A stretch of 64,000 bases of DNA from a virus (lineage: Duplodnaviria; Caudoviricetes). Positions 1 to 64,000 of this stretch are shown one piece after another. The notes under the pieces are model-generated. The model made no database searches, was not told the origin of the DNA, and saw only the letters and a list, made by a program, of their open reading frames with translations. How positions within the stretch are numbered: position 1 is the first letter of the stretch; each line of letters starts with the position of its first letter. The stretch lies in IMG/VR virus record IMGVR_UViG_3300010885_080481; one strand, written 5' to 3'. Both the position numbers and the translations under genes were made by a program.

Positions 1-103
1 TAGTTGTGTCTAACGTTCTGATCTTACGTTTAACAACAGGTCCACTTTTGAAGAGACGAGTTAAACGTTGGAATAAACTTTTATTATTTTCTTCTTTAGA
101 CAC
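1..103 (-). CDS. 5' part of a gene running off the window, probably the portal protein
   Basis: GTG at 103 opens MSKEENNKSLFQRLTRLFKSGPVVKRKIRTLDTT... to the window edge. It lies two genes downstream of TerL; the portal call rests on position and recalled N-terminal similarity. Confidence 0.45.
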   Translation of the reverse strand, partial: MSKEENNKSLFQRLTRLFKSGPVVKRKIRTLDTT

Positions 104-113
104 GATATTACGA

Positions 114-141
114 CCCTACGTATCAATATATCTACGTAGGG
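114..141. promoter_or_regulatory. 9-bp inverted repeat upstream of the putative portal start
   Basis: ccctacgta-N10-tacgtaggg. Confidence 0.55.
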
Positions 142-160
142 CTACAATGGGCAAAAAAAC

Positions 161-463
161 TTAACCTTTTACTGGTTTCAGCGTAACTTTTTGAGCAATT
201 TTTTGTTTCTTTAAATCAGTTACATAGCTCATTGGATTTTGCATCATCAGTTCTAAAACATCTTTTATATTTTTAAGATGAGGAGTTAAAGCATTGACTG
301 CCGCAGGAGGAACCTCATTCTCAAATTCGCTAATTTCTTCATATAAGTCAGCGACAGAAGAGAACAACGCTTTTGCTTCAGCTGAATTCATATTTTCAAC
401 AATGCTTGTTCGTTGAATTGTTATTTCATCTTGCAACGTTTTTGAGTTTAACTTTTTAGACAT
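161..463 (-). CDS. hypothetical protein (100 aa)
   Basis: Clean ORF co-oriented with TerL, TAAATA motif upstream, no recognisable family. Confidence 0.6.
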   Translation of the reverse strand: MSKKLNSKTLQDEITIQRTSIVENMNSAEAKALFSSVADLYEEISEFENEVPPAAVNALTPHLKNIKDVLELMMQNPMSYVTDLKKQKIAQKVTLKPVKG

Positions 464-495
464 TTTGAACCTGGCTTATACGCTATATTTATTAC

Positions 496-2145
496 TTAAT
501 CTCGATATAACCAAGATAAATCTGTCATCGATGGATCAGAGTTAGCGTTGACATGTTTCACTTGCGAAGGTTCTCTTAGCTTGTAAACATTTTGTGGATT
601 AATTCCGTTGGCAGCTCGAAGTGTGGGGCTTATGTAAGGTTGCGCTGAGTTCGGACCGTTAGGAATGTCATTTAATTCTACTCTAGAGATTCCTGTCGAT
701 TTAAGCATTGCATATGCCATTGCCATCGACGATTCGTTCGTCCCACTGCCATCTTCTACTAACCAGGCTCCGATTGCTAGGCTCATGATTAAATCATCAT
801 GACTATCCTTAGAAGCCATTGGTTTGTTATTGTTCCAGACAAAGGCCTGTAATTGATCGTATAATCTTTGTGAATGACACTTCAGGGTTTTATTTCTAAT
901 TAATTCTTCTAACTTTGTGAGGACTTGTACCCTTGTTTTTTGGTTAGTTGGAAACCCTGGCAGTTCTGATTGGTCTGTCGGGATATAAGAAAAAGGATCT
1001 CCTTTATGGTTATGGTAGTATAACTTTGTATATCCTGAATCTCTTAACTTAACGTTGACAAAGTATCCGAAAGTATTATTTTCAGGACATATAAAAGCGT
1101 TATTGTATTTTTTCCCCCATTCAGACAACAAATCAGCAAATTTTTCAGGAGGTATTTTGCCCATATATTCGGCTACAACTTCGCAACTAGATTGATCAAT
1201 CACGTGAAAAGCTGAATAATCGGAAGCGTCGCCACGGGCTACGTCGGCGGATATAACATAATTTTTATCCAACGAAGGATGATCCCATATCCAAACGTTT
1301 CTATCAAACCCAGATTTTTCGACTGGTGGGAAGATGCGTGATCTAAATTCTTCTAGATCTTCTGATTGCAGGAACGTATCGCCTGAAGTAATAAAGTCGC
1401 AAAGATACTCTTGGCTTACTTTTCTTTTAGGTAGATTTCTAGTCTCTTTTATGAACCAAGCTTCATCGTGCTCAGGATGAACAGTCCATGGTAAACGAAT
1501 CGGATTAAACTCATTAGTTCCAGCTTCTGCCTCCACCCAAAGTCTGTAATACAAACCTCCCACACCATTTGGGGAAGATATAAGGATTGCATTACCGCCT
1601 GTCGTCAAGGTAGGATAAAGGCCGGTCCAAATCGTGTCGAAATCTCTAATAAACGCACACTCGTCTACTATCAACAGAGACAAAGCTTCTGAACGACCAG
1701 CATCCTCAGATGTAGGAACTGCTTTTATTTGAGAACCATTACTAAAAGAAATTTGTTGTTTTGACGGTTCAAATTTTGGCATTAAAAGCCATTTTGGCAA
1801 AGATTGCAACATGACAGCTACCTTCTTTATGAAGTTTTGAGCAGTAGCAAGTTTCGTTGCAATTACCAGAATGTTTTTATCTTTATAAAAGATAGCTAAC
1901 CATGTGGCATAGGCAGCAGATACAGTTGATAGTCCTAACTGTCTTGATTTTAAAACTATGTTGAATCGATTCTTTTGAAAATTCTCTAAGCAATCTTCTT
2001 GAAACTGATACAATTCAAAAGGTATCGTTCCTTTTAAAGGATGCTGAATTTTTGCATAGTTTTTAATGAAATACGCAGGATCTTTCCCGCAGCGTATGAT
2101 CTCACTAATCTGTTGTTGTTTCGTTAAATTTTTTTCAGCCATCAA
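496..2145 (-). CDS. terL: terminase large subunit (T4 gp17-like)
   Basis: KSRQLGLST Walker A, LLIVDECAFI Walker B, SSPNG coupling motif, ISADVARG and HDDLIMSLA nuclease motifs. Probable start is the ATG at 2142 overlapping the upstream TGA. Confidence 0.95.
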   Translation of the reverse strand: MMAEKNLTKQQQISEIIRCGKDPAYFIKNYAKIQHPLKGTIPFELYQFQEDCLENFQKNRFNIVLKSRQLGLSTVSAAYATWLAIFYKDKNILVIATKLATAQNFIKKVAVMLQSLPKWLLMPKFEPSKQQISFSNGSQIKAVPTSEDAGRSEALSLLIVDECAFIRDFDTIWTGLYPTLTTGGNAILISSPNGVGGLYYRLWVEAEAGTNEFNPIRLPWTVHPEHDEAWFIKETRNLPKRKVSQEYLCDFITSGDTFLQSEDLEEFRSRIFPPVEKSGFDRNVWIWDHPSLDKNYVISADVARGDASDYSAFHVIDQSSCEVVAEYMGKIPPEKFADLLSEWGKKYNNAFICPENNTFGYFVNVKLRDSGYTKLYYHNHKGDPFSYIPTDQSELPGFPTNQKTRVQVLTKLEELIRNKTLKCHSQRLYDQLQAFVWNNNKPMASKDSHDDLIMSLAIGAWLVEDGSGTNESSMAMAYAMLKSTGISRVELNDIPNGPNSAQPYISPTLRAANGINPQNVYKLREPSQVKHVNANSDPSMTDLSWLYRD

Positions 2146-2528
2146 GCTAACTCAAATATACATTTTCTTCTATACAACGCAGTTCTTTTTGGATTATGAA
2201 CGTTCATTCCAATGATTTCTACAGTTTCAGTAGCAGAAACTTCTTTTAACTTTAAGGTCTTTCCAGCCTTGTCTTTATAATTGCTTTTTACGTTATCAAC
2301 AATGCTTTTGATATTGCTAACAGATTGCTCAGATTCTAATAACTTCACTCTAAGCATTTCTCTTTCAGATGCAAAGTTAACAATCGTTTGGTAATTTAAG
2401 ACCAATTGATTTTGACCTGATAAGCTCATTTTTACAGAAAATCCGCTTACATTAGGTACAGGTTTTGAGGAACGACCCCATGAAGTATCTATTGCTTCTC
2501 CTAATGCGCTAAGATCTATATCTGCCAT
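2142..2528 (-). CDS. hypothetical protein (128 aa)
   Basis: SD-like AGAGGA upstream; stop overlaps the TerL start. Confidence 0.7.
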   Translation of the reverse strand: MADIDLSALGEAIDTSWGRSSKPVPNVSGFSVKMSLSGQNQLVLNYQTIVNFASEREMLRVKLLESEQSVSNIKSIVDNVKSNYKDKAGKTLKLKEVSATETVEIIGMNVHNPKRTALYRRKCIFELA

Positions 2529-2580
2529 TTTGTATCCTCTACTTTAAAAACTAAAACTATAAGTATGCGTTTCCTTTGAA

Positions 2581-2880
2581 TTAGAGATTTATCGATACAT
2601 TTATCTCTTTTTTACCAAATTTCTTTTCTATTTCTAGCTTATCTGGACGCCATCCAATTTTCCATTTTTCTTGGTTTGGACGGGCCCAAAAAATTTCGCA
2701 AGTTTCGCAACAGCTGAATTGTCTAAAAGATTTTTCATCTTCAGATGTTCTCATTAAAAAATCGCAAACTGGACATGATATTGGCGTCACGTCATTTTCA
2801 TCATGGTCTTCTGCTTTTATGAAGAACCAACCTTCACACTTCTTAATTAATCTATTATTCAAATAAGGTTGCCATGTCAT
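2581..2880 (-). CDS. small Cys-rich putative Zn-binding protein
   Basis: CPVC and CCETC motifs; ATGA overlap with the Mre11-Rad50 fusion gene. Confidence 0.65.
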   Translation of the reverse strand: MTWQPYLNNRLIKKCEGWFFIKAEDHDENDVTPISCPVCDFLMRTSEDEKSFRQFSCCETCEIFWARPNQEKWKIGWRPDKLEIEKKFGKKEINVSINL

Positions 2881-5800
2881 ACAACTAAAACTCTTGATTC
2901 TTTTTCTTGCTTTGTAATCTCTAAGATGTGATCTGCAATGTCTTTTATTCCGTCCACATGTGTGATTACCAACACAATTCTAAAATACTTTTTCAAACTA
3001 GTTAAAAGCCGGCTACATGCTTCTACCCCAGACTCATCTAACGTTCCAAACCCTTCATCTATTATGAACATATCAGACTTAGGTAGAGTAGAGACGTTAG
3101 TCAATGCAATACGTAATGCAATTGACGCGATGGTTTTTTCCATACCGGAGCATAACTCAATTATTCTCCTTGAGTCTCCGTAATTGATATAAATTTCAGT
3201 CGAGTCTAGTTCTTCATCGTTCTCTAGCTCTATTGTAAAATCAACGATGCCTTGTAAGATTTTACAAATCTCAGCATTAATAACTGGTAGCTGCGTTTTT
3301 GTAATCATTAAAGGCAATCCTTTTTTTGAAAAAGCATCGCAAATCATTTCAAATGCTTTCATTTCTTTAATGAGAGCATTTCTTGAATCTTTTTCTGACT
3401 TTAACTTCTCTAGATCTGATGTTAAGCGCCCGTGCTGTTTAGCCAGTTCTAATTTTTCATTGTCATGATTCTTGATAGCCTTAGACAATTCTTCTATTCT
3501 AGATCTTAGGTTAACAACTTCATAATTTTCATTATTTTTTAAAGCCTCTTGTAGTGATAGCAATTTTTCTTGACTAGCTGCTAAATTTTCTACGCAAGAA
3601 TCACAAGCTGATTTGTTCTTTGCAATTTCAGTTTCTTTTTTAGAGATTTCTAGTTTTAAGCTTGATGATAAAGTCAATGCTTTTTCGTGTTTCGTTATTT
3701 TAGAGACGATAGAATCTTTATCAAAATCTGCTATTACTTCCAATGCTTTTTCAAGAGACTTTTTAATAGATGATTCTTTTTCTTGCTGCTGTTTGATGCT
3801 TGATTTATCCTCATGAGCATTTTTTATGAATTTGCAAGTTGGATATTCATCATTGCAAGGTACTTCTTCGAGAAGTCTTAAAGACTTTTGCTGTCTCTGC
3901 AGTATTGAAGATTCTTTTTCGTAAGAATGTTTTAAGTCTACGATAGATTTTTCTAAAGATTCAATTGTAGTTAACTTCTTTTTTAGTTCTGCTACATTTT
4001 CATTATCAATTAATTCATTTACCGCTGATAACTTTGAGCTCAACGAGTCAATTTCTGATTTTAGAGTTTCGATTCTATCAGAACAATCTTTTGCTTGTTT
4101 TTCAAGCAAAGAAACTTTTTTCTCTTGTTGTTCGACCTCTATAGATGTAACAGGTTTAAAATCTTTGTAAGATGAAATTTCAGATCGTAGGTCATTTAAC
4201 TTACTTTGAGAATCTGATATGACATTACTTAGTTCTTCAATTTTTTCGCTTAATTCTTCGCAGGTTTCTTCGCCTTGCGATTGTAGAAAGTCCCAATTTT
4301 TCTCTGGATAATTCTTTAATCGCGATTTAAACCCATTCAATTCTTTGTTAGATATCTCGTACATCTTGTCAAAGATGTCTAGGTCCAAGAATCTTGACAA
4401 CAAGGCTCGCCTTTTTGCCGAAGACAAAAGTATGAATGCGCCTGTTTCTCCTTGGGCTGAAAAAGATGTCATCAAAAAATCTTCAGATGATCCTACTAAA
4501 GATTTTATTGTTTTTTCCGTGTCAGTTCTTTGTTCTCCGCCTAGGTCTTCAGCGTCACCGTTTTCGTTAATCTTAAAAAGGTTAAGCGCGGTGGAAGCAT
4601 TGGTTAACCCTTTTTTATTTACATTCTTTGTAGTTTGACGCTCTACAACGTAGGTAGTTCCATTATGATCAAAAATTGACCTAGCTGAACAATACGGTTT
4701 TCTTACGTTACAAACGTAAAGATTCTTCATTGCGCCTCTGTCAGTCGTGTTGAACAGAGAGTACATGATGGTCCCTATTATTGAAGATTTGCCGATTCTG
4801 TTTTGTCCAAAAATTCCCACGATTCCATTCAGCTTAGAGAAATTAATCTCATTATCTTCACCGTAAGCAAAAACGTTATCCCACTTCATGTGCTTTAAAG
4901 ACCAAGAAGAACTCCTGGCTAAATCATCAGAAGTCATTACTGTTGCTAAATATTTTTTTATCTCGTTTTCTACGACGTTCCAATCGACGTCGACGTATTT
5001 GTTTTCTTTGCAATAGGCTCTCAGTAATGATAAGATCGTATCGCTTGAACGTATGTTCTTTTTCTCAAGAACAACTTCTTTAGTAGAGATTTTGCCGATT
5101 TCAGGTTTATATTCCAGTTTAAACGTCACTTCAGTTGCAATCATTTCTGAACGCAAGTGATCCGTGATAATTTGAACATCACCCTGCGAAATTGGAAGAG
5201 TTGAACGTATTCTAAATCTAGATTGTTTTGGATACTTTGAGATCTGCATAAGCAAATCTTCATGCGAACCAGACCAATCTAAAGTAACATATGGTTTTGG
5301 ATTGGGTAGCTTATAAAAATTTACGTCCCAATCTTTGGAACTTTGTATTTTCCACAGCAGATAACCATGTTCTAACTCTTCTGCATAATTTTGCTGAACG
5401 GGAGTTCCTGGGAAACCTATCCACGGTTTTCCATCACGATAGGCCAACATTTGACGTTTGTGAATGTCTCCTAAAAATGCAAAATCATAACCGTCAAAAA
5501 ATTCAACAGTTATTCCTTCTTCAATATCCCATCCTGATTCAGTGACTGACCCTCTAACTTGTCCATGATAACAAGCTATGTTAATTTTTTCAGCTTGCGG
5601 CTTTACTAAATTCCAGTTTTCTTCATCAAATAAGCTGAAAATACACCAATTGTATCCGGGGTGGAATTCGTATACTCCACTTTTTTTGTATAGATGAACT
5701 CGAGGATTATTTAAAGCTGCTACAATCGGCGACACCGCATCTTGCCTCGTAAGATTCACTAAATTGCCGTCATGATTTCCTAACGTGAGGTGAACTTGAG

Positions 5801-6017
5801 CAATTTTAGACATTGAATCGAGCCACCACGTAAGTTGATCGATGTATTCAGGCGAAATTCCTGAAACTTTCGTGTGAAAGATATCTCCCCCGACAAAGAT
5901 GTGATCAACTTCTTTGCTTTTGCAATCTTCGATAAATTTTGAAAAAATTTCTCGATATTCATCGTGACGACTTAATCCGCGCCAATGAATGTCTGCAATG
6001 TGAGCGATTCTTAGCAT
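2877..6017 (-). CDS. fused Mre11/SbcD nuclease - Rad50/SbcC ATPase
   Basis: N-terminal phosphoesterase motifs HIADIH, GGDIFH, GNHDG, GDIH. C-terminal GQNRIGKSS Walker A, long coiled coil, CSGMEK signature, IIDEGFGTLD Walker B/D-loop and ITH H-loop. Confidence 0.93.
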   Translation of the reverse strand: MLRIAHIADIHWRGLSRHDEYREIFSKFIEDCKSKEVDHIFVGGDIFHTKVSGISPEYIDQLTWWLDSMSKIAQVHLTLGNHDGNLVNLTRQDAVSPIVAALNNPRVHLYKKSGVYEFHPGYNWCIFSLFDEENWNLVKPQAEKINIACYHGQVRGSVTESGWDIEEGITVEFFDGYDFAFLGDIHKRQMLAYRDGKPWIGFPGTPVQQNYAEELEHGYLLWKIQSSKDWDVNFYKLPNPKPYVTLDWSGSHEDLLMQISKYPKQSRFRIRSTLPISQGDVQIITDHLRSEMIATEVTFKLEYKPEIGKISTKEVVLEKKNIRSSDTILSLLRAYCKENKYVDVDWNVVENEIKKYLATVMTSDDLARSSSWSLKHMKWDNVFAYGEDNEINFSKLNGIVGIFGQNRIGKSSIIGTIMYSLFNTTDRGAMKNLYVCNVRKPYCSARSIFDHNGTTYVVERQTTKNVNKKGLTNASTALNLFKINENGDAEDLGGEQRTDTEKTIKSLVGSSEDFLMTSFSAQGETGAFILLSSAKRRALLSRFLDLDIFDKMYEISNKELNGFKSRLKNYPEKNWDFLQSQGEETCEELSEKIEELSNVISDSQSKLNDLRSEISSYKDFKPVTSIEVEQQEKKVSLLEKQAKDCSDRIETLKSEIDSLSSKLSAVNELIDNENVAELKKKLTTIESLEKSIVDLKHSYEKESSILQRQQKSLRLLEEVPCNDEYPTCKFIKNAHEDKSSIKQQQEKESSIKKSLEKALEVIADFDKDSIVSKITKHEKALTLSSSLKLEISKKETEIAKNKSACDSCVENLAASQEKLLSLQEALKNNENYEVVNLRSRIEELSKAIKNHDNEKLELAKQHGRLTSDLEKLKSEKDSRNALIKEMKAFEMICDAFSKKGLPLMITKTQLPVINAEICKILQGIVDFTIELENDEELDSTEIYINYGDSRRIIELCSGMEKTIASIALRIALTNVSTLPKSDMFIIDEGFGTLDESGVEACSRLLTSLKKYFRIVLVITHVDGIKDIADHILEITKQEKESRVLVV

Positions 6018-6024
6018 TTGTAAT

Positions 6025-6053
6025 AAATTAATGTTTTTAGTAAGAGGTGTTCA
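6025..6053 (-). promoter_or_regulatory. TGAACA-N17-TAATTT promoter, 7 nt before the Mre11-Rad50 ATG
   Basis: Read directly; the TGA is the primase stop codon. Confidence 0.55.
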
Positions 6054-7034
6054 AAGTTTAAAGCTGGTGGTCATCGCTTTTGATAACTTATTAATAAATA
6101 AATCATTCCAGCTGAGTGGTCTGGCTTCTGATAGTGCAGTAACAAATTCTGACTTATTCATGCTACCAGGATCTCCCCATGGTCTAACATCCACAACGAT
6201 AACGTCAATGTCATATTCTTGTAACTTCTTTACAATCTTAGGCGTCTTTTTGTTCCACATGTCTCCATCAAGTGCTAAGGCTATCGGCGTGTTATACAAC
6301 AAAATCTTATTAAAGATTTCGTGACGTTCATCTAGGTCTGATCCCAGGATTGCGGTAGAGTTATCAGGACATTTTACAAGATCAAATGCTCCCTCGACCA
6401 GAACAAGACGTTTTTTCCAATCAACATTTATTTCATTAAAAATGATAGGATTTTTATCAACGTCTGGATTATCGTACTTAGGTTTTTTATCTTTGTCTAT
6501 AGCTCTGGCTACGAAGTAGTTCAGATTTCCTGATTCATCGAATGACGGCATGATGATTCTGCGTTTCCATCTAGGTTCATCAGAAACTCCTAATTTAAAG
6601 TACCAAGCATCTCGTTCATTTAATCCTCTAGAATAGAGGTAACGCCAAGCTGCCTTTATATCAGGATCCATTTCATTTGCTAACGTAATCAGCTTAAAGT
6701 CTTTAGGTAGTTCTAATTTAAGCGGTTCTTCTTTCTGTCCTGTGACGAGTTGAGAAACGTCGCCGAAAAAACCAAATAGTTCCTTAAAAATAGAAAGATG
6801 AGTTTGCGTTCCAAACTTTCTTATGAGAGGAATTATAGATCTTGCTTTCCATCCACAAACCCAGCAGTGATTTGCTGAGGTGTCTGTTCGAATAGAGAGT
6901 TTCTTTTTTGTTAGATCAGTTGGAGCGCATATGGGGCAACGAACATCAAAGTTGATACCGTTGGACGATATGCGTCCTTTACCAAAAATGGATTCAAAAA
7001 AATTTATGCTATCAGAGACCGAACGAATGGCCAC
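6051..7034 (-). CDS. DNA primase (Zn finger + TOPRIM)
   Basis: CPIC...HCWVC zinc finger, RIIMP, VLVEGAFD and ALDGD TOPRIM motifs. Confidence 0.88.
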   Translation of the reverse strand: MAIRSVSDSINFFESIFGKGRISSNGINFDVRCPICAPTDLTKKKLSIRTDTSANHCWVCGWKARSIIPLIRKFGTQTHLSIFKELFGFFGDVSQLVTGQKEEPLKLELPKDFKLITLANEMDPDIKAAWRYLYSRGLNERDAWYFKLGVSDEPRWKRRIIMPSFDESGNLNYFVARAIDKDKKPKYDNPDVDKNPIIFNEINVDWKKRLVLVEGAFDLVKCPDNSTAILGSDLDERHEIFNKILLYNTPIALALDGDMWNKKTPKIVKKLQEYDIDVIVVDVRPWGDPGSMNKSEFVTALSEARPLSWNDLFINKLSKAMTTSFKL

Positions 7035-7040
7035 AGAGTC

Positions 7041-7069
7041 ATCGTAACACTAAAATATTGAATTGTTCA
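7041..7069 (-). promoter_or_regulatory. TGAACA-N17-TACGAT promoter, 6 nt before the primase GTG
   Basis: Read directly; the TGA is the resolvase stop codon. Confidence 0.6.
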
Positions 7070-7621
7070 CATGAGGCTCGCTGCTCGGGCGATAACATAT
7101 GCGTCTGTAGCATCTCGACTCCAATCGACAGGTTCTCCATTTTTCTTTTTTGGCCAATCGACGTGTCCCAAATCATTTTCTGACATGTATTTAAAAACTT
7201 GTTCTTTACCAGACATACCAGCTTTTGCGGTTTTTTGCATCTTTATTCCGCATAATTTTCTAGCTGAAGCAGATGAAATGTACTCAGGATCAACACCAAA
7301 AATTTCTCTTGAAATGTAAGAAACAATTCCATTAAATCTCATTAGAGTTGTGATAGTTGCAGCTGAGGACATACCTGTTCTGAAACCCATCAGGGGTTCT
7401 TCTAACGCTACTCGATATGTTCCTGGATATTTTTTGGATAGACCTCTTAACTCTAAGTTTGTTAGGTCTGCTTTTTCCCAAAAAGTTTTACACTTCTTGA
7501 ATTCGATACGATCGAGGTGAAGGATTTGAGACCCTCTATCATCAGGCGTGATTTCTGAATTGAGTATACAGATTCCTGTGACAGACGTGGAAACATCCAA
7601 TCCAAAAATTATTTTTGACAC
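7067..7621 (-). CDS. RuvC-like Holliday junction resolvase
   Basis: IFGLDVSTSVTG, ALEEP and DATDAYVIA RNase H-fold acidic motifs. Probable GTG start at 7621 (track ORF begins at 7657). Confidence 0.8.
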   Translation of the reverse strand: MSKIIFGLDVSTSVTGICILNSEITPDDRGSQILHLDRIEFKKCKTFWEKADLTNLELRGLSKKYPGTYRVALEEPLMGFRTGMSSAATITTLMRFNGIVSYISREIFGVDPEYISSASARKLCGIKMQKTAKAGMSGKEQVFKYMSENDLGHVDWPKKKNGEPVDWSRDATDAYVIARAASLM

Positions 7622-7707
7622 ATCACAAATTATTGCATGAGAAATTTTAGTAAACAAAGCGCGTATAACATAACCGCCGACGCCCAGATGATCTACGATT
7701 AATTAGA

Positions 7708-8115
7708 TTAAATTACGCCTAGTTGCTTTAACTCTATTTCCGTAAGCATCAAGAAAGTCATTCCATGATGATGGCACCACAGTTTTGCTGCCTCCGACTT
7801 CTTCTTAACATTAACAGAATCTAATTTCCTTTTTTGTTTTATTTCCACGACAAACTTAGTACCGTTTTTAAGTTCTACGTAAAAATCAGGGTAGTATTTT
7901 CTGATTTTTCCCGTCGACTTATTTGAAACGTATTCTATGATTACTTTTTCATAAGACCAAGAAGATACGTCAGCATGGACATCCAAAAATATCATATATT
8001 TTTGTTCCCACCCACTTCTAAACTTGCACTCACCTGCAATAGGGGATATGTGAATGCCTCTTTGATAACGTGGTTTTTTCTTTCTTCTTTTTTTCTTTGT
8101 CTTTTTACCAATCAT
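7708..8115 (-). CDS. head completion nuclease (T4 gp4 / TnsA-N-like PD-(D/E)xK)
   Basis: FRSGWE, WSYE, YYPDFYVE, VVEIK motifs. Confidence 0.8.
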   Translation of the reverse strand: MIGKKTKKKRRKKKPRYQRGIHISPIAGECKFRSGWEQKYMIFLDVHADVSSWSYEKVIIEYVSNKSTGKIRKYYPDFYVELKNGTKFVVEIKQKRKLDSVNVKKKSEAAKLWCHHHGMTFLMLTEIELKQLGVI

Positions 8116-10594
8116 ACTTTACTTTGAAGGCAATCTTGTCAGTGTGCCTCTTCATAATTGGTTGAGCCAATTGGGTTTTCATGACCACGTTGAGATTATC
8201 ATCGTGAAAGTTTATGCCTGTTATGTAAACAAACTTTGAATCATACTCATTAGGACGTAATGTTGATGGCACATTTTCATAAGTTGGATTTGAAGAAGAG
8301 TTTAAAAGGTTTGCTGGTGCTACTACTTCGAATCTCAAGGTATGAATGTTCTGTTCACCTTTAAAAGACATTTCGAATTGATCTTTACCGAAAAAGTACA
8401 AATGAGGATTTTTTATAGCTATTATTCCTTCATTATAAAAAATAGTTCCAACTGCATTCCATTGGCAATGTTTAGTTTCTGCGTCGGCTCTATACAAAGT
8501 TCCATTACCGTTGTCTTTGATTCTAATCTTGACGGCGCCACCAGATCCTGTTAACGCATTGTCATAAAGCGTAAAACTTCCTGGTATTATGTTCAATCCG
8601 TAATACAAATTGCTAACGTCAAAAAATGTTATTTGGTTAGAACTGTTGTCTTTAGTTCTTATTACGTCAGCCGCAGGAAAGTTATATTGAACGACTCTAG
8701 CTGTATTATGATTCGTCAAATTAAAAGTTTGATTTTGATAAGCATAAATTGAGCCGCCTATGTTTGGTGACACAGGATTTTCAGGAGTTGTCACGAGCAG
8801 GCTTGTTATACTTTGTTCAGATGCTGGTTCTTGTGCATTAAAATATTGGGATTTTAATGCAATCATGTTATTAAGGCTTATGAACCCAGGAGAAAAAGAG
8901 TAGTAATCATCCACATTAGTTGTCGTAAGTTCTTCGTTTCTTAAAACATCATAGTTGGGATAAAAGTTGCCGTCGTCGCAAGGAAGTATCAATAAGTTTC
9001 TTTTTCTGTTAGACGGGACGTCGTAAATGTAGTCATTAGCTTTTCTAGTTTGACCTGATATAGTGGGCCAGCTATATTCATATCCTATTTGTCTTGCGAA
9101 ATTATTTGTAGAAAAATCTTTTAGAAAATTTTCAGTGTTTATTAAATGACCGTTCGATCCAAAAGCTAGCTGAATGTTAAAAGGTGTAACAGTGGTTCCT
9201 GAATTTACGTTATTTACTCGCCAAGGAACTTGGCTTCTTATGGCCGTTTTTTCTACGAAAAATGGAGGTAAGTAAAATGCCGTCCCGGCCAATGCTATTT
9301 CATTGGGTCCATAAGAGCTAGAAACTCTTATTTCTGCATCTGTGATATAATAATTTTTTATAGTTAAATTATGCAGTTCTGCTTGAAGAGGGTGATTTAA
9401 AACTAGCGGCCAAGGTTCATCTACAGAGCTATCTGGATCTAATTCGTAGGTTCCCCACTTTTGTTTTGCTAGGTTGGTAAAAAACTTTTTTTGTTGATTT
9501 AATCCTACGTTATTTCCTTCAAAGAAATTTCCTACTAATAAAGCATCGGGATTTCCTGAGTTCTTAAAAACTTTTGGAGAGATAGTACCTGAAGGTAATG
9601 AAAAATTACCCTTATTAATTCCATCGATTATAAAAGAACCTGTTCCGTTATTTACTGAACCTCCTCCCCAACGAATGACGGCATGATGCCAATTATTCCA
9701 TGCCAAGGCGTTGTCATCGGATATAAAAGTTAAATCGTTAGGATATCCTCCTGAAGTGGCGAGGGAAGGTCGAGCGTCGGCACTGTGACTCAATTGTAAC
9801 ATCAATCGGAATCCAATAGGCAATCCGTTAAAATCTTTTTTAGATCCTGTTATCAAAGAAACAGCGTAAGAAGAAGATAGATGAAAAATTGTGCCTGCTT
9901 TAAAATGACCTTTTTCTAAAGAATTGTATTTTGGATTTATGTGAAAATCAAAAGAAAAATTGTTATGTATAGTGTATACACCCGAAGCATGATCAGGATA
10001 AGAAGAAGCCCACCTACCATCATCATAGTTTGGATAAACTAATGCTGTCTTGTTGTCATATCCTAGAGGTGTTGTTGAGGACGAGAAAAAATTAAGAGAA
10101 TGATAGTTGCAATAGCCCCAATGGGCCGATGGATATGCACTTTTGTAGTAAGTGGATAGATTGTTTTTTATTATGGATTTTCTTAAGTAATTTTTAGAAA
10201 AATATGTGTAATTAGGGAGCGCGTCTTCAACGGATCCGCTGACAGGGGTCGGAGTGAACCTGATGATATCTAGCTTTTTTTGTTTTTTTGCAGATACTGT
10301 TTGATTTTTTACATCAACGTCCAAATAATCTTTTAGATTATTTAAAACGTTGTTGTTGTTTGGATTTTTTACAGCATTTTTGATGCTGTTTATTGAAATT
10401 TCAATGTCTTTATCATTGAATGTGCTCTCTAAAAATCCTTCTAGGGGTCTTAGTTCTTTTTCGATTGTAGAACGTCTTTGAAAAATGTGTAAAGAACCAG
10501 TTACGCCTGAAGAACTAGACGAATAAAAACGAGTTGGATTCGTCGCGACAGTAACAGTTTGAAAATCTAACTGGTTTATCTTGAATATTGACAT
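8105..10594 (-). CDS. virion structural protein with LamG/ConA-like region and C-terminal tail-collar-like domain
   Basis: FSFDFHINP and WHHAVIRW LamG-like strands; C-terminus SSNPTY...YITGINFHDDNLNVVMKTQLAQP...FKVKYDW. Confidence 0.6.
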   Translation of the reverse strand: MSIFKINQLDFQTVTVATNPTRFYSSSSSGVTGSLHIFQRRSTIEKELRPLEGFLESTFNDKDIEISINSIKNAVKNPNNNNVLNNLKDYLDVDVKNQTVSAKKQKKLDIIRFTPTPVSGSVEDALPNYTYFSKNYLRKSIIKNNLSTYYKSAYPSAHWGYCNYHSLNFFSSSTTPLGYDNKTALVYPNYDDGRWASSYPDHASGVYTIHNNFSFDFHINPKYNSLEKGHFKAGTIFHLSSSYAVSLITGSKKDFNGLPIGFRLMLQLSHSADARPSLATSGGYPNDLTFISDDNALAWNNWHHAVIRWGGGSVNNGTGSFIIDGINKGNFSLPSGTISPKVFKNSGNPDALLVGNFFEGNNVGLNQQKKFFTNLAKQKWGTYELDPDSSVDEPWPLVLNHPLQAELHNLTIKNYYITDAEIRVSSSYGPNEIALAGTAFYLPPFFVEKTAIRSQVPWRVNNVNSGTTVTPFNIQLAFGSNGHLINTENFLKDFSTNNFARQIGYEYSWPTISGQTRKANDYIYDVPSNRKRNLLILPCDDGNFYPNYDVLRNEELTTTNVDDYYSFSPGFISLNNMIALKSQYFNAQEPASEQSITSLLVTTPENPVSPNIGGSIYAYQNQTFNLTNHNTARVVQYNFPAADVIRTKDNSSNQITFFDVSNLYYGLNIIPGSFTLYDNALTGSGGAVKIRIKDNGNGTLYRADAETKHCQWNAVGTIFYNEGIIAIKNPHLYFFGKDQFEMSFKGEQNIHTLRFEVVAPANLLNSSSNPTYENVPSTLRPNEYDSKFVYITGINFHDDNLNVVMKTQLAQPIMKRHTDKIAFKVKYDW

Positions 10595-10620
10595 TAAAAT
10601 TCTTCATTATCTTAATGATA

Positions 10621-11829
10621 TCAGAAATCAAGTCTAACTCGGAATGTCAAGTCTCTTTCGGGGCTTTTTTCGACAGGTCTACTTAGTTTAGCTACGGCTA
10701 ACAGGTTATCGTTGGCGTCATAAAGTCCAATCGACGTAATAAACGAGAAAGTTTGTTGCGTAGTTTCTTGTCCTGGGTCTATTACGGTTATTCTATTATC
10801 ATCATCAGTGAAAGTAGGATTAGAAGAATAATTGAATTCATCGGCGCCTGCTCTACAAAAAATCAAGGTGCTGTTGATGTTGGTCGTGTTTTGGAACGTT
10901 ATAGCAGTTAGAGATCCTGAACTAAATCTAGTAGAACAAATGTGGTCTACAACGTTATCAATTGATGCAGAGACGATAAAATCAGGTACAAGTTTTGATC
11001 TTCCTGCTGTTTCAGTTCCAGGACCGCCTAAGATTGTTAGGCCCGTGGGTGTCATCGCGTCGATATTTCCAGACATGAACTGACTTGCTGACGTTATCTT
11101 TTCAAGATCCATGACAGCTATTCCTCTATCATAGAACAACAATCCTACCGTTCTTGATGTGTCAGCAGCATCTACTATGTTGCCTAACTGCCCACCAAAT
11201 TCGGTTATTTGATTCGTCGATGCCCCAATGTCTGTATAGATAGACATCCCTCTCTCAGAAGTTAAATAGATGTTTGGTTTATCTACACCTCCGTCGTATC
11301 TGCTCAAGGATGCAGATTGATAAAATCGCATAGCGAAAGAATCGCGCTTTATAGCATCTCTTGCAAACAAGCGTTTAAAGGCAATAAAGAAAGCTGCGTC
11401 AATTTTATCGTTTGCGCTTTGTGAACCATAAGGCGCAACAAACTGTCGATCAGCGTCTCCTAAAAGAAGCTGGGAAAACTGTCTATAGTTATCCAATTTT
11501 TCACGCATCATCAAAGAAGAAGATGGGAAGATTTCTTTACCAGCAGAATCCACTGAAGATAACGAAGAAGAAGTGATATCAGAAGATGGAAAGACGCCGA
11601 TGGTGCAATCGAACACGGGATTGGCCGTCTGTAACGTAAAATCTTGATCGTACACGGTCTGGAACAAGGATGATGTGATTCCTGGGCCCATTCCTCCTGT
11701 TACGAAAACTTGGTATTTTCTGCGTGAGGTTGATCCGCTGACATCTTCTTGAATTACGTCAATAAGCTGACTAAGGAATGATCTAGCTGTTTTTATATCT
11801 GCTGGTTCTAATGCTTTATATGTTGCCAT
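10621..11829 (-). CDS. virion structural protein, C-terminal tail-collar-like domain
   Basis: SSNPTF...ITSIGLYDANDNLLAVAKLSRP...FRVRLDF resembles the ELGLYDDAGTLIAVA segment of P2 gpH/DUF3751. Confidence 0.6.
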   Translation of the reverse strand: MATYKALEPADIKTARSFLSQLIDVIQEDVSGSTSRRKYQVFVTGGMGPGITSSLFQTVYDQDFTLQTANPVFDCTIGVFPSSDITSSSLSSVDSAGKEIFPSSSLMMREKLDNYRQFSQLLLGDADRQFVAPYGSQSANDKIDAAFFIAFKRLFARDAIKRDSFAMRFYQSASLSRYDGGVDKPNIYLTSERGMSIYTDIGASTNQITEFGGQLGNIVDAADTSRTVGLLFYDRGIAVMDLEKITSASQFMSGNIDAMTPTGLTILGGPGTETAGRSKLVPDFIVSASIDNVVDHICSTRFSSGSLTAITFQNTTNINSTLIFCRAGADEFNYSSNPTFTDDDNRITVIDPGQETTQQTFSFITSIGLYDANDNLLAVAKLSRPVEKSPERDLTFRVRLDF

Positions 11830-11864
11830 TTTGTCAGTTTACCAATCTTATAATTTGTAAGATG

Positions 11865-12587
11865 TCAAGTCGCTTGCTTTATGTCGATAGCAATGTCTTT
11901 AACAACCCCAGAATTTACGCCTGTAACTCTTACATAAGTTTTTATCGTATTTTTTGTGGTTCCTGTTCCGTACACATCAAACAACGTAGTTGTTAAAGAC
12001 TTAGCAGATACTACGAAATCTAATATCGCACCTCCAGTGGACGTGGTGTTAGATTTCGGTACCATATAATAAGCTCTTTGTTGATTATCGATGTTGTTAG
12101 GAGACGCGTTCGATCCCAACCTAAGAAATATGTTGGGCAAATCTACCATAAAAACTTCATCTCTTAACTCGACGTCTATTGAGGTTTCATTCAATATAGT
12201 TTGAGTCAAAGTAATTCTTGCTTGCGTTTGTTTTCCAATTGCTGTTGACGTGTAAATGACGAAAGTATTACTAGAAAAAGTAGAATCCCCTGTTAACTCT
12301 AGTTTTGGTAATCTAAGCAAATTAGGATTAGAAACGCTTATTAATTTATACTTTTGAGCATGAGCTTGGCTTGTTAATCCCTCAAAGATAGGTGTGTTCT
12401 TTTCTATCTTTTCTCTGCCTACAGTTCTACCATACTTTTTAATAATTTCGTAGTTGACTTCATCATCTCCTAAAGCGAATTTGGCTATAGAAAAGCTTCC
12501 ATCATTTCTTGACAAAAATTGTCGACCAGTGTCCGTCAATACTGCATCGAGAATAATATTGTTAGTGCTGTGGTCTAAAAAGCCCAT
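11865..12587 (-). CDS. virion structural protein, N-terminal tail-collar-like motif
   Basis: DAVLTDTGRQFLS...IAKFALGDD resembles VITTAGAAKLA...ITTMAVGDG of P2 gpH. Confidence 0.55.
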   Translation of the reverse strand: MGFLDHSTNNIILDAVLTDTGRQFLSRNDGSFSIAKFALGDDEVNYEIIKKYGRTVGREKIEKNTPIFEGLTSQAHAQKYKLISVSNPNLLRLPKLELTGDSTFSSNTFVIYTSTAIGKQTQARITLTQTILNETSIDVELRDEVFMVDLPNIFLRLGSNASPNNIDNQQRAYYMVPKSNTTSTGGAILDFVVSAKSLTTTLFDVYGTGTTKNTIKTYVRVTGVNSGVVKDIAIDIKQAT

Positions 12588-12666
12588 GTTTTCACCTAAA
12601 TTCTACTTGTAACTATTGGACAAGTAAATTTGTATGACCTAAATTATATTTTTGCGATATTTTTCT

Positions 12667-14526
12667 TTAAGAAGATTTTATTATTTTTATGTCTAACGCA
12701 ACATTATCTTGATTGTCTATATTGATAAAATTTATTTTGTATTTAGTGCTTTCCATTTCAGATTTAAACAACTTTACTTTATTGCTAGTCCCTTGAACTT
12801 CGTAGCAGTCTGGAGTGAAATAAGCATGTATAGTTTTCTTATTAGAAGTTTTGATAGAATCTATAAACATGTCTTCTGCTAGATAAAGATTAGGATATTG
12901 TTTTGGAGCTCCTGCAATGGAAATTGCTGTGACTATAATCTTATTTTTGTAAGAATCAAATTTGACCTTGAATTGTTCCGAGTAATTAGAAGTCAACCCG
13001 TGGGCGTCGATACAAGCTAAAGCGTAGATGTATTCTGAATCTTTCATGAATTCATCATCATAATATGACTTTTTTGGTGTTGCTGTTTTCTCTATTAACG
13101 CAGGATTTATCTCGTCTTCTAACAAAGGAAACTTAATATCTGCATCATTAAAATCATACATTTTTATCAATTCAAAAGGTTCATCAACTGATGATTTTCT
13201 TCTGAATACTTGAAAATATTTTATATCTAACTGAGAATTTATGGGGAATGTCCAATATAGAAACAAAGACCCATATTTTCCCGTGTTAGGATAAGGAGCG
13301 TTGGTGACGGAATCGTATTGCATAGTAAGTGGATTGATTCTGTCATAATTCCACATGAACTTTAACTCGGTAGGTGGTGGAGGACCAACATTCTCAGTTG
13401 TTTCAACTACAGTCACTACAGGCCTAGAAGCGATGAGACTCTTTACGGTTGACGTGTTATAGTTTACGTTATTTACAGCTGAGTACTGCACGTCTACTAC
13501 CGATCTAATGCTGTAAGAATATAACGTTCCATATCTAACGTTGAAATCAACGAATGAAGTCTTAGAAGGATTTTCTATTACAATTGTTTCTTTTTGCAAT
13601 TTGGATCCATCAGGAAAAATCTCTGATTTTTCTATGACATAGCCTACCAATCTTACAGTACTGTCAGAAACTCCAGCAACATTATTATCTGCTGAAATTA
13701 TTTCATAGTAATCAACGTTGGTTTTAAATTCGTAAGGAGGTAAAAGGCTACCTGCTTTTGCTGCATCTGGTAATAGCGTTTGAAAAGATTGTTGGTTTAA
13801 AGTCAGCGGATTACCAGCTGCATCAATGACTAAAGAATCTACAACATTGTTGCTAATTTGCGTAGATGTGCTTAGCTTTTTTAAGCTTTCTAAGTAGCTA
13901 TTTTTTATGACTGCTCCGCCATTATTTCTGAATATCGTTCCTTTGATTAAAGGCTGGCCTGATAAAGGCGGCGGAGAATCAGGATTTACTGGTTCTGCTT
14001 CTTTTGTTATGGAAGATTTTGAAGAAAAATTTGAAGAATGATTGACGCTTGTCGCTTTTTCTAAAGAAGAATTATTAAACTGCAAAGATGTATAGTAATT
14101 TCCTGAAAAATTTTCTTCATTAATTATTTTAGAATTGTAAGCAGAAACTACACCGTTGTTAGCAACTTTGATTTCAATTTTTTTAGGTCTATTAAAAGAT
14201 ACTTTTATATATCGGGGGAATTTATCTCTATTTTCTATTAATTCTGCGTCCGTGTAATCATAATTTTTTCTATTGCTGCTACCAACGATAAGATCATTAT
14301 CAATTCTCAATTTAACTCTTAAGTTTTGCAGAATGTTGTTGTCTCTGGTCGATTCATCAGTGGTAAAAAAATTATAGATAAAAGCAGAAGTTAAATTAGT
14401 AACTTCAGGTACATCCGCTGAATAAACTAGCCTAGATGGATAAGAAAAAACGCTCTGCTGGCTAAATTCTACAGATTCGAGAGCTATTTTAGCAGATTTA
14501 TTAAAAATATTTCTTGATAGTGTCAT
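12667..14526 (-). CDS. putative virion protein with FN3/Ig-like segments (619 aa)
   Basis: GYVIEK...FVDFNVRYGTLYSYSIRS and FQVFRR...YYDDEF...YIYALACID FN3-like patterns; inside the structural block. Confidence 0.5.
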   Translation of the reverse strand: MTLSRNIFNKSAKIALESVEFSQQSVFSYPSRLVYSADVPEVTNLTSAFIYNFFTTDESTRDNNILQNLRVKLRIDNDLIVGSSNRKNYDYTDAELIENRDKFPRYIKVSFNRPKKIEIKVANNGVVSAYNSKIINEENFSGNYYTSLQFNNSSLEKATSVNHSSNFSSKSSITKEAEPVNPDSPPPLSGQPLIKGTIFRNNGGAVIKNSYLESLKKLSTSTQISNNVVDSLVIDAAGNPLTLNQQSFQTLLPDAAKAGSLLPPYEFKTNVDYYEIISADNNVAGVSDSTVRLVGYVIEKSEIFPDGSKLQKETIVIENPSKTSFVDFNVRYGTLYSYSIRSVVDVQYSAVNNVNYNTSTVKSLIASRPVVTVVETTENVGPPPPTELKFMWNYDRINPLTMQYDSVTNAPYPNTGKYGSLFLYWTFPINSQLDIKYFQVFRRKSSVDEPFELIKMYDFNDADIKFPLLEDEINPALIEKTATPKKSYYDDEFMKDSEYIYALACIDAHGLTSNYSEQFKVKFDSYKNKIIVTAISIAGAPKQYPNLYLAEDMFIDSIKTSNKKTIHAYFTPDCYEVQGTSNKVKLFKSEMESTKYKINFINIDNQDNVALDIKIIKSS

Positions 14527-14535
14527 AGCTTCTTT

Positions 14536-17500
14536 TCAAAATTTGGAATTATTGTAAGTCGACAGCTTAGCTATATTTCCTATATCATTTAATATTTCTT
14601 TAGAAATATTCTTAAGATCGCCAACGGAAGTAGAAGCTGCCTTTTTTATCTCACTTGGTTGCTTGATATTTTCAGTTAATTGTTTACCTATTGATAACTT
14701 AATAGATTTTGCATGAGTTTCTAAAACGGCAAAATAAGAGTATAACGTTACATCACTTTCAGTTTTATCGTTATCGTAGTATACATTTCCGACTTGTTTT
14801 ATCTTTCCTAAAGACACCATCGCTTCAAGCAGTTTTTTACCTATAGAAGTGCTTTGAGTTGCTGATACATCAACTTGAAACTCTGGATCGAATATTATAT
14901 TAAAAACTCTGTCAAACTTTTTAGGAGCCACCAATTTTTTGAGAAATTCTATATTGGACGGAAATATCTTTTCAGAAAAAGTCGTTGCATTTCCAAAGTT
15001 TTTTCTAGATCTGTTTTGGGATATTTCTAAAGAAAGTAAAGCCTCTGCTTCTGCTGTGTCTAGATTAAACGTTGTTTCATTAAGTACCAAGCCTGTAGTG
15101 ATCTTTAGATAATTTTCTAATAAAAAGCTAATAATATGGTTCTCTATTATTTGTGATTTTTCATAGTCATTTAAAAAGCTATATTCTTCATCATCAAGAT
15201 TTGGAACTATCGTTGATACTTCTCCACCATCTTTTGAATTAGACTTGTTAAAAAAAGAATAATTTCTAGTGTAAAGCTGCTTTATATCAGAAACGTTGTC
15301 TGGAATTTTGTCCACTATTCTAACTGGGTATCTTGATGCTTCAAACAAAAATGTTTTTGGTAAATAAATGACGTCGCTATTCAGCAAGTCCATTTTATAA
15401 ATGGATACTTTTATGATGTCATCGTGCTTGTTTGTGCTTTTTTCAAGTTGAACTTGCGTTAAAAGATTTTTTATCAAGTTTTGCGCAAGACCAACGGTTA
15501 TGATCTTTTTGTTGTATCCTTTGACTTTTGCAAATTCTTGGTTGTTAAAAAATCTCTTTAAAACTTTTACCATTTTATCGGAATGAGAAAGAGTTTCTAG
15601 ATGGTTGTTGAAATACACCTTGGAAGTATTATCGCTAGAAGTAAACTTATCAACTGAAGCGTTCATGTCTTCCAGATTAGATAGCAACAAACTCAATTGA
15701 TTTTTAGAAAGTAAAAACTTTAACTTTTCTTTACCTCCCATGTACTGTGCTAAATAAGTCAGCTCCGCTCCAGCTAATGAGTTAATTGTTGCAAGAGAAT
15801 CATTTATTCCTTTTTTTAGAGTTTTTATCGTATTCAAAGCCGTAATAATAGATGTATTCAAATATGAAATTTCATTTTTAATTTTGCTTCTTATTGGCCC
15901 TGCTGACATTAGAGCATAAACTGAATTATTAAATCCATTATTAGTCACACCAGGAGACAACTGTACGTAAGAACTCCAAAGCCAAGCTTTTTTTACATTA
16001 TCTCCTGACGAATTTACGTTAAATTTATCTTCTTTCGGTGCAGGTAATTTGCCAATAGTGTTATTGAATTGATCCATCGCCCAGGCTCTTACTTCGCTAC
16101 CTTCCATTAACTTTATGCACTTAAATAAAGTTTCAAACATCATTAACTTAATAGTTTGAAAAGACACCCCATTAAAGCTAGTTAAACCAGCTAAGTTACC
16201 AGAAGCATAAGTAAATAAAACTTTTTCAACTTCTTTAAGCACCTCAGCAATTAGCTTAAACACCGGGTTAGCTCTTAAAGCTTCACCAAATCTTAAGGCA
16301 TTTTCATATCGACACGGCAACCATGAAAATTCTCCACTCTGTAATCTATCTTCAATTTGCGAAATTGCTTGACCAAAAGTTGCCTCACCAGATTTTTCAC
16401 TTTTAGTGTTAGCTGCTGCTGCGTTTTGCTTCTCAATGTAAGATTTTATTGCGTTTATATCATCTTTTATCTCTTGAGGAAAGTCTCCTAAACTTACGCT
16501 TTTATCTTTAAGAAATCTATGTATTAAAACGTCTAAAAGGTAAAAAGAACCGTTAGGAGATGAATTGTAAAAATGTATCATCAAATAAACCAAACTTTTT
16601 AGTTTGACGTAACCAGGTTTATTGATGTGCTTTAAAAATGATATCACTCCTAAATTTGGATTGTTATAATCAAATTCTGCTTTATTTAAATTTGAGTTTA
16701 AGATATCAAAAATCTTATTAAAGAAAATAGTGGGATCTGTCGACACGTAGTTAGGCGAAAATTCTTTATTAAAAACTTGAGAATCTTTTGTGCTCAGCAT
16801 TCCTAAGTCATAAGCAATTGTAGAAAAATGCAAGTCTAAAGAAGACAACTTATTTCCCAACAAATTTGCCCTGTTTCTAAGATCATAGTTTCCATTTGAA
16901 TCTACAAATTCTACCAATCTTTCTTCGCTGTAAATGTAACTGCCGGCGTCGACTATATTAGGGAACGTATTTTTTTCTGACTTTATGATCTGGTTTTCTG
17001 ACTCTTCTAATGTGAGAACAGATTTATCATTTGTCAACAAAAAAGATAATCCTTTTAAAGAATTTTGAGAATTTGTATTGACGGGAGAATAAATCCTGTC
17101 ATTATTTTTTACGTTACCTATAACCTTTTCTAGGAAATCATAGTTAGCTGATTTATCATTAGAACTTGCTCGAAGTCCTGGCAAAGACGTATTAAAAAAG
17201 TTTAACGCATTAGCTAACTTGGCAGACGATGGGTCGTAGCACGATGATATTCTAATTTCTTTACAAATGGAATTTAAAATAACTGCAATAATTTTTGTTT
17301 CATCTAAATCTATCTTGCTTAAAGAAGCATTCAAAGCAATAAAAATATTATTAAATCTATTCGTTTCTGTTTCTATTTCATCTAGTTTTTCAGCTAGCTG
17401 CGGAGGGATTTGACTATCTGTAATAAAATCTGATATACTTTCTGAGTCGACCACTACATCTAGACTTAATCCAGAAGTAACTTCTAAATTTGTTGCTGCA

Positions 17501-18528
17501 ATTTCAGAGTCTGTTTCAAATTTTGAAAAAATAGATAACTTTTCATCACCAGCTCTAGTGGGTATAGACTTGGCATCAGAACCTGTATACGGTTCTTTTG
17601 AAACGTATAAGTTTAACAAGTTTTGTGTTTCTTTTACTAACATTAACCAAAGTTTAGTAGAAGAAAATTTAGACAAATCACTTTCTTCTATCTTTGTTAG
17701 TAACGCTAACACTTTCACTAAATTCGTTTTTTCAGTTGTTAAAGACTTACAATAATCCTTTAATAAATCTTTGTCTGTTTTTGAATCTTCTGGTATTTCT
17801 TTGCTTATAAATTCAAGCGCAGAAAAATCATAAACTTCACTAAACAAGTTTAACCTTTTTCTATCAAGCTCTATTCTTTTCAAAATTTGATAAACTGATT
17901 TTGTTGCATCGGTCAATGAAGCTACACTTTTCTTTATTGCTTCATTCCTTTTTTTTACATTTTCGTTATTTTTTAAACTGTTTATAGCCGTTGCATCATT
18001 TTCTATCTGGCGCATTGTTTGAATGTACACATCAAATAATTTGCCATGTTCGGTTTGTTCGGAATTTTGTTGAAGATACAATGGATGAAAATCAGTCAAC
18101 GCAATAATTTCAGGACGACTATCTGAAATATTGGTTAATTTTTCAAATTCTGATATAGGTTTTTGAGGGGTTGAATCATTGCTGTATGTAACGATATCAC
18201 TTTCTTGAGTTTTATTTCCAAACCCCGTGACCGAGGAAGCGTAATGTCCTAGATCTTTTAGATTACTGCTAAGTCCACCTTCTAAGTTAGTTTTGTTACC
18301 TGAAGGCTTTAATAAAGATGTGACACTTTCTTGGCCGGTGGGCCTCCCTGCGTTTGAACCAGCATCACTAGCAGGTTCTATTTTGGTAATCAAACTGCTG
18401 ATTTTAGATAATGCTTCAGCATTGGCATCTGACATACCAGAAATAGAAACTTTTGAAACAGGTTGAGTTTGAAGTCTACCTGTTTTTAAAAAAGAATTAT
18501 TAGCAGATTTTGGAAATTTTATCGTCAT
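14536..18528 (-). CDS. large hypothetical protein, probably virion-associated (1330 aa)
   Basis: Long intact ORF tightly packed in the structural block; no family recognised. Confidence 0.55.
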   Translation of the reverse strand: MTIKFPKSANNSFLKTGRLQTQPVSKVSISGMSDANAEALSKISSLITKIEPASDAGSNAGRPTGQESVTSLLKPSGNKTNLEGGLSSNLKDLGHYASSVTGFGNKTQESDIVTYSNDSTPQKPISEFEKLTNISDSRPEIIALTDFHPLYLQQNSEQTEHGKLFDVYIQTMRQIENDATAINSLKNNENVKKRNEAIKKSVASLTDATKSVYQILKRIELDRKRLNLFSEVYDFSALEFISKEIPEDSKTDKDLLKDYCKSLTTEKTNLVKVLALLTKIEESDLSKFSSTKLWLMLVKETQNLLNLYVSKEPYTGSDAKSIPTRAGDEKLSIFSKFETDSEIAATNLEVTSGLSLDVVVDSESISDFITDSQIPPQLAEKLDEIETETNRFNNIFIALNASLSKIDLDETKIIAVILNSICKEIRISSCYDPSSAKLANALNFFNTSLPGLRASSNDKSANYDFLEKVIGNVKNNDRIYSPVNTNSQNSLKGLSFLLTNDKSVLTLEESENQIIKSEKNTFPNIVDAGSYIYSEERLVEFVDSNGNYDLRNRANLLGNKLSSLDLHFSTIAYDLGMLSTKDSQVFNKEFSPNYVSTDPTIFFNKIFDILNSNLNKAEFDYNNPNLGVISFLKHINKPGYVKLKSLVYLMIHFYNSSPNGSFYLLDVLIHRFLKDKSVSLGDFPQEIKDDINAIKSYIEKQNAAAANTKSEKSGEATFGQAISQIEDRLQSGEFSWLPCRYENALRFGEALRANPVFKLIAEVLKEVEKVLFTYASGNLAGLTSFNGVSFQTIKLMMFETLFKCIKLMEGSEVRAWAMDQFNNTIGKLPAPKEDKFNVNSSGDNVKKAWLWSSYVQLSPGVTNNGFNNSVYALMSAGPIRSKIKNEISYLNTSIITALNTIKTLKKGINDSLATINSLAGAELTYLAQYMGGKEKLKFLLSKNQLSLLLSNLEDMNASVDKFTSSDNTSKVYFNNHLETLSHSDKMVKVLKRFFNNQEFAKVKGYNKKIITVGLAQNLIKNLLTQVQLEKSTNKHDDIIKVSIYKMDLLNSDVIYLPKTFLFEASRYPVRIVDKIPDNVSDIKQLYTRNYSFFNKSNSKDGGEVSTIVPNLDDEEYSFLNDYEKSQIIENHIISFLLENYLKITTGLVLNETTFNLDTAEAEALLSLEISQNRSRKNFGNATTFSEKIFPSNIEFLKKLVAPKKFDRVFNIIFDPEFQVDVSATQSTSIGKKLLEAMVSLGKIKQVGNVYYDNDKTESDVTLYSYFAVLETHAKSIKLSIGKQLTENIKQPSEIKKAASTSVGDLKNISKEILNDIGNIAKLSTYNNSKF

Positions 18529-18530
18529 AC

Positions 18531-21092
18531 TTACTCTACTAAATCTATCAATAAGTTATTAGAATACACCACATTTCCAACTGAAAAATCGGCGTGTACA
18601 GGAACCAATACGTAACTGATTTCTCCAATATCATGCTTGGTAATTTCATGAATAAAACGTATGTCTGTCGTCAAACAATGAGATTTTCCTATTAGCGTTC
18701 TAACATTTTCAATTTCTTTAAAAATTAAAATGTGATCTATAGAATTTTCATCTCCATTTATCTTACAAGTAATAGAAACCTTATTGCTTTCTATAAAATT
18801 TGCAAAAGCTTTTTCGATAGTACCAAAAGGAGTTTTGTAAGAAACTTCAAACGAATAATTGAACCCTATTTTACCAGCTATAGATTCATCTTGGCCAGTT
18901 TCATTTATAAAATTTCTAGAAAAGACTGTTCCTCTTTTCAATTTTTCAGGGTACAACTTAACAGTTGGATCATAGCTGTACTTCTTTTTTGTTTCGATGT
19001 CTTCTACTTCTGTTTTGGATGAACGAGCAATTGATTCAGGATGTCTGATTAAGGGTGTGAGAACGTATTGGTACTCATTTTCAGCCAACAGATTTTTTGC
19101 TAAAAACTTCGAAGATTGTATAGAATCCGTAAATGGTTGATTGTTGCCAATGATTCCTAAATTTTCTACATCTCCTGTAGACTTGTTGTATCTAGTAATT
19201 TGAAAACAAATTATTTTGTCGAATATTGATTGTTTTTCGTTAATACTGCTAGAAGAAAATTCAGGATAATTTCCTATAAAGATTGCTATTTGATCTCTAA
19301 ATCTAGAATTTTGTTCTTGTTCTAATTCTATAGAGGGAGTAAACTTTAAATCCAAAGTTCTTCCATTTACTTCAGAGCCTGCGGGGCGGGCGGCGGCAAT
19401 TTCAGTCGCCGTGGCGCTGGCAGCAAACCTAAGATCGTCTTTTAAAAATTCATTTAATCTTATATTGAGAGATCCACCTTCATAAGGAAGATATTCTAAA
19501 AATGCGGAATGAGAAGAAAGTTCTTCATGTCCAGACCCATTTACGATCATTGTTGTAAATTCATAAATATGATTTGGAATTAATCTATTTTTTATGAAAA
19601 TAGAGCTAGCCATTGAATTAGGACTAAAGTTTAAATTTTCTATTTGAAAAAATTCTTTTTGTTTTGTCGTGACATCTCTGTACAAAATTCTTGCGCATGT
19701 GATGTTAGGATCATGATTAAAAACTTCAATCTTTACGTTACCTTGTAAGGATAACTTGGGAATTAAAATAACTTTTTTCTTATGAGTTTTTTTACTGACT
19801 ACAATGTCAGTGAATTCTGATGATAAATTTTCAGTATAATTTGAAACAGGTATGAATCTGTAGATTGTCAAATCATCTTTGGTAACATAAAACTCAACTT
19901 TAATTGGACTTTTCGACTGAGATACATTAACAGTATCAACCTCTGAAAAAGAATCTAAAGTTCCATCATTTTTTATTACTTTTCTATAGATTTTTACTTT
20001 AGAAGCTTTTTTATCTATTTGTTTAATAGAAAATATCACCTTGCCAGTTTTTTGCGTGTAAGCAACGTGAGGAGGATGTTTTACTAGATAAAAATTGTTT
20101 AGATGTTTTTGTAAATCAAATATTTTTTCTACAGTCTCTAAAGGTAATAAAGTTTTTTTGCCAGAAGATAAAGAAACATTTTTGAATAACTCAAACTTTA
20201 CTATTAAAGAAGTGTTTTTAGTTATTTGGGATTGTTTTATATTGACCTTAGTAGAGACAGTTACAATGTCTTCTATTATTCCTTCTAAAACAGTCGAATA
20301 AGTCTTTGGTCTTGAACTATTTTGTCCTTGAAACAAATAATGATTCAATACATTACCAAGAGAGTCTCCTTGATTTTCTGGATGATTGTTTTTTCTAACT
20401 ATGCCTTGAGAAACTTCATAAGTAGATAAGTTTCTGGACTGTAACTTTGTAATTTCTGAGGGAGCTATTCCTTCTTCAAATAAAAGTTTATAGTAAGCAG
20501 ATCGTGTGTTAAATCCATCATTATTTAATCCTTGTTTGAGGTTCAATTCAGGAATATCAGATATGGAATGATGACTTACCTGAGGAACTAATTCTTCTTT
20601 GGATTTGTCTTTTTTTACACTAGATTCTATCTTTCTTAAAGATAGTTTGCTTTTTTTTCCTAGATCTGTTATGCTGCCGCCGGCTTTTATTACGCTGATC
20701 AGTTGGTTGTTTATCTTAGATGAGATATCACTAGATTTTTTAGTGACAAAATTACTGGCATCATCTTGATTAATGTTATTAATTTGGCTCCTGAAAGTAA
20801 TCAAATTTCTTATTATTTCATTACCAGTCAAATCTCTTAAAGCCTCTGAAGAAAAAATGACAGGTCTATCTTTACCACTTTCTTTTATAGTGATGTTCAG
20901 AGTGATTGCGTTTTCGGCTATAGCTTTTAATTGAGATATCTTGTACCTAAAAACAAATTGCATGTCTCCTTCTGCAATTTGCGATCGTAAACCATTGCTT
21001 TCTGAAGATGTCTCAAACATCCTCTCTAAAGTAGCAAAATTGTCTTCTACTTCTATAATTCCATTTTTTAGTTTAGGAAGATCAAAAAACAT
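18531..21092 (-). CDS. putative virion protein with beta-rich/FN3-like repeats (853 aa)
   Basis: VKIYRK, FQITRY...FTD...YQYVLTP patterns; structural block. Confidence 0.5.
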   Translation of the reverse strand: MFFDLPKLKNGIIEVEDNFATLERMFETSSESNGLRSQIAEGDMQFVFRYKISQLKAIAENAITLNITIKESGKDRPVIFSSEALRDLTGNEIIRNLITFRSQINNINQDDASNFVTKKSSDISSKINNQLISVIKAGGSITDLGKKSKLSLRKIESSVKKDKSKEELVPQVSHHSISDIPELNLKQGLNNDGFNTRSAYYKLLFEEGIAPSEITKLQSRNLSTYEVSQGIVRKNNHPENQGDSLGNVLNHYLFQGQNSSRPKTYSTVLEGIIEDIVTVSTKVNIKQSQITKNTSLIVKFELFKNVSLSSGKKTLLPLETVEKIFDLQKHLNNFYLVKHPPHVAYTQKTGKVIFSIKQIDKKASKVKIYRKVIKNDGTLDSFSEVDTVNVSQSKSPIKVEFYVTKDDLTIYRFIPVSNYTENLSSEFTDIVVSKKTHKKKVILIPKLSLQGNVKIEVFNHDPNITCARILYRDVTTKQKEFFQIENLNFSPNSMASSIFIKNRLIPNHIYEFTTMIVNGSGHEELSSHSAFLEYLPYEGGSLNIRLNEFLKDDLRFAASATATEIAAARPAGSEVNGRTLDLKFTPSIELEQEQNSRFRDQIAIFIGNYPEFSSSSINEKQSIFDKIICFQITRYNKSTGDVENLGIIGNNQPFTDSIQSSKFLAKNLLAENEYQYVLTPLIRHPESIARSSKTEVEDIETKKKYSYDPTVKLYPEKLKRGTVFSRNFINETGQDESIAGKIGFNYSFEVSYKTPFGTIEKAFANFIESNKVSITCKINGDENSIDHILIFKEIENVRTLIGKSHCLTTDIRFIHEITKHDIGEISYVLVPVHADFSVGNVVYSNNLLIDLVE

Positions 21093-21098
21093 AATTTT

Positions 21099-22091
21099 CT
21101 ACTCAAAGATTAAAGTAAAAATTTTAACAAATGTGTTGTTTTCATATTGGTCTAAAAATACTTTTCCAACAAAAAAAACTTGCTTAATCTTATTTTCGTG
21201 TTTGAATGTACCAAATTCTAACACGTCTAGCTTTTGTAAAGAATCGCCAGTAATTTCAAAAACTTGAGAAAAAAGTTTATTTGCTATAGAGGTAGAATCA
21301 AAAAATACTGTCTCTTTAAATCCTTTTTCTTCTAAAGAGTTTAACTCGTTATTCAATTCTTCAAATCCGTAACTACCTTTAAAGTCTGATAGCTCCGGAT
21401 AATTTCCTATAGAATTATCTCTGATAACTTCAGGATCTTTTCTATTAACAAATTTGTCGTAAATTCGATTAATAGGAGGCAAATATTGAAAGTTTTTTAC
21501 CTTGCTGAAAGTTTTATCATTAAAGATACTAGGTAAGATTACTAAATCTTTAACTTTTTCATTTACCTTTAAAGGATTGTTTTCAGTTACTTTAAAGCTT
21601 ATTGTTTGTTTACTTAATTTTGTGCTTTCTTCTTCTAGAAATAAAACGTCTTTTGTCCCTATCACGTATAACTTTTTAAAGTTATCCGCTGAAGATGCTA
21701 ACAAAGACTCTGCCGTTGAAGAAAAAGCAGAACCAGTCAAAAAATTATAAGTGCTTATTTGCGAGCCGGAAAATAGATCACTTGTAACAGTAGCAGGAAC
21801 TGGTATGGCTCCTCCTAAAACTTGAATACTTTGAGAATTTTTGAAAGGTTTAAGCTTCCCAGAATCATCAGCTTCAAAAGTAATCTGATCTTGCGGCAGA
21901 TGTCCTTGTTCAAAGTAAAGTCTGTTTGTTACGTCAGCTGATCCGCTAATCGCATCTAAAGAGTAAAAGGTAGCTCCATCGGTAAAGCTTACATACTCTA
22001 TCTTTAGTTTACCATCGGCAATCTGTCGTCGGCCTGCGAGCGTGACGATGGTATCCATTATTCTTTCTTTGGAATCCAGCAATCCGCTCAT
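21099..22091 (-). CDS. virion structural protein, paralog of the 11865-12587 N-terminus
   Basis: MSGLLDSKERIMDTIVTLAGRRQIA...EYVSFTDG parallels MGFLDHSTNNIILDAVLTDTGRQFLS...KFALGDD. Confidence 0.55.
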   Translation of the reverse strand: MSGLLDSKERIMDTIVTLAGRRQIADGKLKIEYVSFTDGATFYSLDAISGSADVTNRLYFEQGHLPQDQITFEADDSGKLKPFKNSQSIQVLGGAIPVPATVTSDLFSGSQISTYNFLTGSAFSSTAESLLASSADNFKKLYVIGTKDVLFLEEESTKLSKQTISFKVTENNPLKVNEKVKDLVILPSIFNDKTFSKVKNFQYLPPINRIYDKFVNRKDPEVIRDNSIGNYPELSDFKGSYGFEELNNELNSLEEKGFKETVFFDSTSIANKLFSQVFEITGDSLQKLDVLEFGTFKHENKIKQVFFVGKVFLDQYENNTFVKIFTLIFE

Positions 22092-22129
22092 AGCAATAAA
22101 TTATGCACAATAACATATATGCATACCGT

Positions 22130-23521
22130 TTATAGTATCTGGGATGCCAAAGTAGCCAATTCGCTTCTTTCACCTTTCAACATGGTAACGTGGCCGGCAA
22201 TGTCATACTCTTTGAACTTTTCGATAGCGTACGTTAAACCGCATGTGTATGCGTCCACGTGAACGTTATCAATCTGTTCAATATCACCAGTTAGAACTAT
22301 CTTAGTTCCGTCTCCTACACGCGTGATGATTGTCTTTAGCTCGTGCATCGTTAGATTTTGAGCTTCGTCAATTACTATAAAAGAATTTGGAATTGATCTT
22401 CCACGTATAAACGTAATGGCTTCAATCTCAATCAATCCTTTTTCTTGCATCAAAGAAAGATAAGCGTTACTATCCGTTTTATTCCAATTACCTTCAGTTT
22501 TTGTGTTACCTCTGACTCTTGAAGCATTGCCTCTTTTATTGCCCATTAAGAAATTGAGGTTGTCTTTGATGGGAGAAATCCAAGGCTCCATTTTTTCTTG
22601 TAATGTACCTGGTAAGAATCCGATATCTTTTCCGACTGGTTGAACTGGCTTTGTAACGATTAGCTTAGAGTAATGAGCAACATCTGGATTGCCTATCCCT
22701 TTTAATTGTTCGAGCGCAGCAGAGAGGGCGAGTAAAGTTTTACCAGAGCCGCTAAGACCTACCAAAGTTAAAAGCTTGACCTGCGGATCAAACAGTAAGT
22801 CTAAAGAAAATGCCTGTTCTTTATTCCTGGGTTTTAATCCAAAAACACTTTCAAATTTGTTGATAGGAATAAGCTTTTTAATTCCATCGATTATTTTAAG
22901 CTTGGTTATGGCCGACTTGACCGTCTTTTCTTCCTCAACATGCTTGATTATGATGATCTGATTTGGATATTGGGCCTGGGGGAAATTTACGACTAATTCT
23001 TCATTTATGTAAAAAGAGTCTATGTCTTCCTCAGGAAGCTCTACCACTTCTACACCTTTATAGAATGTTTTTGGATCGTTAGTAACTCTTAGTTTTAAAT
23101 AGTCTTCAGATGCTATACCTAGTGCATCGCATTTTATTCTTACGTTGATATCTTTAGACACCAAGATATAATCTCTTGGTAAACCCAACATTAAGCTGAT
23201 TATTAGGTTATCTGCCTTAGTTGGATCAAGCTCTGTCGGAAGTTTTTCTTTTGCAATGGATGAATCCACTGACACAACGCGAAGAATACCGCCGTCAGAT
23301 AAAGTTACTCCATTTATCAAGCTGTTATCAGAAGATCTCATGCCATCCAACGTTCTACTGACGCTGCGGGCATTGTGACCAACTTCATCCATTCTACTTT
23401 TATGATGATCTAGTTCTTCCAGAACAACCATTGGTATAATAACATCATTATCCTGGAATGAAAAGATTGAGTTAGGATCGTTTAATAATACGTTTGTGTC
23501 CAGGACGTAAGTTTTTTTCAT
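22130..23521 (-). CDS. phoH: PIN-PhoH (PhoH2/YlaK-type) protein
   Basis: YVLDTNVLL PIN start, GLSGSGKT Walker A, FIRGRS, VIDEAQN Walker B. Start moved to the ATG at 23521. Confidence 0.92.
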   Translation of the reverse strand: MKKTYVLDTNVLLNDPNSIFSFQDNDVIIPMVVLEELDHHKSRMDEVGHNARSVSRTLDGMRSSDNSLINGVTLSDGGILRVVSVDSSIAKEKLPTELDPTKADNLIISLMLGLPRDYILVSKDINVRIKCDALGIASEDYLKLRVTNDPKTFYKGVEVVELPEEDIDSFYINEELVVNFPQAQYPNQIIIIKHVEEEKTVKSAITKLKIIDGIKKLIPINKFESVFGLKPRNKEQAFSLDLLFDPQVKLLTLVGLSGSGKTLLALSAALEQLKGIGNPDVAHYSKLIVTKPVQPVGKDIGFLPGTLQEKMEPWISPIKDNLNFLMGNKRGNASRVRGNTKTEGNWNKTDSNAYLSLMQEKGLIEIEAITFIRGRSIPNSFIVIDEAQNLTMHELKTIITRVGDGTKIVLTGDIEQIDNVHVDAYTCGLTYAIEKFKEYDIAGHVTMLKGERSELATLASQIL

Positions 23522-23543
23522 ATTGATATTCAACAATCTTGTT

Positions 23544-23571
23544 TGAACAATGTAACTTTTTTGCCTAAAGT
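23544..23571 (+). promoter_or_regulatory. TGAACA-N16-TAAAGT promoter of the sigma4-only gene
   Basis: In the divergent phoH/sigma4 intergenic region. Confidence 0.45.
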
Positions 23572-23583
23572 ATAAACAAATTA

Positions 23584-23841
23584 ATGAAGAAAAGTTTACC
23601 AATTTTAAACGAAGCAAACAAATGTTTTGAAGTGCATGCTGCTTATAAGGTCTGTTGCCAAAAAAAATCTTGCAAAAATTACATAGAAAATGCATCAACA
23701 CAAAATTGTGTGATTATTGCAGCTCAAAAAGGACCTCACACACTTCAAAATATCGGTAAGATATACGGATTAACTAGAATGAGAATATGCCAAATTGAAA
23801 AGAATATCATTCAAAAATTGAAGAATTCTATAGACATCTAA
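23584..23841 (+). CDS. stand-alone sigma-70 region 4 HTH protein with Cys-rich N-terminus
   Basis: HTLQNIGKIYGLTRMRICQIEKNIIQKLK matches the sigma4 pattern TLEEVG..F.VTRERIRQIE.KAL.KLR; N-terminal C..H...CC...C...C. Confidence 0.8.
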   Translation: MKKSLPILNEANKCFEVHAAYKVCCQKKSCKNYIENASTQNCVIIAAQKGPHTLQNIGKIYGLTRMRICQIEKNIIQKLKNSIDI

Positions 23842-24312
23842 TCACATTTTCTTTAAGGCATTTTTCTTTTTTGAAAATCTATCTTGAGATGCATTTTGAA
23901 ATAAAGGTTGCTTTTCTTCAAAAACTTCTTTTAGTTTCATTTCTGTTTGCTTAACTGTTTGTACTTCAACAGCTTCTTCTTTTTCCAATGAAAGTTCAAA
24001 CGTTGCTTCTTCTTCTTGGGGTTGCGAAGTTTCTACGTTTGCTACTTCTTGTTGCGACGTAGCTTCTAAGTTGACTTCTTCTTTGATAACTTCAACAATT
24101 TCCTTCTCTTCTTGAGAAGGAGGCATCGGAAGTTTTACTTCTTTTTTCTCTTGAGCTTCTGCTTTAATTGTAGCTTCTTTTGTTTGCTTTAAGGTAAAAT
24201 CTTTTTTACTTTTTTGAGACAGTTTACCATTTTTGTTCAAAGAAGCATGAGGCTTTTTTGGATCTAATCCTAGGTTCATGATGTCAATTAGTATTGCTCG
24301 TGGGGCAGGCAT
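23842..24312 (-). CDS. hypothetical protein with E/K-rich disordered C-terminus
   Basis: ATG at 24312 with SD AGAGGA; low-complexity acidic/basic tail. Confidence 0.6.
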   Translation of the reverse strand: MPAPRAILIDIMNLGLDPKKPHASLNKNGKLSQKSKKDFTLKQTKEATIKAEAQEKKEVKLPMPPSQEEKEIVEVIKEEVNLEATSQQEVANVETSQPQEEEATFELSLEKEEAVEVQTVKQTEMKLKEVFEEKQPLFQNASQDRFSKKKNALKKM

Positions 24313-24349
24313 TTTTCCTCTTCTCTCTTCCAATATTTATTATGACAAC

Positions 24350-24386
24350 AAAAAACGGCACCTTGTGTTAAGGAAGCCGTTTTTTT
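24350..24386. terminator. intrinsic terminator, potentially bidirectional
   Basis: aaaaaacggc-a-cctt-gtgtt-aagg-aa-gccgttttttt stem flanked by A and T tracts, downstream of the Hc1-like gene. Confidence 0.8.
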
Positions 24387-24403
24387 CTTGATTATTTTAT
24401 TTT

Positions 24404-24607
24404 TCAAGATTCTGATTTTGTAGACTTTTCAAGAGTCAAAGTAGTTTTCACTAAGTCTCCTGCTTTAGTCTTTAATTCTCTTAATCCTTTTCTAACTCTA
24501 ACTCCGGCCGCCGCAACACCTTTTGCGCTTTTAGCGACGTCGTGTTCAAGAGATTCTACTAAAGATTTTAATTCACTCCATTTAGCTAATACTTCGTTAT
24601 CAGACAT
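24404..24607 (-). CDS. histone H1-like Hc1 family protein (core only)
   Basis: AKGVAAAGVRVRKGLRELK matches the Hc1 core EKGNKAA(A/G).R.R; strong SD AAGGAGG. Confidence 0.75.
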   Translation of the reverse strand: MSDNEVLAKWSELKSLVESLEHDVAKSAKGVAAAGVRVRKGLRELKTKAGDLVKTTLTLEKSTKSES

Positions 24608-24662
24608 TGAGTCTATTACCTCCTTCGAGAATATAAATTTCTTTATATGAGAGTAAATAACT

Positions 24663-26315
24663 TTAAGATAATTTAAAATCCTTAGGAAATAATTTATAAT
24701 TCATTCTAAAAAACTTCTCCCAGTCAGAATCTAGGATGTAAGATATCGCAAAGTCATTTTGATTTCTTATGGATCTTCCTAAAGATTGAATTACAGATTT
24801 TGCTGTCATATAAGGATACCAAAATTTGTTCTTTTCCATTCTCTTTTTAACGACTAGATCTCCTAGATAAGGAAATGGAACCTTACAAATAATTTGAAAT
24901 CTGCTAAGATTATCATAAAGATCCACACCTTCGGTCATCGAAGGACTTAACAAAACCGTGGGTTCTTCACTTTGAATGTGCCTCTTTAAAACTTCATCTC
25001 TATTAGAAGAGTCATGCAGCATCAAACGAGAAGAAGAAAAATTTTCTTGAATGTGCTTTGCTACTCTATAATTTGTGCAGTGAATAATTCCTTTTTCTTT
25101 ACTATGCTTTTCTAATAGCATTTTTACGACTTCTACTATCTTAGGCAAAGTAAATTCAATAGAGTTTTTTGACATAGAACCGACAGGCAAAAAATGAATT
25201 GGTCTATTCTCAATAGAAAATGGAGAAAGAATAGAAAGATAAGCAACTTCTTTTTCTTTTATTCCTAAAGAATCACAAAAAATTTCCTTGTCTACAATTG
25301 TTGCAGACATAACAAGCACTCTTGCACCTAATCTAAAAAATGTTTGATAAGAATAAGGTGAAACATCAATAGGTTTAAATTCATATTTTTTGCCTGCCTT
25401 CTTGTTGTCATGTGGCGGTAAAGATACGTTCATGACCCAGTTCTCAGACTTGTATGCTTCTAAAAATCTATTTACTTTGCATATGTGCTTATCTAACATC
25501 TCATACTGCTTTGAGTAATTTCCATAACCTTCTATGTCGTTACTTAATTTAGCTAGAGTTTTTTCTAGTTCATTAATATATCTTATAAGAGATTTTTTGT
25601 AGGTCGTGCTTATCCAATCATAGATTGATTCTTGCGACTCAGATTTAGACATCTTACATTTTAAGACTTCTTTTGCAAACTTTTCTGAAAATGTTACTTC
25701 AATAAATTTCCCCAACTCTGATTCAGTGTTATGAGCTTCATCAACTATCAGCATATTGCGAGGCTCTAACTTGCCAGCGTACGTGGATTCTGCAAGAATG
25801 TAAGAAAAGTTTGTAATAGAAATAGGAGAATTTATAAATTCTTGCTTTTCTATAGAATATTTGCATTGTTGCTTACAATGCTTTTGAAACTCAGTGCCAT
25901 TCAATTGTTTCGCTAGTTTACTTAGAATTCTTTTTGATTCAGCACAAGTTTGATCATTGTAAAATGAACAAATATAATTGTTAGAAGACTTAATAGATTT
26001 GACTAGCTGGTTAGTGGAAGTTCCAAAATCTCTTAGATACTGTTCTTGAAGTATCTTTTGAGTAGTTACTACGTAAGCTCCTGTTAAAGGTTCATTGTCT
26101 TCATTTTTTTCTACAGGTCCATGAGCTTCCATGTAACGAGCAATAGCAATACCAGTTGCAGACTTTCCAACACCGGTGCCTAACTCTAAAATCACATATT
26201 TTTTGTTATCATTGATGTAAGAATTTAGAGCAAAATTGATTGCTTTTTCTTGTTCAGGCCTGATCTGTGGAAATGGAAAATAACTTTTCCAATCTTCTAT
26301 TGTGATAGTCTTCAT
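24663..26315 (-). CDS. dinG: DinG/XPD family Fe-S helicase
   Basis: IRPEQ Q-motif, GTGVGKS Walker A, four-Cys cluster, VDEAHN, MSATI, SMTEGVD, QSLGRSIR. Confidence 0.9.
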   Translation of the reverse strand: MKTITIEDWKSYFPFPQIRPEQEKAINFALNSYINDNKKYVILELGTGVGKSATGIAIARYMEAHGPVEKNEDNEPLTGAYVVTTQKILQEQYLRDFGTSTNQLVKSIKSSNNYICSFYNDQTCAESKRILSKLAKQLNGTEFQKHCKQQCKYSIEKQEFINSPISITNFSYILAESTYAGKLEPRNMLIVDEAHNTESELGKFIEVTFSEKFAKEVLKCKMSKSESQESIYDWISTTYKKSLIRYINELEKTLAKLSNDIEGYGNYSKQYEMLDKHICKVNRFLEAYKSENWVMNVSLPPHDNKKAGKKYEFKPIDVSPYSYQTFFRLGARVLVMSATIVDKEIFCDSLGIKEKEVAYLSILSPFSIENRPIHFLPVGSMSKNSIEFTLPKIVEVVKMLLEKHSKEKGIIHCTNYRVAKHIQENFSSSRLMLHDSSNRDEVLKRHIQSEEPTVLLSPSMTEGVDLYDNLSRFQIICKVPFPYLGDLVVKKRMEKNKFWYPYMTAKSVIQSLGRSIRNQNDFAISYILDSDWEKFFRMNYKLFPKDFKLS

Positions 26316-26326
26316 AAACTACAAAG

Positions 26327-26354
26327 AGCCCAATGTCGTAGACATGGACTCTTA
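26327..26354 (-). promoter_or_regulatory. stable hairpin between clpP and dinG
   Basis: Minus strand agagtcc-atgtc-tac-gacat-t-gggctct, ending 11 nt before the dinG ATG. Confidence 0.5.
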
Positions 26355-26380
26355 TATTCTAGTTTTTTTAAGGTTTACAT

Positions 26381-26995
26381 TCAAGTTCCGATAATTTTAT
26401 CGACGATTCCCAACTTAACTGCTTCTTCAGGCGTAACATAATAATCATGACCAGACTTCATAATCTTTTCAATTTGTTCTTTGGTCATGTCGGATTCTTT
26501 TTGTAACGAAGTCACCATCAAATCTTGTAATCTCTTAAACTCTGATGTCTCGTTCATAGATTCAAATACGTTACCATAGAATCCTCCGGAAATCGGATGA
26601 ATCATCAATCTGGCTGAAGAACCTATCAACCTTTTTCCTTTCACACCAGATGAAAGTAGAAGCACGCCTGCAGACATGACTTTACCTAATGCTATTGTGT
26701 GAACTGGGCATGGTAAGAATCTAATAGTGTCATATAAAGAAAACATTTCATCTACTGATCCACCGTAAGTGGATACGACCAAATGTATTGGTTTATGATT
26801 TTGATTTGCTAGATACAAGAGTTGATAAATTACTGCTGAAATTGATTGCTCACTAACCCCGCCGTAAAGAACAACTATTCTGGAATCTTCGCCGTGTTTT
26901 GCATGGGGAAGCAGGGCCGCGAGGTCTGCTTCATCATGATCAGATTTTTTATTTTTAGAACTAAAAGGAATTTTTACGTCAGTGGATCTTCCCAT
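26381..26995 (-). CDS. clpP: ClpP-like protease subunit
   Basis: STYGGSV, KVMSAG (Ser), MIHP (His), HDYY (Asp), EEAVKLGIVD. SD AAGGAG lies 6 nt before the ATG at 26995. Confidence 0.9.
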   Translation of the reverse strand: MGRSTDVKIPFSSKNKKSDHDEADLAALLPHAKHGEDSRIVVLYGGVSEQSISAVIYQLLYLANQNHKPIHLVVSTYGGSVDEMFSLYDTIRFLPCPVHTIALGKVMSAGVLLLSSGVKGKRLIGSSARLMIHPISGGFYGNVFESMNETSEFKRLQDLMVTSLQKESDMTKEQIEKIMKSGHDYYVTPEEAVKLGIVDKIIGT

Positions 26996-27221
26996 CGTCG
27001 CTCCTTGATACGAATATTTCATCGCCGGCAATTTCTTTGATAACATCAGTTAGATCTTTTACATGGTTAATGTTTTCTAGTTCAAGAGAAAGTAAGTAAA
27101 TAAGAAACATTTGTTGTCTTTGCTTGAGACCAACATTCAATATTTCTTTAACAATTCGCCTACACTCTTCATTTTCTTTTGATATCTTTTCTGAAGATAA
27201 CTGACCATATACTTGTTGCAT
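26979..27221 (-). CDS. hypothetical protein (80 aa)
   Basis: Fills the gap between neighbours; 17 nt overlap with the clpP start. Confidence 0.55.
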   Translation of the reverse strand: MQQVYGQLSSEKISKENEECRRIVKEILNVGLKQRQQMFLIYLLSLELENINHVKDLTDVIKEIAGDEIFVSRSDDGKIH

Positions 27222-27226
27222 ATCAA

Positions 27227-27751
27227 TTATTCTCCTAATGATTCTTTTCTAATATGAGAATCGACTTTAAACAATGATTCACCCAGTATTCTCACATATT
27301 TTACTATCTTATTATCACCTTCTACATCATTGGATAGCACAACAATATCTCCCCATCTTTTTTTTTCGATGACATATTGAACGTGCTCCCATGTCGGTAA
27401 CTCACAATTATTTCTTTCTAAAACTGGGATTAAATTTGGATTAATAGAGTTCTTTATGTCATCAATTGAAATGATAGATGACATATTTTCTTTACCTTGC
27501 ATTATTTCAGACGTGCAAATGTCTATGACTTTGTGAACAAGCCCACAATTATTACATTGCGAATACTTTTGCTTAACTTGACCATTTTCTACTTCAGAAA
27601 AAACTAAAAATTGATGAGATACAGCATTCGGCAAATTTTTATACTGAGACAACACACATCTACATTTTATTAGATGTTTTTGTCCGTAAGATTCTGTTAA
27701 AGAATCCCCAGATAAATCTTTTGTCTCTTTCTGGGACTTCTTTTTCTTCAT
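27227..27751 (-). CDS. hypothetical Cys-rich protein (174 aa)
   Basis: HLIKCRC, CNNCG and ICTS putative metal ligands. Confidence 0.6.
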   Translation of the reverse strand: MKKKKSQKETKDLSGDSLTESYGQKHLIKCRCVLSQYKNLPNAVSHQFLVFSEVENGQVKQKYSQCNNCGLVHKVIDICTSEIMQGKENMSSIISIDDIKNSINPNLIPVLERNNCELPTWEHVQYVIEKKRWGDIVVLSNDVEGDNKIVKYVRILGESLFKVDSHIRKESLGE

Positions 27752-27757
27752 GATCTT

Positions 27758-27997
27758 CTATTTTTTTTTCTTAGATGTTACAGTCTCTTCTTTAAAACAT
27801 TCTGATAAAAAGTTCTTATGCCCTTTATTGTAACCTTCACTGATCGAGGCATCTATTACATTCAAAAGATTAGGAAGAACAGACTCTTCAACTTTTAGCT
27901 GACCTGAATTAATTGCGGATACTAAATTTTTCTTAGTAATTTCTTTTGTTATCTCAAACAACGACCAAGCAGATTTGCTTAACTCATCTTTTTTCAT
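27758..27997 (-). CDS. hypothetical protein (79 aa)
   Basis: Clean ORF with TTTACC-17-TATATT upstream. Confidence 0.6.
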   Translation of the reverse strand: MKKDELSKSAWSLFEITKEITKKNLVSAINSGQLKVEESVLPNLLNVIDASISEGYNKGHKNFLSECFKEETVTSKKKK

Positions 27998-28033
27998 TTT
28001 GATAATATAATGTTTAACGAATACAAGGTAAAT

Positions 28034-29212
28034 TCATTCTGCAATAATAGCACCTAAATTTTGAATGGTGTTAAAAATTTTTTCTGAGAATTTTTGTGAT
28101 ACTTTTTTTGTAGCAAAAATTTCTCCGTCTTCGCAAATTCCGAAATCTAATAAAGACTTGATAGCTCTTAGACAATAATCAACAGATTGAGAATCTGCGA
28201 TAAACCTACTAGAATCCGGAATCCTTATAATACATTTGTTGTCTGCTAGTCTTTTCATTCTAGCTTCATAAACTTCTTCAGCTCCAGGAGATGAATCTAA
28301 TTTTTTCATTAGATTTTTTAAGTGAATTCTTACTTGCTGCTTTGTTTTTTTGTTTTTTATTGATATAGAATTGTTATTTATGCTTATTTCATCAACAGTT
28401 GATGAATCTGATAAACTAACAGAAGATATCAATTGACCTAAATTACTGGATATAGGATTAACTCCTACTATTACGCTAATGTCTACCATGGAGTTGATTC
28501 CATCTAAGTCGAAAGGCATAGAAATCGGATAAACAAACATTGTAGATCTTTTTCTATTAACTTCCATTGTTGATAAAACATCATCATGAAAGCCGCGAGA
28601 AAATATAATGACTTGGTGTTTGCTGTTGACTGCTTCTTCAAAAATTTTATTTAATTCAGAAACAGAATCAACAAATCCGTCGATCGTTATGACTTTTGGA
28701 TGTAGTATCCTAACAGAAGAAGTAAAAGTCTTGCATTTGAATTCATAAAATGATGAAACTTCCAGCGAAGTGGCGTTGTTGAAACTTTTTTCAACAACAA
28801 TTTTTCCATGAAATCCAGAAATTTTAATAGCTTCTAGCAGTAAACTTTTTAGTTTACTGTCATCTACATATTTAGAAACAACATTTTCAATGTCTGAAAA
28901 TTTAGGATGAAAAGTTTTCTCATCTATAAAAACTTTTCTAGTTTCAGAAAAATCTATAACATTTTTTAATGTTACAAAAAATCCGCCTGCAGACAATCTT
29001 TCAGCCAAAAAACAATTTTCTAAAATCAGTTTATAGATTAAGCTTTCTAATTCGTTTTCAAACTTAAAGTTTAAGAAATTTTGAAAAGCTGATTTTACGG
29101 CTATGTTTTCTTTAGCACTATTCAAAAACAAATTTGATTTATACAAACTACGAATTGTATAAATAACATTTTTTGTTGCTAAATCAATATCGCTTGTTAA
29201 GAAAACAGACAT
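28034..29212 (-). CDS. degenerate, truncated GroEL-like chaperonin
   Basis: LLEAIKISGFHGKIVVE, apical-domain pattern (HPKVITID...QVIIFSR...TMEVN...DISVIVG), EARMKRLA and VDYCLRAIKSLLDFG align by eye with GroEL; GDGTTT absent. Confidence 0.75.
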   Translation of the reverse strand: MSVFLTSDIDLATKNVIYTIRSLYKSNLFLNSAKENIAVKSAFQNFLNFKFENELESLIYKLILENCFLAERLSAGGFFVTLKNVIDFSETRKVFIDEKTFHPKFSDIENVVSKYVDDSKLKSLLLEAIKISGFHGKIVVEKSFNNATSLEVSSFYEFKCKTFTSSVRILHPKVITIDGFVDSVSELNKIFEEAVNSKHQVIIFSRGFHDDVLSTMEVNRKRSTMFVYPISMPFDLDGINSMVDISVIVGVNPISSNLGQLISSVSLSDSSTVDEISINNNSISIKNKKTKQQVRIHLKNLMKKLDSSPGAEEVYEARMKRLADNKCIIRIPDSSRFIADSQSVDYCLRAIKSLLDFGICEDGEIFATKKVSQKFSEKIFNTIQNLGAIIAE

Positions 29213-29218
29213 CTATAT

Positions 29219-29246
29219 ATCATAGATCAATTCTTATAAATGTTCA
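29219..29246 (-). promoter_or_regulatory. TGAACA-N16-TATGAT promoter, 6 nt before the GroEL-like ATG
   Basis: Read directly; the TGA is the upstream gene's stop. Confidence 0.6.
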
Positions 29247-29858
29247 AAATACTTTAAATTGATTCATGATATAAGCATGAAATATCTTACCAAGTACGCC
29301 GAATAAAGCTGTACCTAAAGTCAAGGCGAGCCATTTAATAGCTCCAGCCTGTCTTTCGTACCACTTTTGAAGTTCTTTTAAAACTTCAGCGTGCTCTCTT
29401 AGTATTTTTTCAACATCAGCTTCTTCTATTTCTTCTTTTTCAGCAAGCTTATCTTTACTTTCTTTCCAACTTTTTATATATTTTATTTCTTCTTCTAAGT
29501 TTTCTACTCTTTCAACTTCTGCAGTTTGATTTTCTACGTTTTTTATTCTTGCGTATAATCCGCTATCAGGATCATAAAGTACATCTCTTATATCATCGAC
29601 TTTTTCTACTAATTTTTCTTGAGATTGTTCTATTTTTTCTATCTTATACATCAAAGTAGAAAAGCCACCATTCATCGCCGGAGCTGATAGGATCCTATTT
29701 TGCATTTCAGCAATTTGCTTACGATTATGTTCTAAAGCTGCTAACGCTGCTTTAGATTCCGGTGCAGAATCAATGATTTCTTTTTTGTCCTTGCGAGGAC
29801 GACTTCTTTTTTCTGAAACAACAGAAACTTTTTTTTCAGTCGTTTTTTTAGTAGGCAT
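29244..29858 (-). CDS. coiled-coil protein with C-terminal transmembrane helix
   Basis: Basic N-terminus, long heptad-rich region, AIKWLALTLGTALFGVLGKIF hydrophobic helix. Holin-like role possible but unsupported. Confidence 0.6.
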   Translation of the reverse strand: MPTKKTTEKKVSVVSEKRSRPRKDKKEIIDSAPESKAALAALEHNRKQIAEMQNRILSAPAMNGGFSTLMYKIEKIEQSQEKLVEKVDDIRDVLYDPDSGLYARIKNVENQTAEVERVENLEEEIKYIKSWKESKDKLAEKEEIEEADVEKILREHAEVLKELQKWYERQAGAIKWLALTLGTALFGVLGKIFHAYIMNQFKVF

Positions 29859-29887
29859 ATACATCCTCATCAAGGCTAGTATTTTTA

Positions 29888-29958
29888 AAATCTAGATCTA
29901 GATTTAATAAATTTATCTAAATTTAGATTTAAGATAAATAGATCCAAATATCTTAAAT
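29888..29958. repeat. stacked AT-rich palindromes at the strand switch
   Basis: aaatctagatctagattt (29888-29905), atctaaatttagat (29915-29928), atttaagata/tatcttaaat (29927-29936 / 29949-29958). Confidence 0.85.
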
Positions 29959-29993
29959 TAAGTATTAATTCTCTACAGAAATAAGAGGTAAAG

Positions 29994-31925
29994 TTGCAGA
30001 CTTTTAATAATTCTTTATTTGAAGAAAGCGTTCGTCCGGTAGTGATACCTGATCACATAAAAGTAGTTTTTGTTGCAGATTTATTTGCTGAAGACTACGT
30101 AGGTGGAGCAGAGTTAACCACTCAAGCTCTTATTGATGAATGTCCTTTACCTTACATAAAAATTCGTTCTAGAGAATTAACGATGTCCTTGCTAGCTCAA
30201 GGGGTCGGTAAATTTTGGATATTTGGAAATTTTGCCCAAATGAACGTAGAACTAATACCTACGATCATTGGAAATCTGAAATATTCGATATTGGAGTATG
30301 ACTACAAGTATTGTAAGTACAGATCTCCCGAAAAGCATTTAGAAAAAGAAAATTCCCCTTGCGATTGTCACAACAAGTTTAACGGTAAATTAATATCAGC
30401 TTTCTACTACGGTTCCCGTGGGATTTGGTGGATGTCAGAAGCACAAAAGAACCGTTATCACATGATGTTCCCATTTTTATCTGAAAAAGATAATGTGGTT
30501 TTATCTAGCGTATTTTCTAAAGATACTTTGGGTAAAATTAGATGGCTAAGAGAACATGTTTCTAATGACAACACCGACAGAAAAAAATGGATTGTTTTAG
30601 GGTCGAATTCTTGGGTTAAAGGTGCACAAAATGCAGAAAAATGGTGCATCGATAACAAAAAAGATTATGAAGTAGTCTGGAATATTTCTTACAATGAAAT
30701 GCTAGAAAAGCTGGCAAAAGCAGAAGGATTTGTATACCTCCCAGCCGGAGCCGATACTTGTCCACGAATGGTAATTGAAGCAAAACTTTTAGGTTGTAAA
30801 CTTCAGTTAAATGATTTCGTCCAGCATAAAGATGAAGAATGGTTCAACACGGATGATCTAACAAACGTTAGCGATTATCTCTATTCGACCCCAGGTGTAT
30901 TTTGGAATGGGATTAAAAAAATGATGGAATATAAGCCATCTGTTAGTGGATACACAACTGTGTATAATGCACTTTCTCAAGGATATCCATTCGTCCAGTC
31001 TATAAGATCCATGTTAGGATTTTGTAGCGAAGTTTGTGTTGTTGATGGAGGGTCTACAGATGGCACCTGGGAAAAGTTGCAAGACCTAGCAAAAGAAAAT
31101 TCTTGTTTAAAAGTAAAGCAAGTTACTAGAGATTGGAACCACCCCCGCTTTGCAGTTTTTGACGGGCTACAAAAAGCTGAATCCAGAATGATGTGTACTT
31201 CAGAATATTGTTGGCAGATGGACTGCGATGAGATAGTACACGAAGATGATTATGAAAAAGTAATAGACCTTTGCAGAAAATTTCCAGCAAACGTGGATAT
31301 CATTTCTCTACCAGTCGTTGAGTATTGGGGCGGCTCTAGTAAAGTAAGAGCTGATATTATGCCTTGGAAATGGAGAATCAGCAGAAATAAAAAGAACATA
31401 ACCCATGGTATTCCCGTGGATGCTAGGCTTACTGATTCTGAAGGAAACACATACGCAGCTTTTGGTGACGGTTGCGATATGATTGATTCAAAAACGGGAG
31501 AAAGAATTCCTCACGTAACTTTTTATAACAACGAAGTAGACAGTGTTAGAAAATTAGCTGTTTCCGGAGACCAGGAAGCTAATGCTCAATACCAAGAGTG
31601 GTTTAATAAAGTAGTAGATAATCTTCCTGGTGTGTTTCATTACAGCTGGTTTGATATAGAAAGAAAAATAAAACTATATAAAAACTATTGGACAAAACAT
31701 TGGGAATCTTTGTACGGAAAAACTTACGTAGATAATGCTGAGTCAAATATGATGTTTGATGTTCCTTGGTCTCAAGTTACGGATGAAATGATCAAGAATC
31801 GAGCCAAGTTGCTAGCTGAAGAAATAGGCGGATGGGTTTGGCACAAAAAGTGGGATGGCAAACAAAAAACTTTCCACATCACCGTAAACAAATCTCAACC
31901 CAAAATTATGTTGACTGAAAAATGA
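29994..31925 (+). CDS. two-domain glycosyltransferase (GT-B/GT4-like + GT2)
   Basis: N-terminal DTCPRMVIEAKLLG GT-B motif; C-terminal VVDGGSTDGT and QMDCDE GT-A motifs; TTG start with SD AAGAGG. Confidence 0.85.
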   Translation: MQTFNNSLFEESVRPVVIPDHIKVVFVADLFAEDYVGGAELTTQALIDECPLPYIKIRSRELTMSLLAQGVGKFWIFGNFAQMNVELIPTIIGNLKYSILEYDYKYCKYRSPEKHLEKENSPCDCHNKFNGKLISAFYYGSRGIWWMSEAQKNRYHMMFPFLSEKDNVVLSSVFSKDTLGKIRWLREHVSNDNTDRKKWIVLGSNSWVKGAQNAEKWCIDNKKDYEVVWNISYNEMLEKLAKAEGFVYLPAGADTCPRMVIEAKLLGCKLQLNDFVQHKDEEWFNTDDLTNVSDYLYSTPGVFWNGIKKMMEYKPSVSGYTTVYNALSQGYPFVQSIRSMLGFCSEVCVVDGGSTDGTWEKLQDLAKENSCLKVKQVTRDWNHPRFAVFDGLQKAESRMMCTSEYCWQMDCDEIVHEDDYEKVIDLCRKFPANVDIISLPVVEYWGGSSKVRADIMPWKWRISRNKKNITHGIPVDARLTDSEGNTYAAFGDGCDMIDSKTGERIPHVTFYNNEVDSVRKLAVSGDQEANAQYQEWFNKVVDNLPGVFHYSWFDIERKIKLYKNYWTKHWESLYGKTYVDNAESNMMFDVPWSQVTDEMIKNRAKLLAEEIGGWVWHKKWDGKQKTFHITVNKSQPKIMLTEK

Positions 31926-32644
31926 AAGGCATAATTTTAGCAGGTGGTACAGGAAGTCGTTTATACCCACTAACAAAAATCACTAATAAATGTTTGCTTC
32001 CAATAGCCGATAAACCTATGATTTGTCACGTGTTGGAGTTAATGACTTCCGCAGGTATCGATGAAATAATGCTGATTACAGGGCCTGAAAACGCAGGCCA
32101 AGTAATGGCTTTGTTGGGTTCTGGCGCAGAATATTCTTGTTCTTTGACTTACAGAATACAAGATAAAGCTAATGGCATCGCCGCCGCTTTAAATTTATGT
32201 AAAGGATTTGTAGGAAATTCTAAATTTACGGTGATTTTAGGAGATAATATCTTTGGTGAATATTCAAAGTTGTCTTCACAAATAAAAGAGTTTTATCAAT
32301 CAGACGAAGAATTTATGCTGTTCACAAAAAAGGTACCTGATCCTCATAGATTTGGAGTGCCTGTTTATGTAAATGGTAAAGTGATAGACATCATTGAAAA
32401 GCCAAAGAACCCAAGTACAGATCGAGCCGTTGTCGGTCTTTATTGTTATTCTTCTAATGTTTTTGAAGTCATTGAAGGATTACAACCTTCAGCCCGCGGA
32501 GAATATGAAATATCAGAAGTAAATTCATATTTGGTTAAGAATAAAAAAGGAAGTTTTTTTGACATAGAGTGTGGTTGGGTTGATGCAGGAACTCATGAGT
32601 CTTATAAGAAAGCTAACGAAATGATTTGGGAGAAAGCAAAATGA
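31922..32644 (+). CDS. rmlA: glucose-1-phosphate thymidylyltransferase
   Basis: GIILAGGTGSRLYPLT, K.LLPI.DKPM, LGDNIF, SARGEYEI, WVDAGT. Confidence 0.93.
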   Translation: MKGIILAGGTGSRLYPLTKITNKCLLPIADKPMICHVLELMTSAGIDEIMLITGPENAGQVMALLGSGAEYSCSLTYRIQDKANGIAAALNLCKGFVGNSKFTVILGDNIFGEYSKLSSQIKEFYQSDEEFMLFTKKVPDPHRFGVPVYVNGKVIDIIEKPKNPSTDRAVVGLYCYSSNVFEVIEGLQPSARGEYEISEVNSYLVKNKKGSFFDIECGWVDAGTHESYKKANEMIWEKAK

Positions 32645-33468
32645 AAGTAATCATCGGATCAGGCAAAGTTGCTAATATCATAAAAAATGATGATGATGTT
32701 ATTTTGCCTCACTCTCAAATAGAGATTAAAGATGAGACCTCGGTAGAAGAAGCTCTTTCTAAATTTCCAGCTGGTACAGTTGTCATCAATACTGCTGCAA
32801 AAATTAATCTAGAATGGTGTGAAGAAAATAAAGAAGAATCTAGGTTGGTCAACGTTGATGGAGCTATAAACGTTGCTAAAGCTTGTAAAAAACATGGACA
32901 TCACTTAGTTCATATAAGCAGTGGATGTATTTTTGATGGAATGGAAACTGAAAAAATATACACAGAAGTAGATGAACCTACACCTGCATCATGGTATGCA
33001 AAAACTAAGTCAGATGCTGATGCTGCAATCATGTCGCTGGGACATGACATGATAACTATAGTTCGTCCTAGACAACTAATATCAGCAATTCCTAACCCAA
33101 CTAACATGTTAACTAAGTTTATTAACTTGCAAAATGGTGATTTCATTGATTCGAAAAACTCTATTACTTGTATAGAGGATATGAAGTTAATGATTGATCA
33201 TCTAATTAATGGAAAGCATTACGGAATTTACAATCTTGCAAACATAGGGTGGCTCAGTCCTTATCAAATAGCCAATAAAGTAAAAAGCAGAATTTCAAGT
33301 AAACTTATCGTTAATAAAATAAACTACAAAGATTATTTGAAAAATATAAAAGTAAAAAGAGTTAACACTTTGTTGAGTGTTAATAAACTCATATCGACCG
33401 GATTTATGCCTAGGAATGCAATGGCCGCCTTAGAATGGTGTCTAGAAAATTATAGGAAAATAGCATGA
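32641..33468 (+). CDS. RmlD-fold NDP-4-keto-6-deoxyglucose reductase, NRS/ER-like (probable 3,5-epimerase/4-reductase)
   Basis: VINTAAK, HISSGCIF (in place of HISTDYVF), WYAKTK, NSITC, GIYNLAN. Confidence 0.8.
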   Translation: MKVIIGSGKVANIIKNDDDVILPHSQIEIKDETSVEEALSKFPAGTVVINTAAKINLEWCEENKEESRLVNVDGAINVAKACKKHGHHLVHISSGCIFDGMETEKIYTEVDEPTPASWYAKTKSDADAAIMSLGHDMITIVRPRQLISAIPNPTNMLTKFINLQNGDFIDSKNSITCIEDMKLMIDHLINGKHYGIYNLANIGWLSPYQIANKVKSRISSKLIVNKINYKDYLKNIKVKRVNTLLSVNKLISTGFMPRNAMAALEWCLENYRKIA

Positions 33469-34394
33469 ATGTAATCATTACGGGCGGGGCAGGATTCATA
33501 GGAGGTCACGCAGTCAAGCATTTTCAAAGTTTAGGAGATTCTGTTCTAAACGTAGACAAGCTTACGTATGCCAGCAAGAAAATCGATTTACAAGATTCAA
33601 ATTTTTTGCAACTGGATGTTTGTGAAACTGAACAGTTGATAGAACAAATAAAGAAACGTAAACCTGATTTTTTGATTCATTTTGCCGCAGAAACCCATGT
33701 AGATAACTCAATAGTTAACTGCGATGATTTTATTCACTCTAATGTAAAAGGGGTTGTTTCTGTCTTAAATGCATGTAAAGCAACAGGTACTAAGTTATGT
33801 CATATTTCCACCGACGAGGTATACGGCCCAGCTTATAATAGACCTTTTAACGAAGATGATTCTTTAAATCCTTTGAATCCTTATTCTTCTACAAAAGCTT
33901 CTGGCGATTTGCTGATTAAGTCTTATAGAAATACTTACGGATTAGAATACGTTATCGTTAGACCTTCTAACAACTATGGTCCTAATCAACACACTGAAAA
34001 GTTTATTCCCAAGTTGATTGATTGCTTGAAGAAAGGAGCTCAATTTCCTCTCTACGGAGCCGGTGATCAAGAAAGAGAGTGGACTTATGCAGAAGACACA
34101 GTTAAACTAATCAGGATGTTGTTAACTTCTAGGTTAACTGAATGGAATTCAGTTTATAACTTAAGTTCAGGAATAACATTTACAAACTTAGAAACAGCTA
34201 TGCATGTTTTAAAATCTTATAATTCGATTACGCAAAGCAACATTAAATTTGAAGACGTTATAAAGACTTCAAAAGACAGACCAGGTCATGATAGAAAATA
34301 CTGGATAACTGCTAACAAATTAAATTCCGTTGTAAAATTTGACTACACTGGATTTCAATCTGGGTTAGAAAAAACAATTTCTTCTTATGTCTAA
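33465..34394 (+). CDS. rmlB: dTDP-glucose 4,6-dehydratase
   Basis: TGGAGFIG, DKLTYA, HFAAETHVDNSI, HISTDEVYG, YSSTK, NNYGP, DRPGHDRKY. Confidence 0.93.
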   Translation: MNVIITGGAGFIGGHAVKHFQSLGDSVLNVDKLTYASKKIDLQDSNFLQLDVCETEQLIEQIKKRKPDFLIHFAAETHVDNSIVNCDDFIHSNVKGVVSVLNACKATGTKLCHISTDEVYGPAYNRPFNEDDSLNPLNPYSSTKASGDLLIKSYRNTYGLEYVIVRPSNNYGPNQHTEKFIPKLIDCLKKGAQFPLYGAGDQEREWTYAEDTVKLIRMLLTSRLTEWNSVYNLSSGITFTNLETAMHVLKSYNSITQSNIKFEDVIKTSKDRPGHDRKYWITANKLNSVVKFDYTGFQSGLEKTISSYV

Positions 34395-35127
34395 AAACAA
34401 CAAATTCGTGTTTGTGGCTCCCATGTATAACGCATCCGATACTTTACCTCGGATGCTTCATTCTATTTGTGGCCAATCTTACGAAAATTGGGAAATAGTA
34501 TTGGTCGACGATGTTTCTTCAAATGAGCATAAAGCAGCAGCATCAAAAACTTGTGAAGACTTTAAATCAATTTTAGAAGGAAAATATTCACAAAAAATTA
34601 AAGTTTTTTGGAATGATGACAAGAAATGGGAAGTTGCAAATGTCTTAAAAGGCATTTCTACATGTAAAGATGATGACATTGTCTGCAGGATTGATGCAGA
34701 TGATTGGTTGACAGACTTGGATTCTCTAGCCATTATTAATTTTGCATATAACACTTCTCAATGCGAAATTTTGTGGACTGCTCATAGGTGGAGCTTTTCT
34801 GATAAAAACATAAGCAACCATATGTCTGATGATGCGGATCCTTACAAACACCCTTGGGTCTCAAGCCATTTAAAAACTTTTAGAAAATATTTGCTTAATA
34901 ACGTAAAAGACGAAAATTACAGAGGTGAGGATGGCAATTATATACGAAGAGCTGGGGACCAAGCAATTTATTTGCCTGCTCTATATAACTCAAAAAAACG
35001 AAATTTCTTGCCAAGAGTGATGTATCACTATACTATAAAAGATGTTCCTGAAACTTATCAAACATCTGATGCTATATTCCAAAGAGATGAAGCATTGTTT
35101 TTAAGAAGTAGAGGTTATGTTAAATGA
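34387..35127 (+). CDS. glycosyltransferase family 2
   Basis: APMYNA, LVDDVS, RIDADDW. Confidence 0.88.
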   Translation: MSKNNKFVFVAPMYNASDTLPRMLHSICGQSYENWEIVLVDDVSSNEHKAAASKTCEDFKSILEGKYSQKIKVFWNDDKKWEVANVLKGISTCKDDDIVCRIDADDWLTDLDSLAIINFAYNTSQCEILWTAHRWSFSDKNISNHMSDDADPYKHPWVSSHLKTFRKYLLNNVKDENYRGEDGNYIRRAGDQAIYLPALYNSKKRNFLPRVMYHYTIKDVPETYQTSDAIFQRDEALFLRSRGYVK

Positions 35128-35486
35128 ACGGTAAAAAGTTAGATGAATCTATCAGCAAATTATTAACTGTTAGATTGTCAAAAAGAAAAGGACAAAAGCT
35201 AGACAGAAGTACATGTATAGAAATTTATAATGATATATTTTTTACCTTATCAGAGGTCGTAAAAAGTGCAAGTACTCCATTGTCTAACGAATCAGTCAAT
35301 CTTTTATCTCAAATGTATTACGATTCAATAACAATAAATGATAATCAGGAGCTAGATCCTAACATCTTTACTCAAAGAGCATCATTAAAAAATATTGAAA
35401 CAAAAGAATTAACCCTAATGTCTGTTATGGTAAGTGGAACTCCTTTTGCAGTTCCTTTTATCCAAGAGGTTAAGCGGAGATCGTGA
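35124..35486 (+). CDS. hypothetical protein (120 aa)
   Basis: Overlap-coupled at both ends; no family recognised. Confidence 0.65.
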   Translation: MNGKKLDESISKLLTVRLSKRKGQKLDRSTCIEIYNDIFFTLSEVVKSASTPLSNESVNLLSQMYYDSITINDNQELDPNIFTQRASLKNIETKELTLMSVMVSGTPFAVPFIQEVKRRS

Positions 35487-36406
35487 AAATTCACTTAGAT
35501 AACGTTAACTTGAACTCCAGTTCAGGACCAAATTCTTTTGCAAAAAGATTGTCAAAAGGCCTAATAGAATCTGGACATGAGGTAGAATTACATGATGGTA
35601 GAAGTTCAGATGTTTCTTTGGTTTTTATTGAACCTAGCGGCAGACCCTTGGCAAAGAAAGTTGTTCAGCGTTTGGATGGAATCTGGTTTTCTCCAGAGGA
35701 ATTTGAGACCAAAAATAGCAATATAAAAAATCTATATCAAAACTCCAGTGGAGTGATTTGGCAATCCGAATTTGACAAAGAGATGGTCACGAAATGGTGG
35801 GGTATCCACAAAAATGGAGCTGTCATAAGAAATGGTATAGACATAAATCCAGTAAAAAAGTTTTCTATACCTGCTCTTGAACAAATAAGAAATCAATATG
35901 AGATGGTTTTTGTTTGTTCGGCTAATTGGCATCCACAAAAAAGGTTACTAGAAAATATAAATCTTTATAAGCATTTAAGAAAATTTTATAAATCAGCTGC
36001 TTTAATAGTGATGGGATCTAATCCTGTTCAAGTAGCCGATAATCACATTTTTTACGCGGGGCCACAACCTCATGAAGTTTGTTTAGAGGTATTTTCTGCT
36101 GCAAATTGGATGATTCATTTAGCGTGGCTTGATCATTGTCCTAATACGGTTGTGGAAGCACTATCACAAGGTACTCCCGTTATTTGTTCAGAACATGGTG
36201 GGACAAAAGAGTTAGTTAAAGATTTTGGAATCATCTTAAAAGAATCTAGAAGTTATAACTACGAATTAACAAATTATGATAATCCCCCTGTTATGGATTA
36301 TTCTAACTTGAATAAACTTCCTAAAAAAAATGAACTAGGAAAGCATTTCGATATTTCTATACAAAGAACTCTACAAGATTATTTAGAATTTCTTAAAAGC
36401 TTATGA
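35483..36406 (+). CDS. glycosyltransferase family 4 (GT-B)
   Basis: SGPNSF, DHCPNTVVEALSQGTPVI. Confidence 0.85.
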   Translation: MKIHLDNVNLNSSSGPNSFAKRLSKGLIESGHEVELHDGRSSDVSLVFIEPSGRPLAKKVVQRLDGIWFSPEEFETKNSNIKNLYQNSSGVIWQSEFDKEMVTKWWGIHKNGAVIRNGIDINPVKKFSIPALEQIRNQYEMVFVCSANWHPQKRLLENINLYKHLRKFYKSAALIVMGSNPVQVADNHIFYAGPQPHEVCLEVFSAANWMIHLAWLDHCPNTVVEALSQGTPVICSEHGGTKELVKDFGIILKESRSYNYELTNYDNPPVMDYSNLNKLPKKNELGKHFDISIQRTLQDYLEFLKSL

Positions 36407-36735
36407 AAAAAGTAGAAAAAGGTTGGGGTTATGAACTTTGGATTCATAATGATGAAAAGTATTGCGGAAAATTATTATTCTTTAACAAGGGCAAAAAGTG
36501 TAGCTTGCATTATCATAAATTAAAGCATGAAACTTTTTACGTTCAATTAGGATCATTAAAATGTAAGTTCATCGATGGATCTAATGAAGATAACGTCATT
36601 TTAAATGCTGGAGATTCTAAAGAAATTCATCAAGGATTGATCCACCAAATGGAAGCATTAGAAGATACAGTCATGTTTGAATTTTCTACACAACACTTTG
36701 ATGAAGACAGTTATAGAATCCAAAAAGGTGATTAA
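36403..36735 (+). CDS. cupin, sugar isomerase/epimerase-like
   Basis: WGYE, CSLHYHKLKHETFYV and IHQM cupin metal motifs. Confidence 0.8.
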   Translation: MKKVEKGWGYELWIHNDEKYCGKLLFFNKGKKCSLHYHKLKHETFYVQLGSLKCKFIDGSNEDNVILNAGDSKEIHQGLIHQMEALEDTVMFEFSTQHFDEDSYRIQKGD

Positions 36736-37587
36736 ATGGGATTAGGCGGATATCTTACGTGGACAGCTGTTGCGAGAGAAATTTGTAATGCAACAGGATT
36801 AAATAAAGTTTTTCCATTTGAACAGCATAATGGTCCTTTGATTAAGACCATAAAAACTTCCATGTTTGAAAACAACCCTTATTTTCAGCAGGATTTTAAT
36901 AGTCGTTCACCGGCATTTCCTTTGCAGCTAAACAATCCTGCTACAAATTATTGTAAACAAGACACTCACGAAAAAGCTGTTCATAGGTATGATAAACACA
37001 TCATCGAACAAATTTGCGAATTTTATGGAATAAAAAATCCAAAGTTAAAATGTGAAATTTATTTTTCTGATGAGGAAAAGAAATTTGCTTTAGATGTGTT
37101 GTCTATTCATTCTTTGTCTACAAACAACTTTATTGTAATTGAACCTCAATCTAATGATGAATACACCGTTAACAAGCTTTATTCATTTAAAAAATGGCAA
37201 TTAGTAACAGACGAATTGGTTAAGCTAGGTTTTACTTTAGTTCAAGTAGGAAGAGAAAACAGGGGTAATCGATTAAAAAATGTGATTGATTTAACGGGAA
37301 AAACTAGCTTTAGAGAAGCCGCCGCAATTATAAAAAATTCCAGTTTGTTTATATCTTCAGAAGGTGGATTGATGCACGCCGCCAATGCTGTAGGCGTAAA
37401 AAGCGTGATTCTATTCACCGGATTTATTCATCCTAGAATGACAGGTTATCCTGAAAACAAAAACTTGTGGATAGGCAATGATCACGGTCCTTGTGGCATG
37501 AAAGTTCGTTGTCCTTCGTGCGCTAAGAATGTTGAAGATCATGATTACTTTGAAATTGTAGAAGCCGTCAAAGGTATAATCAAATGA
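36736..37587 (+). CDS. glycosyltransferase family 9 (heptosyltransferase-like)
   Basis: IDLTGKTSFREAAAII...FISSEGGLMHAANAVGVKSVILF, C-terminal PCG...CPSC. Confidence 0.82.
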   Translation: MGLGGYLTWTAVAREICNATGLNKVFPFEQHNGPLIKTIKTSMFENNPYFQQDFNSRSPAFPLQLNNPATNYCKQDTHEKAVHRYDKHIIEQICEFYGIKNPKLKCEIYFSDEEKKFALDVLSIHSLSTNNFIVIEPQSNDEYTVNKLYSFKKWQLVTDELVKLGFTLVQVGRENRGNRLKNVIDLTGKTSFREAAAIIKNSSLFISSEGGLMHAANAVGVKSVILFTGFIHPRMTGYPENKNLWIGNDHGPCGMKVRCPSCAKNVEDHDYFEIVEAVKGIIK

Positions 37588-38504
37588 GTATTTTAGTAAC
37601 AGGTGCAGCAGGATTTGTCGGGTCTAACATTGTAAAAAGACTTAATGATGTAGGTCACTACGATATTTATTTGGTTGATTCTATCAACGACAAAAATGAA
37701 AAAAACATTAAAAATGTTAAATACAAAGATCTTATAAGCAAAGAATCTTTTGATGCTTCCACTCTTGAAAAACTTAAAGAAATAAAAGTTGTATTTCATC
37801 AAGGCGCAATTACCGACACTACTTTTAATAATGAAATAGAGATGATGAGAGTGAACTACGATTTAAGCGTAATGATTTTCAATCACTGCGCTTTTAATAA
37901 TTGTAGCATGATTTATGCTTCATCAGCAGCGGTATATGGAATAGGTGATAATGGGTTTTCTGAAAATTCTTTTTGCGAAAACCCATTAAATGTTTATGCT
38001 GAATCTAAACTAAGATTCGATAATTACGTTAGAAGTTCAAAAGTAAATAACCAAGTTGTGGGGTTACGTTACTTCAACGTATTCGGAAAAAACGAAGACC
38101 ACAAATTGAAGATGGCTTCTCCAATAAACCAATTTTATAGACAAGCAAAGAGTATAGAAAAGGTAAGGGTTTTTGAAGGAAGCCAAAATTTTAAAAGAGA
38201 TTTTATTTGTGTAGACGACGTAGTGGACGTCAATATGTTTTTTTACGAAAATAAAAACATATCTGGAATTTTTAACTGCGGAACAGGACAAACTGCAACT
38301 TTTCAAGACGCAGCAGATATGGTGTCAAACCAGTTGAATGTCCCAATAGAAGAAATACCATTTCCAGATATTTTGAAAGGCAAGTATCAATCATACACCT
38401 GCGCTGATTTAACATCTTTAAGATCTGTCGGGTACAAAAAAGAATTTACGTCTTTTAAAAATGCTGCTTTTGATTATATAGACTTTATGAAAAATTCAGA
38501 GTGA
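37584..38504 (+). CDS. hldD: ADP-L-glycero-D-manno-heptose 6-epimerase
   Basis: VTGAAGFVGSN, FHQGAITDT, YASSAAVYG, NVYAESK, LRYFNVFG..E.HK..MAS, RDFICVDDV, YQSYTCADLT.LRSVGY. Confidence 0.92.
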   Translation: MSILVTGAAGFVGSNIVKRLNDVGHYDIYLVDSINDKNEKNIKNVKYKDLISKESFDASTLEKLKEIKVVFHQGAITDTTFNNEIEMMRVNYDLSVMIFNHCAFNNCSMIYASSAAVYGIGDNGFSENSFCENPLNVYAESKLRFDNYVRSSKVNNQVVGLRYFNVFGKNEDHKLKMASPINQFYRQAKSIEKVRVFEGSQNFKRDFICVDDVVDVNMFFYENKNISGIFNCGTGQTATFQDAADMVSNQLNVPIEEIPFPDILKGKYQSYTCADLTSLRSVGYKKEFTSFKNAAFDYIDFMKNSE

Positions 38505-38923
38505 TGAAAAAAGTAGTTTTCACAAATGGGTGTTTCGACATTCTTCACGTTGGTCATATAAAGCTATTAGAAGAATGTAGAAAGTTGTCGTGCGATGGAA
38601 CTGTTATAATCGGGCTTAACAGCGACGATAGCATCAAAAAATTAAAAGGAAGTTCCAGACCAATCAACGATCAATATTCTAGAAAAGTATTGCTAGAGTC
38701 TATTAGATTTGTTGATGAAGTCATTATTTTTGAAGAAGAAACTCCTGAAAATTTATTATCGATTATAAGACCTGACGTATTAGTTAAAGGCGGAGATTAT
38801 TCGATTGAACAAATTGCTGGAAAACAATTTGCAAATGAAGTTATAATATTTTCTTACTTAGATGGATTCTCTACAACGTCAACCATACGAAAAATATCAC
38901 AAAATTCTGGTGATAGGCGATAG
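38501..38923 (+). CDS. hldC: D-glycero-beta-D-manno-heptose 1-phosphate adenylyltransferase (RfaE domain II)
   Basis: FTNGCFDILHVGH, GLNSDDSIKKLKGSSRP, VKGGDY, STTS. Confidence 0.9.
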   Translation: MMKKVVFTNGCFDILHVGHIKLLEECRKLSCDGTVIIGLNSDDSIKKLKGSSRPINDQYSRKVLLESIRFVDEVIIFEEETPENLLSIIRPDVLVKGGDYSIEQIAGKQFANEVIIFSYLDGFSTTSTIRKISQNSGDRR

Positions 38924-39659
38924 CTGCGAAGACATATATCAATATGGAACTTGTGATAGATTGAGTCCTGAGGCACCTGTTCCGATTTTAAAACTTAATA
39001 AGACAGAAATAAAACCTGGCATGTGTATGAATGTAGCCAAGAATCTAGAGGGTTTAGGCTTAAACGTTGATGTTCTTACGCATAAGAAAAAAATAAAAAA
39101 ATACAGGTTTGTTGAAGAAAAAAGGTTGGTTCATCTACTGAGGGTAGACGAAGAAGACTGTCCGGTAGATTCCTTAGTTTGGGATGACGCAGAGTCACTT
39201 TTAAAAAATCAAGAATATGATGCAATTGTTATATCTGATTATAATAAGGGATTTATTAAAGATGACTTGTGCAGAAAGCTAATAGAGTTTGTTGACGGAA
39301 AGACTCCTGTCTTTGTAGACACAAAGAAGCAAGACATATCTTGTTATTCAGGTTGCATAATAAAAGTCAACAAATTTGAAAAAGAAAATATAAAAAAGCT
39401 TCCTGACTCAGATTACGAATTAATAGTAACCTTAGGGGAAGAAGGAGCTTTTTGGAATGACAAAGTTTATCCTACTAAAAAATCTAAATTGTATGACGTT
39501 TGTGGAGCCGGGGATACCTTCCTAGCAGCTTTAGTTTATAGTTACGTATCTAACAATTCTTTAGAAAATTCTATCATGTTTGCCAACAGATGTGCCAGTC
39601 TATCTGTTACTCATTTTGGTAATTTTATTTTGGATAATAAAGATGTCGCCGAGATTTGA
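38862..39659 (+). CDS. hldA: heptose-7-phosphate kinase (RfaE domain I, PfkB family)
   Basis: ILVIGDSCED.Y.YG...RLSPEAPVP, ISDYNKG, VDTK, VTLGEEG, DVCGAGDTF. Confidence 0.88.
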   Translation: MDSLQRQPYEKYHKILVIGDSCEDIYQYGTCDRLSPEAPVPILKLNKTEIKPGMCMNVAKNLEGLGLNVDVLTHKKKIKKYRFVEEKRLVHLLRVDEEDCPVDSLVWDDAESLLKNQEYDAIVISDYNKGFIKDDLCRKLIEFVDGKTPVFVDTKKQDISCYSGCIIKVNKFEKENIKKLPDSDYELIVTLGEEGAFWNDKVYPTKKSKLYDVCGAGDTFLAALVYSYVSNNSLENSIMFANRCASLSVTHFGNFILDNKDVAEI

Positions 39660-40263
39660 GGCTTTGATATTTGACTTTGATGGAACGCTTTGCAATTCCG
39701 AAGACTTGCATAAGTCATGTTTTATTGAATCTTTGAAACTTCATGGATATTCCTGGTGTTCTAAAAAAGAATTAATTTACCAACTTTCAAAAAATAAAAA
39801 AACCTTTAATAAACTTATGTTGTTGTCTGAACAAGGTCTATTAGACAAAAAAGACATAATAAACATAAACTCATTGAAGCAAGAGTTAACGATTGACAGA
39901 ATCAAGACTTCTAAAATGGATGAAGAAGTTTTTAATTTTCTTTTATCTCTAAAGAACGTAACGTTGGCAATTGCTTCTGATGCCAATAGAAACACAATAC
40001 TTTCTTTTTTGCAGCATAATCAAGCTTTCGATTTATTCAAACTGGTGGCAACTAGCGAAGATGTTGGATTAAAAACAAAACCTTCATCTAAAGTTTATGA
40101 GTTTGCTTTAAATAAATTGTCAGTATCTTCAGATAAAGTTGCTGTTTTTGAAGACACGAACGAAGGTATTGAAGCTGCGACAAACGCAGGAATTCAATTC
40201 GTATACAATTGTACATACAAAACTTTACATAATACTTTACAGAAAATTAAGGGATCCTTATGA
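39643..40263 (+). CDS. HAD-superfamily phosphatase (beta-PGM/Gph-like)
   Basis: IFDFDGTL, ASD, KPSSKVY, VFEDTNEGIEAA; start moved to the ATG at 39643. Confidence 0.85.
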   Translation: MSPRFEALIFDFDGTLCNSEDLHKSCFIESLKLHGYSWCSKKELIYQLSKNKKTFNKLMLLSEQGLLDKKDIININSLKQELTIDRIKTSKMDEEVFNFLLSLKNVTLAIASDANRNTILSFLQHNQAFDLFKLVATSEDVGLKTKPSSKVYEFALNKLSVSSDKVAVFEDTNEGIEAATNAGIQFVYNCTYKTLHNTLQKIKGSL

Positions 40264-41903
40264 AGATAGCTGGAGTTTGGCCTGGGCATGATTGTTCTTT
40301 TTGCGTTTTAGATGATGGACATCCAATCATCCATGCAGAGTTAGAAAGATACAATAGAGAAAAATCTCCTCCTGGAGATGCTGTAGAATTTATGTTCGAA
40401 AGATCTCCCGCTGAATCTCAAGAATTGGTGCACATAGCATCTGTTCATCCCACCAAAAAAACAAAGCAATATGCTGAGTCTTACAAAAAAGCAGAAGAAA
40501 TTGTAACGAAAAATGGGGGAAATATACACTTTTTCTCTCATCATAGAGCTCATGCTGCAAATGCATTTTATTCTAGCAACTTAAAAGAATCTTTGGTAAT
40601 AACGATAGATGGTGGCGGTTCTGAAGACGACTCTGGTACAGAAACTGCTTGCACCATTTGGTATGGAAATGATTGTAATTTAAAAAATCTAAAAACGTTT
40701 AAACCCTACGAACTCAATATTGGAGGAGTTTGGACCAGAATAACTAGATACGTTTTTAAGTTACAAAATGGATGGCCTCTAGGAGGTGAAGAAGGAACCA
40801 TCATGGCAATGGCAGCCTTTGGAGATGCCTCAAAGTATGCAGAAGATTTTTATAGAATGTTGACAGTAGATATCCTGCCTTCCAGCGTAAAACCTCACAA
40901 TCAACCTCCTGGAGCTACTTCTGATAAAGATCCTGTGCATCCTTATCTTGAACCTTGGGCTGCTATTGCTAGAAAATCTGAGCAAGACAAATTTGATTTA
41001 GCTGCCGGGCTTCAGGCTGCAACTGAAGTTTTAATAAAGCAATTAATAGAGTTTGCATTAACAGCCAGTCCTGCTACTAAAAATCTTTGCATTTCAGGCG
41101 GAGTCTCTCTAAATTCAGTTGCAATGGGTAAAATAAAATCTTGGTTCCCAGGAAGAATAGAAAACGTTTATATTCCGCCTGTTCCATATGACGGCGGCTT
41201 GGCTATTGGAGCAGCACAGATTGTTTGGCACGAAGTTTTAGGAAATCCTAGAATAGCTTGGCAAAAAAACTTCACTCCTTACTTAGGTGAAGTTTGGGAC
41301 AAAGGGCACTTTCATGAAACAGTCGCTAAGTATGATGTAGAAGTTTCTGAGTGTGATTCTGCTAGATTGGCTGATTTGTTAGCTGATGCAAAGATTGTTT
41401 CTGTCTTTAACGGAAAGAGTGAATCAGGCAGAAGAGCCTTAGGTAATAGAAGCATTTTAGCGGATCCTAGAAATCCGCAAATGAAAGATATTATAAATGA
41501 AAAAGTAAAGCACAGAAAATGGTTCAGGCCATTTGCTCCTTCTATCTTGGAATCAGACGTTTCTGAATGGTTTGTAGAGTATCAAGAAAGTCCATACATG
41601 CAGTTTGTTTTGAAATTTAAAGAAGATAAGAAGAGTTTGGTTCCTGCAGTGGTTCATGAAGATGGCACAGCTCGTCTACAAACAGTAAGAAAAGAAGATA
41701 ACGAGTGGTACTTTGACTTTTTAACAAAATGGAAAGAAAAATCAGGAGTGCCTCTGATTTTAAACACTAGTTTCAACGATAGAGAACCTATCTGCGAAAA
41801 CGTTTCTCATTCTATCAATTGCTTCTTGGGTACAAAGATTGATTATCTTTTCTTTCCGGAATATGGATTGATTTTAGAAAGAAAAAAGAAAGATAATTCA
41901 TGA
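40260..41903 (+). CDS. O-carbamoyltransferase (NodU/CmcH/TobZ family)
   Basis: GHDCS, ELERYNREK, HHRAHAANAF, IDGGG, GGVSLN, GRRALGNRSILADPR, RPFAPS, VHEDGTARLQTV, LNTSFN. Confidence 0.93.
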   Translation: MKIAGVWPGHDCSFCVLDDGHPIIHAELERYNREKSPPGDAVEFMFERSPAESQELVHIASVHPTKKTKQYAESYKKAEEIVTKNGGNIHFFSHHRAHAANAFYSSNLKESLVITIDGGGSEDDSGTETACTIWYGNDCNLKNLKTFKPYELNIGGVWTRITRYVFKLQNGWPLGGEEGTIMAMAAFGDASKYAEDFYRMLTVDILPSSVKPHNQPPGATSDKDPVHPYLEPWAAIARKSEQDKFDLAAGLQAATEVLIKQLIEFALTASPATKNLCISGGVSLNSVAMGKIKSWFPGRIENVYIPPVPYDGGLAIGAAQIVWHEVLGNPRIAWQKNFTPYLGEVWDKGHFHETVAKYDVEVSECDSARLADLLADAKIVSVFNGKSESGRRALGNRSILADPRNPQMKDIINEKVKHRKWFRPFAPSILESDVSEWFVEYQESPYMQFVLKFKEDKKSLVPAVVHEDGTARLQTVRKEDNEWYFDFLTKWKEKSGVPLILNTSFNDREPICENVSHSINCFLGTKIDYLFFPEYGLILERKKKDNS

Positions 41904-42847
41904 AAAAGATTCTAATCAATAGAAAGATCGTTACTGGACCTTACGGTGGTGGTAACAATTTTCTAAAATCAATTCATGATTTTTTGCTGAGTAAAAATCA
42001 TCATATAGTCTATGACCTATCGCACAAGGACATTGATCTGATCATTATGCATGATCCTAGGTACGATGAACTGGGAATTTCTGTTAACGAAATAGCTGCT
42101 TATAAAAGAGCATTTCCAAAAACCAAAGTGTTGCATAGAATTAATGAATGTGACGCAAGAAAAGGAACTAATGAGGTAGATAAACTCCTTATGATTTCTA
42201 ATTCAATTGCTGATGAAACTGTTTTTATTAGTGAATGGTTGAAAGAATACTTTGTAAGCAGAGGATTCAATAAGAGCTCCACTGTAATCTATAATGGTTG
42301 CAATTCATCATATTTTTATCCAAGAAATAATTTCCAAAAATTGAACTTGGATTGCCCAGTAAAGATTGTCACTCATCACTGGAGTGACAATTGGATGAAA
42401 GGATTCGATGCCTACAAATATCTTGATGAGATTTGTAAGAAGAATTCAGAAAAATATCAGTTTACATACATTGGTCGCTATGCTAAACAATATTCACCTG
42501 TAGCTACAAAAATAGTAGAACCCTTACATGGTAAAGAATTAGGCGATGAGTTAAGAAAACATGACGTATATATAACAGCGTCAAGATGGGAACCTTGCGG
42601 AATGCATCACATAGAAGGCGCCGCTTCAGGATTACCAGTACTTTACCATTCTGATGGAGGCGGCATAGTAGAAGGTTGCCAGAAACACGGAGTGATGTTT
42701 TCAAACGTCGAAGAGATGATTACGAAATTGAATGATTTGTTGAATGATTATTCTTCTATAAGATCAAAAATAGATTATGATTTTTTTTCTATTGATAGAT
42801 GTATTAAAGACTACTATTCTATAATTGAAAAAATGCTGTTAGGTTAA
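41900..42847 (+). CDS. glycosyltransferase family 4 (GT-B)
   Basis: GPYGGGN, SRWEPCGMHHIEGAASGLPVL. Confidence 0.85.
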   Translation: MKKILINRKIVTGPYGGGNNFLKSIHDFLLSKNHHIVYDLSHKDIDLIIMHDPRYDELGISVNEIAAYKRAFPKTKVLHRINECDARKGTNEVDKLLMISNSIADETVFISEWLKEYFVSRGFNKSSTVIYNGCNSSYFYPRNNFQKLNLDCPVKIVTHHWSDNWMKGFDAYKYLDEICKKNSEKYQFTYIGRYAKQYSPVATKIVEPLHGKELGDELRKHDVYITASRWEPCGMHHIEGAASGLPVLYHSDGGGIVEGCQKHGVMFSNVEEMITKLNDLLNDYSSIRSKIDYDFFSIDRCIKDYYSIIEKMLLG

Positions 42848-42850
42848 AAA

Positions 42851-43666
42851 ATGAAAAGAGCTGCAATAGGTTATCTGAGTTACGTCACAGAAAAAAACAA
42901 AAGTTTAAGATTGTTAGATTTTTATAAAAGTCTAGAATCTTTGTCACTTTTGGATAAGCAAATTTCAGATATTATTTCTATTGATAATTCTTCAATTTTT
43001 GAAGTTAGAGAGGCATTAAGTAACAACAAGTCTTTTGATTTTAAATTTCATTATGAAAAAAACTTTTACGACGTTTCTTTGTTTTACACTACGATGTGGT
43101 ATGCTAAACTAAATTGTTTAGATTATATCTGCTTTTTGTACGATGATTTTATAGTGTATGATGATGCTCTGCAAGATTCTATAGCTTTTTTAGATTCTAA
43201 TAAAGAAGTTTCTTGTGTAAGAATCCCAGCATACGATTTCAACAATCAAAAACATTTTGATACAAATTTTACGCCTAAGTCGATAAACCCAGATTCTGTT
43301 AGACATTATAATTCAGTTACAACAAAAGCTTTGACTTGGCAAGGACCGTTCAACATAAAAAATCATAATTTTTACGTGAATAATTGGCATTATACTTCTA
43401 GACCGACTATTTGGAGAAGAGAATATTTTGAAAAAATTCTAGATTCTCAAGGTTCTATAAGCAAAGTACTACAAGGTTTTGAATCATGGGCTTGTAAGGC
43501 TTTTTGTAATGCTAATTTAGTGACAGGAGTTCTAGATAAAGGGATGGTGGTAACAACTCCTGTAAAAAACTCAGCGCGAGGAATCGAGGTGAGTCCAAGA
43601 GAAGAAGCGGTTATAGACATTCAAGTCGATGAATTGAAAAAAGAATTTGAGACGTTCATAAAATGA
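42851..43666 (+). CDS. GT-A/GT2-like glycosyltransferase
   Basis: SIDNSS, YICFLYDDF, PTIWRREY; island context. Confidence 0.6.
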   Translation: MKRAAIGYLSYVTEKNKSLRLLDFYKSLESLSLLDKQISDIISIDNSSIFEVREALSNNKSFDFKFHYEKNFYDVSLFYTTMWYAKLNCLDYICFLYDDFIVYDDALQDSIAFLDSNKEVSCVRIPAYDFNNQKHFDTNFTPKSINPDSVRHYNSVTTKALTWQGPFNIKNHNFYVNNWHYTSRPTIWRREYFEKILDSQGSISKVLQGFESWACKAFCNANLVTGVLDKGMVVTTPVKNSARGIEVSPREEAVIDIQVDELKKEFETFIK

Positions 43667-44652
43667 AAATAATTGCGATAACACCAGATAAAAAACTAGA
43701 TTCAGTTTGCTCAGTCGTTATCGAAGGAATGAATGAAAGCAATGTTGAAGTAATAGCAACTGATCCTGGTAACTCTGTAATTAGAGTATATTCAGAAAAA
43801 GAAGTCATTGATCATGCAAAAAACGCTGATTTTATTTTTGCATTTTGGGGAAAAATAAGAGGAAATAACTCTCCACGTTATCATCTTTTAGAAAAGATAA
43901 TTAGACCAGAAATATCAGTCTATATCGATGGAAGCGAGTGGACAGCGACTGGATATCCTGACGGAGATAAAACAATCTCCGCTCCGTGGGGCAATGTTAA
44001 TAGCCAAGTTTATGAAGCAAAATTTGACCCTAAAAGGTGTAAAGGTAATCCTTGGATTAACGAAAGAATGAAAAATTTTTGTAAATGGTATTTCAAAAGA
44101 GAATGCTATCCTGAAGATGTAAATCAAGGAATCATACCTTTACCAATAGGCTGCCAAAATAAGTTTTTTGGAAATTACAACTTAAAAAAAGACATTGATG
44201 TATTTTGTTCTTTTGGACAAGTCGCTAACGGGTATCGATACGAGATAGAAAATTTTTGTAAAGATCTTAAAAACAAAGGTTATAATGTCGTCGTAAAAAA
44301 AGGATTAGAATATCAAGATTATTTGAGACATATTAACAGATCTTATATTTCTATTTCTTCGTGGGGAGCAGGAAATAGCTGCATGAGAATGTGGGAAAAC
44401 ATGGCAAATGAATCTTGTTGCTTTGCTCAAAGAACAGAAACTCTATTTCCAGATAAACCTGTTGACGGGCAGCATTACGTAGAATACTCTGACATGGATG
44501 AATTTAGAGAAAAGATATTCTATTATCTGTCAAGAAAAGAAGAATGCAAAAAGATTGGTGAGAATGGACGAAAATTTGTTAAAGAATTTCATTCTGGAAG
44601 AGCTAGGTTTGACTACATCATTAGACATTTAACAAGTGGTATACGTAAATGA
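43663..44652 (+). CDS. GT-B glycosyltransferase (CgeB/DUF3880-like)
   Basis: IDVFCSFG, ISISSWGAG..CMRMWE, DGQHYVEY, IGENGRKFV..FH. Confidence 0.7.
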   Translation: MKIIAITPDKKLDSVCSVVIEGMNESNVEVIATDPGNSVIRVYSEKEVIDHAKNADFIFAFWGKIRGNNSPRYHLLEKIIRPEISVYIDGSEWTATGYPDGDKTISAPWGNVNSQVYEAKFDPKRCKGNPWINERMKNFCKWYFKRECYPEDVNQGIIPLPIGCQNKFFGNYNLKKDIDVFCSFGQVANGYRYEIENFCKDLKNKGYNVVVKKGLEYQDYLRHINRSYISISSWGAGNSCMRMWENMANESCCFAQRTETLFPDKPVDGQHYVEYSDMDEFREKIFYYLSRKEECKKIGENGRKFVKEFHSGRARFDYIIRHLTSGIRK

Positions 44653-45452
44653 AAGCTATCAGTTTAGTTTTTGAATATGATTTTGATAAGCAGGTCGATA
44701 GTGGCAGGACCTGGGGGAAAACTGGATATAAAACTAAAGATTTTATCTTTGAGTATTCTGCTGCATCGTTTGCTACTTTCGCTCATCATAATCGTGATGT
44801 AACATTCCATCATGAAATAATGACAGATGATAAACATCTGTTGGAAGAAAAGTTAAAGCAGTATGCAGTGAATTTTTCAAAGCTTTCTATTATTGAAGAC
44901 AAGCAGGCGATAGCAGGTTGGAAAAATCACAGATATTGTTTTAATCCTGCAATGATGCATTTAAAACTTTATGAGAACGAAAAAAATCAAATACTAAAAT
45001 TGGACAATGATCTTGAATGTAAAAAACCATTAACGGATCTAATAGAAAATAAAGAAATCATTTTTTGGAAACATGAAAGGAATGTTTCTAAAGGTAGAGA
45101 ATACTGGGGAGAGAGAGAAGCATCAAGAAAAGCTTTTGGGACCGAAGACTACGAACTTTATAACATTGGGGTACTAGGTTTGCCTTCAGGAGAAAAATCT
45201 TTATTAATAAATGAGATGATTGATGCAGGTTATAAGATGTCAGAAGTTGACATAAGCAAAACAGTTCATTTTCCTGAACGACCTGAATTAAAAGTTTCTA
45301 TTTGGTCTTGCTCAGAACAGACTGCTTATTGTTACATAACTCAAAAAAATAAGTTGTCTATAAAAACCTGCGAAGATTACATCAATCATCACTGCTATGG
45401 TTTTGATTCTAAAAAAGATTGTATAAATGCAGCATCTTTTTTAAGGAAGTAA
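44649..45452 (+). CDS. putative GT-A (GT8-like) glycosyltransferase
   Basis: LKLDNDL DxD motif, YNIGVLG, EQTAY, HHCY. Confidence 0.5.
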   Translation: MKAISLVFEYDFDKQVDSGRTWGKTGYKTKDFIFEYSAASFATFAHHNRDVTFHHEIMTDDKHLLEEKLKQYAVNFSKLSIIEDKQAIAGWKNHRYCFNPAMMHLKLYENEKNQILKLDNDLECKKPLTDLIENKEIIFWKHERNVSKGREYWGEREASRKAFGTEDYELYNIGVLGLPSGEKSLLINEMIDAGYKMSEVDISKTVHFPERPELKVSIWSCSEQTAYCYITQKNKLSIKTCEDYINHHCYGFDSKKDCINAASFLRK

Positions 45453-45455
45453 ATT

Positions 45456-46223
45456 ATGAAAGCTGAAGTCTCTGATATCTGCGCAGTTACTTATACAAAT
45501 TCAAATTGTCATGATGTACTACAAGTTCATTTAGGACAATTGGATAAATTTGCATCAGGCGTAAAAAGTTATGTACTGACTGATAAGAGTCCTGCTTATC
45601 CCTTAATAGATCATGAAGTTATCTTATATGATAATAACGACTTTTATTATAAGCAGTGGTTGTCTTCCTTAGAACAAATTCAACAAAATTATATCATTTA
45701 TTTGCAAGAAGATTTTTTTCTTTATGACCACGTTAATTACGAAGAACTATCACGTTGTAAGTCTTTCTTAGAAAGTTCAGATTATTCTTTTGTCAGATTC
45801 GCAAAATTTGATTTGCGCAGAGGCATTCATGATTCAAAATTCAAACTAAAAGAATTTCCAGATAGGTTAATTTCAAACAAAATTTATGATGCTTACACAT
45901 TGGACAAAGATTGCTTCTCTTTTATGATGCAAGCAACTCTATGGAAGAAGAAAGATTTTATTAATTTGTATGATCACGTTAAGTCAGAAAAATGGTTTGA
46001 AAATTCTGATTGGGATAAAGGTATTAGAGATCTAAAGATTAAAGGAACCTTCCATCATGATGAATCTCGGCAGTTAGGAAAATTTCATTGGGAATCAAAA
46101 ATTTGGCCTCATATTTGTACTGCTGTTGGCAAAGGGAAATGGAGCTTGTCTCATCATGATCGTAAATTAACTGACATGTTAGCTGAATATAAAATAGACG
46201 TTAACAAAAGAGGGACTAGATAA
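45456..46223 (+). CDS. putative GT-A glycosyltransferase
   Basis: YIIYLQEDFFL, QATLWKK; island context. Confidence 0.5.
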   Translation: MKAEVSDICAVTYTNSNCHDVLQVHLGQLDKFASGVKSYVLTDKSPAYPLIDHEVILYDNNDFYYKQWLSSLEQIQQNYIIYLQEDFFLYDHVNYEELSRCKSFLESSDYSFVRFAKFDLRRGIHDSKFKLKEFPDRLISNKIYDAYTLDKDCFSFMMQATLWKKKDFINLYDHVKSEKWFENSDWDKGIRDLKIKGTFHHDESRQLGKFHWESKIWPHICTAVGKGKWSLSHHDRKLTDMLAEYKIDVNKRGTR

Positions 46224-46224
46224 C

Positions 46225-47253
46225 ATGAAAAAAGCGCTTGTTTGTGGAGCTGGTGGATTTATAGGTTCTCACTTAGTTAAACGTCTAAAGTCTGAGGGAT
46301 ATTGGGTTAGAGGAGTTGACTTAAAATATCCTGAATTTTCTGAGTCTGTTACGGATGAATTTGTGATAGCTGACCTTAGAAGACTTGAAAATGTGGAGTC
46401 TTCTTTGCTTGTCAATAAAAATTGCAAAAATGAATTTGAAAGCGGATTTGACGAAATTTACCAATTAGCTGCTGACATGGGCGGTGCAGGTTACATATTC
46501 ACTGGACAACATGATGCAGATGTCATGCATAATTCAGCAACTATTAATTTGAATGTAGCACATGTAGCAATTAAATTCAAAAACAAACCGAAGGTTTTTT
46601 ATTCTTCTTCTGCATGCATATATCCTGCGTATAATCAGGAAGATCCTGAAAATCCAAAGTGCACCGAAGAATCTGCATATCCCGCAGCACCAGATAGTGA
46701 ATATGGATGGGAAAAGTTATTTAGCGAAAGATTATATTTGTCCTTTGCAAGAAATTACGGTTTGACCGTGAGGATAGCTAGATTTCATAACATATTCGGT
46801 CCAGAAGGAACTTGGCGTGGCGGCAAAGAAAAAGCTCCTGCTGCGATGTGCAGAAAAGTAACAGAAGCTAATCCTGGCGACTCCATAGAAGTATGGGGCG
46901 ATGGCAAACAAACAAGATCATTTTTATATGTTGAAGAGTGTGTTGAAGCAGTCAGGCGCCTAATGGATTCAGAATTCTCTGGGCCTGTAAACGTAGGATC
47001 AGAAGAGATGATATCTCTAAATGATTTTGCTAAAATGGTCATTAGTATTTCTGGAAAAGATTTACATGTAAAAAATATAGAAGGTAAAGAGTTTGAAGAA
47101 AAATATGGATTCAAATGTCCTGTCGGCGTAAGAGGTAGAAACTCTGATAATACATTGATTAAAGAAAAAATAGGATGGGACTATACTCAAACCCTAAAGC
47201 ATGGAATGGAAAAAACTTATCAATGGATCTATGATCAGAATAAAAATTTATGA
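46225..47253 (+). CDS. GDP-mannose 3,5-epimerase-like NAD-dependent epimerase
   Basis: GAGGFIGSHL, QLAADMGGAGYI, SSSACIYP, YGWEKLFSE, KAPAAMCRKV, GVRGRNSDN. Confidence 0.85.
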   Translation: MKKALVCGAGGFIGSHLVKRLKSEGYWVRGVDLKYPEFSESVTDEFVIADLRRLENVESSLLVNKNCKNEFESGFDEIYQLAADMGGAGYIFTGQHDADVMHNSATINLNVAHVAIKFKNKPKVFYSSSACIYPAYNQEDPENPKCTEESAYPAAPDSEYGWEKLFSERLYLSFARNYGLTVRIARFHNIFGPEGTWRGGKEKAPAAMCRKVTEANPGDSIEVWGDGKQTRSFLYVEECVEAVRRLMDSEFSGPVNVGSEEMISLNDFAKMVISISGKDLHVKNIEGKEFEEKYGFKCPVGVRGRNSDNTLIKEKIGWDYTQTLKHGMEKTYQWIYDQNKNL

Positions 47254-48071
47254 GCATTATTGACACAATTCCTGATTTGAAAAAAGTAATTTCTTCTATC
47301 TGCGATTCTAAAGAAGAATTTTCCTTTTTTTACAATTTAACCCCTAGGCAACTATTCGAACTTTCTAGTCTAGAAAGTTTTAGAAAAGATCAAGTTGAAT
47401 TTGCGAGTCTAATAGATTCATTAAACGATAATTCTTTAAAAATTTTAAGAGAAGAAGTTTTTTCTATAATAAAAAGTCCCAAGAAAAAATCAGGAAATCA
47501 GTTTGGCTTTTATCACAATAACTTTGGTAGTTCTAAAGAAAGAATGAAACTTACTTTAGAATTATTACAAAAATCTGTATGTAGAAACCCTGAACTAAAA
47601 ATCTGCGAGTTAGGAACGAACGCAGGTGGGTGGACCATGTTATGGTTTTTGCATAATAACATGATAGATCCAAAAAAGTATATTGGGTGCGATATAATCC
47701 CAGATTACTGCAGGCTGTTAAAGGTTTTTGGATCCAACATCTTACCAATAAATCTAGCAAAAGAAGATCCAACAAAGATCTTAGAAAAAAACAATGATTT
47801 GTTGATTATTACTGAAGTAGTTGAACATATGCCAGATGAACAATCTGGTATGCAACTTTTAGAAAATTCGTGTAATCTATTGTCACCTCATGCTGACATG
47901 ATTATTTCTTATCCGCGCGTAGTCAAAGATATATCTAATGATCCTATTGGGCATCATTATCAACCTATTTTACAGAAAATTAATGAAAGAGTAGGATTAA
48001 AATTCTCTAAAATTGAGATGTATTTTGATGGCGTCAGAGAATATCATTATTTCATTGATTATAAAACTTGA
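47250..48071 (+). CDS. class I SAM-dependent methyltransferase
   Basis: ICELGTNAG, IGCDI, ITEVVEHM. Confidence 0.7.
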   Translation: MSIIDTIPDLKKVISSICDSKEEFSFFYNLTPRQLFELSSLESFRKDQVEFASLIDSLNDNSLKILREEVFSIIKSPKKKSGNQFGFYHNNFGSSKERMKLTLELLQKSVCRNPELKICELGTNAGGWTMLWFLHNNMIDPKKYIGCDIIPDYCRLLKVFGSNILPINLAKEDPTKILEKNNDLLIITEVVEHMPDEQSGMQLLENSCNLLSPHADMIISYPRVVKDISNDPIGHHYQPILQKINERVGLKFSKIEMYFDGVREYHYFIDYKT

Positions 48072-48097
48072 TTAAAACTAAAATATAAAATTTAATT

Positions 48098-48877
48098 ATG
48101 AAAATTGGACTTTGCATAACAAATCATTCTTCACAAAAAATCAGACCATATGGTAGGGATTTACTAGTAAATGCATTTCAAAGCTTTATAAAAAATTGCA
48201 AATATAATTTTGAGATCATCATAGTAGATAACCAATCAGATTTTCGTCTTGACAATTCTTCTCATGAACTGTTAACGAATTCCAACGTTCATTACATCTA
48301 TGTAGAAGATCAATGGAAACGTGGCCTAACTGGGGCCTGGAATGAAGGAATAAAAAAAGCTGTTGAATTAAATTGCGATATTATCTTAAACTCAAATGAT
48401 GATTTAATTTTTAATGAATCTATTAATGATTTTATCGAAAAAATAATTTTGAATGAGCATAAAGATATTTCCGTATTTGGTCCATTGACTAATGGTGTGA
48501 ATGGATCTTTTGTAAAGATCCAATATTCAGAAAATACGAATCCAAACTTATCTAAAGAAATAGTAGCTAACGGTTGGGAAGGGTTTGTCAGCGGTTTCTT
48601 TTTTGGTTTCACTAAAAACTTCTACAAAAAATTTACTTATCCTGACGGGGATCTATTTGCTGAATTTGATAAATTCGATAAATCTTACATTCACAAGTAT
48701 GCAGGAGATTGTGGCAAATGGGGCGGACAAGAGATGGAAATTTTGAGATTTAAGGAGTCTGGTGGTAAGGTTTTCGTTATTGGAGAATGTTGGATTTATC
48801 ATCTAAAAAAGAGAGACTGGAACAAAGCTAGACAAATTGCAGGCGAGTATGGATGGCATTTGTCTGAAAAATTTTGA
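48098..48877 (+). CDS. glycosyltransferase family 2
   Basis: IIIVDNQS, GLTGAWNEGI, LNSNDD, WIYH. Confidence 0.8.
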   Translation: MKIGLCITNHSSQKIRPYGRDLLVNAFQSFIKNCKYNFEIIIVDNQSDFRLDNSSHELLTNSNVHYIYVEDQWKRGLTGAWNEGIKKAVELNCDIILNSNDDLIFNESINDFIEKIILNEHKDISVFGPLTNGVNGSFVKIQYSENTNPNLSKEIVANGWEGFVSGFFFGFTKNFYKKFTYPDGDLFAEFDKFDKSYIHKYAGDCGKWGGQEMEILRFKESGGKVFVIGECWIYHLKKRDWNKARQIAGEYGWHLSEKF

Positions 48878-48892
48878 GTTAAAGGACAAAAT

Positions 48893-49531
48893 ATGTTGAA
48901 AGTAAGCGAAAAAAACTATGAAAAAGACTTTGAAACTTCAACTCGTCTGGTAGGCAAAGAAAGAAATTCATGCCATTACTTGAAAGCTCTTTTTAACACT
49001 TTGGTAGAATTCAAGCCTCGTGTTTGTATTGAGATAGGTACTAACACAGGAAACACTACGAAGGTGTTTCAAAGATATTTTGATCAGCATATGCCATCTG
49101 GCCTTTTAGTCACTTGCGATATAAAAAAATATGTTGATTTGTCACCACTGAAAAACGTAAAACAATTGATAGTAGCCCACCACATTCCACACATAGAAAA
49201 ATTCCATAAAGTAAAAAAAGAAGAACTTAGCTTTTTTCCAGAAAATTCTGTTTCAGTTAACACACAATTGTTAAAAGATGTTGCTCAAGAGTATGATTTC
49301 GCATTTATTGACGGAGATCATACGAAAGATTCTTTTTTCAAAGACATTGAAATTTGTGAAAATGTGCTGAAAGATCCTAAGTTAATGTTGTTGGACGACA
49401 CAAAGGAGCCTTTCCATGAATGCTCTCAAGCATATTTTGACATTGTGAAAAAAGATGAAAAATATGAAACTTACGATTTCGAAGATTGGAAAAAGTTTGT
49501 TGGTTGTTCTTTAATAAGAAAGAAATTATGA
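48893..49531 (+). CDS. class I SAM-dependent methyltransferase (Methyltransf_24-like)
   Basis: CIEIGTNTGNT, TCDI, YDFAFIDGDH, LLDD. Confidence 0.8.
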   Translation: MLKVSEKNYEKDFETSTRLVGKERNSCHYLKALFNTLVEFKPRVCIEIGTNTGNTTKVFQRYFDQHMPSGLLVTCDIKKYVDLSPLKNVKQLIVAHHIPHIEKFHKVKKEELSFFPENSVSVNTQLLKDVAQEYDFAFIDGDHTKDSFFKDIEICENVLKDPKLMLLDDTKEPFHECSQAYFDIVKKDEKYETYDFEDWKKFVGCSLIRKKL

Positions 49532-50568
49532 AAACTTGTCTTGTAACTGGAGCAGCTGGGTTAATTGGGTCAGAAGTAGCTAGATACTTCCTTGATCTTG
49601 GATGTAAGGTCGTCGGCGTTGACAACAACATGAGAAAATGGTTCTTCGGTCCCAGTGGCGACACCGAACATGTTGCGGAATCTTTGTTAAATAATGTAAA
49701 CTATTTTCATGAAAGTTGCGACATAAGAGACAGAGCCGAAATTGAAAGAATCTTTAAACAAAAGAAACCTGATTTCATCGTCCATGCCGCCGCTCAACCT
49801 TCTCACGATTTGGCTGCAAAAATACCTTACGAAGATTTTCATACAAATGCAGTAGGTACCTTGAATTTGTTAGAATCAACAAGGCAATTTTGTAAAGATT
49901 CGCCATTCATCCAAGTCAGCACAAATAAGGTTTACGGCGACACGCCTAATAGGCTTAAGCTGGTAGAAAAAGATACACGTTACGATTATTTTGAAAAAGA
50001 TTTGTACGAAGGTATCGATGAAACGATGTCGATAGATCAGACTACTCATTCTTTGTTCGGAGCATCAAAAACAGCAGGAGATCTACTAGCACAAGAATAT
50101 GGTAGGTATTTCAACATGCCAGTTGGCGTGTTTAGAGGAGGATGTCTAACGGGTCCTCAGCATGCCGGTGTCGAATTACACGGATTTTTATCGTATATTG
50201 TGAAATGTGCAGTACAGAATAAACCATACACAATTTTTGGGTATAAAGGGAAACAAGTTAGAGATCAAATACACTCTTACGATGTGTGCACAGCCTTCTA
50301 CGAATTTATAAAATCGCCACGTGCGGGTGAAGTCTATAATATCGGAGGTTGTCGCGACAATAGTGCTTCTATCTTGGAGATTATTCATGTCTTAAAAGAC
50401 ATGGGTTATGATTTGAAATTTTCTATTTCAGATACACCTCGAATGGGTGATCACATTTGTTACATCACTAACATGTCCAAATTCAAATCACACTTTCCAG
50501 CTTGGAAACACGAAAAAGATTTGAACACAACAATTAAAGAGATTGTAGAATCTTCCAAAATTAAATGA
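49528..50568 (+). CDS. CDP-paratose 2-epimerase-like (RfbE-type) NAD-dependent epimerase
   Basis: VTGAAGLIG, HAAAQPSHD, STNKVYGD, FGASK, GCLTGP.HAGVELHGFLSY, KGKQVRD. Confidence 0.82.
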   Translation: MKTCLVTGAAGLIGSEVARYFLDLGCKVVGVDNNMRKWFFGPSGDTEHVAESLLNNVNYFHESCDIRDRAEIERIFKQKKPDFIVHAAAQPSHDLAAKIPYEDFHTNAVGTLNLLESTRQFCKDSPFIQVSTNKVYGDTPNRLKLVEKDTRYDYFEKDLYEGIDETMSIDQTTHSLFGASKTAGDLLAQEYGRYFNMPVGVFRGGCLTGPQHAGVELHGFLSYIVKCAVQNKPYTIFGYKGKQVRDQIHSYDVCTAFYEFIKSPRAGEVYNIGGCRDNSASILEIIHVLKDMGYDLKFSISDTPRMGDHICYITNMSKFKSHFPAWKHEKDLNTTIKEIVESSKIK

Positions 50569-51503
50569 AAAAAGTATCCTTTGGAATAGTCAACTGTAAC
50601 CGGCTTTTCTATCTTAGAAGTTGTTTAGAGTCTTTGTTGGACACCACATCAGGTTACGAAAATAAAGAGTTCTTTGTAGTAGATAATGCATCTGTCGAAT
50701 CAGGGACGGAAGAGTACCTAAAGAACATAGAATCTAGAGGCGTAACTGTCATTAGAAAAAAAGAAAGAAATCCGGCAAATGAATTTGCAATTGGATTAAA
50801 TTCAATTATTTCTGAAGCCTCTGGTGATTATGTTTGTTTGTTACAAGGTGACATGCAGTTCGTGCTTCCTGATTGGCTGAATGACATCATCAGTTTTTAT
50901 GAAAAGAACCTTGACATCGTTGGAAGCGTTATGTTGGATGCTCAAAGAAGAATCACGCATGATTCTCATCAAATTGTCAAGTTTTCTCAGGACAGACATC
51001 CTACGTTTTGCAAGAATATATTCTATGCAGACGTGTCTAGAGATCCAATCAGCCCCGCTGCCGACGCCATTTTTAGCAGAAAAGTAATAGAACAAATCGC
51101 TCCCTGGAGTGAGAGAAATGTGAACCATGAAGGAAGTCTAGATTCAGAGAATGAAATGCGTTATAGGGTTCTTAGAATGATGAAGGAAGGTAGCATACCG
51201 CAGTATACAACGGCGTTATCATCTGTTCCTCAAGCTATTGCAATTTACACGGACCCGCGCGGGACGCAAGGTCGAGTCCGAGGAAATAAAAGGTACGGTC
51301 AGTACTGGCCCGCAAAAGATGCTTCAGGTTGGAAATACTATGAGTATATAAATGAGCATCAGTTTGATTTGTCAAAGGTAAATTCGATAGAAGAAGTGGC
51401 AAATCCCATTGGATTTGCGAAGTTTCTTGATGAAAAAGGTAACTGGTTAAAGAACCCGATTAGACCGGAATCAGCATCAACAGAAGATTGGACAGAACTG
51501 TAA
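50565..51503 (+). CDS. glycosyltransferase family 2
   Basis: GIVNCNR, VVDNASVE, LLQGDM. Confidence 0.8.
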   Translation: MKKVSFGIVNCNRLFYLRSCLESLLDTTSGYENKEFFVVDNASVESGTEEYLKNIESRGVTVIRKKERNPANEFAIGLNSIISEASGDYVCLLQGDMQFVLPDWLNDIISFYEKNLDIVGSVMLDAQRRITHDSHQIVKFSQDRHPTFCKNIFYADVSRDPISPAADAIFSRKVIEQIAPWSERNVNHEGSLDSENEMRYRVLRMMKEGSIPQYTTALSSVPQAIAIYTDPRGTQGRVRGNKRYGQYWPAKDASGWKYYEYINEHQFDLSKVNSIEEVANPIGFAKFLDEKGNWLKNPIRPESASTEDWTEL

Positions 51504-51539
51504 AACAATCATCAAACTGAGTATATAGTCATACTTCAT

Positions 51540-52457
51540 ATGAATAATTCATCAATTGCAGTTATTGGTCAAGGTTTCGTAGGGGGTTCTCTCACAACTG
51601 TCTTCTCAGAAAGAGGCTTCAACGTACTGGTATACGATAAGGCAGGTAAGGTCTCACCTGGTGCACACGATTATCGACCTGACTCTCTAAAAAGTCTTGT
51701 TAATTTTGCCGAAGGATCTGTCGTAGGATTTTCCAAAGTTTATTTCGTGTGTCTTCCAACACCAATGTATGAGGATGGAAGTGCTGACCTCAGCATTGTT
51801 GAGGGTGTACTAACAGAGCTTTCGCAGATCCCGGGCGAGAGGATTGCAGTAGTAAAGTCCACCATTCCACCTGGCTCAACTGAGAGATGGAATAAAAAGT
51901 TTGCAGAAACAGGTCTTCGTGTTGTTTTCAATCCTGAGTTTTTGACAGAGGCCAACGCTCTGGATGATATGCGAAACCAAAACAGGATCGTCCTAGGCGG
52001 ACCTCGTCCGTACATCAACACTGTGAAGCAGGTATTCCAGACGGCATTCCCAAAGGTGCCGCTTGTAAAGACTTCTTCGACCACTGCCGAGATGGTGAAG
52101 TATGTCACAAACAACTTCCTGACTGTAAAGGTGGCCTTTGCAAATGAGATGTTCCAGGTCTGCGAAGCCCTAGATAAATCCGGACTAAATGTGGATTATG
52201 ATAAGGTAATTGAATATGCTAAGTATGATTCTAGGTTAGGCTCCAGCCACTGGAGTGTACCTGGACCGGATGGCCAACCTGGGTTCGGGGGTCACTGTTT
52301 CCCGAAGGATGTGAATGCAATGATTGATGTGGCAAAGACGCTGGGCGTGAAACCGACAGTTCTAAAGTCCGCATGGGAAAAGAACCTTGAGGTACGATCT
52401 GACAAGGATTGGGAGAAGATGGCAGGTCGTGCAGTTTCTAAAAAACCGAAGGGTTGA
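51540..52457 (+). CDS. ugd: UDP-glucose/GDP-mannose 6-dehydrogenase, short form
   Basis: IGQGFVG, FVCLPTP, VKSTIPPG, FNPEFLTE, AEMVKY..N, GFGGHCFPKD; C-terminal domain absent. Confidence 0.85.
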   Translation: MNNSSIAVIGQGFVGGSLTTVFSERGFNVLVYDKAGKVSPGAHDYRPDSLKSLVNFAEGSVVGFSKVYFVCLPTPMYEDGSADLSIVEGVLTELSQIPGERIAVVKSTIPPGSTERWNKKFAETGLRVVFNPEFLTEANALDDMRNQNRIVLGGPRPYINTVKQVFQTAFPKVPLVKTSSTTAEMVKYVTNNFLTVKVAFANEMFQVCEALDKSGLNVDYDKVIEYAKYDSRLGSSHWSVPGPDGQPGFGGHCFPKDVNAMIDVAKTLGVKPTVLKSAWEKNLEVRSDKDWEKMAGRAVSKKPKG

Positions 52458-52488
52458 TGAACTAATATGGTGACATAAGTTACCATAT
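52458..52488 (+). promoter_or_regulatory. TGAACT-N17-TACCAT promoter with overlapping inverted repeat, 6 nt before the Cas4-like ATG
   Basis: Inverted repeat atatggtgac-ataa-gttaccatat (52465-52488) covers the spacer and -10. Confidence 0.55.
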
Positions 52489-52492
52489 AGCA

Positions 52493-53308
52493 ATGCAAGA
52501 AAATAACTCCTTCCAAACTCTACCTACGGGAAAACCCCACGTTTCTTTCTCCGAGGTAAAGTTATGGAAGGAGTGTTCATTTAGACACCACCTCATCCAC
52601 ATCAAAAAGATTGACCTATCGAAACCTTCTCCCGTACTTGACTTTGGTACCGCAGTTCATGCATCATGCGAAAAATATCTGCTGACTCGTGAGATGGATC
52701 CGCAGGTTGCTTTTGATCATATGGATGCAGCTTGGAAGAAACACGAAGGTAATCCTGATTTCTCTCCTGCATCACTAGAAAAAGCCAAGATCGAAGTATC
52801 ACAGATACTTGCTGAGGTGCCTCAGTTCCTAGACAGGGAATTTCCTGAGTGGCAAGTCGTTGATGCTGAGCACCAACTATATGAGGCAGTTGAAGGTCAT
52901 CCTCATGCCTTCAAGGGTTTCATTGACGGTGTTATCAAGGCTAAGGGCAAGAGAGGCGAGACGATCTATTGGATCCTCGACTGGAAGACAACAGTTCGTG
53001 GTTGGTTTCGCGAGAAAAGATCTGATGATATGGTCAAGGCACAGTTGGCACTATACAAAAACTATTGGTGCCAAAAGAATCCAGAAGTCCCATTCAAGGA
53101 TGTCAGGTGTGGATTCGTTTTGCTAAAGAAGTCGGCAAAGCCAGGCGAACATTGCGAGTTGTTTTCAGTTTCTCTAGGTGAGGTTCCTATAAAAAAATCT
53201 CTTAAAGTTGTTGGTAACATGTTGACTTCTGTAAAACGAGGTATTGCTATCAAGAATAGAGATGCTTGCACTTACTGTGAGTATAAAGGTACTGATCACT
53301 GCAAATAA
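52493..53308 (+). CDS. Cas4/AddB-like PD-(D/E)xK exonuclease
   Basis: VSFSE...C, GTAVH, KGFIDG, ILDWKT, QLALY, C-terminal CTYCEYKGTDHC. Confidence 0.85.
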   Translation: MQENNSFQTLPTGKPHVSFSEVKLWKECSFRHHLIHIKKIDLSKPSPVLDFGTAVHASCEKYLLTREMDPQVAFDHMDAAWKKHEGNPDFSPASLEKAKIEVSQILAEVPQFLDREFPEWQVVDAEHQLYEAVEGHPHAFKGFIDGVIKAKGKRGETIYWILDWKTTVRGWFREKRSDDMVKAQLALYKNYWCQKNPEVPFKDVRCGFVLLKKSAKPGEHCELFSVSLGEVPIKKSLKVVGNMLTSVKRGIAIKNRDACTYCEYKGTDHCK

Positions 53309-53364
53309 TTTTTGAGTTGTGCTATAAAATTTATTACAACTTTTAGAAAGTTAGTAATATATCG

Positions 53365-54612
53365 TTGATGCAGAAAAAAACGATTTTATTGCTTTCGGAC
53401 CACCCTTTATCCACTTCTGGAGTAGGAACCCAGGCCCGCTGGTTAATTCATGGATTAATTGCTACTGGCAAATATAAGTTCAAGTGCTTTGGTGGTGCAG
53501 TAAGACATGAAGACTACAGAACTGTAGTCGTAAATGAAGATTTTATCATAAAGCCGACTAACGGCTTTGGCGATAGAAACATGCTTCGACAAGTTCTTGC
53601 TACAGAACGACCGGATGTTCTAATGTTGTTTACAGATCCTAGATTTTTTATTTGGGCATGGGAAATGGAAGATGAAATTCATCAGATATGCCCGATAGCA
53701 TACAACCATCTGTGGGATAACGGACCATGGCCAGAATTCAATAGGGTTCTTTACGAATCGACTGATCTCGTTAACTGCATCAATTGGCCGACATATCAGA
53801 TGGTTAAAGAGAGATTTCCGGAAAAAACCAATTACATTCCACATGGTGTACCAAAAGAATTGTATTATCCAGTTTCTGATGAAGATTCTATCAAGTTTAA
53901 GAAAAAAGTTCTAGGAAATGATAGAGTCGATCACTTTGTTCCCATGTACGTTTCTAGGAACGCCCGCCGCAAGATGCCAAGCGATATTTTAGTTTCATGG
54001 AAACAATTTTTAGATGCGTTGCAAGCAAAGCATGGTCATAAGAAAGCAACATTGTTAATGCATACCGACCCGCTTGATCATGAAGGACCCAACCTTTATC
54101 ATGTAGTAGAGATGTTAGGAATAACTGATAACGTCAAGTTTTCAAAGAACAGGGTTGATTTTAATGAAATGAGAGAAATCTATGCAGCTTGTGACACGGT
54201 AGTGAATCGTAGTTCTAATGAAGGGTTCGGTCTTCCTACGTTGGAGGCAATGATGTGTGGTAAACCTATTATTGCAATAAAGACGGGCGGGTTGAGTCGT
54301 CAAGTGGAAGATATAGAGACTGGAGAACAATATGGGATTGCTTTAGAGCCTGATGTTAAGTCTCTTGTTGGAAATCAAATGGTGCCTTACATCTATGAAG
54401 ACTTGATATCTCATGAAAAGTTATCTAATGCATTCATGGAGATGTATGAATGGGGTCCTGAGAAAAGAAAGCAGGTTGGAAAACGTGCTTTAGAACATGC
54501 TCATAAAGATTATGATTTGAAAGAGATTGTTTCTTCTTGGGATAATTCTTTATCCAAATTAATTTCTGATTGGGAAAATCGACCGCAGCGATGGGAGGTC
54601 AAGTCTTTATGA
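53365..54612 (+). CDS. glycosyltransferase family 4
   Basis: SGVGTQ, IPHG, RNARRK, SSNEGFGLPTLEAMMCGKPII. Confidence 0.9.
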   Translation: MMQKKTILLLSDHPLSTSGVGTQARWLIHGLIATGKYKFKCFGGAVRHEDYRTVVVNEDFIIKPTNGFGDRNMLRQVLATERPDVLMLFTDPRFFIWAWEMEDEIHQICPIAYNHLWDNGPWPEFNRVLYESTDLVNCINWPTYQMVKERFPEKTNYIPHGVPKELYYPVSDEDSIKFKKKVLGNDRVDHFVPMYVSRNARRKMPSDILVSWKQFLDALQAKHGHKKATLLMHTDPLDHEGPNLYHVVEMLGITDNVKFSKNRVDFNEMREIYAACDTVVNRSSNEGFGLPTLEAMMCGKPIIAIKTGGLSRQVEDIETGEQYGIALEPDVKSLVGNQMVPYIYEDLISHEKLSNAFMEMYEWGPEKRKQVGKRALEHAHKDYDLKEIVSSWDNSLSKLISDWENRPQRWEVKSL

Positions 54613-55766
54613 AAAAAGTTGTTGTTAAAGGACCAGTACTGACGCAGTCAGGCTATGGGGTACATAGCAGGCAAGTCGCAAAATGGTTGCTGGATCAACC
54701 TCAAATTGAGGTAAAGTTTATGGCTACGCCATGGGGAGATACGCCTTGGATTTTAGACAAAAATTCCAATGATGGATTGGTAGCCAAAATAATGAATAAT
54801 ACAGTAGGTCCTGAATATAAGGCAGATGTCTCATTTCAAATACAGTTGCCTAATGAATGGGATTCAAAGCTAGCCACAGAAAATGTAGGTATCACAGCTG
54901 CTGTAGAGACAGATAGATCAAATCCAGAATGGGTTTCTGCTTGTAACAACATGAGTGTTGTGGTGTTTCCATCTGAACATGCCAAAAAGAGCATCACAAA
55001 TGCAGGAGAGCTAACTACAAAAAGTTTTGTGATACCTGAATCATATGCAGAAGAGATAAGAAGAGAAAATGTTTTAGAACTACCAGAAATAACAACTGAC
55101 TTTAATTTTTTATTGTTTGGTCAGTTAACAGGTAATAATCCTTATAATGATAGAAAAAATCTTCTTTTTACTATAAAATGGATCTGCGAAGCTTTTAAAG
55201 ATGATCCTGATGTGGGAATAGTCCTGAAAACTAATTCAGGAAGAAATACCAGGATTGATAGAAACTTGGTGTCAAAAGTTATCAGCACTGTTCTTAGTGA
55301 AGTTCGGAAAGGTCCATATCCTAAAGTACATTTAGTTCATGGAGAGATGAGCGATCTTGATGTGGCAGGGTTGTACAGAAGTCCAAAAATTAAAGCATTG
55401 GTCTCCTTGACAAGAGGAGAAGGATATGGATTGCCTATACTTGAAGCTGCTGCATCAGGATTACCAACCATAGTCACAGGCTGGTCTGGTCACACTGAAT
55501 TTTTGAAAGACATAAAGTTTGTTTCTGTGGATTATAATCTTACGCAAGTACATCCTTCTAGAATCGATGGTAAGATCTTTATGCCAACAGCTAAGTGGGC
55601 AGAACCTATCGAGCAAGATTTTAAAAAGAAAATTTTGAAGTTTAAGTCATCATCTTCAGTTCCTAAGAAGTGGGCAGTTGAAGGTTCGTTGCACATCCAA
55701 GAGAAGTATTCTTTTAATGAAATTTCAAAGATGTATAGTCAACTATTAGGTTCATACTTGCAATGA
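54609..55766 (+). CDS. glycosyltransferase family 4
   Basis: SGYGVH, DRKN, TRGEGYGLPILEAAASGLPTI...WSGHTEF; start at the ATG at 54609. Confidence 0.9.
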   Translation: MKKVVVKGPVLTQSGYGVHSRQVAKWLLDQPQIEVKFMATPWGDTPWILDKNSNDGLVAKIMNNTVGPEYKADVSFQIQLPNEWDSKLATENVGITAAVETDRSNPEWVSACNNMSVVVFPSEHAKKSITNAGELTTKSFVIPESYAEEIRRENVLELPEITTDFNFLLFGQLTGNNPYNDRKNLLFTIKWICEAFKDDPDVGIVLKTNSGRNTRIDRNLVSKVISTVLSEVRKGPYPKVHLVHGEMSDLDVAGLYRSPKIKALVSLTRGEGYGLPILEAAASGLPTIVTGWSGHTEFLKDIKFVSVDYNLTQVHPSRIDGKIFMPTAKWAEPIEQDFKKKILKFKSSSSVPKKWAVEGSLHIQEKYSFNEISKMYSQLLGSYLQ

Positions 55767-56050
55767 TCTATGGATTAATTTTTACTAATATTTTGGCATT
55801 TTTTTCTTTAGGTTGGTTGATAAGAAAACACCTAAGTTTGCTAGAAAAATTTGATACGATTGTTGAACAAGTAGAGGAGTCATTAGACGTGATAGACTCC
55901 TCTTATAACAGAATGACTAACCTTCTTGAAACGCCAGTTTTGTTAGATGATCCTATTGTAGTAGAGTTAGTACAAAGTGCAAAAAATGCTAAAGATTCTT
56001 TGCTCCTCGTCGCAAATAAAATCACAATTAATGAAGATTCAAATCAGTAA
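55763..56050 (+). CDS. small membrane-anchored coiled-coil protein
   Basis: N-terminal hydrophobic helix followed by acidic heptads. Confidence 0.6.
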   Translation: MIYGLIFTNILAFFSLGWLIRKHLSLLEKFDTIVEQVEESLDVIDSSYNRMTNLLETPVLLDDPIVVELVQSAKNAKDSLLLVANKITINEDSNQ

Positions 56051-56059
56051 AGAGAAAAC

Positions 56060-56842
56060 GTGCAAAATACAAGAAATAAAAAAGATCGTAAAGATCTTGA
56101 AAAAAATAAAAAGCCGCAGCCCTCCACAGAAGCTGGAGATACTCTCACAGTTAATCCAAAGTTCTATTTCACCCCTAAAACGCAGGAAGCAATCTGTAAG
56201 TTTCAACAGGCTACTGAAAAACGTGAAAGAGAAAAGTTATACGTAGAAGAGATCTCGCCTGCCTTTGAAAAGTTGGTTGAAAATCTGATCAACATTCATA
56301 AGTTTAGCAGCATGTATGATTCGTATGATGACTTAAAGAGCGACTGCGTCAATTTCTTGTTTGAGACAATACACAAGTTCAATAAGTCGATGGGAACAAA
56401 CGCATTTTCTTATTTTAATGTCGTCGCAAAAAACTGGTTGATAATTAAGACGAAACAAAAAGTTCAAAAAACAAAAAAGAACGTTAGTTTAAACGACGTG
56501 GCTTCATTAACCATGGCTGAGCTACAGACGATAGAAGAATACAACACAATTCCTGCTCAAGATGTAGAGCTAGACAAAGTCGCTCATTCAGCAAAAATTT
56601 TAAAGGTTCTTTATGACATTAGATCTAAAGTCAAGGTAGAGAACGAACTTGCATGCATCAATTCAGTCATCACAATCTTTGAAAACATCAATGATATAGA
56701 CATTCTCAACAAGAGCGCAATTCTTCTTTACATAAGAGAGTTATCAGGTTTGACCCCTAAACAGTTGACGACGTCAATTCAGTCAATAAAAAAACATTAC
56801 AATAAATTAAGACCTGGATTGCTTTTCGACGTATTCGAATAA
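56060..56842 (+). CDS. phage sigma factor (T4 gp55-like)
   Basis: KFYF..., DDLKSDCVNFLFETIHKF...GTNAFSYFNVVAKNWL resembles sigma region 2 of gp55-type factors. Confidence 0.72.
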   Translation: MQNTRNKKDRKDLEKNKKPQPSTEAGDTLTVNPKFYFTPKTQEAICKFQQATEKREREKLYVEEISPAFEKLVENLINIHKFSSMYDSYDDLKSDCVNFLFETIHKFNKSMGTNAFSYFNVVAKNWLIIKTKQKVQKTKKNVSLNDVASLTMAELQTIEEYNTIPAQDVELDKVAHSAKILKVLYDIRSKVKVENELACINSVITIFENINDIDILNKSAILLYIRELSGLTPKQLTTSIQSIKKHYNKLRPGLLFDVFE

Positions 56843-56858
56843 TTTTTAAGGGTAACTT

Positions 56859-57233
56859 ATGAATGAACCTGACATGTCTGAGCCTATAGAGATAAGTGAT
56901 CGTTCGATACAGGAGAAAGTAAAAGATTTTAGCGTTCTTCTAAATCAAATAGAAACTGTAAATGACAAGAAGAAGCAGTTGTGGAAAGAAATCTACGAAA
57001 ACGCAATTTGTGATAGGCAAAATGCTTACATAATGTTCGTGAAGTTGGTGATGATAGTTCAAGATAAGAGCACTGAACATGCTGTTCATGGAAGATCACT
57101 GTCGTCTTACATAGAGAGAATGAGTAAAGCCAATGAGCAGTTGATTAAACTTGCAGAGCTCGTCGCAAAAGCAGAAGCAGCGTCGGAAGCAATAGATCCA
57201 GATGATGTCTTTGACAAGATAAGAGATAATTGA
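56859..57233 (+). CDS. helical hypothetical protein, possible terminase small subunit
   Basis: All-helical 124 aa; MSKANEQLIKLAE weakly recalls the T4 gp16 core. ORF is solid, function is speculative. Confidence 0.35.
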   Translation: MNEPDMSEPIEISDRSIQEKVKDFSVLLNQIETVNDKKKQLWKEIYENAICDRQNAYIMFVKLVMIVQDKSTEHAVHGRSLSSYIERMSKANEQLIKLAELVAKAEAASEAIDPDDVFDKIRDN

Positions 57234-57234
57234 A

Positions 57235-58734
57235 ATGAATTGGAAGCTTGCAGAAGAAGTAGCCCAAGGCGTTTATAAAGAAAATGGAATGCTTAGGTCT
57301 GCGTTCAACTCGATCACATCCAATATAGTCAATTTAAATCCAATTTTTCTCAGGTACGTTGTTGAAGAAGTTATTTTTTCTCCTAAGCTTTTGAATGATG
57401 ATGAGTTATCTGATATAAATCGACGTATAGGTTACATTGATAACATTCTATATGCCAAAGGTAAAATATTGCCTAGGAATACTATCATTGCTAAGGAAAT
57501 AAGAGACGTTAACCGTGGAAACGATACTCGAGCCGCAAAGTCTAGAATTTTATTACCTTTTTTCTCATCACATCTTGCAATGCCTTGTAAACCTGGAGAA
57601 CATGTCTGGGTCATATATGAAGACGTAATGAATCAGCAAGGGTTGGGATATTGGGTTAGTAGAGTTGTTGGGTTTGATCACATAGATGACGTAAATCATT
57701 CTCATTTCCCACGTAACGATGATTCTTCATTCAACGCTCAAGTAGACTTGAACACCGTTCCTCGTTATCATTTTAAGAATGGACACTTCATTGAGATTGT
57801 TGATAGAGAAACTCAAAATAGAGGTTCTCGCTTAGATTTTTTCTTTGTAAAGAATAAAGAAAATCAAAATCCTGATAACGTGTACGAAGATATTTTATTT
57901 TCTTCCAATGGAACGAAAGCCACGGTTAAAGAACCAGTTCCTAGATTTAAAAAACGTCCTGGAGATCTTGCGTTGGAAGGAAGTAACAACTCTTTAATCG
58001 TGTTGGGTAATGAAAGATCTTTTTCGGAAGACGCTAAAGTTTCTTCAGCTGAGGTTTTAGATGGATTCAAGGATAGTGCAGGAACCATTGACATGGTTGT
58101 TGGTAGAGGTTCTACCCAACAGACGATGGGAAAAATCATTAAAAATGATTTAAAATTTGATGAATTAGATAAGTTTGCTTTAAACGTTCAAGCTAAAGAA
58201 GGAGATCCTGATTTTAATTCTGATAGAAGCAGAATTTTATTATCTCAAAGAACGTTGCCTGATTCTAAGTTCTCTATAGCAACTTATAATCAGGAAAAAA
58301 ATAAAATTTCAGATTCAGCCGACGGCGATGCCGCCGTCGTGATTAAAACAGATAAAGTTCGTATAATAGCTAGATCAGATGTGCAGCTGTTGGTCCAAGG
58401 ATTCCAACCAGCCACAGATCCAGTCGGCAAAAATATAAAAGAGTCATTAACTGACGCTAAAAATTGGGCATCAATCACTATTAAGTCAGATGGAAACATA
58501 GTTTTTACTCCTTCAGAAATGGGGTATATAAAGTTAGGAGGAGATGATGCAGATAAAGGTATTTTATGCACAGCTACTCCTGTTTCAGCTGTTAATGGTG
58601 GCGTAGAAGGTCAACCAATCGGTAATGATGCTGGCGGTCGGTCAGGCGGGTCTTTGGCTGCAAGCCCGCAAGGAAATACCCCTGCAATACATCCAGCCAA
58701 TGGAACTTTTGCAAATAAGGTTTTAGTGAAATAA
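57235..58734 (+). CDS. baseplate hub/spike protein (gp5/VgrG-like)
   Basis: LLPF...PCKPGEHVWVIYE OB-fold pattern, GDLALEGSNNSLIVLG, short beta repeats, IKLGG tip segment; upstream of gp25 and gp6. Confidence 0.6.
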   Translation: MNWKLAEEVAQGVYKENGMLRSAFNSITSNIVNLNPIFLRYVVEEVIFSPKLLNDDELSDINRRIGYIDNILYAKGKILPRNTIIAKEIRDVNRGNDTRAAKSRILLPFFSSHLAMPCKPGEHVWVIYEDVMNQQGLGYWVSRVVGFDHIDDVNHSHFPRNDDSSFNAQVDLNTVPRYHFKNGHFIEIVDRETQNRGSRLDFFFVKNKENQNPDNVYEDILFSSNGTKATVKEPVPRFKKRPGDLALEGSNNSLIVLGNERSFSEDAKVSSAEVLDGFKDSAGTIDMVVGRGSTQQTMGKIIKNDLKFDELDKFALNVQAKEGDPDFNSDRSRILLSQRTLPDSKFSIATYNQEKNKISDSADGDAAVVIKTDKVRIIARSDVQLLVQGFQPATDPVGKNIKESLTDAKNWASITIKSDGNIVFTPSEMGYIKLGGDDADKGILCTATPVSAVNGGVEGQPIGNDAGGRSGGSLAASPQGNTPAIHPANGTFANKVLVK

Positions 58735-58737
58735 ACT

Positions 58738-61242
58738 ATGGGTTGTTTAGTAGACGCAGGAATTTTAAATCCTGATAAAACGCTGTCTCAAAATGCAAAA
58801 GACAACTTTATCAAGGAGGTAAAAGAGATAATAATTTACGGATCAGCGAATACTCCTACTCCTTCTCTTTTTGGATGTGGAGATGAAATACCTCCGACAC
58901 CTGGAGCTACTTTTGAAAATATTAAACTAGAAGACGAAACAATCTACGGTTCATTCCATAGAGATATATTAAAAAATAAGTATGAAAAATTTGCAGCTGC
59001 TTTAGATGTAGAATCCACACACAGCTTGTTACCTCTAATCGCTGATCCTCTTGCATTGGCTGGCAAGTTAGGAGTTGACCTTCCTGCACCATCATTCCCG
59101 GATGGATTTATACCGTACTTTTCAGGTCTTTTAATTCCAAAACTTAGTTTAGATCTTTTTGACGCAGGAATACCAGACTATCTATTCCCGCCTGCCCTCG
59201 CCGCAAAATTACCAGATTTTATTTCAATACCACAACCACCAGCCTTGTTTCCTCTTCCTGCAGCTCTTCCCCCTCCTATTCCGGGAGTGACTCCTCCCCC
59301 GCTGCCAGAAATAACTCCTCCAGAGTTTCCTGACATACCTCAACCTATTGACCTAGCAATACCACAAGTTCCTACTCCTCCAGTTGAGTTAGCTTTAGGA
59401 GAACTCTTGTCCGTCGACGCCGCAATAGTTACAACCATACCTAAGTTATTGGGCGGCATAATCGCGGATATTCCAAAATTAGTTTTGAAATTGACTGATT
59501 TACCTTCATTATTTTCTGATATTTGCAAAAATGTTTCTGAGTCAGGGATATTTGGTGAAGAAAAAGAAAATGAAAAATTAAAAAAGATCTATAACAGAGT
59601 TTTGTCAAAAAAACTTTCTTCTTGTTTATTTGTTGCTGCACTGGCTTCGACGATAGGTTCTGGAAAAGGTAGCGTATCTTCCGCTGTTTCTGAGAAAGCT
59701 ACGAACGTACCTGCTCCTCCTGCTCCTCCTCCAACTCAGGCCGAGGCTCCTTCTTGGCAAGATAGAATAAAATCAAAAGCTGATCAGTGCGCTGGTTTGT
59801 CTTACGGAGGAGATCGAGAAAACTACGTTCAAACTCTTTATTACATCGAATACGTAAATTCGACCCTTGCGAGTAACAACGTGTCGGTTTATGGAAAGCC
59901 TGTAATACCAGCTAGATTACCAGAAAAGGGAACCAAATATCAATATCAAGAAGATCTAGTAGAAGCTTTTTCTTCCAATATTATTTCTGGAACCAACGTC
60001 AGCGGCGGCCCACAAGAATTAGGCGAAGCAAATAAATACGGCGTAGAAGATAGCTACGGATTCTATAAATATGTTTTGCTTTCAGGACAAACAGATTCAT
60101 CTTGTGCTCTGTTTGCAAGATCTTGTCTTTATTCAGCAGGGTCAAAAAATGAATTTATGATATCTCAATATCCACCTTCAACTGCAATAGCTGGTCTCAG
60201 AGGGTTGGCTACGTTAAAAAATTACAATTGGTTAATAAAACAAAACGATTCTACTTTTGTGACAAACGATCCATTGTTTACATACTCCAACAGTGTCCTT
60301 GACAAAACTGACATAACAGTACTCACAGACGGGTGGTCTCTAAAAGCAGATTTAACGCCTGTATATGAAAACCCAATATTACAAAATAGTGTTAAGAAGC
60401 AAGAAGAATTAGCTTGTATTTCTTTGTATATGCTGCAAGGAATTGCAGAGTCTTCAGGAAAGTTTCCTGCTCTTGAAATCGGGGATATTTTAATAATGAA
60501 ATCTCCGGCGTCTGCAAAAAGGACATTTGATGATACTCACATAGCAGTCGTTTACGGAGATGTGAATGACGGGATCGAATTTAAGAGACAACAAGATATT
60601 AAAGACGGGAATTATACTTTACCAAAATCTATACTGGTCGTTGAAGGTGGATTAGAAGATGATTTGAATAAAGGACCTGTAAATAAAAATGCCAATAATC
60701 TTTTGCCACAAGCCGCGTATGATGAGTGGGTAAAATTGAGAGATGATTTTGTAAAAAGCAAGAAAAATGATGAAGGACAAAAAAATAAATTAAAAGGATA
60801 CGCAAAAAAAGCATTTTTTTTAGATGATGGATCGGTTCGGGTGATAGCTCCTGACGGTCTTGTTTCTAGTGATGAAACTGAAAGACTTACCGTCCCTCGG
60901 CCGACAAGAATAGATCGCGGAAATTTCAGCGAAGGATATATTAAAACCGGAGGAAATAAGGAAACAGATGGATTTTACATAAGAAAGGTGGGGACAAATA
61001 AAATTGGAGGAGATGGTCCTTTTAGACGAGTGGAAATGATTATAAAAACAAAGAATTTTTTGTCGATAGAATTAATTGAAAAAGAAAACCCTGAAGCGAA
61101 AGATCAGTGTCGTTTAGCTTTAGCAATGCAAGATAAGCATCCGATAATGAAGAAATTTGTTGGTGGGTTGAAAGATAAAGTTAGGTTAGGTTTATTAATA
61201 CCTGAATTATTCCCTTCTTGGCCCCGCCGCCCCAAAAAGTAA
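58738..61242 (+). CDS. baseplate-associated protein with Pro-rich linker and putative CHAP/NlpC-P60-like domain
   Basis: Pro-rich stretch; SCALFAR...GDILI...THIAVV...VVEGG. Confidence 0.5.
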   Translation: MGCLVDAGILNPDKTLSQNAKDNFIKEVKEIIIYGSANTPTPSLFGCGDEIPPTPGATFENIKLEDETIYGSFHRDILKNKYEKFAAALDVESTHSLLPLIADPLALAGKLGVDLPAPSFPDGFIPYFSGLLIPKLSLDLFDAGIPDYLFPPALAAKLPDFISIPQPPALFPLPAALPPPIPGVTPPPLPEITPPEFPDIPQPIDLAIPQVPTPPVELALGELLSVDAAIVTTIPKLLGGIIADIPKLVLKLTDLPSLFSDICKNVSESGIFGEEKENEKLKKIYNRVLSKKLSSCLFVAALASTIGSGKGSVSSAVSEKATNVPAPPAPPPTQAEAPSWQDRIKSKADQCAGLSYGGDRENYVQTLYYIEYVNSTLASNNVSVYGKPVIPARLPEKGTKYQYQEDLVEAFSSNIISGTNVSGGPQELGEANKYGVEDSYGFYKYVLLSGQTDSSCALFARSCLYSAGSKNEFMISQYPPSTAIAGLRGLATLKNYNWLIKQNDSTFVTNDPLFTYSNSVLDKTDITVLTDGWSLKADLTPVYENPILQNSVKKQEELACISLYMLQGIAESSGKFPALEIGDILIMKSPASAKRTFDDTHIAVVYGDVNDGIEFKRQQDIKDGNYTLPKSILVVEGGLEDDLNKGPVNKNANNLLPQAAYDEWVKLRDDFVKSKKNDEGQKNKLKGYAKKAFFLDDGSVRVIAPDGLVSSDETERLTVPRPTRIDRGNFSEGYIKTGGNKETDGFYIRKVGTNKIGGDGPFRRVEMIIKTKNFLSIELIEKENPEAKDQCRLALAMQDKHPIMKKFVGGLKDKVRLGLLIPELFPSWPRRPKK

Positions 61243-61246
61243 AAAT

Positions 61247-61269
61247 AAAAAGGCGGACCGTCTTTTTTT
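61247..61269 (+). terminator. weak intrinsic terminator
   Basis: aaaaaggcg-gac-cgtcttttttt just after the 834 aa gene. Confidence 0.5.
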
Positions 61270-61288
61270 GCTTTCGATATTTAATCGA

Positions 61289-61756
61289 GTGGCATCTTTT
61301 AGCTTCAAAAGTTCTGGTAGAAATACTTCGTTTAAAACTACCGACGTCCAACCGCCTACTGTCATCATTCCCGTTGGCATAAAAACGCCTCTTCAGTTGG
61401 GCGAAAAAGATGTATTTGCGATGCATTACAGCCTCGTCGATCAAGTTCACGATAATTTGCGAAATTTATTGTTGACTAACTGGGGTGAACGTTTGGGATT
61501 TTACTACTTTGGCGCAAATTTAAGAGAGCTGACGACAGAGATATCCAACGTTGACACTTTCGATGAACTAGCTATTCAAAGAATTAAGCAAGCAGTGGGA
61601 ACCTGGATGCCATTTGTTAATTTAAAAAACTTTTCCTCTCAAATAGATGATGCCAGCGATAACAAGACAGGAATTATAAAAATTACTATCACCTACAGCG
61701 TTCCTCAACTATTTATTGAGAATCGAGCTCTTCAGATATCTTTGTTCGTAATATAA
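61289..61756 (+). CDS. baseplate wedge protein (T4 gp25/gpW-like)
   Basis: GIKTP, DNLRNLLLTNWGERLG...FGANL, WMPFV; probable GTG start at 61289. Confidence 0.88.
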   Translation: MASFSFKSSGRNTSFKTTDVQPPTVIIPVGIKTPLQLGEKDVFAMHYSLVDQVHDNLRNLLLTNWGERLGFYYFGANLRELTTEISNVDTFDELAIQRIKQAVGTWMPFVNLKNFSSQIDDASDNKTGIIKITITYSVPQLFIENRALQISLFVI

Positions 61757-61772
61757 TAAGAGTTAAGTTTAT

Positions 61773-63614
61773 ATGGCTTCAGATAACAACTTAAAACAGT
61801 TTAGAATTAGAAACTATCTCGCTAAAGACTTTGATTCTTTAAGAGCTCAATTGCTTGAATACGCTCGGCTGTATTATCCCGATAAAATTCAAGATTTTTC
61901 TGAAGCTTCAGTCGGTGGATTACTTCTAGACCTTGCGGCTTACGCAGGCGATGTGATGACTTTTTATTTGGATCACCAATATAACGAACTAGATCCAAAT
62001 ACGGCCGTAGAAACTAGAAATATAGAAAAAATCATTAGAAATTCAGGCGTCGTTATCACTGGAGCTTCTCCCGCTGTTGTCGAAGCCACGTTATCCTTGG
62101 AAGTACCAGCTACCTTAAATACTTCTACTAACTCTTATGAGCCTGTGGTCAGCGCAATGCCCGTGGTAAGGCAGAATACGCAGTTTACTTCTTTTTCCGG
62201 GATAGATTTTACTCTCTTGCAAGATTTAGATTACAGCAGAAAAAAGTCAGATGGAACATACGCGGCTAACATAAAAATTGCCAGAGTCGGTCTTGACGGA
62301 AATCCATTGACATTTTCTATGTCTCTTTCAGGAGTTTGCATTTCTGGTAAGCAAGCTACTGAAACTTTTCCTTTGGGGGTTTTTACACCTTTTCCTACAA
62401 TTACGCTTTCAAATAATAACGTGACCGATGTCTTATCTGTGGTCGATAACAAAGGTAACACTTATTATCAAGTCAATTATTTGACAGATGATGTCGTCTA
62501 TAAGAACGTAATAAATCTAGCAAAGGATTCTGAAGAAATTTCAGACGCTTTAAAAGTTATACCTGCTCCTTACAGGTTTGTGACGAAAGTAGATCTATCT
62601 AATAGAGCTACAACTCTTATATTAGGCGGCGGAGAAGATACAAGCATAGACGATGATGTGGTACCAGACCCATCTGATTTTGCTGTTTCTTTTCCATACT
62701 CAAAAATCTTTACCAGATCTACGCTAAATCCTTTACAACTATTGAAGACTAGAACGTTGGGTGTTTATGCGCCTAATTCTGTTTTAACTGTCACTTATCG
62801 TTACGGCGGCGGCTTATCTCACAACGTTTCTGCAAAATCTTTAAACTATATTTCTACTCTTTTGATAGATTTTCCCAAGAATCCTCCTTTAGAGATAATC
62901 TCTACCGTAAGAAATAGCTTGTTGGTAACCAATGAAGCCCCTTCGTCAGGAGGAGAAGATGCTCCGTCTACTGATCTCTTGAAGAACTTAATACCTTCTT
63001 CAAAAAATTCACAGGATAGAATCGTGACGAAAGAAGACTTGTTGGCTAGAGTTTATTCAATACCGACAAACTTTGGTAAGGTTTTCAGGGCCGCGATTAG
63101 ATCTAACGAAAACAACCCGATGGCTTCTCAACTCTTTATAGTTTGCAGAAATTCAAACTCCAAGTTGATGTACGCATCTGATACGTTGAAAGAAAATCTC
63201 AGAAAGTATTTGAATCCTTATAGATTAGTGAATGACGCCATCGACATTTTAGATGCTTACATAGTGAATCTTACTTTTGCGTTTGATGTTCTTGTAGACC
63301 CATCATTGAATAAACAAATTGTGTTACAAAATGCATTAATAGAAGTTAAAAATCTGCTAAGGACTACAAATTTTTCGATAGATCAGCCGATCATTATTTC
63401 TGAAATCACTAATGTAATATCTAGAACGCCTGGGGTCGTTTCGGTCATTAATGCTACATTCTATGGCATAAATGATGTAGTAAATAACCGTACCTATAGT
63501 AACGTAACATTTAACGTAAAAGATAACACGCGAAGAGGAATGATCTACCCTCCTCCTGGCGGAATATTTGAGATAAAATATCCTGAGGTTGATATAGTTG
63601 GAAGGGCAGTCTGA
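61773..63614 (+). CDS. baseplate wedge protein (T4 gp6/baseplate J-like)
   Basis: KDFDSLRAQL..YA..YYP...DFSEAS.G.LLLDL.AY.GD...FYLD.Q.NE, YRYGGG, GGED, QDRIVTKED. Confidence 0.9.
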   Translation: MASDNNLKQFRIRNYLAKDFDSLRAQLLEYARLYYPDKIQDFSEASVGGLLLDLAAYAGDVMTFYLDHQYNELDPNTAVETRNIEKIIRNSGVVITGASPAVVEATLSLEVPATLNTSTNSYEPVVSAMPVVRQNTQFTSFSGIDFTLLQDLDYSRKKSDGTYAANIKIARVGLDGNPLTFSMSLSGVCISGKQATETFPLGVFTPFPTITLSNNNVTDVLSVVDNKGNTYYQVNYLTDDVVYKNVINLAKDSEEISDALKVIPAPYRFVTKVDLSNRATTLILGGGEDTSIDDDVVPDPSDFAVSFPYSKIFTRSTLNPLQLLKTRTLGVYAPNSVLTVTYRYGGGLSHNVSAKSLNYISTLLIDFPKNPPLEIISTVRNSLLVTNEAPSSGGEDAPSTDLLKNLIPSSKNSQDRIVTKEDLLARVYSIPTNFGKVFRAAIRSNENNPMASQLFIVCRNSNSKLMYASDTLKENLRKYLNPYRLVNDAIDILDAYIVNLTFAFDVLVDPSLNKQIVLQNALIEVKNLLRTTNFSIDQPIIISEITNVISRTPGVVSVINATFYGINDVVNNRTYSNVTFNVKDNTRRGMIYPPPGGIFEIKYPEVDIVGRAV

Positions 63615-64000
63615 TGTATAAGATACTATCTGCAGACAAAGATTCTTACATAACCAACAGAGTAATAGGTACCGTTGGCTCTGGTACTTTGATGGTCAAT
63701 TCCAACGTGGGACAAGCAGGTACTCTGGATCTATTTAAACTCTATGGAGCAACGTATGCTTCAGGCAACATACCTAACACAGAGTTAACTAGATTGCTAG
63801 TTCATTTTGATCTATCACCAGTTCAAACGTTGGTAAATGATGGCAAGCTAAACGTCAATGACAGCAGCTTCAATTGTTACCTGAAAATGTTTGATGTCTA
63901 TGGTGGTCAAACAACACCTCAAGATTTTGATGTAAAAGTTTTCCCTTTGTCCAGATCATTCTCTGAAGGGAATGGAAGAGATGTAGTTTATTATTCTGAC
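63614..64000 (+). CDS. 5' part of a structural protein (DNRLRE-like), runs off the window
   Basis: ATG overlapping the gp6 stop opens MYKILSADKDSYIT...TRLLVHFDLS...FPLSRSFSEG with no stop before the edge. Confidence 0.65.
   Translation, partial: MYKILSADKDSYITNRVIGTVGSGTLMVNSNVGQAGTLDLFKLYGATYASGNIPNTELTRLLVHFDLSPVQTLVNDGKLNVNDSSFNCYLKMFDVYGGQTTPQDFDVKVFPLSRSFSEGNGRDVVYYSD

What the first reader, a model, noticed from the sequence alone, without database searches (positions are those of the whole stretch)
23584..23841. Sigma-4-only protein with rewritten -35 recognition helix and Cys-rich head: candidate promoter-specificity switch
Seen: the only plus-strand gene of the left arm encodes 85 aa with TRMRICQIE, where sigma70 has TRERIRQIE, plus five N-terminal Cys and a His. 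Known: E. coli sigma70 R584/E585/R588 read the -35 element. T4 redirects polymerase by remodelling sigma4 (AsiA/MotA) or replacing it (gp33 with gp55). Inference: E-to-M and R-to-C changes predict altered -35 specificity. That fits the TGAAC promoters, one of which precedes this gene. The protein could dock on the beta-flap as a swap-in sigma4, with host sigma or the gp55-like factor at 56060.
Basis: partly seen in the sequence, partly recalled or inferred. Interest (0 to 1): 0.72.

Follow-up and report, generated by a model that had tools for sequence, protein, structure and literature searches.

The report
Free-standing four-cysteine sigma region-4 protein
An uncultured freshwater giant phage encodes a tiny protein that is just the promoter-reading tip of a bacterial sigma factor fused to a four-cysteine metal-binding head, while the phage's own sigma factor lacks exactly that tip, so the two may work together as a two-piece sigma factor, which is still untested.

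Summary
Window 23584-23841 (+) encodes an 85-aa protein that passes Pfam Sigma70_r4. Its recognition helix reads TRMRICQIE, with Met and Cys where E. coli sigma70 has E585 and R588.

The gene is real and widespread. There are 295 close homologues and about 130 clusters at 50% identity, all small, stand-alone and viral. Four N-terminal Cys (CX10CX4CX11C) are invariant. Cys69 in the helix is not.

The main new result concerns the phage's own sigma factor. In related phages the RpoD-like sigma always ends 27-29 residues after RLRFGL, has no Pfam region 4 and has no basic recognition helix. All three complete genomes carry both genes. Co-folding of the sigma tail with the small protein gave only weak support (0.60 against a best control of 0.23).

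The lineage's promoters use GTGCAA(A) and TTGAAC -35 boxes, not TTGACA.

My best reading (0.4) is a trans-acting -35 reader that completes a two-piece sigma factor. The rivals are an autonomous regulator like LtrA, or a protein that docks on the beta-flap. The flap-docking idea is weakened because the region 4.1 flap motif is kept in the phage sigma and lost in the small protein.

The TGAAC link is unproven. The simple pattern is not enriched in the window.

The scan had flagged this ORF before from an overlapping window (e1-5319011), and a look-alike in another genome (e1-3009750).

The parts
23584..23841 (+). Gene for the 85-aa stand-alone Cys4 plus sigma region-4 protein
   Evidence: ORF. 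Pfam Sigma70_r4 at 36.9 bits. 295 homologues. The gene is called independently on at least 22 contigs.
23623..23709 (+). Codons for the four-cysteine module (C14, C25, C30, C42; CX10CX4CX11C), a probable metal site
   Evidence: C14, C25 and C42 are invariant and C30 is present in 133 of 134 family representatives. W33 is present in 107 of 134 and N41 in 123 of 134. The metal itself is inferred.
23737..23823 (+). Helix-turn-helix equal to sigma region 4.2 (residues 52-80); the recognition helix TRMRICQIEKNIIQKLK is at 23773-23823
   Evidence: Alignment to SigA and RpoD region 4.2. AF2 model with pLDDT 88 and helices 54-61 and 65-83. It superposes on sigma4 at 0.6-1.8 A over 30-39 residues.
23543..23571 (+). 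The gene's own promoter-like site: TTGAAC, 17 nt, TAAAGT, 12 nt before the ATG
   Evidence: Sequence. The same layout is kept in relatives as T[GT][AGT][AT]AC-N16/17-TAAAAT-like, between the divergent PhoH start and this gene.
22130..23518 (-). Divergently transcribed PIN-PhoH gene, a conserved neighbour
   Evidence: Pfam PhoH E 3e-44 and PIN_4 E 4e-30. The divergent arrangement is seen in nearly all related loci.
6025..6054 (-). TTGAAC-N18-TAATTT site 7 nt before the Mre11/Rad50-like gene (same promoter class)
   Evidence: Sequence.
7041..7070 (-). GTGAAC-N18-TACGAT site 6 nt before the primase-like gene
   Evidence: Sequence.
29219..29247 (-). TTGAAC-N17-TATGAT site 6 nt before the GroEL-like gene
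   Evidence: Sequence. GroEL PHROG hit.
56060..56842 (+). gp55-like late sigma factor, an alternative partner
   Evidence: phrog_234 at E 1.5e-7. The family is found in 5 of 5 related genomes.

Best explanation
The 85-aa protein is a free-standing copy of sigma region 4. Its first half has been rebuilt into a four-cysteine metal-binding module, either Zn or Fe-S. Its second half is an intact region-4.2 helix-turn-helix with a changed DNA-reading face: R, R and Q are kept, E is changed to M and R to C.

It most likely binds a non-canonical -35-type promoter element. In doing so it would supply, in trans, the -35 reading that the phage's own RpoD-like sigma factor cannot perform. That sigma keeps regions 1.2 to 4.1 but stops where the recognition helix should be. 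The two proteins would then form a two-piece sigma factor that redirects host core RNA polymerase to phage promoters of the GTGCAA(A) and/or TTGAAC type with a TAnnnT -10.

Shown here:
- The domain identity, the conservation and the invariant Cys.
- The truncated sigma in relatives.
- Co-occurrence of the two genes in complete genomes.
- The absence of TTGACA promoters in the lineage.

Inferred:
- DNA binding.
- The metal.
- The physical partnership.
- Which promoter box the protein reads.
For: (1) Domain identity.
- Pfam Sigma70_r4 is above its cut-off.
- The HTH aligns to SigA and RpoD 4.2 at 48-57% identity.
- With the deep alignment, AF2 gives pLDDT 88, and the HTH superposes on sigma4 at 0.6-1.8 A.
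- One family member, P0216, carries a near-canonical TRERVRQIEAKALRKLRHP helix and tail, so the module derives from a primary sigma.

(2) Residues that touch DNA in sigma4 are kept family-wide.
- T53, L54, R65, R67, Q70 and K73 are conserved.
- The positions matching R584, E585 and R588 vary between clades (RMRxC, SFVRVK, SHVRVY, TRERVR). This is the pattern expected for changing DNA specificity.

(3) Complementary losses.
- In relatives, the phage RpoD-like sigma hits Pfam r2 (80 bits) and r3 but not r4.
- All 30 aligned members end at one column, 27-29 residues after the invariant RLRFGL, with an acidic tail.
- None of the 120 best homologues (236-341 aa; 118 of them 254-290 aa) carries PF04545.
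- The small protein has lost that 4.1 motif: NCVIIAAQ aligns to VLRLRFG.

(4) Co-occurrence.
- All three genomes at least 90% complete (G026, G037, G039) have both genes.
- So do 8 of 10 records at least 50% complete.
- Every sigma-bearing record whose small protein was read out (G005, G021, G037, G039, G043, G046) shows LTRMRICQIE.

(5) Co-folding of sigma residues 185-254 with the small protein and Zn gave the verdict 'weak support'.
- The score was 0.60 and the best of 3 controls was 0.23.
- The mark was reached by 58 of 80 solved complexes and 2 of 110 mismatched pairs.
- At 0.60 or under it was reached by only 7 of those 80, and by both of the mismatches that passed.
- The runs agree in at least 84% of contacts, and the partner's pLDDT is at least 72.
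- My own alignments and a riding zinc make the job unlike the calibration.

(6) Promoter census.
- In G002 and G037, GTGCAA-N16-19-TAnnnT occurs 19 and 22 times upstream of genes against 5 in coding DNA, 35-40-fold per kb.
- TTGAAC-type sites occur 11 times upstream against 9 in coding DNA in G002, about 10-fold.
- TTGACA-N16-18-TAnnnT occurs once upstream in each genome, which is no enrichment.
- The -35 to -10 spacing is the standard 17-18 bp, so whatever reads the box sits where sigma4 sits.
- The only sigma4-type reader found here in these phages is this protein.
Against: - The two genes are 40-80 kb apart. They are not an operon, unlike sigO-rsoA or sig7-sig8.
- Both are core genes of the lineage, so co-occurrence alone does not show a functional link.
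- The co-fold pass is weak, and sigma4-containing complexes are well represented among solved structures.
- A profile-profile comparison found no relation between the sigma tail and the small protein.
- The family also occurs in a very abundant marine clade (recognition helix S[FY][VA]R[VI]KQIE). There, 0 of 17 genome fragments carry a Sigma70_r2 gene and promoters are canonical TTGACA. That test is underpowered: the fragments are 18-44% complete, and only 2 of about 28 comparably small fragments of the jumbo clade (completeness 44% or less; 9 of all 38 records) show the sigma.
- The truncated sigma of the window's own genome lies outside the window. I did not see it myself. It is reported only by note e1-5319011.
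- Which -35 box the protein reads is not determined.
Confidence: 0.4

Rival explanations
1. The protein is an autonomous transcription regulator. It binds its own operator or promoter sites through the sigma4-type HTH and activates or represses host holoenzyme, without being a sigma subunit. This is how the LtrA (Sigma70_r4) late activators of Gram-positive phages work.
For: - Small phage proteins that are little more than a Sigma70_r4 domain are proven activators of late operons (PMC3753634).
- The family exists in marine phages where no phage sigma was found in 17 fragments and promoters are TTGACA.
- In that clade the gene is translationally coupled to a small upstream gene with a ribbon-helix-helix-like sequence, a typical regulator context.
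- DNA-contacting residues are conserved.
Against: - It does not explain why the lineage's own sigma has lost exactly the recognition helix while keeping a conserved tail.
- It does not explain why no canonical -35 boxes are used in that lineage.
- The palindrome over the gene's own -35 box (TTGTT-TG-AACAA) is not conserved in relatives, so there is no sign of a dimeric operator.
- The marine absence of sigma is statistically weak.
Confidence: 0.3
2. The protein docks on the beta-flap tip as a swap-in sigma4. It works with host sigma, or with the gp55-like late sigma as a DNA-reading analogue of T4 gp33.
For: - A gp55-like factor is present in the window and in 5 of 5 related genomes.
- No gp33 (phrog_254) homologue was detected in 5 genomes, three of them complete. 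The same search finds T4 gp33 at E 1.6e-33.
- The gene carries an early or middle-type promoter, like the replication genes.
Against: - The region 4.1 helix, which in holoenzyme structures packs on the flap tip (established knowledge, not tested here), is not conserved in this protein. It is conserved in the phage RpoD-like sigma.
- Only the HTH superposes on sigma4. The N-terminal half does not.
- The late promoter motif ATAnTTA has no -35 partner, so a -35 reader is not needed there.
- gp55 itself is only weakly detectable (E about 1e-7), so a diverged gp33 could simply have been missed.
Confidence: 0.12
3. The protein is a decoy or competitor. A free sigma4 look-alike would occupy -35 boxes, or would bind regulators that target sigma4, to shut down or re-route host transcription.
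For: - One family member (P0216) has a recognition helix and tail nearly identical to host-type SigA 4.2. It would be expected to bind TTGACA boxes.
- Phages commonly target the sigma4 and flap interface (T4 AsiA, G1 gp67; established knowledge).
Against: - In the main clade the helix is changed away from the host type and is then held invariant. That fits recognition of a phage-specific sequence better than mimicry of the host.
- No evidence here bears directly on competition.
Confidence: 0.08

Closest known systems
Region 4 (domain sigma4) of primary sigma70-family factors
   Same: - The Pfam Sigma70_r4 hit is above its cut-off.
- The HTH is 48-57% identical to SigA 4.2 and superposes at under 2 A.
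- The equivalents of R584, R586, Q589 and K593, and the TL at the start of the first HTH helix, are kept.
   Different: - It is a separate 85-aa polypeptide without regions 1-3.
- The 4.1 half is replaced by a CX10CX4CX11C module and lacks the LRxRFG helix.
- E585 is changed to M and R588 to C.
Two-subunit (split) sigma factors: B. subtilis SigO-RsoA and Tn916 Sig7-Sig8 (bioRxiv 10.64898/2026.10.01.756105)
   Same: - One protein carries the region-2 type functions and another carries region 4.
- Together they would cover both the -10 and the -35 element.
   Different: - Here the region-2 partner is a nearly full RpoD-like sigma (1.2 to 4.1) rather than a small fragment.
- The genes are 40-80 kb apart.
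- The region-4 piece has a metal-binding head.
- Association with RNA polymerase is untested.
Phage T4 late and middle systems: gp55 with gp33 (and gp45), and AsiA with MotA (sigma appropriation, PMC6755090)
   Same: - It is a T4-like phage that re-addresses host RNA polymerase.
- The -35 reading by sigma4 is removed and replaced by a phage protein.
- A gp55-like factor is present.
   Different: - There is no sequence relation to gp33, AsiA or MotA.
- The phage does not remodel host sigma4. It brings its own sigma without a recognition helix, plus a genuine sigma4-type HTH.
LtrA (Sigma70_r4) family of late-gene activators of Gram-positive temperate phages (PMC3753634)
   Same: - They are small phage proteins consisting essentially of a sigma region-4-like HTH.
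- They are shown to switch on phage promoters.
   Different: - No Cys4 head is described for LtrA.
- They occur in small temperate phages of Firmicutes and sit next to terS.
- I made no direct sequence comparison here.
WhiB-like (Wbl) Fe-S proteins
   Same: - They are small four-Cys proteins that work at the sigma4 and flap corner of RNA polymerase.
- They are also encoded by phages.
   Different: - Wbl proteins bind sigma4. They are not sigma4.
- The Cys spacing is different.
- There was no Pfam WhiB hit.

Membership tests
Sigma70 region 4 (Pfam PF04545) | Profile match above the curated threshold | tested here: met
   36.9 bits against a cut-off of 24.1, E 2.5e-9, residues 43-80 matching profile positions 12-49 of 50.
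Sigma70 region 4 (Pfam PF04545) | Region 4.2 helix-turn-helix geometry | tested here: met
   AF2 model with pLDDT 88. Foldseek rmsd is 0.6-1.8 A over 30-39 residues to sigma4 of many holoenzymes, with probability up to 0.98. E-values are above 0.1 because the match is short.
Sigma70 region 4 (Pfam PF04545) | Canonical -35 contact residues R584, E585, R586, R588, Q589 | tested here: not met
   R65, R67 and Q70 are kept. E585 is replaced by M66 and R588 by C69. This pattern holds in about 70% of family representatives.
Sigma70 region 4 (Pfam PF04545) | Region 4.1 helix (LRxRFG) that packs on the beta-flap tip | tested here: not met
   The aligned segment is NCVIIAAQ (NCTWVAV aligns to VLRLRFG in P0216). 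The N-terminal half does not superpose on sigma4.
Two-subunit (split) sigma factor | A partner that carries region 2 but lacks a working region 4.2 | tested here: met
   This was tested in related phages, not in the window's own genome. Pfam finds r2 and r3 but no r4. All 30 aligned members end at one column after RLRFGL plus 27-29 residues. None of the 120 best hits carries PF04545.
Two-subunit (split) sigma factor | A separate polypeptide that carries region 4 | tested here: met
   All family members are 70-146 aa, and no fused form appears among the 150 best representatives.
Two-subunit (split) sigma factor | The two genes are adjacent or co-transcribed | tested here: not met
   The genes are about 40 kb apart in G002, about 53 kb in G037 and about 82 kb in G026.
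Two-subunit (split) sigma factor | The two subunits bind each other and RNA polymerase, and both are needed for transcription | tested here: inconclusive
   The co-fold gave weak support: 0.60 against a best control of 0.23. The mark was reached by 58 of 80 solved complexes and 2 of 110 mismatched pairs, and passes at this level are more often wrong than right without a prior. Binding to RNA polymerase and the requirement for both subunits are not testable with these tools.
T4 gp33 late co-activator (phrog_254) | Sequence membership | tested here: not met
   The PHROG scan of the protein lists only phrog_351 (sigma factor) and phrog_12564. phrog_254 has no match in 5 related genomes, while T4 itself matches at E 1.6e-33.
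LtrA (Sigma70_r4) phage late activators | Sequence relationship beyond the shared Pfam domain; position upstream of terS | not tested
   Known only from PMC3753634. No LtrA sequence was compared. The gene here lies beside PhoH, not terS.
WhiB-like Fe-S proteins | Wbl domain with CXnCX2CX5C | tested here: not met
   No WhiB family appears in the Pfam scan at E up to 10. The Cys spacing here is CX10CX4CX11C.

The most novel reading that the evidence does not exclude
Aquatic T4-like and jumbo phages carry a portable trans-acting '-35 reader'. It would be a sigma4 module held together by a four-Cys cluster, possibly a redox- or metal-sensitive Fe-S centre. It would dock on a phage sigma whose own recognition helix has been deleted. 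Promoter choice, and perhaps its coupling to the host's redox or metal state, would then be set by a swappable 85-aa subunit whose reading helix differs from clade to clade.
Probability: 0.12. Interest if true: 0.85.

Novelty: new variant of a known kind. Interest (0 to 1): 0.68.

Why it matters
Phage take-over of host RNA polymerase is known from a handful of cultured models: T4 AsiA/MotA and gp55/gp33, SPO1, and Xp10. This finding points to a large protein family that I could not find described. It has hundreds of members and is restricted to uncultured aquatic phages.

The sigma factor's -35-reading domain has been cut loose and given a metal-binding head. In the jumbo lineage that same domain has been deleted from the phage's own sigma.

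If the two-piece model is right, it is a natural split sigma factor of a new design. It would explain why these phages use GTGCAA- and TTGAAC-type rather than TTGACA promoters. It would also offer a compact, re-addressable promoter-specificity module.

The model is directly testable with three recombinant proteins and a promoter fragment.

Tried and rejected
**Searches that found nothing**
- tblastn of the protein, and blastn of 8 kb around it, against 50,697 cultured-phage records gave no match. A marine-clade member also gave no match. There is no cultured representative.
- The phage sigma has only bacterial-type matches at 41% identity or less in that collection.
- No whole genome is held for the window. 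The window's own sigma gene, reported by note e1-5319011 as lying 23 kb before the window, could not be read.
- The look-up of encoding contigs gave only contigs of 5-16 kb for the four places it returned.
- Distant family members P0220 and P0265 sit on contigs of about 1 kb, so they gave no context.
- Searching sigma-bearing fragments G040-G047 with the distant-clade profile found nothing. These are fragments, so the result is uninformative.

**Structure**
- The first AF2 model, built on 31 sequences, was poor (pLDDT 59), and I set its fold search aside. A 134-sequence alignment gave pLDDT 88.
- VIA-align against 48,161 chains gave no match with Z of 5 or more and nothing covering the Cys4 half. 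This shows only that no fold was recognised.
- hhalign of the small-protein family against the sigma family found no relation to the sigma tail.

**Promoters**
- TGAAC-N16/17-TANNNT occurs 8 times against 7.3 expected, and TGCAAA-N15-19-TANNNT 9 times against 8.4, in the window. Neither is enriched as a bare pattern.
- The loose pattern GTGCAA-N16-19-TANNNT is only modestly above its reversed control in G039, G026, G046, G003 and G005. The enrichment is clear only when restricted to gene-upstream DNA.
- Bacteroidota-type promoters (TTTG...TAnnTTTG) are not enriched.
- I found no consistent promoter upstream of the sigma gene.
- The palindrome over the gene's -35 box is not conserved.
- I considered a capsid-targeting leader at the N-terminus (LNE before A). 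I dropped the idea because the motif is not kept in relatives.

**Tool availability**

Full report
**The observation**

The ORF at 23584-23841 (+) is present as described. It encodes 85 aa from an ATG start, has Cys at 14, 24, 25, 30 and 42, His at 18 and 52, and reads TRMRICQIE at residues 64-72. It is the only credible plus-strand gene among the minus-strand genes that fill 1-29873.

Pfam Sigma70_r4 is hit above its curated threshold: 36.9 against 24.1 bits, E 2.5e-9, residues 43-80. PHROGs and NCBIfam list only sigma-factor families, always through their C-terminal 30 residues.

A profile of the family aligns residues 51-81 to region 4.2 of solved SigA and RpoD chains. For E. coli RpoD the matched stretch is 570-600. 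That places R65, M66, R67, C69 and Q70 opposite R584, E585, R586, R588 and Q589.

**It is a real and widespread gene**

A search of 5.8 billion clustered proteins gave 295 homologues of 81-108 aa, all carrying PF04545 only, on contigs up to 357 kb. The identical protein is called on at least 22 contigs from independent samples, always between a PIN-PhoH gene and a K/E-rich protein, an Hc1-like protein and a helicase.

IMG/VR holds 38 close loci on contigs up to 309 kb. An exhaustive profile search found 483 cluster representatives at E up to 0.001 and 93 at E up to 1e-10. Those covering both halves are all 70-146 aa. Full-length sigma factors match only through the HTH. The ESM Atlas clusters are 94-100% viral.

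No cultured phage carries it.

**Anatomy of the family**

In 31 close members LTRMRICQIE is invariant, although the proteins are otherwise only 53-77% identical.

Across 134 representatives C14, C25 and C42 are invariant and C30 is present in 133. The spacing is CX10CX4CX11C. W33 is present in 107 of 134 and N41 in 123 of 134. C24 and the helix residue C69 are not conserved, so the metal site, if there is one, is made by the four N-terminal Cys. Whether the metal is Zn or Fe-S is inference.

The residues that touch DNA backbone or bases in sigma4 are kept: T53, L54, R65, R67, Q70 and K73. The positions matching R584, E585 and R588 differ between clades. RMR[IV]C is found in about 70%. Other forms include SFVRVK, SYVRVK, SHVRVY, SKTRIM and TRERVR.

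One member, P0216, has a helix and C-terminal tail almost identical to Firmicute SigA. Its NCTWVAV segment aligns to the VLRLRFG helix of region 4.1. The family is therefore a sigma region-4 domain whose 4.1 half was rebuilt around four Cys.

With a 134-sequence alignment AF2 gives pLDDT 88, with helices at 14-21, 43-49, 54-61 and 65-83. Only the HTH superposes on sigma4, at 0.6-1.8 A over 30-39 residues. No solved fold covers the Cys4 half.

**The phage's own sigma factor**

I found one RpoD-like gene in each sufficiently complete record.

It hits Pfam r2 (80 bits) and r3 but not r4. Its best solved relatives are RpoD proteins, at E 2e-50. All eight loci, and all 30 aligned members of a much larger family, end at the same alignment column. 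That column lies 27-29 residues after an invariant RLRFGL, and the tail is acidic, of the form DD..SYPITEEE..VM.GKGLT. None of the 120 best database hits (236-341 aa; 118 of them 254-290 aa) carries PF04545.

HMMER pairs YKITQEQVEK with FDVTRERIRQ. On that alignment every DNA-contacting Arg is replaced and the preceding helix is missing. An alignment by eye instead puts the stop codon at the turn of the HTH. Either way the sigma has no working recognition helix. The downstream ORF encodes an unrelated membrane-type protein.

The losses are complementary. The sigma keeps the 4.1 helix that packs on the beta-flap tip in holoenzyme structures (established knowledge, not tested here) and lacks the DNA reader. 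The small protein keeps the DNA reader and lacks that helix.

**Association**

All three genomes at least 90% complete (G026, G037 and G039, two of them with terminal repeats) carry both genes. So do 8 of 10 records at least 50% complete. Every sigma-bearing record whose small protein I read out has LTRMRICQIE.

Both are core genes, so this is compatible with a functional pair but does not prove one. The genes lie 40-80 kb apart.

Co-folding sigma residues 185-254 with the small protein and a zinc ion gave the verdict 'weak support'. The score was 0.60 and the best of three controls was 0.23. The mark was reached by 58 of 80 solved complexes and 2 of 110 mismatched pairs. At 0.60 or under it was reached by only 7 of those 80, and by both of the mismatches that passed. 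The runs agree in at least 84% of contacts and the partner's pLDDT is at least 72. My own alignments and the riding zinc make the job unlike the calibration, and likeness to solved sigma4 complexes could inflate the score.

**Promoters**

The bare pattern TGAAC-N16/17-TANNNT is not enriched in the window: 8 matches against 7.3 expected. However, TTGAAC or GTGAAC, followed by 17-18 nt, TAnnnT and 6-12 nt, precedes the start codons of the Mre11/Rad50-like, primase-like and GroEL-like genes and of this gene itself. The gene's own promoter layout is conserved in relatives.

I read two related genomes in full, G002 and G037. A census of hexamers 16-18 nt upstream of TAnnnT gave the following.

| Pattern | G002 upstream / coding | G037 upstream / coding | Enrichment per kb |
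|---|---|---|---|
| GTGCAA-N16-19-TAnnnT | 19 / 5 | 22 / 5 | 35-40-fold |
| TTGAAC-N16-18-TAnnnT | 11 / 9 | 3 / 4 | about 10-fold |
| TTGACA-N16-18-TAnnnT | 1 / 8 | 1 / 7 | none |
| ATAnTTA (late motif) | 59 / 27 | 59 / 37 | about 17-20-fold |

The GTGCAAAG promoters head about 45 leaderless mini-genes. In G002 and G026 this array ends next to the sigma gene.

By contrast, the marine clade of the family has a different recognition helix and uses TTGACA (53 sites, 12-fold). The lineage that combines a recognition-helix-less sigma with the RMRIC protein is therefore also the one that lacks canonical -35 boxes. The spacing to the -10 is the standard one. This fits a phage-encoded sigma4-type reader. 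It does not tell which box the protein reads.

The gene's own TTGAAC promoter must first be read by something else.

**Against the two-piece model, and the rivals**

The marine clade gave more than 560 IMG/VR matches, on contigs of 85 kb or less from genomes of about 190 kb. It shows no Sigma70_r2 in 17 fragments. The test is weak, because only 2 of about 28 comparably small fragments of the jumbo clade (completeness 44% or less; 9 of all 38 records) show the sigma.

In the marine clade the gene overlaps the stop of a small upstream gene with a ribbon-helix-helix-like sequence. That is a typical regulator context.

Small Sigma70_r4-only proteins (LtrA) are proven late activators in Gram-positive phages (PMC3753634). 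An autonomous regulator is therefore a serious rival.

It is kept alive by the presence of a gp55-like factor and by the failure to detect a gp33 homologue in five genomes, with a positive control in T4.

**Context and novelty**

The lineage matches the 'moraphages' recently described from aquatic metagenomes. Those are freshwater phages of up to 307 kb with an Hc1-like protein and a core sigma-factor orthologous group (PMC12619734). The passages of that paper that my term searches returned mention neither the truncation of the sigma nor this protein.

Split sigma factors are known: SigO-RsoA, Tn916 Sig7-Sig8, T4 gp55/gp33 and SPO1 gp33/34 (bioRxiv 10.64898/2026.10.01.756105). I class it as a new variant of a known kind.

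The scan had already flagged this ORF from an overlapping window (e1-5319011), and a look-alike 92-aa protein in another genome (e1-3009750).

**Limits**

- The window's own sigma gene could not be read.
- Binding, the metal and promoter specificity are all inferred.

Noticed in passing
window 24404-24607 (-): A 67-aa protein matches the chlamydial histone-H1-like family Hc1 (PF07432, E 2.7e-11). This trait is reported for the 'moraphage' lineage of aquatic jumbo phages (PMC12619734).
   Followed up: partly
window 22130-23518 (-): A PIN-PhoH fusion protein whose start codon lies about 65 bp from the sigma4 gene, transcribed divergently. The arrangement is kept in nearly all relatives.
   Followed up: partly
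window 23842-24312 (-): A K/E-rich 156-aa protein with no family hit. Its stop codon abuts the stop codon of the sigma4 gene (convergent). In the marine clade an acidic protein follows the sigma4 gene on the same strand.
   Followed up: no
G002 (loci L050-L051), about 56.7-75.5 kb; G026 284-309 kb: An array of about 45 GC-rich mini-genes, each behind GTGCAAAGt-N15-TAnnnT-N6-ATG (leaderless geometry). The array ends next to the region-4.2-less sigma gene. In G026 and G039 the -10 is often TGGTAnnnT, which resembles an extended -10.
   Followed up: partly
L178 4657-5246 (marine relative): In a very abundant marine clade the sigma4-type gene overlaps the stop of a roughly 110-aa upstream gene with a ribbon-helix-helix-like motif (LTQSAFFRHMI). 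An acidic protein and a ClpP-like gene follow. These phages use TTGACA promoters, AAGGAG ribosome sites and an ACTATTTA late motif.
   Followed up: partly
protein P0216 (metagenomic family member): A family member whose HTH and C-terminal tail are almost identical to Firmicute SigA region 4.2, behind the same four-Cys head. It looks like a recent capture of a host-type reader.
   Followed up: partly
G002 and G037, whole genomes: ATAnTTA is 17-20-fold enriched upstream of genes (59 sites in each genome) and has no -35 partner. It is the likely promoter of the gp55-like late sigma. No gp33 homologue was detected.
   Followed up: partly
window 28034-29212 (-) and 26381-27046 (-): A GroEL-like gene (phrog_5725, E 4e-11) lies near the sigma4 gene. 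A 221-aa ORF that looks ClpP-like by eye (not scanned) also lies nearby. A ClpP-like ORF is likewise close to the sigma4-type gene in the marine clade.
   Followed up: no

What the first reader, a model, noticed from the sequence alone, without database searches (positions are those of the whole stretch)
28034..29212. GroEL pseudo-enzyme: apical domain kept, ATP site and C-terminal equatorial part lost
Seen: 392 aa against about 545 for GroEL. The position of AGDGTTTA reads SAGGFFVT, and the chain ends shortly after the intermediate-domain hinge. No GroES-like gene is in the window. The ORF is intact and has its own promoter. Known: characterised phage chaperonins (phiEL, OBP) keep ATPase activity. 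Inference: an ATP-independent holdase, assembly scaffold, or a subunit that poisons or retunes host GroEL rings.
Basis: partly seen in the sequence, partly recalled or inferred. Interest (0 to 1): 0.65.

Follow-up and report, generated by a model that had tools for sequence, protein, structure and literature searches.

The report
Short ATP-site-less GroEL paralog in phage
An uncultured T4-like giant phage encodes a well-conserved, shrunken copy of the protein-folding machine GroEL that keeps the client-binding head but has lost its ATP motor; close relatives also carry a normal full-length GroEL, so this is an unannotated second, motor-less kind of viral chaperonin whose job is untested.

Summary
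ORF 28034-29212 (-) is an intact 392-aa protein. Sequence searches (PDB GroEL E 1e-13 alone, 1e-31 as a family profile) and an AlphaFold2 model (pLDDT 95; Z 25.8 to GroEL) show it is GroEL-derived. The intermediate and apical domains are kept. The equatorial domain is cut from about 240 to about 135 residues. All canonical nucleotide-site motifs are absent (GDGTTT becomes AGGFFV; Asp398 becomes Tyr; GGG414-416 becomes DGE; segment 479-495 is missing).

It is not decaying. The family has at least 469 clusters at 50% identity (E<1e-30), nearly all 370-430 aa. dN/dS is 0.07-0.13. Gene order is fixed across 44 viral contigs, always next to a novel zinc-binding protein.

New here: three related phage records, including both that are at least 84% complete, also carry a full-length GroEL with an intact ATP site at a distant locus. 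None carries GroES. The helix-I groove residues (Thr261, Asn265, Arg268 equivalents) are among the most conserved positions.

Best reading: a nucleotide-independent binding module working beside the phage's own chaperonin. The mechanism is inferred.

The family is labelled only "hypothetical protein", is absent from cultured phages and cellular genomes searched, and was not found in the literature. This scan's first readers noted look-alike short GroELs in at least eight other genomes.

The parts
28034..29212 (-). Short GroEL-like ORF, 392 aa plus stop
   Evidence: ORF listing. PHROG 5725 'chaperonin groEL' E 4e-11. PDB GroEL E 3.6e-13 alone and 5e-31 as a family profile. AF2 pLDDT 95. VIA Z 25.8 to GroEL.
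28913..29212 (-). Residues 1-100: reduced N-terminal half of the equatorial domain (strand, helix, beta-hairpin, three helices)
   Evidence: DSSP of the model. Model 1..392 aligns to GroEL 4..525. No sequence similarity to GroEL is detectable for this part alone.
28970..28996 (-). Residues 73-81, LSAGGFFVT, at the place of the GroEL phosphate loop AGDGTTTA
   Evidence: Translation. Helix-helix junction in the model. Family columns: D87 position is Gly in 87/104, T89 position is Phe in 90/104.
28751..28912 (-). Residues 101-154: first intermediate-domain segment
   Evidence: Profile alignments to GroEL 143-190. A165, G170, G173, E178 equivalents are conserved.
28241..28750 (-). Residues 155-324: apical domain
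   Evidence: Aligns to crystal structures of isolated GroEL/Cpn60 apical domains at rmsd 1.8-2.2 A over 170-178 residues, model 155..324 = GroEL 192..374.
28541..28666 (-). Residues 183-224: helices H and I, the peptide/GroES-loop groove of GroEL
   Evidence: T261->T215 and N265->N219 invariant, R268->R222 89%, L237->L/F, V264->V 74%. L234->His/Asn and V263->Lys/Arg/Ser.
28142..28240 (-). Residues 325-357: second intermediate-domain segment; Tyr346 at the place of catalytic Asp398, invariant Asp345 at Glu397
   Evidence: hhalign and hmmalign columns.
28037..28141 (-). Residues 358-392: reduced C-terminal half of the equatorial domain (invariant Gly358 = G410, one helix, terminal strand); DGE at the place of GGG414-416
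   Evidence: The conserved C-terminal ...NLGA.. end appears in all close homologs.
29219..29247 (-). Sigma-70-like consensus match TTGAAC-17-TATGAT ending 6 nt before the ATG
   Evidence: Consensus match only; the count in the region equals chance.
27227..27751 (-). orf174: zinc-type (His, CxC ... CxxC, His) protein, the constant downstream neighbour
   Evidence: Found downstream in 44 of 44 related loci. Invariant H26 C30 C32 C66 C69 H73. AF2 pLDDT 90. No known fold.
27758..27997 (-). orf79: small conserved ORF between the short GroEL and orf174
   Evidence: Found by tblastn in 21 of 44 loci. dN/dS 0.07-0.16. No Pfam or PHROG family.
26979..27221 (-). orf80: small conserved ORF
   Evidence: Found in 37 of 44 loci. 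dN/dS 0.05-0.07 in the two pairs that differ at the protein level.
26381..27046 (-). ClpP-family peptidase in the same gene string
   Evidence: Pfam CLP_protease E 2e-38. Present near the short GroEL in 34 of 44 loci.
29244..29873 (-). orf209: upstream neighbour, 209 aa
   Evidence: Found in 32 of 44 loci. Only a weak PHROG 'hemolysin' match, E 0.006.

Best explanation
The gene encodes a GroEL-derived protein that no longer binds or hydrolyses ATP in the GroEL manner. It keeps a near-native apical domain and both intermediate segments on a minimal equatorial stump.

Inferred mechanism: it works as a nucleotide-independent binding module. The groove between apical helices H and I clamps an extended segment of a defined client or partner. 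The backbone-clamping residues (Thr261, Asn265, Arg268 equivalents) and the inner hydrophobics of that groove are conserved.

Because the outer hydrophobic rim of the groove has become polar or charged, binding is probably specific rather than the promiscuous capture of any unfolded protein.

It is made from the early/middle replication-proteostasis gene string. It most likely acts beside the phage's own full-length, ATP-driven GroEL, which close relatives encode, and with the always-adjacent zinc protein orf174.

Shown: homology, fold, loss of ATP-site motifs, conservation, selection, synteny, and co-occurrence with a full-length GroEL in relatives. Inferred: ATP independence, use of the H/I groove, oligomeric state, and the identity of client or partner.
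For: Homology and fold:
- PHROG 5725, E 4e-11.
- PDB GroEL E 3.6e-13 for the single protein and 4.9e-31 for the family profile.
- hhalign probability 98.8 to E. coli GroEL 148-425.
- AF2 pLDDT 95, pTM 0.84.
- Foldseek E about 1e-23.
- VIA Z 25.8 over 1..392; apical domain rmsd 1.8-2.2 A.

ATP site absent family-wide:
- D87 position is Gly in 87/104 members, T89 is Phe in 90/104, D398 is Tyr or variable, GGG is not conserved.
- The LGP (30-33) and KDG (51-53) positions could not be aligned at all.
- The chain is too short to hold a 479-495 segment.
- There is no Pfam Cpn60_TCP1 hit.

Functional constraint:
- 1753 profile hits, 469 at E<1e-30; 141 of the top 150 are 358-434 aa and the other nine are shorter (188-332 aa).
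- Close homologs are all 392 aa.
- dN/dS is 0.07-0.13 at dS 0.3-0.46.

Groove: T215, N219 and R222 are invariant or nearly so.

Hinges: the G375 position is Asn/Ser/Arg. The G192 position is Phe in the window protein. The model fits GroES-bound/open GroEL conformers (rmsd 5.6-6.3 A) better than apo ones (10-11 A). This suggests a fixed, non-cycling arrangement.

Context:
- Constant gene string over 44 loci, with orf174 in 44/44. In some loci its start overlaps or directly abuts the short GroEL stop.
- A full-length GroEL with GDGTT, GPxG, DAL and GGG intact is present in three relatives' records. These include the complete 298-kb one and the 84%-complete one closest to the window.
- No GroES in those records.
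Against: - No biochemical data exist.
- ATP independence is inferred from missing motifs; an unorthodox nucleotide site cannot be excluded.
- The invariant Asp345 lies one residue from the Asp398 position. A one-residue alignment shift would restore a catalytic-type Asp.
- The equatorial remnants have no sequence similarity to GroEL. Their homology rests on a predicted structure only.
- Oligomeric state is unknown.
- Co-occurrence with a full-length GroEL is shown in 3 of 14 records searched. The other 11 are 15-61% complete.
- Co-occurrence is not shown for the window's own genome, which is not held.
- The short protein evolves faster than its neighbours (38-44% against 65-90% identity to the same relatives).
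Confidence: 0.5

Rival explanations
1. It is a non-catalytic subunit or regulator of the phage's own full-length GroEL. Either it co-assembles into mixed rings through the retained terminal strands and stem-loop hairpin, as chloroplast Cpn60 alpha/beta subunits do. Or it caps the ring in place of the missing GroES.
For: A full-length GroEL with an intact ATP site is present in three related records that also hold the short one, including both records that are at least 84% complete. No GroES homolog is in those records. The model keeps an N-terminal strand, a beta-hairpin and a C-terminal strand. From established GroEL structures, these are the elements that make the intra-ring equatorial sheet.
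Against: The two genes lie about 87 to 141 kb apart on the three records that hold both, and are not co-transcribed. The equatorial remnants are poorly conserved in sequence within the family. Profile scores of the short family to phage full-length GroELs (94-109 bits) are no higher than to E. coli GroEL (95.5 bits), so there is no sign of recent duplication or co-evolution. Co-occurrence is untested in most records.
Confidence: 0.2
2. It targets the host chaperonin. It inserts into, or binds to, host GroEL rings and poisons or retunes them for phage needs.
For: It shares the GroEL fold. T4-type phages are known to re-tool host GroEL with gp31 (established knowledge; cited in PMC5649160).
Against: Relatives bring their own full-length GroEL, which lessens dependence on the host's. 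Equatorial contacts have diverged beyond recognition from bacterial GroEL. No host is known.
Confidence: 0.08
3. It is a substrate-delivery cap for the neighbouring ClpP-family peptidase. A seven-fold GroEL-type ring would match seven-fold ClpP and feed it bound polypeptides without an AAA+ partner.
For: ClpP lies in the same gene string, three genes downstream in the window, and lies downstream in 34 of 44 loci. Both parent families form heptameric rings (established knowledge).
Against: Ten loci have no ClpP match near the short GroEL; five are the divergent L037, L039, L040, L042 and L044, where orf174 and PhoH stay. There is no fusion and no direct adjacency. No longer fused forms were found. 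ClpP alone degrades only peptides unless its pore is opened (established knowledge).
Confidence: 0.07
4. It is a decaying remnant of a phage GroEL with no function of its own.
For: Loss of all catalytic motifs. It diverges faster than its neighbours.
Against: dN/dS is 0.07-0.13. Length is conserved across hundreds of clusters. There are invariant residues, and the AF2 model is confident.
Confidence: 0.02

Closest known systems
Bacterial group I chaperonin GroEL/Cpn60 (E. coli GroEL; T. thermophilus Cpn60, PDB 4V4O)
   Same: Same three-domain topology (Z 25.8). Apical domain within 2 A rmsd. Shared intermediate-domain motifs. Thr261/Asn265/Arg268 equivalents conserved.
   Different: 392 against 548 aa. 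The equatorial domain is roughly halved. GDGTTT, Asp398, GGG and the 479-495 segment are absent. No Gly-Met tail. The outer groove hydrophobics Leu234 and Val263 are replaced by polar or charged residues. Below Pfam detection.
Full-length phage chaperonins (Pseudomonas phage EL gp146, PDB 6TMT-6TMV; Bacillus phage AR9 GroEL), and the full-length GroEL of this phage lineage (L046-L048)
   Same: Phage-encoded. GroEL fold (Z 21.5-22.5 to gp146; BFVD AR9 E 2e-22). No GroES gene alongside.
   Different: Those proteins are 540-562 aa. Those of this lineage keep the GPxG, GDGTT, DAL and GGG motifs, and EL gp146 was crystallised with ATP-BeFx (entries 6TMT and 6TMU). The short family has none of these motifs and coexists with a full-length one as a second paralog.
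Engineered GroEL minichaperones (isolated apical domain 191-376; PDB 1KID, 1FYA, 3VZ6)
   Same: ATP-independent by construction. Same apical fold (rmsd 2.1-2.2 A).
   Different: The natural protein also keeps both intermediate segments and a small equatorial stump. Its groove rim is less hydrophobic, and it is a conserved natural family.
Phage GroEL apical domain fused to a zinc-type domain
   Same: A reduced, ATP-less GroEL derivative of an uncultured freshwater giant phage, associated with a zinc-type domain.
   Different: There the zinc domain is fused and only the apical domain is kept. Here the zinc protein (orf174) is a separate neighbouring gene, and no fused form of orf174 was found. 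Kinship of the two zinc domains was not tested.

Membership tests
Group I chaperonin GroEL/Cpn60 (Pfam PF00118 Cpn60_TCP1) | Sequence match to the family model above its curated threshold | tested here: not met
   No PF00118 hit even at E<=1. PF00118 also does not detect the short genes in relatives' records, although it finds their full-length GroELs. Homology is nevertheless significant with PHROG 5725, PDB sequences and hhalign.
Group I chaperonin GroEL/Cpn60 | Three-domain fold: equatorial, intermediate, apical | tested here: met
   AF2 model pLDDT 95. Foldseek E about 1e-23. VIA Z 25.8 with model 1..392 on GroEL 4..525. The equatorial part is about half the normal size.
Group I chaperonin GroEL/Cpn60 | Nucleotide site: LGP (30-33), D52, GDGTTT (86-91), D398, GGG (414-416), 479-495 segment | tested here: not met
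   D87->Gly, T89->Phe, D398->Tyr/variable, and GGG is not conserved. Positions 30-33 and 51-53 are not alignable. The chain is too short for 479-495.
Group I chaperonin GroEL/Cpn60 | Hydrophobic helix H/I groove for substrate and the GroES mobile loop | tested here: inconclusive
   L237, V264, T261, N265 and R268 equivalents are conserved. L234->His/Asn and V263->Lys/Arg. Y199 and F204 are not alignable.
Group I chaperonin GroEL/Cpn60 | Heptameric rings, double-ring contacts, ATP-driven cycling with GroES | not testable with these tools
   No multimer prediction or biochemistry is available. No GroES gene is in the window or in five relatives' records.
Full-length phage chaperonins (EL gp146 type) | About 540-560 aa with intact ATPase motifs | tested here: not met
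   392 aa and no motifs. The lineage's true member of this type is a separate gene in relatives.
Minichaperone-like (apical domain only) | Consists of the apical domain alone | tested here: not met
   Intermediate segments and equatorial remnants are present and confidently modelled.

The most novel reading that the evidence does not exclude
The short protein forms a nucleotide-free seven-fold ring that docks onto another seven-fold machine of the phage. It would either sit as a built-in lid/adaptor on the phage's GroES-less full-length GroEL, or act as a substrate-feeding cap on the neighbouring ClpP. That would be a chaperonin fold re-used as a passive co-factor, an arrangement not described for any chaperonin.
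Probability: 0.15. Interest if true: 0.85.

Novelty: new variant of a known kind. Interest (0 to 1): 0.6.

Why it matters
All characterised group I chaperonins, including the few studied phage ones, are ATP-driven machines. This is a large, strongly conserved natural family in which the ATP engine and half of the equatorial domain were discarded while the client-binding head and its groove were kept. At least some of these phages also encode a normal GroEL.

If the protein is active, it shows what a chaperonin subunit can do without ATP in vivo. It would be a natural counterpart of the laboratory minichaperone. It also points to a two-component viral chaperonin system without GroES.

The family is annotated only as 'hypothetical protein' and falls below Pfam detection. 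Recognising it would improve annotation of many aquatic giant-phage genomes.

Tried and rejected
- **Split gene.** The downstream small ORFs (orf79, orf80, orf174) were considered as carriers of the missing equatorial piece or a GroES-like partner. None has a Pfam or PHROG chaperonin hit. The orf174 model has no known fold (Foldseek best E 0.04; VIA best Z 4.7).
- **Fusions.** No longer proteins contain orf174 or the short GroEL. This is weak evidence, because the search is word-based.
- **Cultured phages.** tblastn of three divergent family members against 50,697 GenBank phage records gave no match. A neighbouring 1330-aa protein also gave none.
- **Cellular genomes.** A pattern scan of 185,579 species genomes found no relative.
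- **Sequence homology of the termini to GroEL.** None was detectable.
- **Decay hypothesis.** Rejected by dN/dS.
- **Own genome.** So the close homologs' DNA and the window genome's full-length GroEL could not be checked.
- **Literature.** Full-text searches and two targeted reads (PMC5649160, PMC7824862), plus PMC12619734, gave no description of a short ATP-less phage GroEL.
- **Origin of the short family.** Phage duplication against separate capture was not resolved. No tree was built, for lack of bacterial outgroups in hand.

Full report
**1. The observation**

The minus-strand ORF 28034..29212 is intact and encodes 392 aa. The string ...AERLSAGGFFVT... is at residues 70-81.

Pfam finds no Cpn60_TCP1 domain even at E<=1, but other comparisons establish homology:
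- PHROG 5725 'chaperonin groEL' matches residues 118-360 (E 4e-11).
- The protein alone hits solved GroEL chains. T. thermophilus Cpn60 4V4O gives E 3.6e-13, query 108-372 on GroEL 143-422.
- A profile of 104 family members raises this to E 5e-31.
- hhalign against E. coli GroEL (fetched as L045) gives probability 98.8 over GroEL 148-425.

The window is from a tailed phage. It encodes a T4-type large terminase, an SbcD-SbcC fusion, a primase, a PIN-PhoH protein, ClpP and a helicase. It has no relatives among GenBank phage records. Earlier notes of this scan call it an uncultured freshwater T4-like jumbo phage; I did not verify the habitat.

**2. Structure**

An AlphaFold2 model built on the 104-sequence alignment is very confident (mean pLDDT 95, pTM 0.84).
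- Foldseek's top PDB matches are all GroEL/Hsp60 chains (E about 1e-23).
- VIA-align gives Z 25.8 with model 1..392 laid on GroEL 4..525.
- Isolated apical-domain crystal structures superpose at 1.8-2.2 A over 170-178 residues (model 155..324 = GroEL 192..374).
- The model fits GroES-bound/open conformers (rmsd 5.6-6.3 A; TM 0.62-0.66) better than apo ones (rmsd 10-11 A; TM 0.45). I take this only as a weak hint of a fixed open arrangement.

The equatorial domain is reduced on both sides. About 100 residues precede the intermediate domain (133 in GroEL), and 35 follow the invariant Gly358 (= G410), against about 115 structured residues in GroEL.

The retained elements are an N-terminal strand, a long helix, a beta-hairpin, three helices, one C-terminal helix and a terminal strand. 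So this is an internally minimised equatorial domain rather than a plain C-terminal truncation.

These terminal parts show no detectable sequence similarity to GroEL. Their assignment therefore rests on the predicted topology.

**3. The ATP site**

The table uses a profile alignment to E. coli GroEL.

| GroEL position | Window protein | Family (104 members) |
|---|---|---|
| D87 | Gly76 | Gly in 87 |
| G88 | Gly77 | Gly/Ser/Ala |
| T89 | Phe78 | Phe in 90 |
| T90, T91 | Phe79, Val80 | variable |
| D398 (catalytic) | Tyr346 | Tyr in 44, otherwise variable |
| G414-G416 | Asp-Gly-Glu | not conserved |

The LGP (30-33) and KDG (51-53) positions are not alignable. There is no room for the 479-495 segment.

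One caveat: Asp345 is invariant and sits one residue before the D398 column, aligned with E397.

The hinge glycines are also eroded. The G375 position is Asn/Ser/Arg. The G192 position is Gly in 92% of the family but Phe in the window protein. Only G410 is invariant.

By contrast, the full-length phage GroELs found in relatives keep GPxG, GDGTT, DAL and GGG.

**4. The apical groove**

The most conserved columns include the helix-I residues T261 -> Thr215 (100%), N265 -> Asn219 (100%) and R268 -> Arg222 (89%). The inner hydrophobics are also kept: L237 -> Leu/Phe and V264 -> Val (74%).

The rim residues L234 and V263 have become His/Asn and Lys/Arg/Ser.

From established GroEL structures (GroES mobile-loop and peptide complexes), these helix-I residues line the peptide-binding groove. 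I infer that the groove is still used, but for a more specific ligand than generic unfolded protein.

**5. A real, constrained family**

- Close homologs (80-99% identity) are all exactly 392 aa and share the same C-terminus.
- An exhaustive profile search of 1.84 billion representatives found 1753 hits, 469 at E<1e-30. Of the top 150, 141 are 358-434 aa and the other nine are shorter (188-332 aa), probably cut at contig ends.
- Forty-four IMG/VR contigs carry a member, with ORFs mostly 370-440 aa.
- Pairwise dN/dS in unsaturated pairs is 0.07-0.13, similar to neighbouring genes at 0.04-0.16.
- The ESM Atlas lists the nearest clusters as 'hypothetical protein', 100% viral, with no Pfam family.
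- BFVD holds only full-length viral GroELs as structural matches.
- No member was found in cultured phages or in 185,579 species genomes.
- First readers of this scan noted look-alike short GroELs in at least eight other genomes.

**6. Context**

Across the 44 loci the order is orf209, short GroEL, (orf79), orf174, orf80, ClpP, helicase..., PIN-PhoH, with a divergent glycosyltransferase upstream.

orf174 is found in 44 of 44 loci. In some divergent loci its start overlaps or directly abuts the short GroEL's stop. It has invariant His/CxC/CxxC/His residues and a confident model (pLDDT 90). It has no known fold and no fused forms.

ClpP has no match near the gene in 10 of the 44 loci, five of them in the divergent group (L037, L039, L040, L042, L044).

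The short GroEL is less conserved than its neighbours. Its identity to the same relatives is 38-44%, against 65-90% for the neighbours.

**7. A second, full-length GroEL**

Searching the whole records behind the loci with PF00118 found a 540-546-aa Cpn60 at a distant place in three of them:
- G002, 298 kb, with direct terminal repeats, 100% complete;
- G001, 278 kb, 84% complete, and the closest to the window by neighbour identity;
- G004, 60% complete.

The other 11 records searched are 15-61% complete and uninformative.

No GroES was found in five records by PF00166, phrog_3188 or phrog_13932. None was found in the window either.

Profile scores of the short family to phage full-length GroELs (94-109 bits) equal that to E. 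coli GroEL (95.5 bits). The origin of the short form is therefore unresolved.

**8. Interpretation**

Identity is well supported: an ATP-site-less, equatorially minimised GroEL paralog under purifying selection. I put this at about 0.9.

The mechanism is inferred. I favour a nucleotide-independent binding module that uses the H/I groove for a specific client or partner. It would work beside the phage's own ATP-driven GroEL and the adjacent zinc protein (0.5).

The rivals and their weights:
- a mixed-ring subunit or lid of the phage GroEL (0.2);
- a host-GroEL modulator (0.08);
- a ClpP-coupled cap (0.07);
- a decaying gene (0.02, contradicted by selection).

**9. Novelty**

I found no description of such a family in the searchable literature. 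It is best classed as a new variant of a known kind: the GroEL superfamily with a new, reduced, ATP-less architecture.

Noticed in passing
window 27227-27751 (-), and L001-L044 downstream of the short GroEL: orf174 belongs to a conserved phage family with invariant His26, Cys30, Cys32, Cys66, Cys69, His73 (a zinc-type site). Its model is confident but matches no solved fold (best Z 4.7). It accompanies the short GroEL in all 44 loci.
   Followed up: partly
L046 (G002:145744-147267), L047/L050 (G001:37428-38942), L048 (G004:192928-194439): Relatives encode a full-length GroEL (540-546 aa) with intact ATP-site motifs but no Gly-Met tail and no GroES. In L050 a 72-aa ORF (4620-4838) overlaps its stop codon.
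   Followed up: partly
window 26381-27046 (-): A ClpP-family peptidase gene (Pfam E 2e-38) sits in the replication/proteostasis string of a T4-like phage. No Clp ATPase was looked for.
   Followed up: no
window 22130-23701 (-): A PIN domain fused to a PhoH-like ATPase (523 aa), conserved in 43 of 44 related loci.
   Followed up: no
window 2877-6017 (-): A single 1046-aa ORF joins an SbcD/Mre11-like phosphoesterase to an SbcC/Rad50-like part. T4 encodes these as two genes (47 and 46).
   Followed up: no
window 29244-29873 (-): orf209, upstream of the short GroEL, has only a weak PHROG 'hemolysin' match (E 0.006). It is conserved in 32 of 44 loci.
   Followed up: no
window 8105-22091 (-): Six large ORFs (330-1330 aa) have no Pfam or PHROG family and no GenBank phage match. 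They are probably structural or fibre genes of this lineage.
   Followed up: no
window 28751-28753 (codon of residue 154... Phe155 at 28748-28750): The window's sub-clade has Phe (or Ser) where 92% of the family, and GroEL itself, have the hinge glycine G192.
   Followed up: partly

What the first reader, a model, noticed from the sequence alone, without database searches (positions are those of the whole stretch)
36403..40263. ADP-heptose module in which a cupin and a generic HAD occupy the places of missing GmhA and GmhB
Seen: contiguous cupin - GT9 - hldD - hldC - hldA - HAD, with no SIS-fold GmhA and no GmhB-type (DRDG, CxH) phosphatase in the window. Known: the pathway is GmhA, HldA, GmhB, HldC, HldD; cupins include aldose-ketose isomerases; ADP-heptose is an ALPK1 agonist. 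Inference: non-orthologous replacement giving a self-contained heptose pathway, which would be new enzymology.
Basis: partly seen in the sequence, partly recalled or inferred. Interest (0 to 1): 0.7.

Follow-up and report, generated by a model that had tools for sequence, protein, structure and literature searches.

The report
Phage heptose pathway with cupin isomerase
A large phage carries a compact gene set for making the activated sugar ADP-heptose, in which a 110-residue cupin protein most likely does the first step normally done by the unrelated enzyme GmhA; the same swap recurs in hundreds of phages and some bacteria but has not been tested by experiment.

Summary
At 36403-40263 (+) lie tightly overlapping genes for a cupin, a GT9 heptosyltransferase, HldD, HldC, HldA and a HAD-IA phosphatase. 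They sit in a roughly 26 kb sugar island of a myovirus-like phage. No SIS GmhA, GmhB-type HAD or mini-HAD is found in any ORF of 40 aa or more in the window.

- **Linkage.** The cupin is 55-61% identical to a gene in the known cyanophage heptose cassette. Of 80 viral loci picked by HldA, 76 carry it and none has a clear SIS GmhA.
- **Exclusion.** Of 81 viral loci picked by SIS GmhA, none carries the cupin.
- **Fusions.** It occurs fused to HldA, HldC or a mini-HAD.
- **Cleanest case.** Two Saccharibacteria operons read cupin-HldA-GmhB-HldC-HldD.
- **Fold.** The model matches type II phosphomannose isomerase domains.

I read the cupin as a sedoheptulose-7-phosphate isomerase (about 0.75) and the HAD-IA as the 7-phosphatase (about 0.65).

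The phage's remaining ~140 kb could not be searched. The cyanophage gene labelled "phosphoheptose isomerase" is really a small HAD phosphatase. Earlier notes of this scan reached the same cupin idea on other phages.

The parts
36403..36735 (+). 110-aa metal-binding cupin, a stand-alone domain like type II phosphomannose isomerase. Proposed sedoheptulose-7-phosphate isomerase, functionally replacing SIS GmhA.
   Evidence: Cupin_2 28.8 bits. H36, H38, E43 and H81, which occupy the cupin-consensus metal-ligand positions, are invariant in 27 homologs. AF2 pLDDT 96. Best Swiss-Prot AFDB matches are the C-terminal cupin domains of ManC, XanB and AlgA, TM 0.87-0.89. Linked to HldA and HldC in 76 of 80 viral loci. 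Found fused to HldA, HldC or a mini-HAD.
36736..37587 (+). GT9-family glycosyltransferase, a putative heptosyltransferase with unknown acceptor.
   Evidence: PF01075 48.6 bits, cut-off 22. Weak hits to LPS heptosyltransferases I-III and to TibC/Aah-type protein heptosyltransferase. Same position in relatives L006, L007, L009.
37584..38504 (+). HldD, ADP-glycero-manno-heptose 6-epimerase.
   Evidence: TIGR02197 318.6 bits, above the 274.6 cut-off.
38501..38923 (+). HldC, heptose-1-phosphate adenylyltransferase (single domain).
   Evidence: TIGR02199 160 bits (cut-off 181.5), aligned to model positions 11-143 of 144. HVGH and FSTT motifs are present. The fifth position of the (F/L)xxGxSTT motif is F, not R.
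38862..39659 (+). HldA, heptose-7-phosphate 1-kinase of the PfkB family, a short phage form. The alternative start is GTG 38910.
   Evidence: TIGR02198 151 bits in three stretches. The GAGD motif and 29 invariant columns are shared with 10 homologs. JGI calls a 249-aa gene.
39643..40263 (+). HAD-IA phosphatase (beta-PGM/YqaB-like, capped). Proposed heptose-1,7-bisphosphate 7-phosphatase in place of GmhB. The frame is open from 39580.
   Evidence: HAD_2 91.8 bits and TIGR01509 48.2 bits (cut-off 29.4). The HAD-IIIA model scores only 18.3 bits against a 44.6 cut-off. Motifs DFDGT, S, K and ED are intact. No hit with Saccharibacteria GmhB as query. It overlaps the end of HldA by 17 nt. The same slot holds a mini-HAD or a GmhB-like HAD in other phages.
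40260..41903 (+). NodU/CmcH-type carbamoyltransferase, a conserved companion of the cassette.
   Evidence: Carbam_trans_C 207 bits and Carbam_trans_N 79 bits. It lies next to HldC-HldA in many viral loci and corresponds to T4-GC 303 of cyanophages.
29994..55766 (+). Surrounding sugar-biosynthesis island on one strand. It holds about ten glycosyltransferases, RmlA, RmlB-like and RmlD-like enzymes, several SDR epimerases, a methyltransferase and a UDP-glucose dehydrogenase-like gene.
   Evidence: Pfam scans.

Best explanation
The stretch is a phage-borne, probably self-sufficient pathway from sedoheptulose-7-phosphate to ADP-L-glycero-beta-D-manno-heptose, with its own transferase.

Proposed steps:
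1. The cupin uses a metal held by H36, H38, E43 and H81. It isomerises sedoheptulose-7-P to D-glycero-D-manno-heptose-7-P. This is the seven-carbon counterpart of fructose-6-P to mannose-6-P, the reaction of type II phosphomannose isomerase cupins. Inferred, about 0.75.
2. HldA phosphorylates O1. Family assignment.
3. The HAD-IA, with Asp11 and Asp13 in the 206-aa form, removes the 7-phosphate. Inferred, about 0.65.
4. HldC adenylylates the sugar.
5. HldD epimerises C6''.
6. The GT9 enzyme transfers heptose to an unknown acceptor, and the adjacent carbamoyltransferase may modify the product. Inferred.

The cupin is a non-homologous replacement of SIS-fold GmhA. The HAD-IA is a same-superfamily, different-subfamily replacement of GmhB.
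For: **Anatomy.** Six overlapping genes with family matches.

**Linkage.**
- Of 85 viral loci found through the cupin, most hold HldA, HldC, HldD or a mini-HAD beside it.
- Of 80 viral loci found through HldA, 76 hold the cupin. Only one has any SIS hit, a 24-bit match in a 335-aa ORF.
- Gene order varies widely while linkage is kept. Examples are HldC-HldA-miniHAD-cupin, cupin-HldD-HldC-HldA, HldA-cupin-HldD and cupin-GT9-HldD-HldC-HldA-HAD.

**Exclusion.** In 81 viral loci found through SIS GmhA, 61 have HldC nearby and none has the cupin.

**Complete genomes.** There is no GmhA in five cyanophage isolates, nor in the two IMG/VR genomes rated 100% complete.

**Host supply.** Only about 8-9 of 41 picocyanobacterial genomes have a GmhA-sized SIS protein.

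**Fusions.** HldA-cupin, HldC-cupin, cupin-HldC and nine miniHAD-cupin proteins exist.

**Saccharibacteria.** The operon reads cupin, HldA (TIGR02198 275.6 bits), GmhB (NF006506 169-174 bits), HldC, HldD (TIGR02197 345 bits). The cupin is 57-60% identical to the window's. G049 gave no SIS_2 match. G050 gave only a 20.6-bit fragment at a contig start.

**Fold and motifs.**
- AF2 pLDDT is 96.
- The top 17 Swiss-Prot AFDB matches are the C-terminal cupin domains of ManC, XanB and AlgA, TM 0.86-0.89.
- PDB matches include D-lyxose/D-mannose isomerase 7nzo and the roughly 110-aa Thermococcus phosphomannose isomerases 7zvm and 7zvy.
- YC.K, H.H, K.ETF and EFS.Q..DE are shared with 7nzo.

**Phosphatase slot.** Among the 80 HldA-sampled loci, 35 have a mini-HAD, 11 a GmhB-like HAD and 2 this HAD-IA.
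Against: - No activity data exist for any family member that I could find.
- The two module types may each descend from one ancestor. If so, the mutual exclusion counts few independent events.
- Homologs 52-57% identical in Binataceae sit beside GDP-mannose 4,6-dehydratase.
- Binataceae lack a type I PMI in all 81 genomes searched, and the ManC-type matches listed end near model position 350, before the cupin domain. There the cupin could equally be a phosphomannose isomerase.
- In the 9 Binataceae genomes that have a GmhA-like gene, the cupin is present too.
- One viral contig (L055) has both the cupin and a good SIS gene 9 kb apart.
- Metal-binding cupins such as the CapF C-terminal domain, which to my recollection acts on nucleotide sugars, match the model almost as well (TM 0.84).
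- Thirty of the 76 cupin-bearing loci in the HldA-sampled set have no detectable HAD, so a phage phosphatase is not obligatory.
- About 140 kb of this phage's genome could not be searched.
Confidence: 0.6

Rival explanations
1. The cupin is an ordinary phosphomannose isomerase (fructose-6-P to mannose-6-P) that feeds another branch of the sugar island. The heptose genes rely on the host's GmhA.
For: The nearest structural relatives are type II PMI domains. Binataceae homologs lie next to GDP-mannose dehydratase, in genomes with no other recognisable PMI.
Against: No phosphomannomutase or mannose-1-P guanylyltransferase accompanies the cupin in the phage cassettes. Its constant partners are HldA, HldC, HldD and a HAD. 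It is fused to those enzymes. Most picocyanobacterial hosts lack GmhA. It never co-occurs with SIS GmhA in 81 SIS-type viral modules.
Confidence: 0.12
2. The cupin modifies the finished nucleotide sugar. It would work with the adjacent SDR as an epimerase or keto-isomerase, as CapF, RmlC or FdtA-type cupins do, and heptose-7-P would come from the host.
For: The cupin often lies next to the HldD-like SDR. CapF and WbjC cupin domains match the model at TM 0.84.
Against: This would not explain why SIS-type modules never carry the cupin and cupin-type modules almost never carry SIS. The fusions are to the early-step enzymes, the kinase and the phosphatase. A Saccharibacteria locus has a true RmlC as well as the cupin. 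Sequence motifs follow PMI and lyxose isomerase.
Confidence: 0.1
3. The HAD-IA is a general sugar-phosphate phosphatase or mutase serving another branch of the island. The 7-phosphate of the heptose bisphosphate is removed by host enzymes.
For: The best family match is the broad beta-phosphoglucomutase/YqaB group, below its subfamily cut-off. Thirty of the 76 cupin-bearing loci in the HldA-sampled set have no HAD at all. A published survey reports no GmhB homolog in viruses (PMC11461863).
Against: It overlaps HldA's stop by 17 nt and keeps that place in the three closest relatives. In other cassettes a HAD is often encoded within the cassette: usually a mini-HAD directly after HldA, sometimes a GmhB-like HAD on the opposite strand upstream of HldC.
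Confidence: 0.3

Closest known systems
Cyanomyovirus heptose gene set (T4-like gene clusters 303-308 of S-SM2, S-SSM7, S-CAM1, P-TIM68 and S-T4)
   Same: Homologs of the carbamoyltransferase (303), HldC (304), HldA (305), cupin (307, 55-61% identical) and HldD (308) are clustered together, with no SIS GmhA in the genome.
   Different: Here the about 110-aa mini-HAD (306) is replaced by a capped HAD-IA. A GT9 gene sits inside the cassette, and the carrier is a different phage whose terminase is only about 33% identical to a cyanophage's. In the cyanophage records the mini-HAD is labelled 'phosphoheptose isomerase'. The cupin is labelled 'nucleotidyltransferase' or 'cysteine dioxygenase'. Neither label fits the sequences.
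Canonical ADP-L-glycero-beta-D-manno-heptose pathway (GmhA, HldA/HldE, GmhB, HldC/HldE, HldD) of Gram-negative bacteria
   Same: The same proposed five reactions. HldD, HldC and HldA are homologs of the bacterial enzymes.
   Different: Step 1 would be done by a cupin instead of an SIS-fold enzyme. Step 3 would be done by a HAD-IA instead of the HAD-IIIA GmhB. The kinase and the adenylyltransferase are separate genes in the order HldC then HldA.
Type II phosphomannose isomerase cupin domain (C-terminus of AlgA, XanB, ManC) and the stand-alone Thermococcus phosphomannose isomerases (PDB 7zvm, 7zvy)
   Same: The same small cupin barrel (TM 0.87-0.89 to ManC, XanB and AlgA; about 0.77 to 7zvm) and a similar size to the Thermococcus enzymes. 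Residues sit at the cupin-consensus metal-ligand positions (HxH, E, H). The chemistry is analogous: a ketose phosphate becomes a manno-configured aldose phosphate.
   Different: Sequence identity is only 16-23%. PF01050 scores 19.6 bits against a 23.6 cut-off. The genomic partners point to a seven-carbon substrate.
Viral NDP-heptose biosynthetic enzymes reported by Tang et al., Science 2024, as summarised in PMC11573728 and PMC11461863
   Same: Viruses encode working heptose kinase and nucleotidyltransferase enzymes that make ADP-heptose.
   Different: According to the summary, that survey intersected nucleotidyltransferase homologs with homologs of the other three known enzyme types, and found no phosphatase in viruses. 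By that description, cupin-type cassettes and their non-GmhB HADs would not be recognised.

Membership tests
GmhA (SIS-fold sedoheptulose-7-phosphate isomerase) | SIS_2 domain (PF13580, TIGR00441) | tested here: not met
   The cupin matches only cupin families. An SIS HMM built from 51 viral GmhA sequences gives no hit to any window ORF at E<=10.
Cupin superfamily, type II PMI-like | Small double-stranded beta-helix fold | tested here: met
   AF2 pLDDT 96, all beta. Foldseek TM 0.87-0.89 to ManC, XanB and AlgA C-terminal domains.
Cupin superfamily, type II PMI-like | Two cupin motifs supplying the His, His, Glu and His metal ligands | tested here: met
   G(x)5HxH(x)4E(x)6G at residues 30-50 and G(x)5HxG(x)2H at 70-81. 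H36, H38, E43 and H81 are invariant in 27 sequences.
Cupin superfamily, type II PMI-like | Match to the curated PMI C-terminal model PF01050 | tested here: not met
   19.6 bits against a cut-off of 23.6.
D-lyxose/D-mannose isomerase (PF07385) | Match to the family model | tested here: not met
   19.6 bits against a cut-off of 20.8. A profile of the cupin family matches PDB 7nzo at E 8e-5 over positions 12-109, with shared motifs.
Cupin superfamily, type II PMI-like | Aldose-ketose isomerase activity on a sugar phosphate | not testable with these tools
   This needs an enzyme assay.
GmhB (HAD-IIIA heptose-1,7-bisphosphate 7-phosphatase) | Match to GmhB or HAD-IIIA models (TIGR00213, NF006506, TIGR01662) | tested here: not met
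   TIGR01662 scores 18.3 bits against a 44.6 cut-off, and there is no TIGR00213 hit. No phmmer hit with two Saccharibacteria GmhB sequences.
HAD superfamily, subfamily IA | Catalytic motifs I-IV and the subfamily model | tested here: met
   DFDGT, S, K and ED are present. PF13419 scores 91.8 bits and TIGR01509 48.2 bits, above its 29.4 cut-off.
HldD | Equivalog model TIGR02197 above its cut-off | tested here: met
   318.6 bits against 274.6.
HldC (RfaE domain II) | Equivalog-domain model TIGR02199 above its cut-off | tested here: inconclusive
   160 bits against 181.5, aligned to model positions 11-143 of 144. It is the best hit by far. The HxGH and STT motifs are present.
HldA (RfaE domain I) | Equivalog-domain model TIGR02198 above its cut-off | tested here: inconclusive
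   151 bits against 345, in three stretches. This is a shortened phage form. The GAGD motif is kept, and it aligns with a full-length Saccharibacteria HldA.
Glycosyltransferase family 9 | PF01075 above its cut-off | tested here: met
   48.6 bits against 22. The acceptor is unknown.
Cyanophage heptose cassette (T4-GC 303-308) | Clustered homologs of all six gene clusters | tested here: not met
   Five of the six are present. The mini-HAD (306) is absent from the window and a HAD-IA stands in its place.

The most novel reading that the evidence does not exclude
A widespread, unrecognised family of about 110-residue cupins serves as the sedoheptulose-7-phosphate isomerase of ADP-heptose synthesis. 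At least 4,231 protein clusters at 90% identity match it at E<=1e-5. It would operate in many phages, in Saccharibacteria and probably in Binataceae. In Binataceae, HldE is found in 77 of 81 genomes, GmhA in 9 and the cupin in 76. The cupin may there double as phosphomannose isomerase. If this holds, heptose-making capacity is under-counted wherever it is inferred from GmhA homologs.
Probability: 0.6. Interest if true: 0.75.

Novelty: new variant of a known kind. Interest (0 to 1): 0.68.

Why it matters
- **Enzymology.** It would add a non-homologous enzyme for the first committed step of heptose synthesis. That pathway is studied as an antibiotic target and as the source of the innate-immune agonist ADP-heptose.
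- **Host independence.** It explains how phages can make heptose in hosts that lack GmhA, which is the case for most marine picocyanobacteria sampled here.
- **Annotation.** It corrects labels carried by cyanophage records since about 2010. The gene called "phosphoheptose isomerase" is a HAD phosphatase, and the gene called "nucleotidyltransferase" or "cysteine dioxygenase" is the likely isomerase.
- **Surveys.** Searches that require a GmhA homolog miss these pathways in viruses, candidate-phyla bacteria and Binatota.
- **Testability.** The prediction can be tested directly with four or five small soluble proteins.

Tried and rejected
- **Own genome.** Searching the window's own genome for gmhA and gmhB was not possible because no genome is held. 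The 206 kb contig that carries the cupin was not returned by the contig look-up.
- **Cyanophage 'phosphoheptose isomerase' as a true GmhA.** Rejected. It has no SIS match. It has the HAD motifs DIDGT, TARG, GKP and DD, and its best model is the EcbF/BcbF capsule phosphatase family.
- **The 120-aa ORF at 35124-35486 as a hidden mini-HAD or isomerase.** It shows no similarity.
- **The cupin as the missing RmlC of the nearby dTDP-sugar genes.** Rejected. A Saccharibacteria locus carries a true RmlC (225 bits) beside the cupin, and the cupin keeps a full metal site.
- **Single-sequence scan for viral GmhA.** It found one locus, so I repeated it with an alignment.
- **Binataceae phyletic pattern as a decisive test.** It is not decisive. 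The family lacks both GmhA and any recognised phosphomannose isomerase, so the pattern fits either substrate.
- **Cupin-bearing cellular genomes in general.** 11 of 50 have a GmhA-like gene. Six of those 11 carry the cupin on phage-like contigs. There is no matched background rate, so I give this little weight.
- **Literature.** Searches for a cupin-type heptose isomerase found nothing relevant.

Full report
**What is in the window.** The window has about 33% G+C and is phage DNA.
- The minus strand from 1 to 29873 encodes a T4-type large terminase, a fused SbcD/SbcC-like nuclease and a primase.
- It also encodes a PIN-PhoH protein, a helicase, a head maturation protease and several large proteins with no family match.
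- The plus strand ends with a late sigma factor and baseplate wedge proteins.
- Between them, 29994-55766 is one co-directional island of sugar-metabolism genes.
- No whole genome is held for the window. The cupin protein is on record on a contig of 206,273 bases.

**The observation.**
- Neighbouring genes abut or overlap by 4-17 nt.
- HldD passes its equivalog cut-off. HldC and HldA score below theirs, but those models are by far their best matches, and HldC and HldA keep their signature motifs.
- The HAD belongs to subfamily IA and not to the GmhB-type IIIA group. Its likely start is ATG 39643.
- HMMs for SIS GmhA and for the phage mini-HAD give no hit in any window ORF of 40 aa or more at E<=10, and phmmer with two canonical GmhB sequences gives none at E<=1e-3.
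- The next gene, a carbamoyltransferase at 40260-41903, proved to be a regular companion of this cassette.

**Relatives in isolated phages.** The cupin has 55-61% identical homologs in 35 phage records, all marine cyanophages or marine single-cell viral contigs.
- There it lies with HldC, HldA, HldD, a carbamoyltransferase and a gene of about 110 aa labelled "phosphoheptose isomerase".
- That last gene has no SIS domain. It carries the four HAD motifs, and its best match is the EcbF/BcbF capsule phosphatase model.
- So the cyanophage cassette, like this one, consists of a kinase, a nucleotidyltransferase, an epimerase, a HAD and the cupin, with no recognisable isomerase.
- Five complete cyanophage genomes have no GmhA match at all.

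**Linkage across uncultured viruses.** I sampled IMG/VR three ways.

| Sampled by | Loci | With cupin | With SIS GmhA |
|---|---|---|---|
| Cupin | 80 viral loci; the HMM set of 86 adds the window and 5 cyanophage loci | all | 2 in flanks by HMM: one good gene 9 kb away on L055, one weak. 1 of 47 whole contigs weakly (the same contig as L055) |
| HldA | 80 | 76 | 1 marginal hit in a 335-aa ORF |
| SIS GmhA | 81 | 0 | all (61 with HldC nearby, 42 with an HldD-like gene) |

- In the cupin-sampled loci, most carry a mini-HAD, HldA, HldC or HldD within a few kb.
- The window's closest relatives repeat its exact order.
- The two IMG/VR genomes rated 100% complete lack SIS GmhA.

Viral heptose modules therefore come in a cupin type and a SIS type that almost never mix. 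Within the cupin type the gene order is shuffled in at least five ways while linkage is kept. The caveat is ancestry. Each type may go back to one origin, so the counts overstate the number of independent events.

**Fusions.** Among longer proteins containing the cupin are one HldA-cupin, five HldC-cupin, one cupin-HldC and nine miniHAD-cupin fusions. This places the cupin in the same pathway, next to the early sugar-phosphate steps.

**Cellular genomes.** The cleanest case is in two Saccharibacteria assemblies.
- Their operon reads cupin, HldA (275.6 bits), a canonical GmhB (169-174 bits to NF006506), HldC and HldD (345 bits).
- In L098 a true RmlC lies just upstream of the cupin.
- These cupins are 57-60% identical to the window's.
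- One assembly gave no SIS_2 match. The other gave only a 20.6-bit fragment at a contig start.
- Four of the five steps have canonical enzymes. The only step without one is the isomerase, and the only gene without a role is the cupin.

The Binataceae pattern fits the hypothesis but does not prove it.

| Feature in 81 Binataceae genomes | Genomes with it |
|---|---|
| HldE-like gene | 77 |
| The cupin | 76 |
| GmhA-like gene | 9 |
| Type I phosphomannose isomerase | 0 |

- The ManC-type matches listed end near model position 350, before the cupin domain.
- One Binataceae homolog sits beside GDP-mannose dehydratase.
- So the cupin there could be a mannose-6-P isomerase, a heptose isomerase or both.

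**Host supply.** Among 41 genomes of the picocyanobacterial family, only about 8-9 have a GmhA-sized SIS protein. Most hosts of the cyanophage cassette cannot supply heptose-7-phosphate.

**Structure and chemistry.**
- The AF2 model is confident, with pLDDT 96.
- Its best Swiss-Prot AFDB matches are the C-terminal cupin domains of bifunctional mannose-1-P guanylyltransferase/phosphomannose isomerases (ManC, XanB, AlgA). TM is 0.86-0.89 over the whole protein.
- PDB matches include D-lyxose/D-mannose isomerase and the roughly 110-residue Thermococcus phosphomannose isomerases, alongside many other cupins.
- A family profile aligns to lyxose isomerase 7nzo over positions 12-109, sharing motifs beyond the metal site.
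- H36, H38, E43 and H81, at the cupin-consensus metal-ligand positions, and several basic residues (K23, K31, K41, R105) are invariant.
- From established knowledge, these enzymes interconvert a ketose with the manno-configured aldose. Sedoheptulose-7-P to D-glycero-D-manno-heptose-7-P is the seven-carbon analogue of fructose-6-P to mannose-6-P.

**The phosphatase.**
- In the 80 HldA-sampled loci, 35 have a mini-HAD, usually directly after HldA. Eleven have a GmhB-like HAD and two have this HAD-IA. Thirty cupin-bearing loci have none.
- In the window's clade the HAD-IA overlaps the end of HldA, the place the mini-HAD holds elsewhere.
- This supports the 7-phosphatase role. It also shows that a phage-encoded phosphatase is dispensable.

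**Comparison with the literature.**
- The cyanophage genes are cited as heptose-related LPS genes, with the "phosphoheptose isomerase" label taken at face value (PMC7378029).
- According to two commentaries, Tang et al. (Science 2024) showed that viral enzymes make ADP-heptose. They found their candidates by intersecting homologs of the known enzyme types and reported no phosphatase in viruses.
- I found no paper proposing a cupin heptose isomerase.
- Earlier notes of this scan reached the same idea on other phage genomes. They are not independent evidence.
- Another note places collagen-like fibres with their own glycosyltransferase about 13.6 kb beyond this window. It is only a lead for what the heptose might decorate.

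**Verdict.** I put the cupin as sedoheptulose-7-P isomerase at about 0.75 and the HAD-IA as the 7-phosphatase at about 0.65. The whole self-contained pathway stands at about 0.6. This particular locus is a variant of a cassette already catalogued in cyanophages. The enzymology it implies appears to be undescribed.

Noticed in passing
L001:5682-6005, L002:5676-6005 and 4035-4346, L003:7342-7680, L004:6634-6969: The cyanophage gene cluster T4-GC 306, labelled 'phosphoheptose isomerase' in GenBank and RefSeq records, is a capless HAD phosphatase of about 110 aa with motifs DIDGT, TARG, GKP and DD. The neighbouring cupin (T4-GC 307) is labelled 'putative nucleotidyltransferase' or 'cysteine dioxygenase'.
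   Followed up: yes
window 29994-55766: A one-strand sugar island of about 26 kb. It holds about ten glycosyltransferases (GT2, GT4, GT9), RmlA, RmlB-like and RmlD-like genes but no RmlC. It also holds several SDR epimerases, a methyltransferase and a carbamoyltransferase. No flippase or polymerase was recognised, and four ORFs of 250-275 aa have no family match. The acceptor of the glycan is unknown.
   Followed up: partly
window 51540-53308: The UDP-glucose/GDP-mannose dehydrogenase-like gene is only 305 aa, with the N-terminal and central domains but no C-terminal domain. It is followed directly by a PD-(D/E)XK nuclease gene inside the sugar island. This may be a truncated or interrupted gene.
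   Followed up: no
window 2877-6017 (-) and 22130-23701 (-): A single 1046-aa protein combines an SbcD-like metallophosphoesterase with an SbcC-like part. Separately, a 523-aa PhoH protein carries an N-terminal PIN domain.
   Followed up: no
window 8105-21092 (-): Five large ORFs (829, 402, 619, 1330 and 853 aa) have no PHROG match, and the four that were also scanned against Pfam (all but the 1330-aa ORF) have no Pfam match either.
   Followed up: no
L027:6808-8175 and L084:927-2294: A 456-aa fusion of a beta-phosphoglucomutase-like HAD-IA with a sugar-1-phosphate nucleotidyltransferase lies near a miniHAD-cupin pair. There is an HldD-like gene nearby but no HldA or HldC. This could be a different route to an NDP-heptose.
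   Followed up: no
Binataceae genomes (family of G051): In 81 genomes, HldE is found in 77, the cupin in 76 and GmhA-like SIS in 9. Type I phosphomannose isomerase is found in none, and the ManC-type matches listed lack the cupin domain. In G162, G164, G197 and G111 the cupin lies 0.5-4 kb from an HldE copy.
   Followed up: partly
L055 (IMG/VR contig 3300012953_006946), cupin at 9974-10330, SIS gene at 19314-19898: This is the one viral contig found with both the cupin and a good SIS GmhA-like gene (78.5 bits), 9 kb apart. No HldA or HldC was detected nearby.
   Followed up: no
window 38501-38923: The fifth position of HldC's (F/L)xxGxSTT motif is F rather than R (YLDGFSTT). By the published rule this predicts ADP-heptose rather than CDP- or UDP-heptose.
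   Followed up: partly
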